DNA from: Candidatus Acidiferrum sp.
GTDB taxonomy: Bacteria > Pseudomonadota > Alphaproteobacteria > Dongiales > Dongiaceae
Reading direction: 5' to 3'
NCBI GenBank assembly: GCA_035518775.1
Contig: DATIXH010000347.1
Coordinates: 1-27,965, forward strand
DNA: 27,965 nt
Below the pieces are notes generated by a model. That model was not told the origin of the DNA. It worked only from the letters and a program-made list of their open reading frames with translations, and did not search any database. The translations under genes were made by a program, and so were the position numbers. Shown one piece after another: positions 1 to 27,965 of this stretch (positions within the stretch are counted from its first letter, which is position 1; each line of letters opens with the position of its first letter).

Positions 1-348
1 CAAGTAGATCGGCTTGCCTGGCAGTGGCACTGGCGGCGGCATCACGTCATTCTCCCCACTTGCCCCCGAAAACGGCGTCTATTACCAACTCCAGGCATCG
101 TCAAGTTTACGTCTGGATCACCGTTGTCGTCCATGCGCCGCTCCGCCCTCCCCGGATGGCCGCTTGGGGTCACACTCTGCCGAATGGCTGATCTCCGCGC
201 CGCGTCGGATTTGCCTCCGATAGCGGTCATGCCTCGCGCCTGTGAGTACTTCCGGGTGGTGCCAATTGCGGAAGTTTAGGCAGCTGCCATTTCGCTTGTC
301 CGAGGGGTCGCTTGAGACAAAAATGTCATGTCACAGGTGGAGCAACGA

Positions 349-1395
349 ATGGCCAAATTCTCAACCATTCTCGGAACGGTCGGCAATACGCCCGTCGTGA
401 GAATCAACAGGCTGGCGCCCGCGGGCGTCAATCTCTTCGTCAAGATCGAAGCCTTCAATCCTTTGGGGTCCGTCAAGGATCGACTGGCGCTGGGCGTGAT
501 CGAGGCGGGCGAACAGTCTGGGCAGCTCAAGCCAGGACAAACCGTCATCGAGGCAACAAGCGGCAACACCGGTATTGGGCTCGCGATGGTGTGCGCCCAG
601 AAGGGCTACCCGTTGGTGGTGACAATGGCAGAGCAGTTCAGCGTCGAGCGACGTAAGCTCATGCGCTTCCTCGGAGCCAAGGTCGTGCTAACTCCGGCAG
701 CAGGGCGCGCCGTGGCAATGGTGACCAAGGCTGCCGAGCTTGCCAATAGGCACGGGTGGTTCCTGACCCGCCAGTTTGAGAATGAGGCCAATGCCGACGT
801 CCATTCGCGCACGACCGCGCGGGAGATCATCGCCGACTTCAAGGACGAGAAACTCGACTATTGGGTGACGGGATACGGCACCGGCGGAACGCTGAAAGGC
901 GTCTCGCGGGTGTTTGCAAAGGAGATGCCTCATACGAAGATCATTGTTTGTGAGCCCGAAGATGCGCAGCTTCTGGGCAGCGGAGTCGAGCAGGCCCGCA
1001 ATGCCGACGGATCAGCCGCATCGCCACACCCGGCGTTCAAGCCGCATCCCATGCAAGGTTGGACGCCCGATTTCATCCCGAAACTGACCGCAGATGCCGT
1101 GCAGATGAAGGTCATCGACCGCATCATCCCGATCCCGGGCGCTGAGGCGATCCGCTATGCCGGAGAGCTGGCGCGCAAGGAAGGCATCTTCGTGGGCATC
1201 ACCGCCGGTGCCACGTTTGCCGGAGCCTTGCGCGTATGCTCGGAGGCTCCAAAGAATGCAAACATCCTTTGCATGCTGCCGGATACAGGCGAACGCTATC
1301 TGAGCACGCCGCTATTTGCCGACGTGCCAGCCGACATGACCCCAGAAGAGCTGGAGATCTCACGATCAACGCCGAGTGCGCAGTTTGCCGCGTGA
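349..1395 (+). CDS. PLP-dependent cysteine synthase family enzyme (O-acetylserine sulfhydrylase-like) with a ~30-aa internal insertion
   Basis: ORF 328..1395. Schiff-base lysine motif SVKDR, glycine loop TSGNTG and a CysK-like N-terminus (GNTPVVRINRL). Start moved to ATG 349, which follows a GGTGGAG RBS; the first ATG at 328 has no RBS. CysK versus CysM versus CBS-like cannot be decided by eye. Confidence 0.8.
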   Translation: MAKFSTILGTVGNTPVVRINRLAPAGVNLFVKIEAFNPLGSVKDRLALGVIEAGEQSGQLKPGQTVIEATSGNTGIGLAMVCAQKGYPLVVTMAEQFSVERRKLMRFLGAKVVLTPAAGRAVAMVTKAAELANRHGWFLTRQFENEANADVHSRTTAREIIADFKDEKLDYWVTGYGTGGTLKGVSRVFAKEMPHTKIIVCEPEDAQLLGSGVEQARNADGSAASPHPAFKPHPMQGWTPDFIPKLTADAVQMKVIDRIIPIPGAEAIRYAGELARKEGIFVGITAGATFAGALRVCSEAPKNANILCMLPDTGERYLSTPLFADVPADMTPEELEISRSTPSAQFAA

Positions 1396-1517
1396 GCGAC
1401 CACCTGGAACGAAGCAATCTTCTCCGCTCGGCGGTGCGGTCTGCCCAATCGGCCACATCCGCTTAGCGTCGGCTCTACCTTCGCTTCGCTGCCGTGCCAG
1501 CGAAGCGGCCTCCCCAC

Positions 1518-3272
1518 TCATTCCGGCACCCCCACCAGACGCAACCCTGCTGCGTGGCGGTCCATGACGTCGCTTTTGAACACCATGGCCTCACGCACCG
1601 CTCGGATTGTCAGGTTCGGATACGCGCACAACAATTCCCTCGTTCGCTCCAGGGCTTCGTCCATTCTGCCAGCTTCGACCAGCGCCGGTATGAGCGTGCG
1701 ATGAAGCCACACGGCGTGGGGACGCTCCGCCAAGCCACGAAGGAACCACTCCACCGCCAGTGCCGACGCCCCGGCGATGAAATGCGCACATCCGATGCCA
1801 AAGTAACAGGTGAAGACCATCGGATCGAACGGGCTGAGACGAAGCGCCTGCTCAAACTGCGCGACCGCCGCTTCCGCCTTGCTGGAGTAGAGAGAGAGCC
1901 AGCCGCTTCTATTCCAAGCGAAGGCCGAGTTCGGATCGATCACAAGCGCCCTCTTGAGCAGCATGCCCGCAGTCGCAATGTTGCGAACGACAGTGTGGGC
2001 CGCTGCCAGAACCGCCAGGACAAACGGGTCTTCTCCACTCAGCTCCGCCGCGCGCTCCGCCAATCTCAGCGCCTCTCGCTTGTCCGCCTCTGGCGTTGAG
2101 CTCCAGTTGTAGACGGCGCGTTGCGCATGGCACCAGGCCAACAGCGACAGCGCCTGGGGATATTCCGGATCGAGCTCAAGCGCCTTCTCCAGGAGTTCGG
2201 TCGCACTTGCATTCCCCTCGCGGGCCAGCGCCCACACATGCGGCAGAGCCTGCATGACTAGATCATAGGTCTTGAGGTCGCTCGGTCGCTTGCGCCGCGC
2301 TCGTTCGATCTCCGCCATCTGGATGGATGGTTGAATGGCTCCGACTACGCGCGCGGTGATATTATCCTGCAGGTCGAATACCTCGGCAATGTTACCCTTG
2401 AAGCTCTCAGCCCAGATGTGACGGGCGTTCTCTGTCTCGATCAGCTGCGCGGCAATACGGAGGTGGTTGCCTGCGCGGCGTACACTGCCTTCCAGAACAT
2501 AGCGCACACCAAGCTCACGTCCGACCTGCTGAACATTGAATGACTTGCCCCTGTAGGCGAAAGCCGAGTTGCGCGCGATCACGAAAAATCCCCGAATACG
2601 CGCGAGCGCAGCGGTGATCTCTTCAACGATGCCGTCGGCAAAATACGACTGCTCCGGGTCCGACGACATGTTATCGAAGGGCAGGATGGCGATGGAGGGC
2701 TTGTCTGGCAAAGATAAGGCTGGGCGCGGCGAAGCTGGAGGATGGTCAAGGATCGCCCGGTACACCCGGACCGGCCGGTCGATGTTCTTGAGCGTGTGCT
2801 GGCCGGTGTCTTCGAAGTGCAAATCGAGACGATTGCCGATGTGATCGTGAGCCATCGCGGACACGGCGATGCCTCCAGGCGGCGCAATTCCTTCGAGGCG
2901 AGCCGCCACATTAACCCCATCGCCAAAGATATCCTCTGCCTCGACGATGATGTCACCGACATTGACCCCGATCCGCAGCCAGATTGCCTGGTCGTCGGGC
3001 AGGCCGACATTGCGGCCTTGCATGGCTTGCTGGATATCGACCGCGCACGCCACTGCATTCACGACGCTTGGAAATTCCACGAGCAGACCGTCACCGGTGA
3101 GCTTTACGATCCGGCCATTATGCTCGGCAATCTTCGGATCGATGAGTTCGGCCCTGTGGGCCTTCAGTGCCTCAAGCGTTCCAGCCTCGTCCTGCTCAAT
3201 CAGCCGGCTGTAGCCAACCACGTCGGCGGCGAGAATCGCAGCAAGGCGGCGTTGGGCGCGTTCGTCTGCCAC
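1518..3272 (-). CDS. Class III adenylate/guanylate cyclase (CHD domain) with a TolB-N-like middle region and C-terminal TPR repeats
   Basis: 584-aa ORF. N-terminal cyclase homology domain (LAAILAADVVGYSRL, KLTGDG, GVNVAARLE); TPR-like helical repeats in the C-terminal half. The architecture is common in Rhizobiales. The many plus-strand ORFs across it are mirror ORFs. Confidence 0.85.
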   Translation of the reverse strand: MADERAQRRLAAILAADVVGYSRLIEQDEAGTLEALKAHRAELIDPKIAEHNGRIVKLTGDGLLVEFPSVVNAVACAVDIQQAMQGRNVGLPDDQAIWLRIGVNVGDIIVEAEDIFGDGVNVAARLEGIAPPGGIAVSAMAHDHIGNRLDLHFEDTGQHTLKNIDRPVRVYRAILDHPPASPRPALSLPDKPSIAILPFDNMSSDPEQSYFADGIVEEITAALARIRGFFVIARNSAFAYRGKSFNVQQVGRELGVRYVLEGSVRRAGNHLRIAAQLIETENARHIWAESFKGNIAEVFDLQDNITARVVGAIQPSIQMAEIERARRKRPSDLKTYDLVMQALPHVWALAREGNASATELLEKALELDPEYPQALSLLAWCHAQRAVYNWSSTPEADKREALRLAERAAELSGEDPFVLAVLAAAHTVVRNIATAGMLLKRALVIDPNSAFAWNRSGWLSLYSSKAEAAVAQFEQALRLSPFDPMVFTCYFGIGCAHFIAGASALAVEWFLRGLAERPHAVWLHRTLIPALVEAGRMDEALERTRELLCAYPNLTIRAVREAMVFKSDVMDRHAAGLRLVGVPE

Positions 3273-3399
3273 GTGATGGATCGCCTTCGGAGATGCAAAG
3301 TTCTAAATTGTATTGGCGCTCTCTTCAGAAGTCCACCAGCGCGACTTCCGCTCGGGGTCCAAACGCCGTCCTGGGCGACCGGCGCGCCGACGTCCGGTC

Positions 3400-4191
3400 T
3401 TACCCTTTTGGCAGGCTCCAGTCGTCGCCATTGACCCTGACCAGTGCCGCAAGCTCTCCGGTCACAAGTGCGTGTAGCAGCAGCTTTTCTGCTTCGTCGA
3501 CATTCTCACAGTGGCGGTAGTAGTTGACGGGTAGTTCGCCACTCCCATGGTTCTTAAGCTCGGCCATGGCCCGCTGTTTCTCCCCAGGATGCAGGGCCGC
3601 CTGGATCTCCGTGGCGGCGTCGGGTATCGCAATACGGCCCTTCGGCGCGAATATCGCGGCCTTTTCGTTGAGAGTGCTTTCGCGATCGATCCACGCGATG
3701 AACAGGTGCCGGAGCGGGGTCGGGATCGGAAAGCCGTGTCGCTCGCAGAAATGCCAAGCTGCACTCAGTTTTATCGCCAACGATTCGATAAACAGGCGAG
3801 GCTGCGAGCCCTCGTCCGGCAACGGCCCCTCGGCAACCAAGCGGCAGGCGTCGCCATCGGCGCCGGTCCCGAACAGATCAAGTGCCCGGTCTGCTTCGGG
3901 CCATTTATCGACAGCAAGCGTCTCGACGATTTCCTTGGGCGTGATAAGTACAAATTCCGGAGACAGGTCGAGGCTGCCATCGGCTTGCACAGCCAGCCGA
4001 GGATACTCATCCGGCAACATGCGATGCCTATGGAGATGGAGGTTCCAACCAAGGCAACCCGACGGAAACCAGCTGGTTAGGGCGTCCCGATACAGCTGAC
4101 GTAGGTTATCTTCGATTGTGCGGGCATGCGCCGCATCGGCGCCAATAACACAAGCTAAGTCCAGAAAAGTAATGGCTGGTTCAGCCGCCAT
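3400..4191 (-). CDS. Hypothetical protein (ORFan, no recognisable domain), lower GC than its neighbours
   Basis: 263-aa ORF with protein-like composition and an RBS (GGAGGG, then 4 nt, then ATG). Codon usage is richer in A/T-ending codons (tta, ata, aaa) than flanking genes. No TM segment, signal peptide or known motif recognised. An AT-rich promoter-like gap separates it from the cyclase downstream. Confidence 0.55.
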   Translation of the reverse strand: MAAEPAITFLDLACVIGADAAHARTIEDNLRQLYRDALTSWFPSGCLGWNLHLHRHRMLPDEYPRLAVQADGSLDLSPEFVLITPKEIVETLAVDKWPEADRALDLFGTGADGDACRLVAEGPLPDEGSQPRLFIESLAIKLSAAWHFCERHGFPIPTPLRHLFIAWIDRESTLNEKAAIFAPKGRIAIPDAATEIQAALHPGEKQRAMAELKNHGSGELPVNYYRHCENVDEAEKLLLHALVTGELAALVRVNGDDWSLPKG

Positions 4192-4481
4192 TGCGCCCTC
4201 CGCGTCAGCGCCCGCAAGGTTCAGTCGGCGCGGCGGCCCGGAGCGGGTACCGGGTGTTCGGGGATCAGCCTAGCCGCGCCAGCACCGATTATGAGCCGAT
4301 TCGCGCGGAACGTGATCCAGCAGAAGGTTATGGGTGTCCGCCTATGGGCCGGATCCGGACTCTACCCTGAGAAGGCGGCTAGGTCCGAGTCTCTAACCGG
4401 GCGGTAGCAATCGGCGTACCGACGAGAAGATCGAGCTGATCGCCAACCTCAGCCCGGACGAGGTTTGCGAGAGGTATCGCA

Positions 4482-4928
4482 GTGCCCATTGATGTCGACA
4501 TCCCTCTGATCGATCGCCACTGCCACGGCTTGGTGCCGCGCAACCTGACGCGCCGCGAATTCAAGAAGCTGATCTTCGAGAGCTTCGTCGATGCGCCCCC
4601 CGGCACCAGCCATTTCGATGCGCCGTTCGGCCTGGCGATCCGCGCCCACTGCGCGCCGCTGCTCGATCTCGAACCTTTCCCCGACCCCGACGCCTGTATC
4701 GAGCGCCGCGCCAGGCTCGGCGTGGCCGAAGTCAACAAGCGCTTCGTGAAGGCCGGCACCCACGGCCTGCTGCTGATCGACACCGGCTTTCGCGCCGACG
4801 ACTTCCTGACGCCCGACGGCGTCACCAGCCTCACGGGTGTGCCGTCGCGCGAAGTCCTGCGTATCGAGGCGGCGGCCGAGCGCGGGGGCCGCAGCGACGT
4901 TTCCGCCGGCCACGGCGGATTGATATGA
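4482..4928 (+). pseudogene. N-terminal fragment of a metal-dependent amidohydrolase-like gene (truncated)
   Basis: 148-aa ORF beginning PIDVDIPLIDRHCHG (an HxH metal-binding motif typical of the amidohydrolase superfamily) that stops after ~150 codons. Full-length members are 300-450 aa. The long antisense ORF 4379..5641 is a low-complexity mirror. Confidence 0.4.
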
Positions 4929-5020
4929 ATCAAGGCGGTTTCCCGCGGGCTGCGCTTGTCTGAACAAGTGAGGGGGACCGATCTGTTGTTGGCAGCCCCC
5001 GCCTGTCGGGGACCTAGCCC

Positions 5021-5737
5021 ATGTTCGCTCATCCGACCCACGGGTACCTGATCGCCGTCATGGCCGGCCTCACCGCGGCCGCCCTGGCGGCCGACCCGGC
5101 CCGCGCCGGCGACTGGGACGAGCGCTATACGCAGGAAGCGCCGCGGATCGCTCCCTATCAGGACCGCGTGCAACGCATCGGTGATGATCTGCACCTGCAG
5201 CTCCTGAATGGCCGGGAGGTTCTGCTCACCAACCCGCCGGGCTATTGCCAGCATCCCGACGCCTGCCCCCCGGTCTACACCTTTGACGGTTTCATCGCCG
5301 CCGCCGGCGCCTACCTGGTCGAGGTCGCCTATTGGGAAGGCGGCGCCTTCATGCTGGTCGATGCGCGGGCAGGCGCCCGCACCCTGATTGTCGACCGCCC
5401 GCACCTGGACGGCAGCGGCCGCCGATTTGTCGCCATACTCGACAGCGAGGAGCAGGGCCATGCCATCGAGATTTGGCGACTCGATCCCGCCGGCCCACAA
5501 CGTGAGTTCGCCGTCGACTCGCGGGATTCCTACCGCTTCGTCGCCTGGCACGGTTCCGACGACGTCGAGCTCAGCGCTCGCGATCCGGACGGCCACCGCC
5601 GCACCGAGATCCACCTCGTGCGCGGCCAGACTGGCTGGCACATCTTAGGACCACTCACCCACCTGCCCATAACCAGCGACGCCGCCAATTCTTGCAGGCT
5701 CGAGCCGGTGCGCCAAGCCGTCGATAGCATGTCCTGA
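5021..5737 (+). CDS. Hypothetical secreted/periplasmic protein
   Basis: 238-aa ORF with a hydrophobic N-terminal segment (LIAVMAGLTAAALAA) resembling a signal peptide, a diverse composition, and a stem-loop after the stop. The overlapping minus-strand ORF 4379..5641 is G/A-rich and judged spurious. Confidence 0.55.
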   Translation: MFAHPTHGYLIAVMAGLTAAALAADPARAGDWDERYTQEAPRIAPYQDRVQRIGDDLHLQLLNGREVLLTNPPGYCQHPDACPPVYTFDGFIAAAGAYLVEVAYWEGGAFMLVDARAGARTLIVDRPHLDGSGRRFVAILDSEEQGHAIEIWRLDPAGPQREFAVDSRDSYRFVAWHGSDDVELSARDPDGHRRTEIHLVRGQTGWHILGPLTHLPITSDAANSCRLEPVRQAVDSMS

Positions 5738-5828
5738 TTCTTTTCACTCACGGCAGGAAGGTCGGCTTTCTCAGTGAAGCCGGACATTCCTGCACCGCCA
5801 TCTTGAAGCTTAGGCTGTTGTTAGGCTC

Positions 5829-7538
5829 GTGCGCCCCATGGCTGATGCGACGAAAGACCAGAAAAGAACAGCTTGGCTCTGGTGGTTTCCGCCGGCCCGT
5901 TGGCTGGCTGAATACCACTCTGCCTGGCTGCCCGGCGATGTCGTTGCCGGGATAACCTTGGCGGCCTACGCAATTCCGGTTTCCCTCGCTTATGCAGGGC
6001 TTGCGGGCTTGCCGCCGCAAGTCGGCGTCTACGGCTATCTGCTGGGTGGTCTGGGCTACGCTCTGCTCGGATCTTCGCGTCAGCTCGCCATCGGACCGAC
6101 CTCCGCCATCTCGCTCATGATTGCCGGAACGGTGGGGGCGATGGCCGAGGGGGACCCGCAGCGTTACGCGCAGATTGCCAGCCTCACCGCCTTTACGGTG
6201 GCGGGGCTATGCCTAATCGCTTGGCTGCTGCGATTGAGCGTGCTTGTGAAGCTGATCAGCGACAGCATTCTCGTGGGGTTCAAGGCCGGCGCCGGCCTGA
6301 CCATCGCCATGACTCAGTTGCCCAGCCTGTTCGGCGTGAAGGGCGGTGGCCATAACTTTTTCGAGCGGGTCTTCCTGTTTGCCGGGCAGCTCGGTCAGAC
6401 GCACTTGATCGTTCTCGTCATCGGGGTGGTCGCGATCGGGCTTCTCGTAATGGGCGAACGGCTGCTGCCCGGAAAACCGGTCGCGCTTGGAGTTGTCGCC
6501 CTTTCGATTGCCGCTGCGACGCTACTGGGGCTTCCGGCGCTCGAGGTGCCGACGACGGGAGAAATTCCGCCGGGCTTGCCCACTTTTGCCGGCCCGGCTC
6601 TCCGGTTGACCGATGTCGAGGGAATAGCTCCGCTGGCTGCGGGCTGTCTGCTGCTGGCCTATATCGAAGGCGTATCCGCTGCCCGCACCTTTGCTGCGAA
6701 GCATGGTTACGCTCTCGATCCCAGGCAAGAGCTTCTCGGCATCGGCGCGGCCAATCTCGCGGCCGCGATAGGACACGGTTATCCCGTCGCCGGGGGCCTC
6801 TCGCAATCGGCGGTGAACGACAAGGCGGGCGCGCGCACAGCGCTGGCGCTTGTCTTTGCCTCCATCACGCTCGCGTTGTGCCTGCTCTTCCTTACAGGCC
6901 TGTTGGAAAACCTCCCGAAAGCGGTGCTGGCAGCAGTCGTTTTGACAGCCGTGTATGGGTTGGTGGATGTTCCCCGATTGCTCTACATGTTGCGCGTGAG
7001 CCGGCTGGACTTCTTGGCCGCGATGATCGCTCTGGCGGGTGTTCTGCTTTTGGGAATACTTCAGGGCATTCTGCTTGCTGCATTGGCCTCCGTCCTGCTG
7101 TTGCTGGCTCGCGCGTCGCGCCCGCACGTCGCGTTTCTCGGCCGTATTCCCGGCACCAACAATTACTCCGATCTTGACCGCCATCCCGAGAACGAGCCGC
7201 TGCCCGGCGTGATCGTCTTTCGTCCGGAAGCGTCGCTGGTTTACGTCAACGCCGAGTCTGTTATGGAATCGGTGCTGAACCGTCTTCGTGAAGCTGCGCC
7301 GTCCGCCGTCCGTCTGGCCATCTGCGATCTTTCCGCGGCGCCGTACATCGACCTGGCTGGCTCGCGCATGCTGCACGAGCTGCACGCCGAGCTGACCGGT
7401 CGCAGCGTTGCTCTACGCATCGTCGGGGCCCATGGAACGGCGCGCGATTTGTTGCGAGCCGATGGCCTCGAGGACAAAGTTGGAGGGCTCGAACGCACCG
7501 CGACGCTCGACAAATTGATCCGCGCCGATGTCGTTTAG
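5829..7538 (+). CDS. SulP-family sulfate/anion permease with C-terminal STAS domain
   Basis: 569-aa ORF with multiple TM helices, a SulP N-terminal signature (AGITLAAYAIPVSLAYAGLAGLPP) and a C-terminal STAS-like region. A GGAGAG-TCCG-CTCTCC hairpin overlaps the stop. Confidence 0.85.
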   Translation: MRPMADATKDQKRTAWLWWFPPARWLAEYHSAWLPGDVVAGITLAAYAIPVSLAYAGLAGLPPQVGVYGYLLGGLGYALLGSSRQLAIGPTSAISLMIAGTVGAMAEGDPQRYAQIASLTAFTVAGLCLIAWLLRLSVLVKLISDSILVGFKAGAGLTIAMTQLPSLFGVKGGGHNFFERVFLFAGQLGQTHLIVLVIGVVAIGLLVMGERLLPGKPVALGVVALSIAAATLLGLPALEVPTTGEIPPGLPTFAGPALRLTDVEGIAPLAAGCLLLAYIEGVSAARTFAAKHGYALDPRQELLGIGAANLAAAIGHGYPVAGGLSQSAVNDKAGARTALALVFASITLALCLLFLTGLLENLPKAVLAAVVLTAVYGLVDVPRLLYMLRVSRLDFLAAMIALAGVLLLGILQGILLAALASVLLLLARASRPHVAFLGRIPGTNNYSDLDRHPENEPLPGVIVFRPEASLVYVNAESVMESVLNRLREAAPSAVRLAICDLSAAPYIDLAGSRMLHELHAELTGRSVALRIVGAHGTARDLLRADGLEDKVGGLERTATLDKLIRADVV

Positions 7539-7553
7539 GAGAGTCCGCTCTCC
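7538..7553 (+). terminator. Short hairpin at the SulP stop codon (GGAGAG/CTCTCC, no U-tract)
   Basis: Perfect 6-bp stem with a 4-nt loop overlapping the TAG. Convergent genes meet here. Confidence 0.3.
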
Positions 7554-7568
7554 TGGGAGAGCCACTCC

Positions 7569-7709
7569 ATGAAGACTGTTGACATCATCTACCGCTATGA
7601 AGCTGACCATTTAAGGCCAAGTGAGCGGCCACTCGACGCTGCGGCCGCGAAGCAGCGGATGGACGATGGCAACCAGGCGTTTGCGGCCCTCCTGGCAAGC
7701 CTAGTCTAG
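7569..7709 (+). CDS. 46-codon small ORF, possibly the N-terminal stub of a truncated gene (beta-carbonic-anhydrase-like N-terminus?)
   Basis: ATG at 7569 preceded by GGGAGAG. The peptide MKTVDIIYRYEADHLRPSERPLDAAAAKQRMDDGNQAFAALLASLV contains an L..GN..F-type motif seen near beta-CA N-termini. It lies in the convergent gap between SulP and the acyl-CoA ligase. Very tentative. Confidence 0.2.
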   Translation: MKTVDIIYRYEADHLRPSERPLDAAAAKQRMDDGNQAFAALLASLV

Positions 7710-7744
7710 CCCGCCGATTGCGCCCGCTCCGTATACGCAGAACT

Positions 7745-9262
7745 TCATGTCAGGCCGAGCTTCGCAGCCAAGCCGATGCGCTGCAATTTGCCCGTGGCGC
7801 CCTTTGGGATCTCCGCCATGAACAGAATTTTGCGCGGCACTTTGAAGTCCGCGAGCTTGCCGCCGACGAAGTCGCGCAACTCTGGCTCGGTCGCGTTCTG
7901 TCCCTCTTTCAGCACCACCAGGGCCGCCACTTCTTCACCAAGCTTCGGGTGTGGCATGCCGAAGGTGACGACCTGCGACACCGCCGGGTGGTCCATCAGC
8001 GCTTCATCGACCTCCCGCGGCGCGATCTTCTCGCCACCGCGGTTGATGATCTCCTTTAGGCGCCCGGTAATGCTGATATAGCCCTCGACATCCATCACGC
8101 CCTGGTCGCCGGTGCGGAACCAGCCTCTGGTGAAGGCCTCTGCATTGGCTTTCGGATTGTTGGCGTAGCCCGAGGTCACGTTAGGCCCCTTAATTACAAT
8201 TTCGCCTGTCGCGCCGCGGGGCAGCAGGTTGCCTTCCTGGTCCATGATCGCCATGTCCGGCCCCGCGGCGATGCCGACCGTGCCGGGCTTGCGCGGGAGC
8301 GGCGGCAGCGGGTTGCTCGCCATCTGATGCGTCGCCTCGGTCATGCCATAGGCTTCTATCACCGGGCAGCGGAACGTGTCCTCGAGCTGCTTCATGATCT
8401 GCGGCGGCAGCGACGAGGACGAGGAGCGGATGAAGCGCAGCCTACTGGCAGCGACAATCTCCTGGTTACGCTCGGCGCGGGAGAGGATCGCCTGATGCAT
8501 GGTCGGCACCGCCGAATACCAGGTCGGCCTAGCCTCATCGAGCCAGCCAAAGAATCTGAGCGCATTGAACCCGCCTCCCGGGCAGAACACGCTGGCCTCG
8601 GCATACAGCGACGAAGAGAGCGCCCCGATCAGGCCGTGGATGTGGAAGAGCGGCATGATAACTAGGCTGCGATCGGTCGACGTCAGCGAGAGCGTGGTCG
8701 CGATATGCTTCGCCGAGGCGGCGAGATTGCTGTGCCGCAGTGGCACGATCTTCGGCCGGGAGGTCGTACCCGAGGTGTGGAGCACCAGCGCCACATGCTC
8801 CGGCGCCGGATGCGCCGAGCCAGCATTGCCAAACGACACTGAAAGACTGAAGGCTCCCGCCGGCCCGGCATCGTCCGGCAGCAGCTCGATCACACGGACC
8901 CCGCGCCTTGCCGCGACCACGCGCGCCGGCGAGTCGGGCCCGGCATGGATCATCAGCGCCTTGGCATTAAGATCGGCCAAATAAAAATCGAACTCATCTT
9001 CGCGATAGCCGGGATTGAGCGGCGCGGCGGTCGCCCAGCACGCAACCGCAAGGAAAGCGGCCGCATTTTCGGGGCCATTCGGCATGACGATGCCGACTGC
9101 ATCCTCGGCACCGACGCCGACCAAGCGCAACGCCCCGCCGACCTTGTCCACCAGTGTCATCAGCTCGCCGCGATTCATCGGCCGGCGGCCCGGCGCGCCG
9201 ATGGCCTCAAGCTTGGCATCGCCGCGCCGCAATAGCTCGGCAACCGTCGTGATATCCGTCAT
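7745..9262 (-). CDS. AMP-dependent synthetase/ligase (acyl-CoA synthetase family)
   Basis: 505-aa ORF. AMP-binding motif LHTSGTTSRPK, a GEI-type motif and a C-terminal K in PKGATGKL. Sits directly downstream of the GntR gene on the same strand. Confidence 0.85.
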   Translation of the reverse strand: MTDITTVAELLRRGDAKLEAIGAPGRRPMNRGELMTLVDKVGGALRLVGVGAEDAVGIVMPNGPENAAAFLAVACWATAAPLNPGYREDEFDFYLADLNAKALMIHAGPDSPARVVAARRGVRVIELLPDDAGPAGAFSLSVSFGNAGSAHPAPEHVALVLHTSGTTSRPKIVPLRHSNLAASAKHIATTLSLTSTDRSLVIMPLFHIHGLIGALSSSLYAEASVFCPGGGFNALRFFGWLDEARPTWYSAVPTMHQAILSRAERNQEIVAASRLRFIRSSSSSLPPQIMKQLEDTFRCPVIEAYGMTEATHQMASNPLPPLPRKPGTVGIAAGPDMAIMDQEGNLLPRGATGEIVIKGPNVTSGYANNPKANAEAFTRGWFRTGDQGVMDVEGYISITGRLKEIINRGGEKIAPREVDEALMDHPAVSQVVTFGMPHPKLGEEVAALVVLKEGQNATEPELRDFVGGKLADFKVPRKILFMAEIPKGATGKLQRIGLAAKLGLT

Positions 9263-9314
9263 CGGTGATCCTCTCTCACGCGCGGCTCAATAGCCGAGCG
9301 CGCATCGCTAGAAA

Positions 9315-9995
9315 CTATTCGGCTGCCGCCGCGGCGCCGAGCAGGCCCTCGCGCACCGCTTCGATATGGCGGCGCATCAGATCCTCTGCCTGTGCGGGAT
9401 CGCGGCCGGCGATGGCACCGACATAGGCGCGGTGGTGTGCGCAATAGGCAGCGTGGCGCGCCGGGGTGAGCGCCACCTGGCGCAACGCGCTCCACTTCGC
9501 CTGTCTGCGCATCGCGTTGAAGGCATCGAAGATGGAGAGCAACAACCCGTTGTGCGCGGCCTCGGCGACCGCGCGATGCAAGCGCCCATCCCAAAGCTCC
9601 CAGGTCTTGGCATCGTGCGCCACCTCGCTCTTCTTCAATAGGCGCTGCATCTGCTCAATCTCCGCGTCGGTCGCGCGCAGCGCGGCCATCCTCGCCAGCA
9701 ACGGCTCGATCAGCAGCCGGGCCTCCAGCGCCTCGCTCGGGCTGGTATGCGATGTGATCATCGTGAGCGCCGTCGGGAGCGGTGTCGGGCGATTGCCGAC
9801 GAAGGTGCCCTGGCCGACGTGCCGCCAGATGCGCCCCTCTGCCTCCAACACCTCCAGGCCTTCGCGCAGCGCGCTGCGGCTGAGCTTCAGCATGGTTGCA
9901 AGCTCGCGTTCCGGTGGCAGCTGACTGCCCTGGGCAAATTCCGGCTGCTCAAGCAGTGCCGCGAGGCTGTTCAGTGCACGATCCCGACGACTCAT
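9315..9995 (-). CDS. GntR-family transcriptional regulator (FadR/FCD subfamily)
   Basis: 226-aa ORF. N-terminal wHTH (PPERELATMLKLSRSALREGLEVLEAEG) followed by an all-helical FCD-like C-terminal domain. Confidence 0.85.
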   Translation of the reverse strand: MSRRDRALNSLAALLEQPEFAQGSQLPPERELATMLKLSRSALREGLEVLEAEGRIWRHVGQGTFVGNRPTPLPTALTMITSHTSPSEALEARLLIEPLLARMAALRATDAEIEQMQRLLKKSEVAHDAKTWELWDGRLHRAVAEAAHNGLLLSIFDAFNAMRRQAKWSALRQVALTPARHAAYCAHHRAYVGAIAGRDPAQAEDLMRRHIEAVREGLLGAAAAAE

Positions 9996-9996
9996 T

Positions 9997-10108
9997 TTGA
10001 TACCATTGATCCATTGGTCTCAAAACGCGCTTTTGTTGACACACGAACACTGCAAATGCAAGCGTGTCATCCGTAAGTCAAATCTAAACCAATTCACATT
10101 GGTATCAA
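9997..10108. promoter_or_regulatory. Divergent promoter region with inverted repeats TTGATACCATTG (9997..) and CAATGGTATCAA-like (..10108), candidate GntR operator(s)
   Basis: The intergenic region between the divergent GntR and ABC-transporter genes is AT-richer. TTGATACCA at 9997-10005 is the reverse complement of TGGTATCAA at 10100-10108 (11 of 12 over the extended site). A local near-palindrome TTGATACCA-N8-TGGTCTCAA matches the t.GT...AC.a half-site style of FadR-type operators. Confidence 0.35.
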
Positions 10109-10127
10109 CTGAGCCCCGGGAGGCACC

Positions 10128-10949
10128 ATGATCGACACACGTTTAACCCAGCGCGTCGCCGCCGCCGTCACCTTTGCCGGCATCGCCCTCATCGGCAGCC
10201 ATACCTTCGCGCAGGACATCAAGGCGCCGGATTCAATCGTGAAGGCCGGCAAGATTGTCTATTGCACCGATATCAGCGCCCCGCCGCTCAGCTATTTCGA
10301 TGAGAACAATCAGCCGATCGGCTCGGACATCGATTTTGGCCAGGACATCGCCAAGCGCTTCGGCGTGAAGGCCGAGTTCGCCAATACGCCGTTCGACGGC
10401 ATCATCCCTGCGCTCCAGGCTAAGCAATGCGACGCCATCATCTCGGAACTGTTCGATAAGCCGAAACGCCGCGAGGTGGTCGACTTCGTGGACTATATGT
10501 ATTCCGGCCAGCAGTTACTGGTCGAGAAAGGCAACCCAAAGAACATCAAGAGCCTCGAAGATCTCTCCGGCGTGAAGATCGCGGCCCAGAACGGCACGAC
10601 CATCCAGAGCCTGGTTGAGGAACAGAATAAGAAGTTCGCCGCCGCCGGCAAGCCGCCGGCCGATCTGGTGATCTTCCCGAAGGACACCGACGCACTGCAG
10701 GCTCTGCAAATTCACCAGGTCGATGTCTACGGCACTACCGTGGAAAGTGCCGGCTTTTACTTGCTGAAGGCGCCCGACGCGTTCGAAGTGGCCGGCGAAC
10801 CCTTTGCGAAAATCGTGGCCGGCATCGCGACCCGCAAAGACGACACGGAGCTCCATGAAGCGATCCAGAAAGCATTCGACGCGATCAAGGCCGATGGCAC
10901 CGCGCTCAATATTTTGAAGAAGTGGCATATAGAGGGCAGCGTGCTTTAA
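10128..10949 (+). CDS. ABC transporter periplasmic substrate-binding protein, polar amino-acid (family 3) type
   Basis: 273-aa ORF with a signal peptide (AAAVTFAGIALIGSHTFAQD), SBP_bac_3-like composition and an RBS GGGAGG before the ATG. Confidence 0.85.
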   Translation: MIDTRLTQRVAAAVTFAGIALIGSHTFAQDIKAPDSIVKAGKIVYCTDISAPPLSYFDENNQPIGSDIDFGQDIAKRFGVKAEFANTPFDGIIPALQAKQCDAIISELFDKPKRREVVDFVDYMYSGQQLLVEKGNPKNIKSLEDLSGVKIAAQNGTTIQSLVEEQNKKFAAAGKPPADLVIFPKDTDALQALQIHQVDVYGTTVESAGFYLLKAPDAFEVAGEPFAKIVAGIATRKDDTELHEAIQKAFDAIKADGTALNILKKWHIEGSVL

Positions 10950-10958
10950 AGTCCCACT

Positions 10959-11738
10959 ATGCAATTCAGCTGGGATATCTTCACGCAGCATCTATTCGAG
11001 CCGAGCTCGTTCTTTCTGCACGGGCTCTGGCTCACCCTTTCCATCAGCGCTATCTCGCAGAGCATCGGCACCGCCCTAGGCGTTGCCGGTGCTCTGGGCA
11101 CGCAATCGCGCTTCCGCGGCGTCCGCATCGTGGTGGCGTTTTACATCTGGCTGTTCCGCGGCACGCCACTGCTAGTGCAGATCGTGTTCGTCTATACCGC
11201 CCTTGCGGCCGCCAACATCTTCCGCTTCCAGGACATGGATCTCGGTTTCGTGGTTATCCCCGGCAACATCCAGGCGGGCATTTTCGCGCTGAGCCTCAAC
11301 GAAGGCGCCTATATGACTGAGATCGTGCGTGCAGGCATCCTATCCATCGACCATGGCCAGACGGAAGCCGCGAAGTCGCTCGGCATGACCTATTTCAAGC
11401 TGATGCGGCGCATCATCTTGCCGCAGGCGGCGCGGGTGATCATCCCGCCGCTGGGCAATGAGTTCAATGCCATGCTGAAGAATACGACTTTGCTCAGCGT
11501 GATCGGTGTGCCGGAGATGATGCAGGTGACCGAGACTCAGATCTCGGCGACCTTCCGCTCCTTCGAGTTGCTGAGCGTAATTGCACTCTATTACCTGACC
11601 CTCACCACACTGTGGGGCTTTGCACAACGCGCCCTCGACCGACGCTTCGGCGAAGCCAAGGGCAGCCGTGCGCAGAACGAAAGCATGGTCGGTCGATTGC
11701 GCCGGCTCCTGATGCCGAGCCGGGATGTGTTGCGATGA
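10959..11738 (+). CDS. ABC transporter permease, polar amino-acid (His/Glu/Gln/Arg/opine) family
   Basis: 259-aa ORF with multiple TM segments and the EAA-like loop (EAAKSLGMTYFKLMRRIILPQA). Confidence 0.85.
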   Translation: MQFSWDIFTQHLFEPSSFFLHGLWLTLSISAISQSIGTALGVAGALGTQSRFRGVRIVVAFYIWLFRGTPLLVQIVFVYTALAAANIFRFQDMDLGFVVIPGNIQAGIFALSLNEGAYMTEIVRAGILSIDHGQTEAAKSLGMTYFKLMRRIILPQAARVIIPPLGNEFNAMLKNTTLLSVIGVPEMMQVTETQISATFRSFELLSVIALYYLTLTTLWGFAQRALDRRFGEAKGSRAQNESMVGRLRRLLMPSRDVLR

Positions 11739-11762
11739 GCGAGACCGCCGGGATGTGATGCG

Positions 11763-12530
11763 ATGAGTGAGAACATTGTCGAAGCAACCAACGTCGAGAA
11801 ATGGTTCGGCAACCATCAGGTGCTGAAGAACGTCTCCATGACAGTGAAGCGCGGCGAGGTTGTCGTGATCGTCGGCCCGTCTGGCTCCGGCAAAACCACC
11901 TTCATTCGCTGCGTCAATCATCTGGAGAAAATCCAGAAGGGCCGCATCCTGGTGAACGGCCATCTGATCGGCTATCGCGAGCGCAACGGGCAATTGATTG
12001 AGGATGCCGAGCGCAATATCGCGCGCCAGCGCCGCGATATCGGCATGGTTTTCCAGCGGTTCAACCTGTTTCCGCATCTGACCGCCCTCGGCAATATCAT
12101 TGAGGCACCCATCCAGGTCCGGGGCGTGCCAAAGGACGAGGCGATTGCCACCGCCGGTGCATTACTCGCCCGCGTCGGCCTCGCCGAGAAAGCCAACTCG
12201 TACCCGGCGCAACTCTCAGGCGGCCAGCAACAGCGCGTCGCCATCGCTCGCGCGCTCGCCATGAAGCCAATCCTCATGCTGTTTGACGAGGCGACCAGCG
12301 CCCTTGACCCCGAGATGATCGGCGAGGTGCTGGAGGTGATGAAGGAACTTGCCCGTGACGGCATGACTATGATCGCGGTGACGCATGAGATGGGTTTCGC
12401 CCGCGAGGTCGCCGACCGCGTCATCATGATGGATGACGGCAAGATCGTCGAAGACACGCCGCCCGACCGGTTCTTCACCACCCCGCGTTCCGAGCGTAGC
12501 AAGGCCTTCCTCGCCCGCATCCTGCATTAG
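11763..12530 (+). CDS. ABC transporter ATP-binding protein (polar amino-acid importer ATPase)
   Basis: 255-aa ORF. Walker [13 protein letters not shown] signature [15 protein letters not shown], Walker [14 protein letters not shown], and an H-loop. Confidence 0.9.
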
Positions 12531-12626
12531 CTCTTCCAGTTGAAGACGTAGGGCGTCAGCACTCTGCTCAACATCGACGACAATCCAAAGCGACGGAGCA
12601 TGGCGTCAAAGAGCGAAGGAGATCCA

Positions 12627-13394
12627 ATGGCGAATGAAACTGACACCCCCGTCGCGCTCATCACCGGGGCGTCGCGCGGCATTGGCCGCGCGACCGCGGA
12701 GACTCTCCTAAGAGAGGGGTATGATGTTCATGCCACATTCATCAGTCGCCGGGACTCGGCTGAAAGCCTGTTCAACGTCGCCAATGCGCTTGGCCGCAAA
12801 CTGACACTACATCAATACGACGCGGCTTCCCGCGAAAGCCAGGATCTTCTAATCCAGCACCTGTCGAAGACAAAGCTCCGAGCCATCGTGCACAACGCCG
12901 GCGTGGTACGGTTTGAGCGCTTCACCGATTATGACCAGAATATTTGGGATCAGACGTTCGAGATAAATCTCAACTCGGCTCTGCGGTTGACCCTCGGACT
13001 TCAGAACCGGCTGTCATCCGGCGCTTCTATTGTGCTGGTAGCCTCCACCGACGCGTTCGTCGGATCCTACGCAAGCATGGCCTACGCCGCCTCTAAGACA
13101 GCGATGACAAATCTGACCCGCAGTCTCGCTTGCAACTTCGGCCCGCGAAACATTCGTGCAAACGCTGTTGCCCCGGGCTGGATAAGTACGGACATGACAA
13201 CGGCAGCGTCCTCCGGTTCATCGTCTGTTACTCCGCTTGGGCGCGACGGCAGACCTGACGAGGTCGCCAACGCGATCGCGTTCCTGCTGTCGGACCGCGC
13301 AAGTTTCATCACGGGTACTACGTTGGTAGTTGATGGCGGCTATACCTCGTCGGACCCAATCATGCTGAATGAAGCACGCGAAATTGTTGGATAG
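12627..13394 (+). CDS. Short-chain dehydrogenase/reductase (SDR), low-GC gene
   Basis: ORF 12600..13394. Start moved to ATG 12627 (AAGGAG, then 5 nt, then ATG). Cofactor motif TGASRGIGRATA, NAG motif NAGV, catalytic YxxxK (YAASK). GC is visibly lower (~55%) than in flanking genes. Confidence 0.8.
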   Translation: MANETDTPVALITGASRGIGRATAETLLREGYDVHATFISRRDSAESLFNVANALGRKLTLHQYDAASRESQDLLIQHLSKTKLRAIVHNAGVVRFERFTDYDQNIWDQTFEINLNSALRLTLGLQNRLSSGASIVLVASTDAFVGSYASMAYAASKTAMTNLTRSLACNFGPRNIRANAVAPGWISTDMTTAASSGSSSVTPLGRDGRPDEVANAIAFLLSDRASFITGTTLVVDGGYTSSDPIMLNEAREIVG

Positions 13395-14194
13395 CGCTCG
13401 TTGCGAAAGGAATGTCCCTACTGAAAACTAGATTCGGGCGTAGCGGTGATGCAATCCGCCGACCTTGGGTTCGGCAATGATGCGACCAAATCGCTCAATT
13501 GGCCGGCCGATCGGCGCATCCTTGACTAGCGACAGGTGCGTGCGAGACTCGTTGTAGTAGCTGGCATACATCGCCACAATCCGGCGAAGGTGCGTCTCGC
13601 CGAGCACAATCACTTGGTCAGTGCATTCGAGCCGTACCGAGCCGATCAAACGCTCTGCGTAGGCGTTTTGCCAGGGCGACCGCGGCGCGGTTGGTCGATC
13701 CCGGACCCCGAGCGCACGCAGACGTCGCCTCACGACGTGGCCATAGACGGCGTCTCGATCGCGCACCAGATATCTGGGCGCTGTGTCCCACGGGAAGGCC
13801 TCGGTCATCTGCCGAGCAACCCAGTCAGCCGTCGGATGCGCCGTTATGGCGTGGTGAACGAGCTCCCTTCGGCCCCTACAGAGCTTTCGCTGACGGCAGC
13901 CATCGCGGCGGACCAGTTTGCGCGTGAGGCCTGTCCGCTAAAGAGCTCGCAGGCGCGCTGCTCTCCATGATGGCCAGGAGCCCATCGAGCTCCAAATTAG
14001 AGGCCGGATACATTGATGCAAGACCGCTCACCGCCAACTCGACGAACCCTCTTGCAACGCACCGCCGGACCATACATTGGTTCACACAGAGACTATCTGG
14101 CCACGTCCGCAGAAAGGCAGGTAATCCCCAGCTAGCGGACGTCTCGTCTTCGTTCGCGTGGAGTTTGAAGCCGGATGTGCAAACCCGTTGTACG
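13395..14194. mobile_element. Insertion-sequence remnant (transposase fragment plus flanking non-coding DNA)
   Basis: Contains the truncated transposase frame above plus ~250 bp without coherent coding signal. Lies between a low-GC cargo gene and the integrase gene. Confidence 0.45.
13428..13937 (-). pseudogene. DDE transposase/integrase-core (rve-like) C-terminal remnant, N-terminally truncated
   Basis: Open frame of 170 codons with no proper start (first ATG at 13808). It carries the conserved IS-transposase C-terminal region RSPWQNAYAERLIGSVRLEC...YYNESRTHLSL. The N-terminal catalytic domain is missing. Confidence 0.6.
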
Positions 14195-15421
14195 CTATCT
14201 CTGTTTGCCCCGGAGCTTTACGACCTTTGCTGCCGGTTTGCCGGCCATCGCGGCGGCGATCCGCCGGCCAATGGCTTCATTGGCGACCTTCACCGGGTCA
14301 TGATCCAAGTGCGCATATCTCGCAGTCGTCTGCGGCTGCGAATGGCCCAGAAGCTTGCCAATCATCGGTAACCCCATGCCAGACCCAGCGCCGACGCTGG
14401 CAAAACTATGACGTAGATCGTGCAGGCGAACATCGTCGAGCCCGGCCGTCTTGCGGATGCGTCGCCACGGTTTTTCCAAATTGACCAGATGCGCCCCCGT
14501 CTTGCCGCCGACGATCACATATGGATTGCCTGTCACGCGCGGAAGGGCGTCTAGAACGGCACGGGCCGGAGCGGACAGGTGGATCGTCTTGGCGCCGCTC
14601 TTGCTGTCCGGCAGGCGGGCGATGCCCTTGTCCAGGTCGATCCATTGCCACCGGAGCGTGAGGACTTCCGTCATGCGGGCACCGGTGAAGATCAGCAGCC
14701 GCACCGCCGCTACCTGATAGAGTTTTGCAGGATCGGCTTCGGCCGCCACCAGCGCGTCACCGAGGCGGGTCAATTCATTGGGCCTCAGGAAGCGTTCCCG
14801 TGGGCGCTCAGCGTACTTTTCTAGTCCCTGGCATGGATTATCCCCAGCCAGCGGGAAACCGTTGCGGTGGCCCCAGCCGAGTATCTTGGACAGCAGGGTC
14901 ACGGTCCTGTTGGCGGTCACCCGAGTGGGTCGCAGCTTGTAATGCAGGGTGCCGACATGCACAGCCGTCAGGTCGGGGACGCGGACGGCGCCCAGCTCCG
15001 GCAGGATCAGCCGATCGATGAGGGCGCGATAGGTCTGCTCGGTGCGCGGCTTCTTTTTGGCGACGTGAATTTCGAGGAACTGTTCCGCCAGCCGGCGGAC
15101 GGTTTGTGTCGGGTCGAGCTTCTTTTCATCAGCGGGATTGGCGCCCTCGACGACGCGCCCCAGGATACGCAGCGCCTCTTGCCGGGCCGTGTCCACCGTC
15201 CAGGGCGAGCCGTACTTGCCGATGGTGTAGCGCCGTTTGGGCGCCGCTCGGCCGCTGCCCTGCCGATATTGCACGAAGAATGTCTTGCTGCCGCCGGGCG
15301 ACACTTTCAGGCCAAAACCGATCACCTTCCGGTCGAACATGAGCTTAGTCGCCAACCGGCCCTTGCGCATGGCCGGTTTCGCCGCGTCGATCCTGCCCTT
15401 GGTCAGTCCTTGCGCTGCCAT
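14195..15421 (-). CDS. int: Tyrosine-type site-specific recombinase (phage/ICE-family integrase) with N-terminal Arm-DNA-binding (DUF4102-like) domain
   Basis: ORF 14195..15670. Start moved to ATG 15421 (AAGGGGG RBS), giving MAAQGLTKGRIDAAKPA... A P4-type Arm-binding N-terminus, and C-terminal catalytic boxes HDLRHSFAS and TTARYAHL with the nucleophilic Tyr. Confidence 0.85.
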   Translation of the reverse strand: MAAQGLTKGRIDAAKPAMRKGRLATKLMFDRKVIGFGLKVSPGGSKTFFVQYRQGSGRAAPKRRYTIGKYGSPWTVDTARQEALRILGRVVEGANPADEKKLDPTQTVRRLAEQFLEIHVAKKKPRTEQTYRALIDRLILPELGAVRVPDLTAVHVGTLHYKLRPTRVTANRTVTLLSKILGWGHRNGFPLAGDNPCQGLEKYAERPRERFLRPNELTRLGDALVAAEADPAKLYQVAAVRLLIFTGARMTEVLTLRWQWIDLDKGIARLPDSKSGAKTIHLSAPARAVLDALPRVTGNPYVIVGGKTGAHLVNLEKPWRRIRKTAGLDDVRLHDLRHSFASVGAGSGMGLPMIGKLLGHSQPQTTARYAHLDHDPVKVANEAIGRRIAAAMAGKPAAKVVKLRGKQR

Positions 15422-15561
15422 TATCGCCCCCTTACGCCAGCACCCACCGAGTACCCACGGCACTAGGTAGTCATGGCGGGATGTGACGGCAAGAGGATGC
15501 TGGAAATATCTGCTTTTCTGCGCTCCTGACGATTTCTGGCGGCTTGAGCGAAGCTTGAACT

Positions 15562-15611
15562 GCAGTTTCCTAAACCGTAGGTCGGGTGTTCGAGTCACCC
15601 CGGGGACGCCA
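15562..15611 (+). other. tRNA-Arg(CCU)-like 3' fragment ending in CCA (anticodon arm, variable loop AGGTC, T-arm GGGTG-TTCGAGT-CACCC, acceptor 3' strand CGGGGAC-G-CCA); candidate attR of an integrated element
   Basis: Perfect T-arm and a 3' acceptor strand plus CCA are present. The anticodon loop is TTCCTAA. No complementary 5' acceptor strand (GTCCCCG) and no D-arm occur upstream, so this is a fragment, not a gene. It lies 140 bp from the integrase start. Confidence 0.45.
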
Positions 15612-15630
15612 CTCCAGCACAAGACTGGGC

Positions 15631-15685
15631 GCCAAATTGGTCCGGCATCACTGAGCGGTTCGGCCGGCAATTTGGCCTTTTCCCC
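15631..15685 (+). terminator. Long stem-loop (GCCAAATTGGTCCGGC ... GCCGGCAATTTGGC) followed by CTTTTCCCC: likely the native terminator of the tRNA gene whose 3' end is the att fragment
   Basis: A ~14-bp stem with a 2-nt bulge, a 16-nt loop and a downstream T-run on the plus strand, 20 nt after the CCA. Confidence 0.45.
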
Positions 15686-15764
15686 GCTGATGCGGTGTCG
15701 GTACCATCGACACTAAACTCGTCGACGATCGACCGAAGGGTCATCGCAGAGCATTCTAAGTTGC

Positions 15765-15795
15765 AGGGCCCCTCTCGCCATGCGGGAGGGGCCCT
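15765..15795 (-). terminator. 13-bp near-perfect hairpin (AGGGCCCCTCTCG-CCATG-CGGGAGGGGCCCT), 13 nt downstream of the Zn-ribbon gene stop
   Basis: Thirteen contiguous pairs with one G-U and a 5-nt loop. No clear U-tract, which is common for high-GC alphaproteobacterial terminators. Confidence 0.4.
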
Positions 15796-15807
15796 AACGA
15801 GTCTCGA

Positions 15808-16122
15808 CTAATCGAAAGCACCGAAGATGTCGTCGAGAAAGCCGCGGCGGCGGCGACCGTCATCGCGGCCGTGTCGACCCCGACGGTCGCCGTCGTCATC
15901 GTCGTCCCGGTCGCGGCCACGCCTGCCATCACGTTCATCGTCGTCGTCGCGACCGCGGGTGCGATCGACTGCGGTACGCGCCTCGGCCGCCGAGCGCTCG
16001 ACGATCTTGTCAAGCTCACCACGGTCGAGCCAGACGCCACGGCATTTCGCGCAATAGTCGATCTCGATTCCTTGGCGATCGGCCATCACCAGGTCGCTCT
16101 CAGCGCAGGATGGGCATTTCAT
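15808..16122 (-). CDS. Zinc-ribbon protein (CPxC ... CxxCxGxWLDxGEL, TFIIB-type Zn-ribbon) with a highly charged Arg/Asp-rich low-complexity tail
   Basis: 104-aa ORF with strong RBS AAGGAGG. Its ATG overlaps the TerC stop (ATGA), indicating translational coupling. The tail RGRDDDDERDGRRGRDRDDDDDGDRRGRHGRDDGRRRRG is low complexity. Confidence 0.7.
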   Translation of the reverse strand: MKCPSCAESDLVMADRQGIEIDYCAKCRGVWLDRGELDKIVERSAAEARTAVDRTRGRDDDDERDGRRGRDRDDDDDGDRRGRHGRDDGRRRRGFLDDIFGAFD

Positions 16123-17135
16123 GTGGCACCTCCTTTGGATTGAGATTCGGGTTTAGCAGGTTGTTGCGGGCTACCGGGCACCCAACCGGTGAAAGCCGGC
16201 GCGGGCACGGGTGGCTTCATCTTGGTCTTGATCAACGACAGCACGATCGAGCCGCCGATGAGCGTTCCGGTGGTGGCCAGAGCAATCTCGGTGGGCATGA
16301 CCTTCTCGCCGAAGATGCCGTTTAGGATCATCTTCGCGCCCACCACGCAGAGCACCAGCGACAGGCCGTATTTCAGGTAGTGGAAGCGGTGGATCACGCC
16401 GGCGAGCGCGAAATAGAGCGCGCGCAGCCCGAGGATCGCGAACACGTTTGCGGTAAGGACAATGAAGGGCTCCTGGGTGATGGCGAAGATGGCCGGGATT
16501 GAGTCGACCGCGAACACAAGGTCGGTGAACTCGATGATGATCAGCGCCAGAAACAGGGGCGTGGCCCACAGCGCGCCCTCCTTCCGGATAAAGAATTTCT
16601 GCCCGTCATACTCGTTCGTCACGCGCAGGTGGCGGCGCGTGAAGGCAATGATCCGATTGTTCGCCAGATCCGGCTCGACGTTGATGCTGAGCAGCATCTT
16701 GATGCCGGTTAAGACCAGGAACGCGCCGAACAGCAGCACGATCCAGTGCACGGTCGAGATCAGCGCCGCCCCCGCCGCGATCAAGAGGCCACGCATGATG
16801 AGCGCGCCCAGGATGCCCCAGAACAGTACGCGGTGCTGGTACTGCGGCGGCACGGCGAAATGGGTGAAGATGAGGACGAAGACGAAGACGTTATCGAGGC
16901 TGAGTGACTTCTCGATCAGATAGCCGGTCAGGAACTCGTAGCCGGCTTGCTCCCCAAGCAAATGGAACACGCCGACGTTGAAGATGCCGGCTAGCACCAC
17001 GTAGAGGAAGCTGAGGAGGAGCGCTTCGCGAACCGACACCGTCTTCGGCCTGCGATGCAACACGCCAAGATCGAAGGCGAGAAGCAGCAGGACGAAACCG
17101 ATGAAGCCGAGCCAAAACCAGATCGTGATGACCAT
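16119..17135 (-). CDS. TerC-family integral membrane protein (Alx/TerC, putative metal/Mn2+ exporter family)
   Basis: ORF 16119..17156. Start moved to ATG 17135 (GGAGGG, then 4 nt, then ATG). About 8-9 TM helices and conserved TerC motifs (SLDNVFVF, EFTDLVFAVDSIPA). Confidence 0.85.
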   Translation of the reverse strand: MVITIWFWLGFIGFVLLLLAFDLGVLHRRPKTVSVREALLLSFLYVVLAGIFNVGVFHLLGEQAGYEFLTGYLIEKSLSLDNVFVFVLIFTHFAVPPQYQHRVLFWGILGALIMRGLLIAAGAALISTVHWIVLLFGAFLVLTGIKMLLSINVEPDLANNRIIAFTRRHLRVTNEYDGQKFFIRKEGALWATPLFLALIIIEFTDLVFAVDSIPAIFAITQEPFIVLTANVFAILGLRALYFALAGVIHRFHYLKYGLSLVLCVVGAKMILNGIFGEKVMPTEIALATTGTLIGGSIVLSLIKTKMKPPVPAPAFTGWVPGSPQQPAKPESQSKGGAT

Positions 17136-18138
17136 CGGACCCTCCAGATGCGCCAACGCCAGTTCGCGGCGTCGAGGCAGGTGGAACAGTCCGACATCGC
17201 AGCCGACGGAGCGATCGACTGCCAGAGGGGCCCGGACCCACGAGCCAAGGCGGCTCGTAGGAGGCTAGGTTGGAAACGACCCGCGGGGTTTCAAGGGGGA
17301 TGGACCGTTAGGCGCCGAATATAGGCAGCGACCGATCAGGTATCAGCGACCATATGACCTACCCGACGTCAGTAGACGGCTGCGCGCGTCGAGCTTCCAC
17401 CCGGAGGACGCAAGCCATAGCGGACGAACGGGCCCGCGGGCCATCATGTCGCGGATCGGGCGGGGCACATCGCCCTTCTGTTTCGCGACCATTGCGATCC
17501 ATGCTGCGACATTCTCTTTGTTAACCGGCAAATCGAAAATTGCCCCGGTGCGGATCGACTGATCACGCGGACAGGCATTCGTCCTCACCGCAGCAGGTCC
17601 ACCTCTCCTGAAGGGAGGCGACTCCACGACGAGTGACCCCACATTCTCAAAGCCGGTTTTTAAGGCTCGATAATCTGATCTCTGATCGCAAAGCGCGCCA
17701 GATCGGGCAGAGAGCCAAGCTCGAGTTTTCGCATGATGGCTTCAGGCAAGGGATGCCGCAGAGAGCCTGGACGATGTCCAGCCTGGTCGACCATCCGGAC
17801 CGGCAGCAAGCTCCCGATATTTGTGCGATATCTAGGATGAGGCGCCCGTACGCGCACGGGGCTACAGAACGGACGATGCCGCATTTTCCGCGAGTAGCCC
17901 GAGCATCAGGTGGACCACGGTAGGGCCCTTGAAATCAAGGGCTGCTACGAGAAGTTCCTGAGCCGAATTGTTGCCGGGCACCAGCGAGGACCACGCCAAG
18001 GACGAACCCACCGCCCAACCGGGCACCAATCGTGCCCAGCCGCGACGAGAAAAACAATCATACTTCAGTGCCCAGTTTCATCCAGCATAGGACGCCACTC
18101 TCACAAGCAACCAGCTATACCGCGCCCGCGTTGCTTGC

Positions 18139-19551
18139 TCACGCGGGCATGGCGACGCCGAGGTCCGAGAGCCGGCTGCGCAGGTCGGCCATGATGCCGG
18201 TCAGCTCTTGTTCGGTGCGGGCTTCGGCGCGCGCCACCAGCACGGCCTGGGTGTTGGAGGCGCGGAGCAGCCACCAGCCGCCGTCCTTCGCGATCCGGAT
18301 GCCGTCGGTATCGTCGTACGTGGCGCCTTCGGCCGCCAGCCGATCGCGCAATTGGTCGACGATGGCGAACTTGCGCTCGTCCGGGCAGTCGATCCGGATC
18401 TCCGGCGTGCTGGCGAGCGTCGGCAGCTCGTCGCGCAGCTCGGCCAGCGAGCGGCCGGCCTGAACGATGGAGCGCAGGAGGCGGACGGCGGCGAAGAGTG
18501 CATCGTCGTAGCCGTAGTAGCCATCGGCGAAGAAGATGTGCCCGCTCATCTCGCCGGCGAGGGGCGCGCCGGTCTCGGCCATCTTGGTCTTGATGAGGGA
18601 GTGGCCGGTCTTCCACATGAGCGGGCGCCCGCCGAGGGCCGCGATGGTGTCGAACAGCGCCTGGCTCGCCTTCACGTCGGCGATGATGGTGGCGCCTGGG
18701 CGCGCCTGCAGCACGTCACGCGCCAGGATCGCCAGCAGCTGATCGCCCCAGATGATCCGCCCGCGTGCGTCGACGGCGCCGATGCGGTCGCCGTCGCCGT
18801 CGAAGGCGATGCCGAGATCGAGGCGCTGCTCCGCGACCTGCCCCTGCAGCTGCACGAGGTTGCGCGGCTCCGTGGGGTCGGGATGGTGGGCGGGGAAGCG
18901 GCCGTCGATCGTCTCGTTCATCAGGACGTGGCGGCCGGGGAGCTTGAGCGTGAGGCGCCGCACGATCTCGCCGGCGGCGCCGTTGCCGGGATCCCAGGCG
19001 ACGGCGAGCGAGGAGACGTCGGCGCCCGCGAGCCCTTGCAGCAGGCGGCCGACATAGGCGTTCTGCAGGTCCACCGTCTCGACGGCGCCGCGCCGCTGCG
19101 GCGTCCCGGCCTCGGCGGCGACGCGGCCGAGCTCGCGGATCATCTCGCCGAAGAAGGGCCGGCGGCCGATCATCATCTTGAAGCCGTTGTGGCTCGGCGG
19201 GTTGTGCGAGCCCGTCACCATGACGGCGGCGTCGACATCCAGGACATTGGCGGCGAAGTACAGCATCGGCGTCGGCCCCAGGCCGATGCGGACGCCGTCG
19301 CCGCCGGCGCGCCGGATGCCATCGACGACGGCCTCCTCGAGCTCCGGCGAGCTCAGGCGGCCGTCGCGGCCGACGCAGATGCGCGGCGCCCTGCGACAGT
19401 TGCGCGCGGCCATGAGGGTGAAGGCGCGGCCGAGCGCCGCTGCATCCGCGGCGGCCAGGGTCTCGCCGACGATGCCGCGGACATCGTATTCACGCAGGAT
19501 CGATGGATGGAAGCGATGGCCGGTGGAGGTCACGTCGGGTTCCCCTCGCAA
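18139..19551 (-). CDS. Phosphomannomutase/phosphoglucomutase (alpha-D-phosphohexomutase family)
   Basis: 470-aa ORF. Active-site phosphoserine loop TGSHNPPSHNGFK, metal-binding DGDGDR and a sugar-binding loop. The N-terminus (FHPSILREYDVRG) is typical of ManB/AlgC/Pgm. Confidence 0.85.
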   Translation of the reverse strand: MRGEPDVTSTGHRFHPSILREYDVRGIVGETLAAADAAALGRAFTLMAARNCRRAPRICVGRDGRLSSPELEEAVVDGIRRAGGDGVRIGLGPTPMLYFAANVLDVDAAVMVTGSHNPPSHNGFKMMIGRRPFFGEMIRELGRVAAEAGTPQRRGAVETVDLQNAYVGRLLQGLAGADVSSLAVAWDPGNGAAGEIVRRLTLKLPGRHVLMNETIDGRFPAHHPDPTEPRNLVQLQGQVAEQRLDLGIAFDGDGDRIGAVDARGRIIWGDQLLAILARDVLQARPGATIIADVKASQALFDTIAALGGRPLMWKTGHSLIKTKMAETGAPLAGEMSGHIFFADGYYGYDDALFAAVRLLRSIVQAGRSLAELRDELPTLASTPEIRIDCPDERKFAIVDQLRDRLAAEGATYDDTDGIRIAKDGGWWLLRASNTQAVLVARAEARTEQELTGIMADLRSRLSDLGVAMPA

Positions 19552-19767
19552 TGGCCGGCTCGGCGACCGACCCAGCAGAGTTGGTCATCGCCCGGCGGCT
19601 TGTCCAGGTCATACGAGGTCGGCGCTCATACGGACGACCTGATCGCCTCGGCCGGATATCAGGAGCGATTTTCCGACGACTCCGCGGCTGAATTCAGCGA
19701 TAACCTGTTGCTGCCCGCCCGCGCCGCGCGCGACTGACGGGGCCGGACTACGATGGAGAGGACGACG

Positions 19768-20769
19768 ATGCGGATACTCGTCACGGGCGGCGCCGGCTAC
19801 ATCGGGAGCCATGTCGTGCTCGCGCTCCGCGACACGGGCTATCCCGTGGTCGTCATCGACGACCTGTCGACGGGCAGCACGAGCCTGCTGCCCGCCGGCG
19901 TCGCGTTCGTGCGCGGCGACGCCGGCGACGAACGGACGATCGCCGGCGTCATCGATCGGCATGGCGTCAACGCCGTGATGCATTTCGCGGGCAGCGTCGT
20001 CGTGTCGGAGTCCGTGCGAAATCCGCTCAAGTACTATCGCAACAACACCTGCGCCAGCGGCAGCCTCATCGCCGCCTGCGTCCGCAAGGGGATAAGGCAC
20101 GTCGTGTTCTCCTCGACGGCCGCCGTTTACGGCGCGCCGGCCGTCATTCCCGTCCCCGAGGACGCACCCCTGGCGCCGATCAATCCCTACGGCGCGTCGA
20201 AGCTGATGGTCGAATGGATGCTGCGCGACGCCGGCGCCGCCCATGATCTGACCTACGCGACGCTGCGATACTTCAATGTCGCCGGCGCCGACCCGCGCGG
20301 CCGCGCCGGGCAGCTGTCGCCGAAGGCGACGCACCTCCTGAAGGTCGCCTGCGAGGCGGCCGTCGGGCGGCGCAGCCACATCGACGTCTTCGGCGAGGAC
20401 TACGCGACGCCCGACCGCACCTGCATCCGCGACTACATCCACGTCTCCGATCTCGCGGACGCGCATGTCAAGGCGCTCGAGTATCTGGCGGCGGGAGGTC
20501 CGAGTCGCGCGTTCAACTGCGGCTGCGGGCGCGGCTATTCGGTCCTCGAGGTCCTGGAACAGGTCCAGAGACGGACGAAGACGCGCCTCGATGTCAGGCG
20601 CGCACCGCGTCGGCCCGGCGATCCGCCCGTGCTCGTCGCCGACGCCGGCCGGTTGCGCCGGACTCTCGATTGGAAGCCCCGCCTCGACAGCCTCGACGCG
20701 ATCGTGCGCACGGCCCTGGACTGGGAGCAGAGATGCGCGGCGGGACAGGCCCTGGCGTCGGCCTCCTAG
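19768..20769 (+). CDS. galE: UDP-glucose 4-epimerase
   Basis: ORF 19753..20769. Start moved to ATG 19768 (GGAGAGGA RBS), giving MRILVTGGAGYIGSH. Rossmann GxxGxxG, catalytic YxxxK (YGASK), extended-SDR fold and length. Confidence 0.85.
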   Translation: MRILVTGGAGYIGSHVVLALRDTGYPVVVIDDLSTGSTSLLPAGVAFVRGDAGDERTIAGVIDRHGVNAVMHFAGSVVVSESVRNPLKYYRNNTCASGSLIAACVRKGIRHVVFSSTAAVYGAPAVIPVPEDAPLAPINPYGASKLMVEWMLRDAGAAHDLTYATLRYFNVAGADPRGRAGQLSPKATHLLKVACEAAVGRRSHIDVFGEDYATPDRTCIRDYIHVSDLADAHVKALEYLAAGGPSRAFNCGCGRGYSVLEVLEQVQRRTKTRLDVRRAPRRPGDPPVLVADAGRLRRTLDWKPRLDSLDAIVRTALDWEQRCAAGQALASAS

Positions 20770-20797
20770 GCGTCACTCTCGGCTCCGCGAGGAGCGG

Positions 20798-21232
20798 TCA
20801 GAGGTTGTTCGGATTGCCCGCAACGATCGTGCGCTTGGCGTGCTGCTCGCCGGCCGCAAAGTCGTATGCGCCATCCTGCTCTCGTGTCACCGCGACACAA
20901 CTCTTGTAGTCGTGGCTCGGGAAGACGACGCAGAGCCGGTCGCCATCGACCTGCCATGTTCCCAGATATTCCTCGTCCGCGTCCTCGATTTCCCGCCCGC
21001 GGATGGATCCATCGGGAGCGTAGTATTCTGAGAATTTGGGGCCTTTGACCGTGTTGCCCGAGACCAGGGCCCGGATCTCCGCGCCCGTAAGCGCGCCGAC
21101 GCCTTGCGTCGGAGCGGGCGAGAAATACCGGAAACCGGCGACCCCGCCGGCGGCGAGCGCAAGAGCGAGGATGATGAACGCCAGGGTCGTGCGCGATGCC
21201 GCCATATCGTCTTCTCTGCCGCCAAGCCGCAT
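20798..21232 (-). CDS. Small hypothetical exported protein
   Basis: 144-aa ORF (alternative start ATG 21205). Hydrophobic signal-like segment (TTLAFIILALALAAGGVAG), then a soluble ~110-aa domain with two Cys. Good RBS (AGGAGA) before the ATG at 21232. Confidence 0.5.
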   Translation of the reverse strand: MRLGGREDDMAASRTTLAFIILALALAAGGVAGFRYFSPAPTQGVGALTGAEIRALVSGNTVKGPKFSEYYAPDGSIRGREIEDADEEYLGTWQVDGDRLCVVFPSHDYKSCVAVTREQDGAYDFAAGEQHAKRTIVAGNPNNL

Positions 21233-21413
21233 ATTCTCCTGTGACTAATACGACACATCGGCATCAAAAGCGCGCGAAAGGAGAATTTAATCTTGAATTC
21301 CGTTTCGACTTGCGTCATAAGCGCGGCCCTTCGCTCAGCCCCGTGCGCGGGCTCGTGAGGCACCGGCTGGCGCGATGCGCAGTGCGTATTCGTGTTCCGC
21401 TGAACGAAGGATG

Positions 21414-21482
21414 GTGGTCGCTAGCTCAGAGGCAGAGCGCCGGGGAGACCCGGAGGCACCGGTTCGAGTCCGGTCGATCACG
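21414..21482 (+). tRNA. Aberrant tRNA-like element (probable tRNA pseudogene): good D-arm, T-arm and acceptor pairing (with one G-U) but a 3-nt 8-9 spacer and a 4-nt anticodon loop
   Basis: GTGGTCG-CTA-GCTC-AGAGGCA-GAGC-G-CCGGG-GAGA-CCCGG-AGGC-ACCGG-TTCGAGT-CCGGT-CGATCAC-G. The T-loop TTCGAGT is canonical. Acceptor stems pair 7 of 7 with one G-U. The anticodon stem closes a tetraloop, so no anticodon can be assigned. No CCA. Confidence 0.35.
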
Positions 21483-21486
21483 CAAG

Positions 21487-21560
21487 AAGAGGATAGCTCA
21501 GATGGTTAGAGCAGATGCCTGATAAGCATCCAGTCGCGGGTTCGACTCCCGCTCCGACGC
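21487..21560 (+). tRNA. Aberrant tRNA-like element with anticodon GAU (Ile-like): canonical D-arm, anticodon arm, variable loop and T-arm, but the acceptor stem pairs only 3 of 7
   Basis: AAGAGGA-TA-GCTC-AGATGGTTA-GAGC-A-GATGC-CTGATAA-GCATC-CAGTC-GCGGG-TTCGACT-CCCGC-TCCGACG-C, followed by TCC (no CCA). Internal arms are all perfect; the 5' strand AAGAGGA does not complement the 3' strand TCCGACG. It sits 4 nt after the previous tRNA-like element. Confidence 0.35.
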
Positions 21561-21889
21561 TCCGGTTCAGCCTGTTACGCTGAATTCCACTGTAGGGAAC
21601 CGGACGCGCGCTTCAGTCGCGGTCCGGTCGCCTGGCCGAAAGGCCTTCCGTCCGAACTGAGACACCGTGAGACCGGCCCTGCGCCGCGGCGGATATCGCC
21701 TGCGCGGGTCGCCGGGTCCACCCTTCGAGCGTCAGGCTCCGGTCTGGCGACAGGAGAGGTGTGCCCGCCGTCCCGCCTCGCTCAAGCCCCGGTCCGCCGC
21801 TCCCGCGGGAAGAACGCGTCCGGGACCCGTGTCCTCCAGATGAACCTGCTCCGCGGCTCTGTCGCGGGGCCAAGGAAAGGAGACGTGTC

Positions 21890-23041
21890 TTGAGTCGTTT
21901 TCTGCTGATGCTGCGCGTGACGGTGAAGGACGGCGAGCGTGCCCTCCTGCTGCGCAACGGCCGCTACGAGCGGGCGCTCGGTCCCGGCCGCCACCGTCTG
22001 TTCGATCCGAAGCGCGAGCTGACGGTCGAGAGCTTCAAGGTCGTGCAGGCCGAGTTCTCGGCCGAGCGCTACGCCGTGATCAAGGCGGAGCGGCCGGAGA
22101 TGGCGGCTGCGCTGTTCGAGGCGGTGGAGACGCGGGCCAACGAGCTCGCCATCGTCAGCCTCGACGGCCGTCCGACGCACCTGGTCGGCCCGTGGAAGCT
22201 GCGCGTGTTCTGGAAGGTGGCGACGGCTGTGACGGTCGAGCGCATCGACACGGCCAGCGACCCGACGGTCGACCCGCGCCACCTGGCGCTGATCGACCGC
22301 GCGCACAACCCGTTCGCGGCCGAGACGGTGGTCGAGAACCACGAGGCCGGCCTGCTCTATGTCGAGGGCCGGCTGGTGGAGCGGCTGGCGCCGGGCCGTC
22401 ACACCTACTGGACGGTGAACCGCAAGGTCGAGGTGAAGCGCCTGGATCTGCGCCCGCAGGCGGTCGAGATCACGGCCCAGGAGATGCTGACCAAGGATCG
22501 CATCGCCCTGCGCGTGACCCTGACGGCGCTGCGCCGCATCACCGATCCCGAGCGCGCGGTCGCTGCGGTCGTGGACGTGGATGCGTGGCTGTACCGCCTG
22601 GTGCAGTTCGCCATCCGCGAGGCGGTGGCGGCCCGCACGCTCGACGAGGTGCTCTCGGCCAAGAGCGTGCTCGACGCGGAGCTGCGCAGCTTCGTGCGCG
22701 AGCGCCTGGGCGAGACCGGCATCGAGGTGACGGAGCTCGGCGTGAAGGACGTGATCCTGCCCGGCGAGATCCGCGAGCTCGTGAACAAGGTGGTGGAGGC
22801 GGAGCGGACGGCGAAGGCCAACCTGATCCGCCGCCAGGAGGAGACCGCGGCGACGCGTTCGCTCCTCAACACCGCCAAGCTGATGGAGGAGAACCCGCTC
22901 CTCCTGCGGCTGAAGGAGCTCGAGAGCCTCGAGCGGCTGGTGGAGAAGGTGGGCCGCATCGATCTCCACGCCGGCGAGGGCGCAGGCCTCGATGCGCTGC
23001 TCAGCAAGCTGGTGCGCCTGAAGGCGGACGAGCCGGCATGA
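21890..23041 (+). CDS. SPFH/band-7 (stomatin/HflK-C/flotillin-like) domain protein, soluble, with a partial duplicated SPFH N-terminal module and a C-terminal coiled-coil
   Basis: ORF 21761..23041. Likely start TTG 21890 (AAGGAAAGGAGA RBS, 6-nt spacer) or ATG 21908. Two copies of the SPFH-opening motif (DGERALLLRNGRYERALGPGRHRLF and EAGLLYVEGRLVERLAPGRHTYW), then a complete band-7 core (ITAQEMLTKDRIALRVTLTALRR...LIRRQEETAATRSLL). No TM helix. The antisense ORF 21782..22969 is a mirror. Confidence 0.8.
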   Translation: MSRFLLMLRVTVKDGERALLLRNGRYERALGPGRHRLFDPKRELTVESFKVVQAEFSAERYAVIKAERPEMAAALFEAVETRANELAIVSLDGRPTHLVGPWKLRVFWKVATAVTVERIDTASDPTVDPRHLALIDRAHNPFAAETVVENHEAGLLYVEGRLVERLAPGRHTYWTVNRKVEVKRLDLRPQAVEITAQEMLTKDRIALRVTLTALRRITDPERAVAAVVDVDAWLYRLVQFAIREAVAARTLDEVLSAKSVLDAELRSFVRERLGETGIEVTELGVKDVILPGEIRELVNKVVEAERTAKANLIRRQEETAATRSLLNTAKLMEENPLLLRLKELESLERLVEKVGRIDLHAGEGAGLDALLSKLVRLKADEPA

Positions 23042-23070
23042 GGGCGGCGTGAGGGCGGTACAGCGGAGAG

Positions 23071-23098
23071 GCCGCGTCGAGGAGACGCGGCCTTTTTC
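23071..23098. terminator. Bidirectional intrinsic terminator between the convergent SPFH and histidine-kinase genes (GGCCGCGTC-GAGGA-GACGCGGCC plus TTTTT)
   Basis: Perfect 9-bp GC-rich stem with a 5-nt loop, followed by T5 on the plus strand and preceded by an A/G-rich stretch. Located between stops at 23041 and 23108. Confidence 0.7.
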
Positions 23099-23107
23099 GT
23101 GCCGGTG

Positions 23108-23890
23108 TCAGGCGGCTTCGGCCGCCGGGAGATAGATCGTCACGGTCGTGCCCTTGCCGGGCGCGCTCACGAGCGTGACATAGCCGCCGGACTGGCGGGC
23201 GAACCCCTCGACGGTGCTGAGGCCCAGCCCCCTGCCCTTGCCGCCGCGCTTGGTCGAGAAGAAGGGATCGAAGGCGCGGCGCGCCACGTCAGGCGTCATG
23301 CCCGTACCGGTGTCGGTGACGGCAAACGCGATGTAGAGACCGGGCGCGACGTCCACCAGCTGCTGCGCCTGCGCTTCGGCGATGCGCGCACTCCCCGCCT
23401 CGAGCAGCAGGCGGCCGCCCTCGGGCATCGCGTCGCGGGCGTTGCTTGCCAGAGCCATGGCCGCCACCTCGAGCGCCGCGGGATCGGCCAGCGCCGGCCG
23501 CAGGCCGCCGGCACAGGCCAGCTCGACCGCGATGGCGCCGCCGAGCGTGCCGCGCAACCGCTCGGAAAGTCCCGCGACGAAGCGCTCGACTTCGATGGGT
23601 TGCGGCCGTAGCGGCAGCCGCCGCGCCACCGCGAGAAGACGGCGGGTCAGGTCCGCGGCGCGCTGGGCGGCCTCGGCGATCAAGGTTGCCATCTCGTGGG
23701 TCGGCGTGCCCGCCTCGAGCTTGGCCGTGAGCATCTCGCTGTTGCCGAGGATGGTCATCAGCAGGTTGTTGAAGTCGTGCGCCACGCCGCCGGCGAGCTG
23801 GACGACCGCCTGCGTCTTCTCGGCCTGCCGCAGCTGCTCGTCCCGCGCCGCGCGCGCGGCCTCGTCAGGGCTGTCGGAACCGGTCGTCAT
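23108..23890 (-). CDS. Soluble histidine kinase core (HisKA plus HATPase_c) without recognisable sensor or TM domain
   Basis: 260-aa ORF. H-box GVAHDFNNLL; N, G1, F and G2 boxes (SNARDAMPEGG, DTGTGM, GKGRGLGLSTV). Only ~35 aa precede the H-box. The start ATG overlaps the stop of the upstream oxygenase-fusion gene (ATGA). Confidence 0.85.
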   Translation of the reverse strand: MTTGSDSPDEAARAARDEQLRQAEKTQAVVQLAGGVAHDFNNLLMTILGNSEMLTAKLEAGTPTHEMATLIAEAAQRAADLTRRLLAVARRLPLRPQPIEVERFVAGLSERLRGTLGGAIAVELACAGGLRPALADPAALEVAAMALASNARDAMPEGGRLLLEAGSARIAEAQAQQLVDVAPGLYIAFAVTDTGTGMTPDVARRAFDPFFSTKRGGKGRGLGLSTVEGFARQSGGYVTLVSAPGKGTTVTIYLPAAEAA

Positions 23891-25059
23891 CCCGTTCGGG
23901 ACGTCTCTGCGGGGGCGGCGGAACCCGCGACCGCGCGCTTCACCTCGTCGCGCAGGCGGTCGTCGGCGAGGTAGCCCAGATTGGCTTCGCGCAGCTTGGC
24001 GCCGGATTCGTCGTAGAGGAACGGCAGAACGGCGTAGCGCCGGCCGCGCGTCACCGGGAGCGCCTCGTGCATGAGCGAGCAGGAGAAGACGATGGCCCCG
24101 CCGCTCGGCGCCCGGTAGCTCTCGCGCCCGAACTCCGGGAAGCAGAGGTCGCCGCCGTCGTAGTCCTCGGCGTTGAGGTTGATGGTCACGGCGAAGCGGC
24201 GATGCGCCGTGCCCTTGGTGGTGTTGTCGCGATGCGGCCGGAAGTAGCCGCCCTCGCCGGCGTCGTAGCAGGCGACGATGTAGCGCTCGATGTAGCTGAC
24301 GCGGAACTGGAAGGCCTTGCGCACCTCCGGCACCAGACGGCGCTCGATGCGGATGCGGATGCCCTGGCGCGCGGCGGCGTCCTCGATCACGTAGTCGCGC
24401 CGGCGCTTGCGGCCGTAGTCGATGACGCCGACGGTCTTGCCCGCGGCGTCGGAGGTCATGTAGCCGCTATCCTCGCCGCCGTGGCGATCGTAGAGCGCCA
24501 TCAGTTCGCGGCAGAACTCGGGCTCGAACAGCTGCGGCACCAGCAGGACCGGGGCGCCGGCCCGGGCGGGCCGCACGCCGCCCAGCGGCGGCAGACGGCC
24601 GATAAGGTCGAGCAGATGCTGGGCGTGGGCAGCCGGATCGGCGATCGGCAGCACCGCCAGCACCCGCAGCGCGGGATCGAGGAGGAAGGTGGTCGGCTGG
24701 TAGCGCGAGGCCTCGGCCGTGGCCGCCGGCTCGCTGCAGACGCCGTAGCGGGCGCCGATCTTGAGGCCGAAGTCCCACAGCAGCCGGAAGCCGGGAATGC
24801 GCTCCTCGACCCGCTTCTCCTGCCCGTCGGCGGGATCGGCGCCGACGCCGAAGAAGGAGGCGTGGCCGTCGTCGAAGACGTCGCCGCGCTGGCGGAGCGC
24901 CGCCAGCATCTGGGCAATGGCCGGGTTGCCGGCCGAGCCGTAGAAGCAGAGGGCGATATAGCGCCCAGCCACAGAGTCGAAGTGGTAGCGCGGGTTGTTC
25001 GGCGACGGCGCGATGAACCAGGGGGCGGGGTCGCCGGGGGTCAGGCGGGCGGTCGTCAT
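23887..25059 (-). CDS. Fusion protein: N-terminal AhpC/TSA (redoxin, thioredoxin-fold)-like domain lacking the canonical peroxidatic Cys motif, plus C-terminal 2OG-Fe(II) oxygenase (PiuC/YbiX/prolyl-4-hydroxylase-like) domain
   Basis: ORF 23887..25137. Likely start ATG 25059 (MTTARLTPGDPAPWFIAPS, a Prx-like opening). The redoxin-like region (YIALCFYGSAGNPAIAQ) has GNPA where TPVC would be. The C-terminal domain has the facial triad HRD...(DYDGGDLCF)...H (MHEALPV) and an RxA/S-type 2OG-binding site (RGRRYAVLPF). Confidence 0.75.
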   Translation of the reverse strand: MTTARLTPGDPAPWFIAPSPNNPRYHFDSVAGRYIALCFYGSAGNPAIAQMLAALRQRGDVFDDGHASFFGVGADPADGQEKRVEERIPGFRLLWDFGLKIGARYGVCSEPAATAEASRYQPTTFLLDPALRVLAVLPIADPAAHAQHLLDLIGRLPPLGGVRPARAGAPVLLVPQLFEPEFCRELMALYDRHGGEDSGYMTSDAAGKTVGVIDYGRKRRRDYVIEDAAARQGIRIRIERRLVPEVRKAFQFRVSYIERYIVACYDAGEGGYFRPHRDNTTKGTAHRRFAVTINLNAEDYDGGDLCFPEFGRESYRAPSGGAIVFSCSLMHEALPVTRGRRYAVLPFLYDESGAKLREANLGYLADDRLRDEVKRAVAGSAAPAETSRTG

Positions 25060-25121
25060 GCCGGCCGACGATACCACATTTCGCCGGCCGCACGGGGTCG
25101 GCCCGATGGCGCACCAGATCC

Positions 25122-25149
25122 GAGCGATGGACCCCATGCCAAGCGGGGA
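25122..25149. repeat. Copy 1 of a ~28-nt repeat (GAGCGATGGACCCCATGCCAAGCGGGGA); overlaps the first possible start codon of the oxygenase-fusion ORF
   Basis: Direct repeat shared with 25241.. and 25391.. (about 24 of 28 identical). On the minus strand each copy reads CCGCTGGGCATGGGGTCC(A/T)TCGCTC, an ATG in a fixed context. Confidence 0.6.
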
Positions 25150-25240
25150 CGAACCGCCGGGAAGGAAGATTCACCACCGAGACACAGAGGACATAGAGAA
25201 GGGAGATTGCCCGCTTACGCGGGCCGGGCGTCTTCCGTTT

Positions 25241-25270
25241 GAGCGAAGGACCCCATGCCCAGCGGAGGGG
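25241..25270. repeat. Copy 2 of the ~28-nt repeat (GAGCGAAGGACCCCATGCCCAGCGGAGGGG)
   Basis: 119 nt from copy 1. On the minus strand it opens a 13-codon mini-ORF, MGSFAQTEDARPA. Confidence 0.6.
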
Positions 25271-25390
25271 ATCCGACCGTGCGGTTTGTCGGGGGTTTGT
25301 AGGGGGGCCTCCGCGTGGGCGCCCTCTATCCAGCGATCAGCCCGAAAGGGGCGACCACATGGGGTCGCCCCTACACCATGAGGCGAATCG

Positions 25391-25419
25391 GAGCGAAGGA
25401 CCCCATGCCCAGCGGGAGC
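25391..25419. repeat. Copy 3 of the ~28-nt repeat (GAGCGAAGGACCCCATGCCCAGCGGGAGC)
   Basis: 150 nt from copy 2. Immediately preceded by a perfect 10-bp hairpin (25347..25372, AGGGGCGACC-ACATGG-GGTCGCCCCT). Confidence 0.6.
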
Positions 25420-25572
25420 ACAACCCCAACCCCAGGCATAGCACCCTCGCGTAACTGGGGCGCGGTCTTGTTGCGGATACACGATGTCAAAGATCGACCG
25501 GCCAAGCCGAGTGGGCCCGGCTCAGCCAGATGCCAAATATGTGAACGAAGATGGAACATATCAAGCTCCCCG

Positions 25573-26280
25573 CTAAGGCTCCAGCACGCAGTTGACGGCC
25601 AGTTCCGGCATCGTCGCCTCATTGGGCAGGGCGATGGCGAGGGCGGCGAGCGTGGCGATGGTTTCGGGCGGCGTCATGGACGCAGACGGGAAATTGGCGT
25701 CGGCCGTCATGTCGGTGGCGACGTAGCCGGGGCAGATCGCGGTGGCGCGGATGCCATGCGGCCAGCCGCTGTGGCGGACGCCGCGGATGAGGGCGACCAG
25801 GGCGAACTTGCTCATGGCATAGCCGGTCATGGTGGCGCCCTTCACGCGCTTGCCGGACATCGAGGCGATGCCGACGATGCGGCCCGCGCCGGTCGCCTTG
25901 AGGTGGGGGAAGGCGGCGTGGATCAGGCGCCACGGGCCCTTCGCATTGACATCCCACATGGCGTCGAGGTCGGCCTCGGTGCCGGTCTCGATATCGGCAT
26001 CGAGGGCGATGCCGGCGTTGGCGACGACGGCGTCGATCCGCCCGAAGCGGGCCATCGTGGCGGCGACCCAGTCCTGGGCGCTCTTGGCCGTGCGCGCGTC
26101 ATATGTCGCGACCAGCAGGCGATCGGCCTCCATGCCGCGGGCCGCCTCGTCGGCGGCGGGCGACGGCCGCATGCCCAGGCTCAGGCGATAGCCGTCGTCA
26201 TAGAGACGGCGCGCGATCGCCCGGCCGATGCCGCGGCTGGCGCCGGAAATCATCACCACCCGTTCTAGTGCGGACAGCAT
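25573..26280 (-). CDS. Short-chain dehydrogenase/reductase (SDR)
   Basis: Real gene inside the 740-aa ORF 25573..27795, whose N-terminal 500 aa are Arg-rich mirror sequence. ATG at 26280 with an AGGAGG RBS. Motifs ISGASRGIGRA, NAG (ANAGI) and YxxxK (YAMSK). 235 aa. Confidence 0.85.
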   Translation of the reverse strand: MLSALERVVMISGASRGIGRAIARRLYDDGYRLSLGMRPSPAADEAARGMEADRLLVATYDARTAKSAQDWVAATMARFGRIDAVVANAGIALDADIETGTEADLDAMWDVNAKGPWRLIHAAFPHLKATGAGRIVGIASMSGKRVKGATMTGYAMSKFALVALIRGVRHSGWPHGIRATAICPGYVATDMTADANFPSASMTPPETIATLAALAIALPNEATMPELAVNCVLEP

Positions 26281-26367
26281 TGCGACGGTCCTCCTGGTTT
26301 CCTGGGCCGCGAAGCGCGCTCGAGATCCGCGCAGTCTACGCGCAGCCGCCGGCAGTTCCAGGCGCCA

Positions 26368-27207
26368 TTGAACTTGGCGGCGCAATCGGCTTTGCTCGGC
26401 GCCGCCATGCAACCGCTCGACAACTTTCCCGTGGCGGCGCGGCGACGCATCCGCGGCGTCCTCGCCGACATCGACGATACCCTCACCACCGACGGCAAGC
26501 TGACGGCCGACGCCTATGGCGCGCTCGAGCGGCTGCAGGCGGCGGGGTTCCTGGTGGTGCCCATCACCGGCCGGCCGGCCGGCTGGTGCGACCACATCGC
26601 GCGCATGTGGCCGGTCGACGCGGTGGTGGGCGAGAACGGTGCGTTCTATTTCCGCTACGACGCGGCGGCGCGCAAGCTGGTGAAGCGGTTCCTGGTACCG
26701 GCCGAGGAGCGGGCCGCCAATCGCCGGCGGCTGGAGGCGGTGCGCGACCGCATCCTGGCGGCGGTGCCGGGCGCGGCCCTGGCCTCGGACCAGCTCTATC
26801 GCGAGGCCGATCTGGCCATCGATTTCCGCGAGGACGTGGCGGAGCTGCCGCCCGCCGCGATCGACCGCATCGTCTCGCTGTTCGGCGAGGCCGGCGCGAC
26901 CGCCAAGGTCAGCTCCATCCACGTCAACGGCTGGTTCGGCAGCTACGACAAGCTGGGCATGACGCGCATCCTGCTGCAGGAATGCTTCGGCATCGATCTC
27001 GACGCGCGACGCGACGAGTTCGTGTTCGCCGGCGATTCCCCCAACGATGCGCCGATGTTCGCGTTCTTCCCGAACGCGGTCGGAGTCGCGAATGTCACCG
27101 ACTTCGCAGATCGTCTGAGCGCCCTGCCCGCCTATGTCACGCGCAGCCGCTGCGGCGCCGGCTTCGTCGAACTGGCGGACGCGCTGATCGCGGCGCGCGC
27201 CGCGTAG
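26368..27207 (+). CDS. HAD-superfamily hydrolase, subfamily IIB (Cof/sugar-phosphate phosphatase-like)
   Basis: 279-aa ORF (TTG start; alternative ATG at 26407). Motif I DIDDTLT, motif III K..., motif IV GDSPND, and a Cof-type cap insertion. Confidence 0.8.
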   Translation: MNLAAQSALLGAAMQPLDNFPVAARRRIRGVLADIDDTLTTDGKLTADAYGALERLQAAGFLVVPITGRPAGWCDHIARMWPVDAVVGENGAFYFRYDAAARKLVKRFLVPAEERAANRRRLEAVRDRILAAVPGAALASDQLYREADLAIDFREDVAELPPAAIDRIVSLFGEAGATAKVSSIHVNGWFGSYDKLGMTRILLQECFGIDLDARRDEFVFAGDSPNDAPMFAFFPNAVGVANVTDFADRLSALPAYVTRSRCGAGFVELADALIAARAA

Positions 27208-27294
27208 GACTGAAATCCCGTTGGCTGATATGGCCCCCACCCTGACCCTCCCCCACTTCGTGGAGGAGGGGACTCGATCTTTCGGGCTGTCCGT

Positions 27295-27965
27295 TTGACC
27301 ACACCGGGCCGCACCGGCTTTCTCGCCGCCGAGGGGTATGAGCAGCAGCTGCGGGAGGAGCTGGGCGAGGATCGGGTCGTGGCGGCGCATGGGCGGCTGC
27401 TGCTGGTCGAGGGCGAGGCGCCGCCGGCGGCGTGGGCGGCGAACGTCTGGCATGATCCGCAGACAATCGCCGTCGCCTCGATCGCCGATGCCGCCAAGAA
27501 GCTGCGCGCGCTGCAGCGCAACTGGGCGCTCTATGCCTGCCGGCTGCATCGGCGGGCCCGGCTGATCCAGGAGCAGCTGCCGCATGTGAGCGCGAAGCCG
27601 CTGGTCTTTCCGCAGCCGGCGCCGACGGCGCCGCTGGGCTCGTGGACGCTGCTCGACGAGGCCACCCTCCTGGCGGCGCCGCACTGCTCGAGCCCCTTCC
27701 CCAACGGCGAGGCGCAGTTCGTCGAGGACAAGACGGCGCCCCCCAACCGGGCCTATCTGAAGCTCTGGGAGGCCCTGACCGTGCTCGGCCGCCATCCCGG
27801 GCCGGGCGAGCGCTGCCTCGATCTCGGCAGCAGCCCCGGCGGCTGGACCTGGGTCCTGCAGTCCCTCGGCGCCCGCGTGGTCAGCGTGGACAAGGCGCCG
27901 CTGGCGCCGGAGATCGCCGCCTTGGCGGGGGTGGAATTCCGGCAGGCGAGCGCCTTCGCGCTCGA
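27295..27965 (+). CDS. RlmM-like (FtsJ/RrmJ-fold) SAM-dependent rRNA 2'-O-methyltransferase, 5' partial (runs off the window)
   Basis: Open frame with no stop to the window end. N-terminus GRTGFLAAEGYEQ resembles the RlmM THUMP-like start. SAM motif LKLWEAL...LDLGSSPGGWTW matches the RlmM/FtsJ motif I. The start (TTG 27295) is uncertain. Confidence 0.5.
   Translation, partial: MTTPGRTGFLAAEGYEQQLREELGEDRVVAAHGRLLLVEGEAPPAAWAANVWHDPQTIAVASIADAAKKLRALQRNWALYACRLHRRARLIQEQLPHVSAKPLVFPQPAPTAPLGSWTLLDEATLLAAPHCSSPFPNGEAQFVEDKTAPPNRAYLKLWEALTVLGRHPGPGERCLDLGSSPGGWTWVLQSLGARVVSVDKAPLAPEIAALAGVEFRQASAFAL

Follow-up and report, generated by a model that had tools for sequence, protein, structure and literature searches.

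A probable attR end, with its integrase, of a genomic island inserted in tRNA-Arg(CCU) of an uncultured soil bacterium

The locus and its question

The window, meaning the whole stretch of 27,965 nucleotides analysed here, comes from a metagenome contig of ~33-34 kb and holds a tyrosine integrase gene next to a piece of a tRNA gene. This raises the question of whether the two mark an end of an integrated element, on which side of the tRNA piece that element lies, and where its other end is to be found. All the parts named in the original prediction are present according to Pfam searches and tRNA comparison, namely a short-chain dehydrogenase/reductase (SDR) gene, a transposase remnant, an intact tyrosine integrase and a 3' fragment of tRNA-Arg(CCU). 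The junction joining integrase, fragment and the Zn-ribbon gene beyond it is spanned in independent assemblies from at least five samples, and is therefore real. Sequence comparison indicates that the window contains the predicted attR, the right end with the integrase, of an ordinary genomic island that entered the tRNA-Arg(CCU) gene of a soil bacterium not in culture. We put at about 85% the probability that positions 14195-15611 are the integration module of such an island, now in the attR configuration, with the element extending leftward. The att junction is of the anticodon-loop class, and the other end of the island lies beyond the assembled contig, unless it has been lost. Mobile DNA of this kind is common and well understood, and the locus adds one further example.

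The integrase gene and its arm region

The integrase gene (14195-15421, minus strand) is full length and encodes a P4-type protein of 408 amino acids, with an N-terminal Arm-DNA-bind_3 domain (PF13356, 1.5e-13) and a C-terminal Phage_integrase catalytic domain (PF00589, 8.4e-22). It matches the PHROG 1 integrase family (1.3e-58) and scores far under the cut-offs of the Xer and IntI NCBIfam models. Alignment with 11 homologues reveals a normal length and invariant R249, K274, H334-x-x-R337, H360 and Y369, in agreement with the predicted intact integrase with a P4-type Arm domain and catalytic tyrosine. The identical protein occurs in seven contigs from several samples, and homologues at 83-88% identity exist. 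The orientation differs from that first proposed: the gene had been said to end 140 bp from the fragment, whereas it is the start codon (ATG at 15421) that faces the fragment, at a distance of 143 nt, and gene and fragment are divergent.

The segment between the integrase start and the fragment (15422-15564, no strand assigned) is an element-derived arm, conserved in the two loci with the closest integrases, L157 and L158 (83-85% identity). It contains the direct repeat GCACCCAC-CGA-GTACCCAC at 15440-15458, conserved in both loci, and a counterpart is recognisable in L043 as GTATCCCC-TAG-GTATCCCC. The repeat may represent arm-type integrase sites, the int promoter region or both. A degenerate pseudo-5' half of a tRNA occupies ~15532-15564 of the arm, and in L158 its equivalent resembles a tRNA so closely that ARAGORN reports a tRNA-Arg of 80 nt there. 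Searches of the 15 kb to the left of the fragment gave no excisionase gene and no other gene for mobility, and neither there nor in the open reading frames of 13395-14194 was there an HTH_17/Xis match.

The displaced tRNA-Arg(CCU) fragment

At 47/47 nt, the fragment that forms the att core (15565-15611, plus strand) matches the 3' portion of intact metagenomic tRNA-Arg(CCU) genes, such as those of L070, L073 and L107; the tRNA-Arg(CCU) that it matches is widespread in soil. Identity extends from 2 nt before the anticodon loop as far as the 3' end of the tRNA; the block comprises the two final nucleotides of the anticodon stem, the TTCCTAA loop with the anticodon CCT at 15569-15571, the variable loop, the T arm, the 3' acceptor strand, the discriminator G and CCA. 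The description of a ~50-nt 3' fragment, from anticodon arm to CCA and devoid of a 5' half, is accurate. ARAGORN and Rfam found no intact tRNA overlapping 15536-15611 and called none at 15565-15611, where the Rfam score is 15.3 bits against a gathering score of 29. A 37-mer of the core has a single occurrence in the window, and 100 shuffled sequences contained none.

On the element side, four of the five positions of a pseudo-stem GCAGT/ACCGT can pair. Population SNPs disrupt the stems of the fragment (G15584A in L002/L014 and T15566G in L016), which is expected of a non-functional fragment. All Logan contigs stop at 15586, and this was considered as a sign of a second genomic copy; the idea was rejected because the 30-mer 15586-15615 (...GCCACTCC) is common to tRNA-Arg loci of other community members.

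Comparison of tRNA-Arg(CCU) loci in metagenomes

A scan of public metagenomes for the T arm and acceptor of this tRNA returned at least 120 loci, and the counts given here are among the loci listed: 99 carry an intact tRNA, and 17 a 3' fragment beginning at or just before the anticodon loop. A divergent tyrosine integrase lies immediately to the left, at ~150-250 nt as in the window, in 7 of the 13 listed fragment loci with at least ~300 nt of upstream sequence. None of the 99 listed intact loci, 53 of which have at least 1.5 kb downstream, has such an integrase anywhere (7/13 versus 0/53 among the loci listed, Fisher p ~2e-6). This highly non-random association argues against the possibility that the fragment is a tRNA pseudogene that lost its 5' half by decay in place and has an integrase nearby by chance. 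The faint resemblance of 15532-15564 to a tRNA 5' half would fit such decay, but that segment is homologous to the element-borne arm of L157/L158 rather than to a host tRNA, and the break lies at the anticodon loop, as it does in 16 further independent fragments among the loci listed. Decay in place is therefore extremely improbable.

Occupied and empty sites can be paired for homologous elements. L043, a fragment locus with an integrase of 55% identity, and L105, an intact tRNA, have an identical right flank and constitute an attR/attB pair; L063/L037 and L078b/L119 are further pairs, and L078 presents a complete island of 8.3 kb from tRNA to fragment. No empty site (attB) with the window's own right flank was present among the loci listed. 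In L157 and L158 the homology to the window covers only 14235/14245-15614, a 1.38-kb module from int to CCA that stops 3 nt past CCA. As this homology ends at the tRNA 3' end, the boundary between element and host is placed there. The fragment and intact loci, the L043/L105 pair and the homology limit of L157/L158 together support the proposal of an attR-type end with the element to the left and, beyond the window, an intact tRNA at its other end.

Directly after the integrase, L157 and L158 have metabolic genes, some of them fragmented. Adenylate-cyclase/TPR homologues were also seen on the island side of both. As a conserved island gene this was not retained beyond a hint, since the identity is 34-42% and the family is large and paralogous.

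The same comparison bears on whether the fragment could be the core of an attP in a non-integrated plasmid or other circular element, so that both flanks would be element DNA. Two fragment loci with integrases of other clades, L057 and L083, are followed by element-like motifs instead of host DNA, which indicates that attP or tandem configurations do occur at tRNA-Arg(CCU). Nevertheless, a P' arm should be conserved, and the right flank of the window is wholly unlike that of the 83-85% relatives. The contig is at least 34 kb long, carries housekeeping functions (TerC riboswitch, phosphoglucomutase, epimerase) and lacks genes of plasmids or phages, and viral contigs contain no match to the core. 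We regard the attP configuration as very improbable.

The preferred reading of an integrated island can be put as a sequence of events. The starting point would be a circular element whose integrase gene was divergently arranged and whose attP included the 3'-terminal two thirds of a tRNA-Arg(CCU) sequence. The P4-type tyrosine integrase would have carried out recombination between this attP and the tRNA-Arg(CCU) gene of the chromosome, where, judging from the class, the anticodon loop would provide the 7-nt crossover segment and the two anticodon-stem halves would act as inverted binding sites of core type. Integration would have rebuilt a complete tRNA at the far (attL) end, leaving the displaced 3' piece of 47 nt, and the sequence that came after the tRNA, beside the integrase promoter region. 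With the attR module at 14195-15611, the DNA left of 15565 beside the integrase would therefore be element DNA, including the integrase, the insertion sequence (IS) remnant, cargo such as the SDR gene and probably more.

The left side and the missing second boundary

The SDR-family oxidoreductase, a putative cargo gene of the island, is called at 12627-13394 (plus strand, 255 amino acids; adh_short_C2, 7.6e-56) in an open reading frame that opens at 12600, and its NCBIfam matches are generic SDR/FabG-like ones under the cut-offs. Its GC content of 0.577 and GC3 of 0.656 are, together with those of hyp263, the lowest in the left block. The difference is smaller than the ~10 points originally proposed, amounting to 4-7 points against 0.62 for the left 15.6 kb and 0.647 for the window. 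No step in GC or GC3 is observed at the att site itself, which counts against the island reading; a sharp compositional step (GC3 from ~0.7-0.8 to 0.9) is found instead at ~18.1 kb, 2.5 kb to the right of the att site. The GC argument for foreign origin is weak.

Between the SDR gene and the integrase lies a C-terminal remnant of an IS481/IS3-type DDE transposase (13428-13808, minus strand, 126 amino acids), in which Pfam detects rve_3 only. It aligns to positions 193-282 of 284 in the IS481 model and 291-365 of 369 in the IS3 model, and since only the C-terminal ends are matched, the last third alone survives. The scores of 42-45 bits, against cut-offs of 160-224, cover only the ~90 final model positions; the complete DDE domain and the N-terminal HTH of a functional IS481/IS3 transposase are absent from the remnant. 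Among plasmid proteins it is closest to those annotated 'integrase core domain' in Bradyrhizobium (57-66% identity). The 386 nt that separate the remnant from the integrase stop leave no room for the missing N-terminal two thirds.

The original statement that the intact copy is not identifiable in the window was confirmed by searches for the core and the whole tRNA in the window and 6.5 kb to its left. Over the range from -6.5 kb to +32 kb in window coordinates, neither a second copy of the core nor an intact tRNA-Arg(CCU) was found with the 37-mer at 3 mismatches, Rfam at E <= 5 or blastn-short of the whole tRNA, and the window and nearby sequence gave no match to the attL-side motif TTTCAATNNNTTAGC. 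Two leftward contigs, L148 and L150, reach 1.7 and 6.5 kb beyond window position 1 and hold no tRNA; they part at ~170-190 of the window, at what is a strain-level breakpoint and not an att site. With no intact tRNA within 22 kb, the island is either large or truncated. L073 was considered as the attL of this island, being from the same sample, identical over 46-47 nt of core and provided with AlpA and primase genes, and was rejected because it could not be linked to this locus and has no other sequence in common with the window.

These observations bear on a further possibility, in which only the integrase-attR module is left, the island interior and possibly attL having been removed by IS-mediated deletion or rearrangement, and the SDR, ABC transporter, GntR and other genes to the left are ordinary chromosome. 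The truncated transposase 386 nt from the integrase stop is in keeping with this, as are the end of homology with related elements ~40-50 nt inside the integrase 3' end, the failure to find either mobility genes or attL within 22 kb, and the integrase-less decayed islands at the same tRNA elsewhere (e.g., L078, L032, L104). However, L157 and L158 also have metabolic genes straight after the integrase, and no IS there; the left block shares its intermediate GC with the rest of a ~24-kb low-GC stretch; int-alpA, an RNA motif associated with mobile elements, is present at 4211-4280; and the recurrence of the adenylate-cyclase/TPR homologues on the island side in L157/L158 points the same way, weakly in view of the large family. 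We consider loss of the island interior unlikely.

The right flank: trailer, hairpin and serine recombinases

Immediately after CCA, the fragment is followed by a trailer, CTCCAGCACAAGACTGGGCGCC (15612-15633, plus strand), which resembles the 3' end of large serine recombinase genes and is probably a relic of one. Read antisense, the trailer encodes APSLVLE, followed by W from the antisense of CCA. It is identical at 17/21 nt to the post-CCA sequence of L021, where a 548-amino-acid serine recombinase overlapping the tRNA ends in ...VPSFVRE (5/7 residues), and the 3' end of the L117 gene likewise resembles it; in L021, L117 and L160 a serine recombinase overlaps the same tRNA-Arg(CCU). Among the best 120 homologues of the recombinase, which sit on many different tRNAs, PSFVxxW is conserved in 99, and 94 have W-x4-DSN at the end, which corresponds to CCA, acceptor strand and T loop read antisense. 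Shortened versions of the trailer follow intact tRNAs that have no recombinase gene in L116, L126, L069 and L092. The window contains no serine recombinase open reading frame or remnant beyond the 22 nt of the trailer. Taken tentatively, with a nearly even chance of being right, this suggests that the tRNA-Arg(CCU) gene was first occupied by an element with a serine integrase from a very large, uncharacterised clade of soil proteobacterial enzymes, whose genes enter the 3' ends of many different tRNA genes from the opposite strand, and was later split by the tyrosine-integrase island.

The hairpin beyond the trailer (15631-15683, plus strand) had been taken as a strong stem-loop with a T-run and thus as the native terminator of the tRNA. 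An imperfect hairpin of 9 + 5 bp followed by TTTT does exist and may act as a weak terminator (minimum free energy of -29.3 kcal/mol for 15612-15690). Its fold is unexceptional (z = -1.25 for 15631-15678; 27 of 200 shuffles fold as well), and the terminator scan does not call it. It is followed by 4 T, against the at least 5 expected of an intrinsic terminator. The 'native' part is doubtful as well because the trailer looks like the relic of a serine-recombinase gene end. The hairpin at the end of the Zn-ribbon gene (15765-15795) is stronger, with z = -4.6.

The trailer also raises the possibility that 15612 to ~18.1 kb, consisting of the trailer, the Zn-ribbon gene, TerC and 0.9 kb of non-coding DNA, is itself foreign and the remnant of an older element, whose large serine recombinase was arranged tail-to-tail on the tRNA and from which the tRNA body was later separated by insertion of the tyrosine-integrase island. 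Such successive occupation is compatible with the best explanation, and it could account for the 17/21-nt identity to the recombinase 3' ends in L021 and L117, the PSFVxxW motif conserved across many tRNAs, the trailer pieces after intact tRNAs in L116, L126, L069 and L092, the location of the GC3 step at ~18.1 kb rather than 15.6 kb, and the five different right flanks at tRNA-Arg(CCU) in one host lineage. On the other hand, the similarity extends over 22 nt only, with no further recombinase remnant detected, no second boundary or repeat occurs near 18 kb, and TerC with its riboswitch and the Zn-ribbon gene form a conserved housekeeping-type pair in distant taxa. The odds are somewhat against this scenario.

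The genes of the flank add the following. The best TerC relative in the genome collection (67% identity, L007) has no tRNA nearby, and TerC/Zn-ribbon relatives at 76-78% identity (L153-L156, L161) are in another neighbourhood with no tRNA-Arg and are too distant to inform; this leaves the flank as a candidate ancestral neighbourhood of the tRNA. An exact look-up of the Zn-ribbon protein gave no match, and the 0.9-kb non-coding stretch (17250-18139) contains no RNA family and no convincing open reading frame.

Significance

The tRNA-Arg(CCU) gene of the window's soil lineage is a busy integration hotspot, in which one host left flank is found with 3-5 different right flanks. The comparison defines a compact int-attP module of 1.38 kb with a predictable target, and contigs of metagenome-assembled genomes that stop at such tRNAs are likely to be strain-variable. 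If the trailer is truly a serine-recombinase relic, the locus would preserve traces of competition between two families of recombinases for a single tRNA hotspot. Experimental confirmation of a large clade of serine integrases that overlap the 3' ends of tRNA genes would be relevant to why such genes are favoured targets.

Comparison with known systems

According to published descriptions (PMC4383910; PMC7192596), serine integrases are hardly known, or not known at all, to target tRNA genes; large-serine-recombinase elements in t(m)RNA genes make up 14 of the 297 S-Int elements in TIGER (Mageeney et al. 2020, PMC7192596). The window has no serine recombinase gene and keeps 22 nt of a possible relic.

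P4-type integrases include P4 Int, CP4-57 IntA and IntS of ICEMlSymR7A. The window shares with them the combination of Arm-DNA-bind_3 (DUF4102) and Phage_integrase, the tRNA target and the paired short direct repeats beside int. It differs in having no AlpA/excisionase or primase gene after int; the element L073, from the same sample and at this tRNA too, encodes both an HTH_17 AlpA and a Toprim primase. In P4 itself, the sublocation is the T-loop/3' end and int adjoins the intact tRNA. The argW gene, also a tRNA-Arg (CCU), hosts enterobacterial prophages and islands such as CPS-53/KpLE1 and Sf6. The isoacceptor is the same as in the window, but host phylum, tRNA sequence and element content are unrelated, and the window has no phage genes.

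The anticodon-loop sublocation of islands in tRNA genes was reportedly treated by Williams in 2002 (Nucleic Acids Research 30:866). Genomic islands of the Islander type in tRNA genes were described by Hudson et al. 2015 (PMC4383910), and the anticodon-loop or 'A' sublocation accounts for 2083 of 3919 Islander islands (PMC4383910). Like the window, these islands have a tyrosine integrase at one end and a displaced 3' tDNA fragment as an end mark, and in the 'A' class, as here, the fragment starts at the anticodon loop and is preceded by a partly matching 5' stem from the element. The integrase group of the window departs from the Islander type in that int lies divergently at the fragment end (7/13 fragment junctions versus 0/99 intact loci among those listed) and not beside the intact tRNA. 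In Islander-type islands the tRNA is restored at the other end, and by this principle of the family the same would be expected of the island in the window.

Anatomy of the Attachment Site

The integrase-bearing end (attR) of a genomic island abuts a displaced 3' part of tRNA-Arg(CCU) at 15565-15611 (+), and the integrase gene beside it is intact. ARAGORN, and Rfam at its gathering threshold, call no tRNA near 15.6 kb, and a permissive Rfam scan gives a partial tRNA match there of 15.3 bits. Public metagenome contigs were scanned with a 23-mer from the T-arm and acceptor, and at least 120 loci were recovered. Among the 121 matches listed, complete tRNA-Arg(CCU) genes of a single widespread soil type account for 99, and 5 more are interrupted by contig ends. 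The other 17 are 3' fragments, in which the tRNA resemblance begins at the anticodon loop or slightly 5' of it. The window's fragment is identical (47/47) to the tRNA variant present in three of the compared loci (L070, L073 and L107). It starts 2 nt 5' of the loop TTCCTAA, with a mimic of the 5' stem strand (4/5) on its left, and this places it in the sublocation "A" (anticodon loop) used by tyrosine integrases that target tRNA genes. Two population SNPs within it, G15584A and T15566G, disrupt stem pairs, as expected if the fragment is a non-functional leftover. The segment at ~15532-15564 is an element-borne, decayed look-alike of the tRNA 5' half, and its counterpart in L158, a locus with a closely related integrase, resembles a tRNA so closely that ARAGORN calls an 80-nt "tRNA-Arg" there. 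The identity and the missing tRNA calls bear out the original prediction of a 3' fragment without its 5' half, and its main interpretation, an attR-type end at tRNA-Arg(CCU), stands as well.

Pfam recovers all three genes previously proposed to the left of the fragment. The SDR gene lies at 12627-13394; its GC content was said to be about 10 points low, but it is 4-7 points, not 10, below its surroundings. The minus-strand ORF at 13428-13808 (126 aa), which has rve_3 only and covers just the last ~90 positions of the transposase models for IS481 and IS3, is on sequence grounds a true transposase remnant and is separated by 386 nt from the integrase stop. The integrase carries Arm-DNA-bind_3 and Phage_integrase domains. 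Its mechanical ORF of 491 aa over-extends, and gene callers and homologue alignment both support a start at ATG 15421, which gives 408 aa. The catalytic residues R249, K274, H334, R337, H360 and Y369 are all invariant in 12 integrase sequences of 53-88% identity, in keeping with the claim of an intact enzyme. The gene was described as ending near the tRNA piece; in fact, its 5' end faces the piece and the two are divergent.

Side of the Element and the Integration Module

A fragment that consists of the 3' part only, on the plus strand, places the element on the fragment's 5' side, to the left, as had been proposed. Three independent lines support this placement. Firstly, integrase homologues (27-55% identity) occur among the matches listed in 7 fragment loci, always directly left and divergent, and are absent from all 99 intact-tRNA loci. 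Secondly, L043, which has a 55% identical integrase and a fragment, and L105, which has an intact tRNA, share identical right flanks and form a pair of attR and empty site (attB). The pairs L063/L037 and L078b/L119 behave in the same way, and in L078 a whole 8.3-kb island lies between tRNA and fragment. Thirdly, the closest integrases, at 83% (L157, a 762-kb contig) and 85% (L158), show the same geometry, and the nucleotide homology of these loci to the window is limited to 14235/14245-15614, from a point within the integrase gene, ~40-50 nt short of its 3' end, to 3 nt past the CCA. Judged by these limits, the 1.38-kb block is a conserved module of integrase and attP, the element's own site. 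It includes a direct repeat, GCACCCAC-CGA-GTACCCAC, at 15440-15458, which is kept even in the 55% relative and may serve as arm-type binding sites of the N-terminal domain, as a piece of the int promoter, or as both.

By analogy with the integrase family, the attP (arm and core) of a circular element would have undergone recombination with the tRNA-Arg(CCU) gene of the chromosome, strands being exchanged within the anticodon loop. The tRNA would then be rebuilt at the far end by the element's core copy, and the native 3' piece would be moved to the integrase end. The attB of this locus would read: 5' half of tRNA-Arg(CCU), 15565-15611, CTCCAGCACAAGACTGGGCGCC... Genes of the AlpA/Xis type could not be recognised.

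Extent and State of the Island

Neither a second core copy nor a sub-threshold tRNA nor a motif of the far end (attL) was found within the window or within the further 1.7-6.5 kb by which other contigs extend it leftward. The island is therefore longer than 22 kb, or its interior and attL have been lost. Such a loss would leave the integrase end as an orphan, which we consider possible but less likely than not. A truncated IS adjoins the integrase, mobility genes are absent, and decayed islands without integrase occur at the same tRNA in other loci, all of which would fit a relic. Metabolic, partly fragmented genes directly follow the integrase in L157 and L158 too, positions 4211-4280 match an int-alpA RNA motif, and a ~24-kb stretch is uniform in its intermediate GC, all of which would fit cargo.

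The int-alpA RNA (minus strand; 40.6 bits against an Rfam gathering score of 35.8) is 11 kb away from the integrase and may hint at descent from a mobile element. The 263-aa ORF directly downstream has no Pfam, PHROG or NCBIfam match and is not AlpA-like. Adenylate-cyclase/TPR proteins of 34-42% identity recur 4-12 kb from tRNA-Arg(CCU)-associated integrases (window 1518-3272 (-), L157:15558-16750, L158:6146-7612, and also L021/L160); the family is large and paralogous, and the recurrence may have arisen by chance. A strain-level breakpoint is seen at ~170-190, upstream of the PALP gene, where one variant (L148) leads to a beta-lactamase-family gene and the window's variant (L150) to AMP-binding, PAS and Sel1 genes. 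The window's contig ends near this branch point.

Provenance of the Contig

The window equals the first 27,965 nt of the 33,037-nt ENA metagenome contig ERZ27256607:k141_2911987, with coinciding coordinates, and the contig is present in samples ERZ27256607, ERZ27256589 and ERZ27256499, SRR8881007, SRR8881009 and SRR8881745, and JGI 3300033004, 3300032829 and 3300032782. At least five samples, assembled independently, show the order SDR, IS remnant, integrase, tRNA piece, Zn-ribbon, TerC, and among these assemblies are two from JGI (L003, L004) that span the junction; an assembly chimera is thereby excluded. Identical proteins at NCBI (HUL08687-HUL08702) belong to a MAG labelled "Candidatus Acidoferrum sp." (Acidobacteriota), whereas for the flanking genes (TerC), for the integrase and for the transposase remnant the nearest homologues come from Alphaproteobacteria (Hyphomicrobiaceae, Stellaceae, Bradyrhizobium). 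The taxon is therefore treated as uncertain; the mismatch reflects either a mis-binned contig or extensive horizontal transfer.

Right Flank and Hotspot Use

A sharp compositional step is located at ~18100, off the att site at 15.6 kb: GC is 0.61-0.62 and GC3 0.65-0.86 on the left, and 0.70 and 0.89-0.94 on the right. The left-side composition continues past the window start for 6.5 kb or more. A full-length terC riboswitch-like RNA (60 bits) lies at 17182-17243 (-), upstream of the TerC/Zn-ribbon operon, and the ~900 nt beyond it (17250-18139) match no gene or RNA family. Two tandem tRNA-like sequences at 21414-21483 and 21491-21555 (+), 9 nt apart, are intergenic, upstream of a Band_7 gene, with Rfam tRNA scores of 39 and 52 bits. 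In the first, the acceptor stem is good, a 4-nt GAGA loop replaces the anticodon loop, and ARAGORN gives the anticodon as 2 bases; the second has a good tRNA-Ile(GAU) body and an acceptor stem with 3/7 pairs. Both are kept in other assemblies (L001, L002).

From contig to contig, one and the same left host flank of tRNA-Arg(CCU) is followed by 3-5 different right flanks (L023/L033/L056/L069/L116/L126/L128/L139, and other groups), which marks this tRNA as a busy integration hotspot. About 10% of the intact copies among the matches listed are followed by a TCAATnnnTTAG-like motif. L073:1-6041 (JGI 3300033004, the sample of L003/L015) has an intact tRNA-Arg(CCU) with 46 nt identical to the fragment, ending in CCG. 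The element behind this tRNA encodes a Toprim primase of 928 aa and has an AlpA-like gene (HTH_17). The locus is unlinked to the window and is a candidate for the attL of some island that occupies this tRNA in the community.

The trailer, the 22 nt after the CCA (15612-15633), resembles (17/21) the sequence that follows intact tRNAs in L021, L117, L116/L126, L069 and L092. In L021 (8505-10151 (-)), L117 (2086-3729 (-)) and L160 (4551-6197 (+)), that sequence closes an opposite-strand gene for a large serine recombinase of 547-548 aa, which reads through the tRNA 3' part as ...VPSFVRE-WRPRGDSNTRPTV*. The recombinase has 5315 homologues at E <= 1e-40. Among the best 120 of these, 94 end in W-x4-(D/E)SN, which is what CCA, acceptor strand and T loop encode when read antisense, and the ~40 tail variants imply many different tRNAs. 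A PSFVxxW-like motif stands just before the tail in 99/120 and thus belongs to the recombinase, not to the native trailer of one tRNA. The antisense of the window trailer reads APSLVLE-W..., and the trailer is probably what remains of such a gene; no recombinase remnant is found in the window beyond these 22 nt. This undercuts the reading of the downstream stem-loop as the native terminator. The hairpin at 15631-15678, with TTTT behind it, is real yet ordinary (z = -1.25), and a terminator scan leaves it uncalled. The trailer suggests sequential occupation of the hotspot, which fits a GC3 step at 18.1 kb instead of at attR.

Comparison with Known Systems

With orientation, terminator and GC contrast corrected, the original observation holds overall, and the locus adds an ordinary case to a class that is well known. 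The serine-recombinase observation, mostly outside the window, is the only less routine part: serine integrases have been stated not to be known to target tDNAs (PMC4383910), and a later survey listed 14/297 such cases, said to need experimental proof (PMC7192596).

Follow-up and report, generated by a model that had tools for sequence, protein, structure and literature searches.

Two tRNA-like elements lie in tandem on the plus strand of the 27,965-nt stretch of DNA analysed here (the whole stretch is hereafter called the window), upstream of a gene for a slipin, a protein of the SPFH/Band-7 group, and the question they raise is whether they are broken tRNA genes or parts of an RNA of another kind. 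The original prediction, made from the sequence, held that each element carries a structural defect and would be a pseudogene, and it offered for the pair a scar of recombination between tRNA-derived att sites, degenerate attachment sites for the flanking accessory genes, or a tRNA-derived structured RNA.

Anatomy of the two tandem tRNA-like units

Both elements are found at the predicted place and match the tRNA family RF00005 above its gathering score of 29 bits. The cmscan match to the first, unit 1, at 21415-21481 on the plus strand, scores 39.2 bits (E 4e-5) over model positions 1-71, and that to unit 2, at 21491-21555 on the same strand, scores 52.2 bits (E 1e-8) over model positions 5-66 only. 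ARAGORN made a sole call in the region, at 21414-21483, namely 'tRNA-???' with a 2-nt 'anticodon', and called no tmRNA there. The original prediction had named as a refuting outcome a covariance-model match that shows either element to be an ordinary tRNA whose acceptor is correctly paired; unit 2, aligned over model positions 5-66, gave no such match, whereas that of unit 1 is technically of this kind, being full-length with a well-paired acceptor, yet it has no anticodon loop. Besides tRNA, a search of Rfam at E<=10 over 21150-21850 gave nothing but weak matches below threshold (E 0.5-8.4), all to unrelated families and none to a Y RNA, and at a permissive threshold no significant family except tRNA was found in 18 related loci. 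The window holds a single instance of the pattern TAGCTCA-N26-33-GGTTCGA-N20-40-TAGCTCA, which is absent from all of 100 dinucleotide shuffles. The parts of the two units are as follows.

21414-21485, plus strand: unit 1, tRNA-like, placed by the RF00005 match of 39.2 bits, the ARAGORN call 'tRNA-???' and pairing in homologues
21414-21420 / 21475-21481, plus strand: unit 1 acceptor helix, 7 bp, one G.U among them
C21421-U-A, plus strand: unit 1 linker between acceptor and D stems, 3 nt, against 2 nt in tRNA
21424-21438, plus strand: unit 1 D arm, canonical, read from sequence and alignment
21440-21444 / 21449-21453, plus strand: unit 1 capped stem replacing the anticodon arm, 5 bp, with the GAGA tetraloop at 21445-21448
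21458-21474, plus strand: unit 1 T arm, canonical; the 3' tail G-CAA follows the acceptor
21482-21490, plus strand: unpaired linker between the units, 9 nt (21486-21490 being the part after the unit 1 tail), of varying length and sequence among homologues
21491-21555, plus strand: unit 2, tRNA-like, RF00005 52.2 bits over model positions 5-66
21491-21493 / 21553-21555, plus strand: unit 2 acceptor helix GGA/UCC, 3 bp, with 3 of 7 positions paired
21496-21512, plus strand: unit 2 D arm, perfectly paired
21514-21530, plus strand: unit 2 anticodon-like arm, 7-nt loop CUGAUAA on a 5-bp stem
21536-21552, plus strand: unit 2 T arm, preceded by a 5-nt variable loop

Sequence and alignment confirm for unit 1 the 3-nt spacer, the GAGA tetraloop and the lack of an anticodon loop, and for unit 2 the perfect D, anticodon (CTGATAA), variable and T arms next to an acceptor paired at 3 of 7 positions, all of which had been described originally. 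The spacing of 4 nt that had been given presumes 7-nt acceptor strands and has to be corrected, as the unpaired linker between the helices is 9 nt long. The acceptor of unit 2 is truly 3 bp, because the RF00005 match ends at model positions 5-66; that of unit 1 has 6 pairs in the cmscan alignment and 7 in the register with the 3-nt linker, and it carries G3-C70 and G4.U69.

Of the features of a functional tRNA, the 5-bp stem with a 7-nt anticodon loop is present in unit 2 and missing from unit 1, and neither unit has the combination of a 7-bp acceptor, a discriminator and a CCA-compatible end, which unit 1 lacks despite its 7 bp on account of the 3-nt linker and the G-CAA tail. An anticodon conserved among orthologues is likewise absent, with 30 triplets in 109 orthologous loops. 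The pair is thus similar to genuine tandem tRNA genes in RF00005 score, arm lengths and conserved tertiary nucleotides, but differs from them in the missing anticodon loop of unit 1, in the 3-bp acceptor and missing CCA of unit 2, and in a freely varying 'anticodon'.

Conservation and covariation of the tandem core

The RNA is a selected structure with the architecture described above. One genome per species was scanned for the same pattern, in DNA only, and this yielded at least 120 loci, a sample in which the short first gap of the pattern selects for a truncated anticodon arm. Fifty diverse tandem cores were aligned (alignment A1) and scored against the cloverleaf-pair structure. Paired cells amount to 86.2%, compared with 70.2% in column shuffles, and the covariation score is 0.43 compared with 0.14, none of 500 shuffles reaching the true value; when the register is slid by 1-3 nt, the score falls to 0.07-0.15. 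Double changes are seen in 29 of the 41 pairs, and compensatory changes occur in every variable helix and across phyla.

In unit 1 the D arm is paired in 98.5%, the capped stem in 91.6% and the T arm in 98.8% of cases among the 50 homologues, with compensatory changes in all five pairs of the capped stem, and in unit 2 the D, anticodon and T arms are 100% paired, with compensatory changes in all five anticodon-stem pairs. The capped stem, both T stems and the unit 2 anticodon stem, taken together, are 92-100% paired and carry many double substitutions. No variation is seen across the 50 cores in the D stems or the elbow nucleotides, nor in the equivalents of U8, A14, the G18G19-type D loop, and G53, T54, Psi55, C56, A58 and C61.

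The short capped arm of unit 1 is present in 50/50 aligned homologues, and its cap is mostly GNRA and 3-5 nt long in 42 of them. The acceptor of unit 1 has 6-7 bp throughout, in a register that differs by clade, and the linker to the D stem is 3 nt in the window and the Bradyrhizobium-type clade and 2 nt elsewhere; MAFFT places this acceptor out of register between clades (51% paired), and the register was set by hand and by script. In unit 2 the inner three acceptor pairs covary (GGA/UCC, GAC/GUC and others), the helix being 4-6 bp in other clades, and the loop keeps C32, U33, A37 and A38 at 73-88%, usually with U36. GUU, CAU, GAU and UUU recur among the 30 triplet values that the 109 homologous loops hold.

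Since the triplet varies freely while the structure is conserved, the units are not decoding tRNAs, and what were called defects are design features. To read them as decay is at odds with a capped arm present in every aligned homologue and a 3-nt linker common to a whole clade, and compensatory changes conserved across phyla contradict the statement that each unit would be a pseudogene. The further remark that a stand-alone tRNA-Ile(GAU) is odd has no bearing here, as the anticodon triplet varies among homologues.

The leader, the slipin gene and their variants

The tandem core is embedded in a longer RNA, the architecture of which was drawn from 45 alphaproteobacterial loci. In the clade of the window, about 560 nt from the sigma-70-like promoter to the slipin start are conserved and structured, and are made up as follows.

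21292-21320, plus strand: putative sigma-70-type promoter, -35 CTTGAA at 21292-21297, 17-nt spacer, -10 TCATAA at 21315-21320
21326-21413, plus strand: 5' domain (~85 nt), with hairpins at 21345-21367 and 21371-21394 and the motif CGUGUUCCGC
21391-21400, plus strand: near-invariant motif CGUGUUCCGC, by sequence conservation in the 45 alphaproteobacterial loci
21566-21571 / 21579-21584, plus strand: hairpin UUCAGC/GCUGAA, 96% paired in RNAalifold, 2 compensatory pairs
21585-21588 / 21596-21599, plus strand: hairpin UUCC/GGAA, which with the preceding hairpin lies directly 3' of unit 2
21600-21876, plus strand: 3' domain of long GC-rich nested helices, about 280-330 nt conserved up to the RBS
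21877-21882 and 21890-21892, plus strand: slipin RBS AAGGAG and TTG start, aligned with GGAG-N7-ATG of homologues
21890-23041, plus strand: slipin (SPFH/Band-7) gene, 383 aa, soluble product, 335 nt 3' of unit 2

The putative promoter aligns with the conserved CTTGCA-N17-CTATTA of Bradyrhizobium-type homologues, a conservation that suggests its assignment as sigma-70-like, and a strict scan for the E. coli consensus did not call it; the RNA is predicted to start near 21327. A regular expression for sigma-54 promoters matched upstream of the RNA twice in 93 loci, with a good-looking match in Thiothrix (L038) only, and a sigma-54 promoter for the window RNA was rejected, as the window and Bradyrhizobium carry the sigma-70-like one.

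In RNAalifold the two hairpins of the 5' domain are 97-98% paired, with 4 and 6 compensatory pairs, and the hairpins that follow unit 2 (21566-21599) covary in the alignment (UUCAGU/ACUGAA, UUCGGU/ACCGAA, GUCAG/CUGAC). The 3' domain contains near-identical blocks between genera with slipin proteins of 75-84% identity, and its RNAalifold helices have 1-7 compensatory pairs each in a tentative fold, the run on the full leader being a sketch from 19 sequences that mis-folds unit 2. A covarying hairpin (21848-21870) lies just 5' of the RBS. Single-sequence folding of the region was uninformative (z = 0.4), and a stem closing both units in the single-sequence MFE structure (GCUGAAC 21399-21405 with GUUCAGC 21565-21571) was rejected, as the homologues favour the local UUCAGC/GCUGAA by covariation. 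No run-of-U terminator was found between the RNA and the slipin start codon in the window or in the alignments, the sole terminator-like match on the plus strand being at 21370-21387 within the 5' domain; therefore the RNA would be co-transcribed with the slipin gene, at least initially.

Along its entire length, the 383-aa product shows 100% identity to the database protein P0001 ('slipin family protein'). It has no hydrophobic segment (top 19-residue hydropathy 1.36), and in its AF2 model (pLDDT 81) two beta-rich modules at the N-terminus precede an SPFH domain and a long C-terminal helix; the modules repeat 'E.G.L..R.G....L.PG.H', the motif that opens the SPFH domain. The major vault protein aligns with it over 265 residues, and PADLOC and NCBIfam assigned it to no defence system and no specific family. 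Judged by the SPFH fold and long helix of the ring- or cage-forming stomatin, HflK, QmcA and flotillin, it is plausible that the slipin is the scaffold of a ribonucleoprotein.

A slipin orthologue lies downstream on the same strand, at 250-700 nt, in 93 of 120 loci among the matches listed (tblastn), and the tandem pair is present in 93 genomes or more, representing at least seven phyla, with hosts among the Alpha- and Gammaproteobacteria, Bacteroidota, Planctomycetota, Verrucomicrobiota, Cyanobacteria (a Calothrix) and Synergistota (a Fretibacterium). As a check on bias, 80 metagenomic loci were fetched by slipin protein alignment alone and then searched with the covariance model of the RNA core (R1). 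All 56 usable loci, which are those with the protein N-terminus present and at least 650 nt of upstream DNA, have an R1 match 250-650 nt upstream on the same strand, and a crude D-arm/T-arm regular expression recovers 51 of the 56; the proteins of these loci are 40-83% identical to the slipin of the window. The linkage between the RNA and the slipin gene is near-obligate. A viral origin was also considered and rejected, as a search of IMG/VR found only 4 slipin relatives.

The reading of the pair as decayed tRNA genes, or as scars of integrase recombination at tRNA att sites, can draw on the single feature of a working tRNA that is missing from each unit, on an integrase gene 6 kb away (14195-15670) and on some related loci that adjoin tRNA arrays. 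However, these 'defects' are found again in phylum after phylum with compensatory substitutions, the pair goes with one protein family in about 100% of cases, RNA structure is conserved in the flanks as well, and both units have 5' halves, which are absent from att duplications. Unlike a tRNA pseudogene or att remnant, the structure is under purifying selection and is not restricted to a lineage. A recombination scar does not account for the fixed orientation and distance to the slipin gene or for the embedding in a conserved leader of about 560 nt with a promoter, and degenerate attachment sites fail on the same constancy and on a conserved leader with a promoter of its own. The comparative data exclude this reading, which we regard as vanishingly improbable, and of the options first offered it is the tRNA-derived structured RNA that proves right. 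The proposed tie to flanking genes stands for the SPFH gene, as a functional link and not as an insertion boundary, and has to be dropped for the kinase/oxygenase genes; no such cluster of neighbours is shared by the loci.

Lineages differ in the 3' end of unit 1. N-CCA is encoded after it in many Alpha- and Gammaproteobacteria, and among 97 tandem units with a well-paired acceptor from all fetched loci, including some ordinary tandem tRNAs brought in by the pattern scan, 38 end in N-CCA and 18 in N-CAA, and G3.U70 is present in 30; some Hyphomicrobiales have GGGG... acceptor starts together with A73. These N-CCA tails, the G3.U70 pairs, the Hyphomicrobiales ends and the 6-7 bp acceptor would suit a unit 1 that is a chargeable, tmRNA-like minimal tRNA, aminoacylated at its N-CCA end (e.g. 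by AlaRS via G3.U70, a mode of charging that needs no anticodon) and acting in translation rescue or peptide tagging. Against this, unit 1 of the window carries G3-C70, G4.U69 and the tail G-CAA, and gammaproteobacterial units have 6-bp stems without G3.U70. Moreover, in Bacteroidota and Synergistota the units form chains and are circularly permuted, a T arm coming first, then a capped hairpin and a D arm, and the 'acceptor' helix is closed by a loop, so that a free 3' end is not required there and is no requirement of the family. The tRNA-like domain of tmRNA is also a tRNA mimic without an anticodon, and some slipin-RNA lineages share G3.U70 and an encoded CCA with it, but the slipin RNA has a full D arm and no tag reading frame, and the window has neither G3.U70 nor CCA. 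Charging is possible in some lineages and unlikely as the function of the family, and as an explanation of unit 1 we consider it very improbable.

A reduced variant is found in E. coli, where a 36%-identical slipin is encoded between yjbD and lysC in about 1,626 of 5,426 complete genomes (about 30%), its gene being followed by one for a Pol-beta nucleotidyltransferase. In the 530 nt upstream, a good sigma-54 promoter is accompanied by the GUGUUCCG motif, a single T arm and a capped hairpin; this region has no annotated RNA, no Rfam match and no R1 match. Therefore, two complete tRNA mimics are not universally required. The GUGUUCCG motif is common to the 5' domain of the window and this reduced variant.

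RNA-repair neighbourhood and proposed role

The slipin-RNA pair is often linked to RtcB, RtcA or RtcR. In a clustering of ORFs around all slipin loci, RtcB adjoins the slipin gene in 39 related loci, and no recurrent neighbours across clades were found besides RtcB, RtcA and RtcR. The rtcB gene typically follows the slipin stop by 12-250 nt, and sometimes the order is rtcB-RNA-slipin; Pfam confirms RtcB, as well as RtcA in locus L175 and a divergently transcribed RtcR in locus L053, and in L098 an ORF is placed similarly to the RtcR of L053. The 28 kb of the window contain no RtcB, RtcA or RtcR (best RtcB tblastn E 0.4), and Pfam detected no TROVE domain in the large ORFs around the element. 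A repair role for the copy in the window is thus an extrapolation, and the best-supported reading of the window is a stand-alone RNA-slipin cassette without Rtc genes.

The abstract of Burroughs and Aravind from 2016 reportedly names 'SPFH/Band-7 modules' with 'a novel tRNA-like molecule' as cognate RNA. According to the description quoted in bioRxiv 10.1101/312249, some bacteria encode RtcB beside a predicted ncRNA, b7a-tRNA, and a Band-7 protein; the RNA is credited there to Burroughs & Aravind (NAR 2016), is occasionally interchanged with YrlA/Rsr and had at that time 'not been validated experimentally'. Literature searches for a tRNA-like RNA with SPFH, stomatin or slipin proteins returned nothing relevant, the link being reached via RtcB and 'Band-7', and no experimental test of b7a-tRNA was found in the searchable literature. 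A 2026 survey reports that the Pseudomonas aeruginosa SPFH protein PaFlo8 sits within the rtc locus and that deletion of paFlo8 gave no phenotype in the assays done (PMC13086221).

We equate the two RNAs by description, namely that quoted in bioRxiv 10.1101/312249 together with the reported wording of the 2016 abstract. As far as this description goes, b7a-tRNA is a tRNA-like ncRNA beside a Band-7/SPFH protein, and the window shows both features; the adjacency of RtcB is missing from the window and present in the 39 related loci, and it is treated here as a frequent, not obligatory, feature of the class. The RNA described here differs from the quoted b7a-tRNA in having two tandem units in a leader of about 560 nt, with permuted and reduced variants. 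It is likely that the window RNA is a member of the b7a-tRNA class and the functional partner of the slipin gene, and, taken as a whole, the best explanation of the two units is that they are probably the tRNA-like core of a conserved structured RNA tied to that gene.

The main rival is a purely cis-acting leader, that is, a structured 5' UTR of about 560 nt that would control slipin translation or mRNA stability with no stable RNA-slipin complex, the tRNA-like modules being entry sites for RNase P/RNase Z or sites for tRNA-binding factors. The RNA always lies upstream of slipin, on the same strand and at 250-700 nt, and its constant position 5' of the slipin start fits such a leader equally well, in keeping with the lack of an intrinsic terminator before the start codon and with conservation that runs up to the RBS and includes the covarying hairpin at 21848-21870. 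However, in some operons the RNA is located between rtcB and the slipin gene, as is yrlBA in Salmonella, the products of which are free Y RNAs; the exact elbows and the N-CCA tail on unit 1 in many lineages are more than a cleavage signal needs; and no alternative-pairing switch was found. A leader of this purely cis-acting kind is therefore judged rather unlikely.

A close likeness to an RNA-slipin partnership is that of YrlA/YrlB with Ro60 (Rsr) in rsr-yrlBA-rtcBA, which shares with the slipin RNA a tRNA-mimicking ncRNA in an RNA-repair operon, a ring-forming scaffold protein, two RNA units in tandem and the retained D/T-loop elbow (PMC4201824; PMC7790460). It differs in that the partner of the slipin RNA is an SPFH and not a TROVE protein, and in that the slipin RNA consists of tRNA folds in ordinary order, whereas YrlA has its tRNA-like module set into a long stem; the window alignments show no stem for Ro60 binding, and there is no Rfam match to Y RNA.

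We propose that the RNA makes up the first ~560 nt of the slipin mRNA, with a sigma-70-like promoter of its own at about 21292-21320, and that it folds into two L-shaped tRNA mimics flanked by the 5' and 3' structured domains. Both units retain all nucleotides for the D-loop/T-loop elbow, unit 1 presenting a capped stub instead of an anticodon arm and unit 2 a tRNA-like loop, C32 U33 NNN A37 A38, with a freely varying triplet. An oligomeric slipin would most likely bind this RNA, by analogy with the module of Ro60 (Rsr) and the Y RNA YrlA, which is found at the same position in rtc operons, either as the leader or as an RNA excised by tRNA-processing enzymes. The slipin-bound RNA could then show tRNA-like surfaces that recruit or mimic tRNA in the handling of damaged tRNA, and scaffold protein and tRNA mimic would act on damaged tRNA or on tRNA-handling enzymes. 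The transcription start, the physical binding by slipin, the processing and the RNA-repair role are what we infer here, and a Y-RNA-like ribonucleoprotein mechanism with slipin is tentatively put at somewhat less than an even chance.

The vault particle, in which a major vault protein with an SPFH-like shoulder goes with vault RNA, is another close system. A bolder proposal, which we hold to be quite improbable, is that the soluble slipin forms a closed SPFH ring or cage, as a bacterial counterpart of the vault, and uses the double tRNA mimic that it carries as bait or sensor; the loop of unit 2 would be a decoy or sentinel for anticodon nucleases. Cleavage of this loop (CU-NNU-AA) would feed Rtc-type repair or signalling, and the diversity of the triplet, together with the tRNA arrays that lie directly upstream in several genomes, might have been left by an arms race in which tRNA cleavage is at stake.

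In conclusion, operons of RtcB/RtcA are widespread. The RNA class is already known, as it was predicted in 2016, and because Rfam 15 has no family for the slipin-associated RNA, annotation leaves it blank or invites the reading as a 'broken tRNA'. As far as can be told, the extent of about 560 nt, the two-unit and permuted architectures, the ~100% linkage to slipin, the freely varying anticodon and the E. coli variant go beyond the accessible literature. The extent, the architectures, the near-obligate pairing with one soluble SPFH subfamily and the sigma-54-driven E. coli variant permit a proper family model and direct experiments, by which the part of tRNA mimics and SPFH scaffolds in responses to RNA damage could be studied.

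Divergent forms of the tRNA-like RNA

In the anticodon-like loop of unit 2 of the tRNA-like RNA (window 21519-21525) and in its homologous loops, C32, U33, A37 and A38 are kept, U36 is mostly kept, and positions 34-35 vary freely among homologues. The C32/U33/U36/A37/A38 context is that of ANN-decoding, t6A-modified tRNAs.

Circular permutation marks the tRNA-like units of Bacteroidota and Synergistota (related loci L004, L018, L015 and L048), which lie 5′ of the gene for slipin, a soluble SPFH/Band-7 protein, and run from the T arm through a hairpin-closed 'acceptor' to the D arm. These permuted units are chained two or three times, and the chain is followed 3′ by an anticodon-like arm and a conserved GAAG...CUUC...GGUG element.

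Among complete E. coli genomes, about 30% have, between yjbD and lysC, a cassette of slipin and a Pol-beta nucleotidyltransferase (RlaP-like), which is adjoined by a zeta-toxin gene. The region 5′ of this slipin is as follows.

E. coli upstream region
L202 4964-5492 (E. coli NZ_CP116176.1 161424-161952): 530 nt, unannotated

Within it occur a sigma-54 promoter TGGCACgcttcTCGCA, the motif GUGUUCCG, and a single T arm (GGGTTCGATTCCCA) with a capped hairpin, and the region appears to be a reduced version of the window's tRNA-like RNA.

Genomic surroundings and provenance

Other features of the window
4211-4280, minus strand: int-alpA RNA (RF02996, 40.6 bits)
14195-15670, minus strand: tyrosine integrase gene
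16119-17156, minus strand: TerC-family membrane protein gene
17182-17243, minus strand: terC RNA motif (RF03067, 60.1 bits)
23108-23890: histidine kinase fragment, adjoining the fusion gene
23887-25137, minus strand: AhpC/TSA peroxiredoxin and 2OG-Fe(II) oxygenase domain fusion protein

The int-alpA RNA, the tyrosine integrase gene and a GC shift at about 18 kb, from ~0.60-0.65 to ~0.69-0.73 beyond, together suggest that a mobile island spans about 1-18000, its end lying a few kb 5′ of the tandem tRNA-like units; no tRNA gene at its putative border was found within the window. The terC motif sits directly 5′ of the TerC-family gene, its usual place. Downstream of slipin, the peroxiredoxin-oxygenase fusion is without linkage to the tRNA-like RNA in other genomes, as judged from the neighbours of related loci.

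The database protein P0001, identical to the window's slipin, carries the label of an Acidobacteriota MAG, 'Candidatus Acidoferrum sp.', whereas its nearest named relatives, and likewise those of the tRNA-like RNA, are alphaproteobacterial (Stellaceae, Xanthobacteraceae, Bradyrhizobium). This discordance between label and sequence relatives points to a contig that may be mis-binned or recently transferred.

tRNA arrays upstream of the cassette

In eight loci, the tRNA genes that ARAGORN identified directly 5′ of the cassette of tRNA-like RNA and slipin, with or without the RNA-repair ligase RtcB, form arrays of 5-20; they appear to be genuine and between them account for most amino acids.

tRNA arrays (ARAGORN; all on the same strand as the cassette)
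L180 50-3409
L199 282-2865
L164 63-1366
L166 2386-3422
L186 502-1322
L193 78-1575
L004 2502-3605, minus strand
L189 1251-1960

The position of a spare tRNA set beside an RNA-repair module suggests that the two have a common role in helping the cell to survive tRNA-targeting toxins.

Follow-up and report, generated by a model that had tools for sequence, protein, structure and literature searches.

The window analyzed here, i.e. the entire stretch of 27,965 nucleotides, contains a cluster of three genes on the minus strand, in the order SDR, fusion gene, kinase gene, bordered by two conserved synteny anchors (Table 1). The fusion gene encodes a Prx-like domain joined to a 2OG-Fe(II) oxygenase, and the kinase gene a soluble histidine kinase core. 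The latter two ORFs both lie on the minus strand and, as claimed in a preliminary description of this DNA, overlap, the kinase ATG sharing nucleotides with the fusion-gene stop codon (ATGA). The end coordinate given there for the pair (25560) takes in approximately 500 nt of repeat-bearing leader 5′ of the fusion gene. The longest ORF would begin with an ATG at 25137, within a 35-nt intergenic repeat; the true start was placed at the ATG at 25059, because homologues begin with MTTxRLTPGDPAPWF. The copies of the 35-nt repeat (three matches versus 0 expected) look like an inserted repeat element, and the gap between the SDR and fusion genes amounts to about 510 nt in the window versus only about 30 nt in relatives. 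Synteny of the SDR gene is kept at five related loci (L165, L166, L168, L169 and L172). The genomes nearest to the window locus are Dongiaceae MAGs and not members of the Rhizobiales, in which the preliminary description had sought its comparison group.

Table 1. Features of the SDR – fusion – kinase locus (positions are those of the window).
Feature	Position	Strand	Basis
SPFH/Band_7 protein, convergent with kinase gene; conserved synteny anchor; start codon uncertain	21761..23041	+	
GC-rich hairpin, 10 bp, between the convergent kinase and SPFH/Band_7 genes	23069..23093	.	folding
Soluble histidine kinase core, 260 aa, without input domain or receiver	23108..23890	-	HisKA + HATPase_c
Kinase parts: putative phospho-acceptor H38; HisKA; HATPase_c	23777-23779; 23621-23800; 23120-23485	-	
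ATGA stop/start overlap of fusion gene and kinase gene	23887..23890	-	sequence
Fusion gene, 390 aa, predicted Prx-fold domain + PKHD/P4H-like 2OG-Fe(II) oxygenase	23887..25059	-	Pfam, homologues, AF2/Foldseek
2OG-Fe(II) oxygenase domain, aa ~170-350	24010..24552	-	PF13640; PiuC alignment
Oxygenase ligand codons: H276; D278; H331; R341	24232-24234; 24226-24228; 24067-24069; 24037-24039	-	
Prx-like (AhpC/TSA, BCP-type) domain, aa 8-133; TxxC position = GNPA	24661..25038	-	PF00578; alignment to 2ywn
Three copies of 35-nt repeat in spacer 5′ of fusion gene	25122..25425	.	repeat search
SDR, 235 aa, conserved upstream member of the clade-specific SDR - fusion - kinase cluster	25573..26280	-	Pfam adh_short
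HAD-type hydrolase (Hydrolase_3), divergent from cluster; conserved synteny anchor	26368..27207	+	

Both domains of the fusion protein were recovered by Pfam HMM searches (AhpC-TSA, PF00578, E 6e-10; 2OG-FeII_Oxy_3, PF13640, E 2e-12), in line with the redoxin-like/2OG oxygenase architecture first proposed. The oxygenase half had been described as P4H/PiuC-like, with an intact iron-binding triad and a 2OG-binding Arg, and both statements held: PiuC and prolyl hydroxylases were its best sequence and fold matches, and ligand loss was not found. Residues H276, D278, H331 and R341 (390-aa numbering) are invariant in 14 diverse homologues, and the HxD...H...R ligands of the solved PiuC align with those of the fusion protein (HIDN/HRDN and SLHKVNPVTRGARYA/SLMHEALPVTRGRRYA). 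R341, which follows the distal His on the next strand and occupies the position that binds the C5 carboxylate of 2OG, lies within TRGRRYA, versus TRGARYA in PiuC. Foldseek searches with an AF2 model of the fusion protein (pLDDT 78, pTM 0.58) matched the C-terminal half to PiuC, Sbal_3634, PPHD, PHD2, vCPH and LH3 (E 1e-8 to 6e-10) and the N-terminal half best to BCP/PrxQ structures (TM-scores of 0.74-0.83, normalised to target). The model points to a double-stranded beta-helix fold for the former and a thioredoxin/Prx fold for the latter.

Like PiuC/YbiX (PDB 9ghl, 9qn0-4, 3dkq), PPHD-EF-Tu (4iw3), PHD2 and vCPH, the oxygenase half combines a predicted double-stranded beta-helix with the HxD...H triad, and it has in common with PKHD/prolyl hydroxylases an Arg ten residues after the distal His. 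It differs from these enzymes in its identity of only about 17-20% and in the Prx-fold N-terminal domain, which all of them lack. The best score against the NCBIfam PiuC/YbiX family (PRK05467) was 41 bits, versus equivalog cut-offs of 143-399 bits; by this measure the fusion protein is related to PiuC/YbiX, yet lies outside that equivalog. The N-terminal half resembles BCP/PrxQ (2ywn, 3drn, 5epf) in its predicted fold and in the motifs PAPxF, FGVS.D and xxD, but GSAxxPA replaces PxxxTxxC across the fusion family: FYPAAFTQVC of the Prx 2ywn aligns with CFFGSAAEPA, and the site is GSAGNPA in the window protein and gsaaepa in the profile of the family. The loss of the peroxidatic Cys, noted earlier from GNPA at the TxxC site, thus extends to the whole family, and thiol peroxidase chemistry is therefore not expected. 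A comparable arrangement is offered by collagen prolyl 4-hydroxylase (alpha2-beta2), in which the P4H catalytic subunit is paired with the thioredoxin-fold PDI. In both cases an oxygenase is accompanied by a thioredoxin-superfamily module that is non-catalytic in hydroxylation; in the window, however, the module is of the Prx type and fused in cis, and the likeness is one of description.

The kinase gave Pfam matches to HisKA (aa 31-90, E 3.5e-8) and HATPase_c (aa 136-257, E 3e-18), and its best NCBIfam cores were PRK13557 and CckA-like. H38 lies within the H-box AHDFNNLL, which 36 residues precede, and the motifs SNARDAM, DTGTGM, FDPFFSTK and GRGLGLS of the CA domain preserve the N, G1, F and G2 boxes. 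On these features the protein is classed as a class I histidine kinase (HisKA + HATPase_c), and the earlier view of a complete core with essentially no input domain agrees with the HMM matches, the full set of boxes and the short N-terminus. Its H-box and canonical CA domain are those of PRK13557/CckA-like alphaproteobacterial hybrids, to many of which it is 50-59% identical; unlike PRK13557, it has neither PAS nor receiver and matches only profile positions 147-397 of 540. A receiver-domain HMM, run against all window ORFs of 50 aa or more, gave no match at E ≤ 10 (positive control, 6.6e-62), and a receiver domain was also absent from Pfam scans of the larger window ORFs, so the reported lack of an adjacent response regulator was borne out.

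The dN/dS ratio was 0.21-0.35 between the window kinase and its relatives and 0.17-0.47 (median 0.31, over dS of about 0.5) for short kinases; omega hardly differed between pair types (0.31 for short-short versus 0.29 for PAS-PAS pairs). All 37 kinases have the H, G1 and G2 boxes, the window kinase and almost every one of the 29 short kinases keep the full set of catalytic boxes, and the kinase ORFs are free of frameshifts and stop codons in 9 independent loci. As far as substitution patterns tell, purifying selection acts on the short kinases with the same strength as on their PAS-containing relatives.

At the same position, relatives encode either a 713-aa kinase with the organization TM-PAS-PAS-HK-REC (L083) or PAS-HK proteins of about 370 aa. 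The short kinases share an N-terminal peptide and the PAS-to-DHp linker with the 365-376-aa PAS kinases and with the L083 hybrid, and are therefore in-frame PAS deletions. Aligned in this way, the kinases are a series of stepwise domain loss, from TM-PAS-PAS-HK-REC (713 aa) through PAS-HK (~370 aa) to the HK core (~260 aa). Since the fuller kinase occupies the same position in a relative, adjacency to the fusion gene predates sensor loss. Rather than a purpose-made sensor-less partner, the kinase is a PAS-deleted derivative of an ordinary PAS kinase. Throughout the clade the fusion and kinase genes are co-oriented and 0-60 nt apart. The ATGA overlap is common to the window and L081/L082 only and is not conserved in the other relatives, where a spacer of 10-60 nt ends in a conserved ttgacgacATGAC.

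The fusion family comprises more than 7,800 proteins, with at least 593 confirmed matches in species-representative genomes, and spans Alpha-, Beta- and Gammaproteobacteria, Planctomycetota, Cyanobacteria and Verrucomicrobia. When stop-to-stop ORFs within 4 kb of the fusion gene were clustered for 164 loci, no conserved neighbour emerged: the largest cluster occurred in at most 14 of the 164 loci, and the clusters of nine loci were made up of the window's close relatives. The function of the family can therefore not be inferred from its context. A downstream kinase was found at only one (L001) of 80 genome loci, and the metagenome loci with such a kinase were confined to fusion-protein identities of 77% or more. 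Relatives with fusion-protein identities of 71-74% and 66% are without the kinase, and at the sister loci L091 and L093 the downstream genes are flavodoxin-like, encode a fatty-acid hydroxylase or have no Pfam match. A more sensitive kinase-core HMM added, as same-strand neighbour, only the pair L054/L056 of an unrelated Planctomycetota lineage, with the order fusion gene, kinase, NtrC-type regulator. Outside the clade, the kinase is not adjacent in about 150 of 153 other fusion-family loci. The pairing put forward as a module is thus absent from related genomes outside the ≥77% clade, save for one Planctomycetota lineage.

Within the clade, the fusion gene and the PAS domain tend to replace one another. 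Wherever sequence upstream of a short kinase is available (at least 10 loci), the fusion gene is present, though frameshifted or fragmented in L165, while it has been lost from 5/5 PAS-kinase loci with upstream DNA; no clear case of a locus without both was found. Deletion scars common to L166, L169 and L172 (fusion aa 1-20/34 and a piece from about aa 102-125) indicate a single loss of the fusion gene, so that the complementary pattern may rest on as few as two events. In NJ trees of the kinase core, however, neither short nor PAS kinases form a single group (0-1% bootstrap), and the PAS locus L169 groups with the short loci L168/L094 at 81-96%, a placement suggestive of PAS having been lost more than once in the presence of the fusion gene. 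As scars and trees conflict, and independent events are too few, the pattern was rejected as statistical evidence.

A natural fused protein of 627 aa was seen in several metagenome contigs. In this protein the oxygenase stands in the place of an input domain, 18 residues before the H-box; the N, G1 and F boxes of the kinase half are lost and its CA domain is degenerate. Relative to the window, the kinase half is 43% identical and the fusion halves 74-75%. Because the protein is unique in a database of 5.8 billion proteins and its CA domain is degenerate, it was given little weight as Rosetta-stone evidence.

We consider it about an even chance (probability approximately 0.5) that a lineage-specific operon of Dongiaceae-like alphaproteobacteria, with the order SDR – fusion – kinase, joins a hydroxylase from a stand-alone family to a truncated orphan kinase. 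The hydroxylase would do what other members of its family do, probably hydroxylate a protein or peptide in the prolyl/lysyl manner, and its Prx-like domain would serve for binding or regulation. The soluble orphan kinase would phosphorylate a response regulator encoded elsewhere, its output depending chiefly on the strength of operon expression and on partners from other loci. The data can be explained without the hydroxylase controlling the kinase directly. Several considerations speak against so limited a connection: near-abutting co-directional genes that stay adjacent over dS of about 0.6-0.76 often are linked in function, and an input-less kinase under purifying selection needs regulation, for which the hydroxylase is the sole co-expressed candidate. 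The fusion/PAS complementarity, the 627-aa protein and the Planctomycetota cluster also count against it.

A closer connection is known from H-NOX/HnoK (HqsK) and NosP/NahK, in which a stand-alone sensor is encoded in an operon with a kinase that has no ligand sensor of its own (PMC4436077, PMC6759604). As in these systems, a small soluble protein whose metal centre would react with a gas or cofactor is encoded in the window directly 5′ of, and probably co-transcribed with, a cytoplasmic kinase without a ligand-binding domain, and the gene layout of an accessory sensor is found, i.e. the ATGA overlap and only 36 aa before the kinase H-box. By analogy, the Prx-like/2OG-oxygenase may have been recruited in trans as the input for the PAS-less kinase, acting by binding that depends on O2, Fe(II), 2OG or redox state, or by hydroxylation of the kinase, in the manner of HnoK control by H-NOX. 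We hold this to be rather unlikely; in its more specific form, with the hydroxylase co-opted mostly in trans and in cis in one sister lineage, and the pathway gated by O2, 2OG, Fe(II) or redox, it appears unlikely. The tight operon with its overlap in the window and L081/L082, the catalytically intact short kinases under purifying selection, the fusion without PAS in at least 10 loci against PAS without fusion in five, the trees hinting at repeated PAS loss, the position of the oxygenase in the 627-aa protein and the independent fusion-kinase-regulator cluster of Planctomycetota are all consistent with such a role.

Against it, the pairing is missing from about 98% of fusion-family loci, and two kinase-adjacent lineages among about 150 loci is close to chance if 1-2% of genes are kinases (our own estimate). 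The ancestral L083 kinase already had TM and PAS domains, so supplying a sensor was not what brought the two genes together, the complementary pattern possibly reflects as few as two events, and the ATP-binding domain of the 627-aa protein is degenerate. Nor does the N-terminal tail of the kinase (MTxxPDSxEE), which is acidic and variable, show any evident conserved target in the form of a Pro, Asn or Lys; its Pro position is P, S, Q or H among relatives. H-NOX and NosP pairings, moreover, recur across the sensor family and their control of autophosphorylation is demonstrated, whereas the putative sensor of the window is a 2OG/Fe(II) oxygenase paired with a kinase in one narrow clade and one unrelated case. 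Full-text literature searches for a 2OG oxygenase or prolyl hydroxylase with a histidine kinase found no such pair described in the papers covered; this counts against the role, and accords with the initial impression that the pairing was not a described system. The original proposal of the hydroxylase as kinase sensor therefore keeps slight backing from selection, fusion/PAS complementarity and the 627-aa fusion, and loses ground through the lack of co-occurrence over most of the family.

That the kinase is a decaying remnant, which no longer signals after loss of its TM, PAS and REC domains and persists because it is young or tolerated, seems distinctly improbable. The progressive shortening from 713 to 370 to 260 aa, the complete absence of the kinase from sister lineages, the degenerate CA domain of the fused lineage and the lack of a cognate regulator nearby would fit decay, but dN/dS values equal to those of PAS-containing relatives, the preserved catalytic boxes and the intact ORFs in nine independent loci oppose it. 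Still less credible is a link in the reverse direction, with the kinase pathway and a distant response regulator controlling expression of the SDR-fusion operon or the hydroxylase substrate and the hydroxylase not acting on the kinase: regulators are often placed beside their targets in operons, linkage of the SDR and kinase genes survives deletion of the fusion gene and the ancestral hybrid came with sensors of its own, but neither regulator nor binding site was identified, and the 510-nt repeat insertion parts the SDR from the fusion gene in the window.

If the hydroxylase did serve as kinase input, the locus would be the first case in bacteria of a 2OG oxygenase feeding a two-component system, would parallel PHD/FIH logic in a prokaryote and would add a new type of accessory sensor to H-NOX and NosP. 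Phosphorelay signalling would then be tied directly to oxygen, iron and central carbon status, and a very large uncharacterised family from several phyla would gain its first functional handle. Even on the favoured reading of a hydroxylase and an orphan kinase joined in one operon, the locus offers a clean natural series of kinase domain loss that runs on to a fused pseudokinase, and, as purifying selection is kept after PAS loss, a helpful case for studying the regulation of kinases that have no input domain.

The hairpin between the convergent kinase and SPFH/Band_7 genes is followed by a T-run on the plus strand. Folded as a whole, the 76-nt stretch containing it (23040-23115) gave a dG of -28.7 kcal/mol (z = -3.6), and from this sequence the hairpin is likely to mark the end of the operon. 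At the Rfam gathering threshold, no cis-regulatory RNA was found upstream of the operon within the 23-26 kb region. Rfam matches elsewhere in the window comprise a terC riboswitch, tRNA-like hits and int-alpA.

Both domains of the fusion protein, AhpC-TSA and 2OG-FeII_Oxy_3, exceeded the Pfam gathering scores. Residues H276, D278, H331 and R341 of the 390-aa form are invariant in an alignment of 14 homologues (54–85% identity), and in a comparison with solved PiuC 'HRDN' pairs with 'HIDN' and 'SLMHEALPVTRGRRYA' with 'SLHKVNPVTRGARYA'. In an AF2 model (pLDDT 78), the C-terminal half resembles PiuC/Sbal_3634, PPHD, PHD2, vCPH and lysyl hydroxylases, and the N-terminal half resembles BCP/PrxQ peroxiredoxins. 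The oxygenase domain shows the features that define 2OG oxygenases of the PKHD/P4H type, but falls outside the PiuC/YbiX equivalog (at most 41 bits against cut-offs of 143–399 bits). The peroxidatic TxxC position of peroxiredoxins is occupied by GNPA in the window protein and by 'aepa' in the family profile, so the peroxidatic Cys is absent from the entire fusion family; the N-terminal domain shares the Prx fold without this defining residue and is thus not functionally a peroxiredoxin. These data bear out the domain calls, the Fe/2OG ligands and the lost Cys of the preliminary description.

The 260-aa kinase contains HisKA and HATPase_c domains (Pfam) and matches the PRK13557 and CckA-type models (NCBIfam). 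Its match to PRK13557 covers only positions 147–397 of 540, i.e. the DHp-CA core, with the PAS and receiver modules lying outside, and the protein is a truncated member of this group of PAS hybrid kinases. H38 is located within 'AHDFNNLL', the N, G1, F and G2 boxes are canonical, and only 36 residues precede the H-box, in agreement with the earlier view of a sensor-less kinase with a complete core. A receiver-domain HMM (positive control worked) gave zero matches within the 27,965-bp window, and the statement that no response-regulator gene is adjacent also holds.

Coordinates of the distinguished features are summarized in the table. The longest ORF for the fusion protein exists, but its ATG (25137) lies within the first copy of a 35-nt repeat. 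Homologue N-termini read MTTxRLTPGDPAPWF, which places the true start at ATG 25059 (390 aa); ATG 25137 is a predicted spurious start made by the repeat element. The three repeat copies fill the SDR-to-fusion spacer of ~510 nt, which is ~30 nt in most relatives and ~620 nt in one locus (L168), and they look like an inserted REP/MITE-like element. The ATGA overlap described previously is present, but is kept only in the window and in two related loci, L081/L082, while in other relatives 10–60 nt separate the two genes, with a conserved 'ttgacgacATGAC' at the end of this spacer. Co-transcription of the two genes is likely across the clade; their putative translational coupling is not conserved in it.

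Features of the window and of the compared loci
Feature	Locus	Position	Strand	Remarks
Fusion ORF, longest	window	23887..25137	minus	416 aa
Kinase ORF	window	23108..23890	minus	260 aa
Stop(fusion)/ATG(kinase) overlap	window	23887-23890	minus	ATGA; from sequence
35-nt repeat, 3 copies	window	25122-25156, 25241-25275, 25391-25425		GAGCGAAGGACCCCATGCCCAGCGG...; 0 expected by chance
GC-rich hairpin, 10 bp	window	23069-23093		between kinase and convergent SPFH/Band_7 gene
Fusion, kinase and regulator genes	L054	5914-10260		Planctomycetota MAG
Fusion, kinase and regulator genes	L056	5932-10236		Planctomycetota MAG
Fusion gene in at least 2 frames	L165	6814-7985		265-kb ENA contig
Fusion-gene deletion scar	L166	640-840		upstream of PAS kinase
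Fusion-gene deletion scar	L169	2372-2568		upstream of PAS kinase
Fusion-gene deletion scar	L172	1007-1135		upstream of PAS kinase
terC riboswitch	window	17182-17243	minus	Rfam RF03067, 60 bits
TerC-family membrane protein gene	window	16119-17156	minus
P4-type integrase gene	window	14195-15670	minus	Arm-DNA-binding domain
int-alpA sRNA match	window	4211-4280	minus
Two ORFs without Pfam match	window	3400-4191, 4379-5641
tRNA-like Rfam matches	window	21414-21483, 21491-21555	plus	39 and 52 bits
Cyclase-TPR gene	window	1518-3272	minus

The preliminary description named the Rhizobiales; the nearest genomes are in fact Dongiaceae MAGs. The window kinase shares a 90%-identity cluster with P0261, a protein labelled in NCBI as 'Candidatus Acidoferrum sp.' (Acidobacteriota), whereas a Dongiaceae MAG provides the closest genome locus for the fusion gene; this mismatch is probably a MAG binning conflict.

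Within the clade, a divergent HAD hydrolase gene, the SDR, fusion and kinase genes, and a convergent Band_7 gene are kept as anchors, and the kinase occurs in several forms. Locus L083, with a 77% identical fusion protein, encodes a 713-aa kinase (TM-PAS-PAS-HisKA-HATPase-REC), PAS-HK proteins of 365–376 aa are represented by P0141, P0145, P0148 and P0150–P0154, and the window protein and about 29 further kinases consist of an HK core of 247–262 aa; the kinase is absent from L084, L091–L093 and L100. Short and PAS kinases have in common the N-terminal peptide 'MTA(R/G)(P/Q)DSEEE..AAR', and the short ones retain '(E)EQSRQAEKTQAV', with which the PAS-to-DHp linker ends; this linker agrees with that of L083 and of generic family members. 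The short kinase is therefore an in-frame PAS deletion and not sensor-free by origin.

The fusion family extends far beyond this clade. Its two-domain architecture (~360–400 aa) occurs in more than 7,800 database proteins, with at least 593 matches in species-representative genomes, in Alpha-, Beta- and Gammaproteobacteria, Planctomycetota, Cyanobacteria and Verrucomicrobia. Azospirillum, Sphingobium, Pseudomonas carbonaria and Rhizobium ruizarguesonis are among the carriers. The expected co-occurrence with a kinase across the family was not found: a short kinase lies 3′ of the fusion gene in 1 of 80 genome loci (L001, a Dongiaceae MAG with an 81% identical fusion protein), and among 80 metagenome loci a downstream kinase is confined to fusion proteins at least 77% identical. 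With a more sensitive kinase-core HMM, one case of an abutting kinase gene on the same strand was added: in the Planctomycetota pair L054/L056, the fusion gene is followed by genes for a 507–524 aa kinase and an NtrC-type sigma-54 response regulator, with nearly abutting starts and stops. Here the family has come to lie beside a two-component system independently. In the L056 kinase, a four-helix-bundle sensor module scored weakly with Pfam, below the threshold (E 0.006). If 1–2% of the genes in such genomes encode kinases, a fraction that we estimated ourselves, two kinase-adjacent lineages among ~150 loci are roughly the chance expectation. Clustering of neighbours within 4 kb over 164 loci revealed none common to more than 14 loci. 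Since a kinase is rarely adjacent and no neighbour is widely shared, the core function of the family is one without a kinase.

We favour, with a probability of about 0.5, an operon specific to this lineage and passed on by descent. The hydroxylase would then perform its family's own function, judging from fold and motifs only probably prolyl/lysyl-type hydroxylation of proteins or peptides, and on the same grounds the non-catalytic Prx-fold domain may be a binding or regulatory module. The 260-aa protein would be a soluble orphan kinase that is active and whose output is set by operon expression and by partners encoded elsewhere.

The preliminary description proposed the hydroxylase as the kinase's sensor. 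Such a two-protein sensor, with the fusion protein as input, is doubtful, a hydroxylase-gated two-component input is unlikely, and actual hydroxylation of the kinase within this model is very improbable at best. A functional link is suggested by selection on the short kinases: short-short pairs have a dN/dS of 0.31 and PAS-PAS pairs one of 0.29 (dS ~0.5), and each of 37 kinases keeps its H, G1 and G2 boxes. The same data speak against the improbable view that the kinase is a decaying remnant; by their sequences, the short kinases appear not to be decaying. Consistent with a link, wherever upstream DNA is available every short-kinase locus (at least 10) has the fusion gene, and 5/5 PAS-kinase loci have lost it, leaving scars. 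The sole possible short-kinase case without an intact fusion gene is L165, in which an intact short kinase is preceded by a frameshifted or fragmented copy; this copy is either a pseudogene or a product of long-read indel errors, and the contig looks long-read.

However, the adjacency predates sensor loss, as the L083 kinase has its own TM and PAS sensors, and the complementary pattern may rest on few events. The scars of L166, L169 and L172 have common boundaries (fusion aa 1–20/34 plus a piece from ~aa 102–125, inverted in L169), and L167 and L170 represent further deletions of this state in which the 3′ part of the SDR gene is also gone. Common boundaries point to one fusion-loss event, so that two events in sister lineages may underlie the pattern. 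NJ trees of the kinase core conflict with this one-event reading: monophyly of the short kinases, and likewise of the PAS kinases, is recovered in only 0–1% of bootstraps, and L169, L168 and L094 group at 81–96%. Moreover, the N-terminal tail of the kinases, which is acidic and variable, shows no conserved residue as a candidate target.

A natural 627-aa protein (P0255/P0258) joins the Prx-like, oxygenase, DHp and CA parts in one chain. It is encoded in several JGI metagenome contigs of a sister Dongiaceae lineage with the synteny of the clade, which also favours a link, but the protein is unique in the database. The fusion halves show 74–75% identity and the oxygenase residues are intact; in the kinase half (43% identity to the window kinase) the N-box Asn and the G1 and F boxes are gone, and a HATPase_c search of it gave no match. 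The protein is thus a pseudokinase rather than a functioning sensor kinase. Its 90% cluster also contains an unfused protein of 387 aa (P0260).

The closest analogues of a possible mode of working are the H-NOX/HnoK and NosP/NahK pairs (PMC4436077, PMC6759604). The window shares their anatomy, in which the genes for a sensor (here a putative one) and for a kinase lacking an input domain form an operon, but those pairs recur across the sensor family, unlike the window's fusion family. No account of a histidine kinase having a 2OG oxygenase as its partner came up in our literature search. The sensor interpretation is an attractive hypothesis, compatible with the comparative data but not required by them. 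Control in the opposite direction, of the operon by the kinase pathway, is highly improbable. The components of the pair are new members of known families, and the large, uncharacterised hydroxylase family is arguably the more valuable lead.

Several other features were distinguished in the window. The terC riboswitch is located directly upstream of the gene for a TerC-family membrane protein. Positions 1–18000 have a GC content of 0.56–0.67, compared with 0.65–0.73 in the 18–28 kb part, and the low-GC part contains the P4-type integrase gene and an int-alpA sRNA match adjoining two ORFs without Pfam match; this region may be an integrated element. Of the two adjacent tRNA-like matches, the first alone was called by ARAGORN, which gave it an abnormal anticodon of two bases; the pair may represent remnants, for example an att site, or degenerate tRNA genes. 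A further signalling protein of the window has an adenylate/guanylate cyclase catalytic domain fused to TPR repeats, and a weak Guanylate_cyc gene is also found near the cluster in L081.
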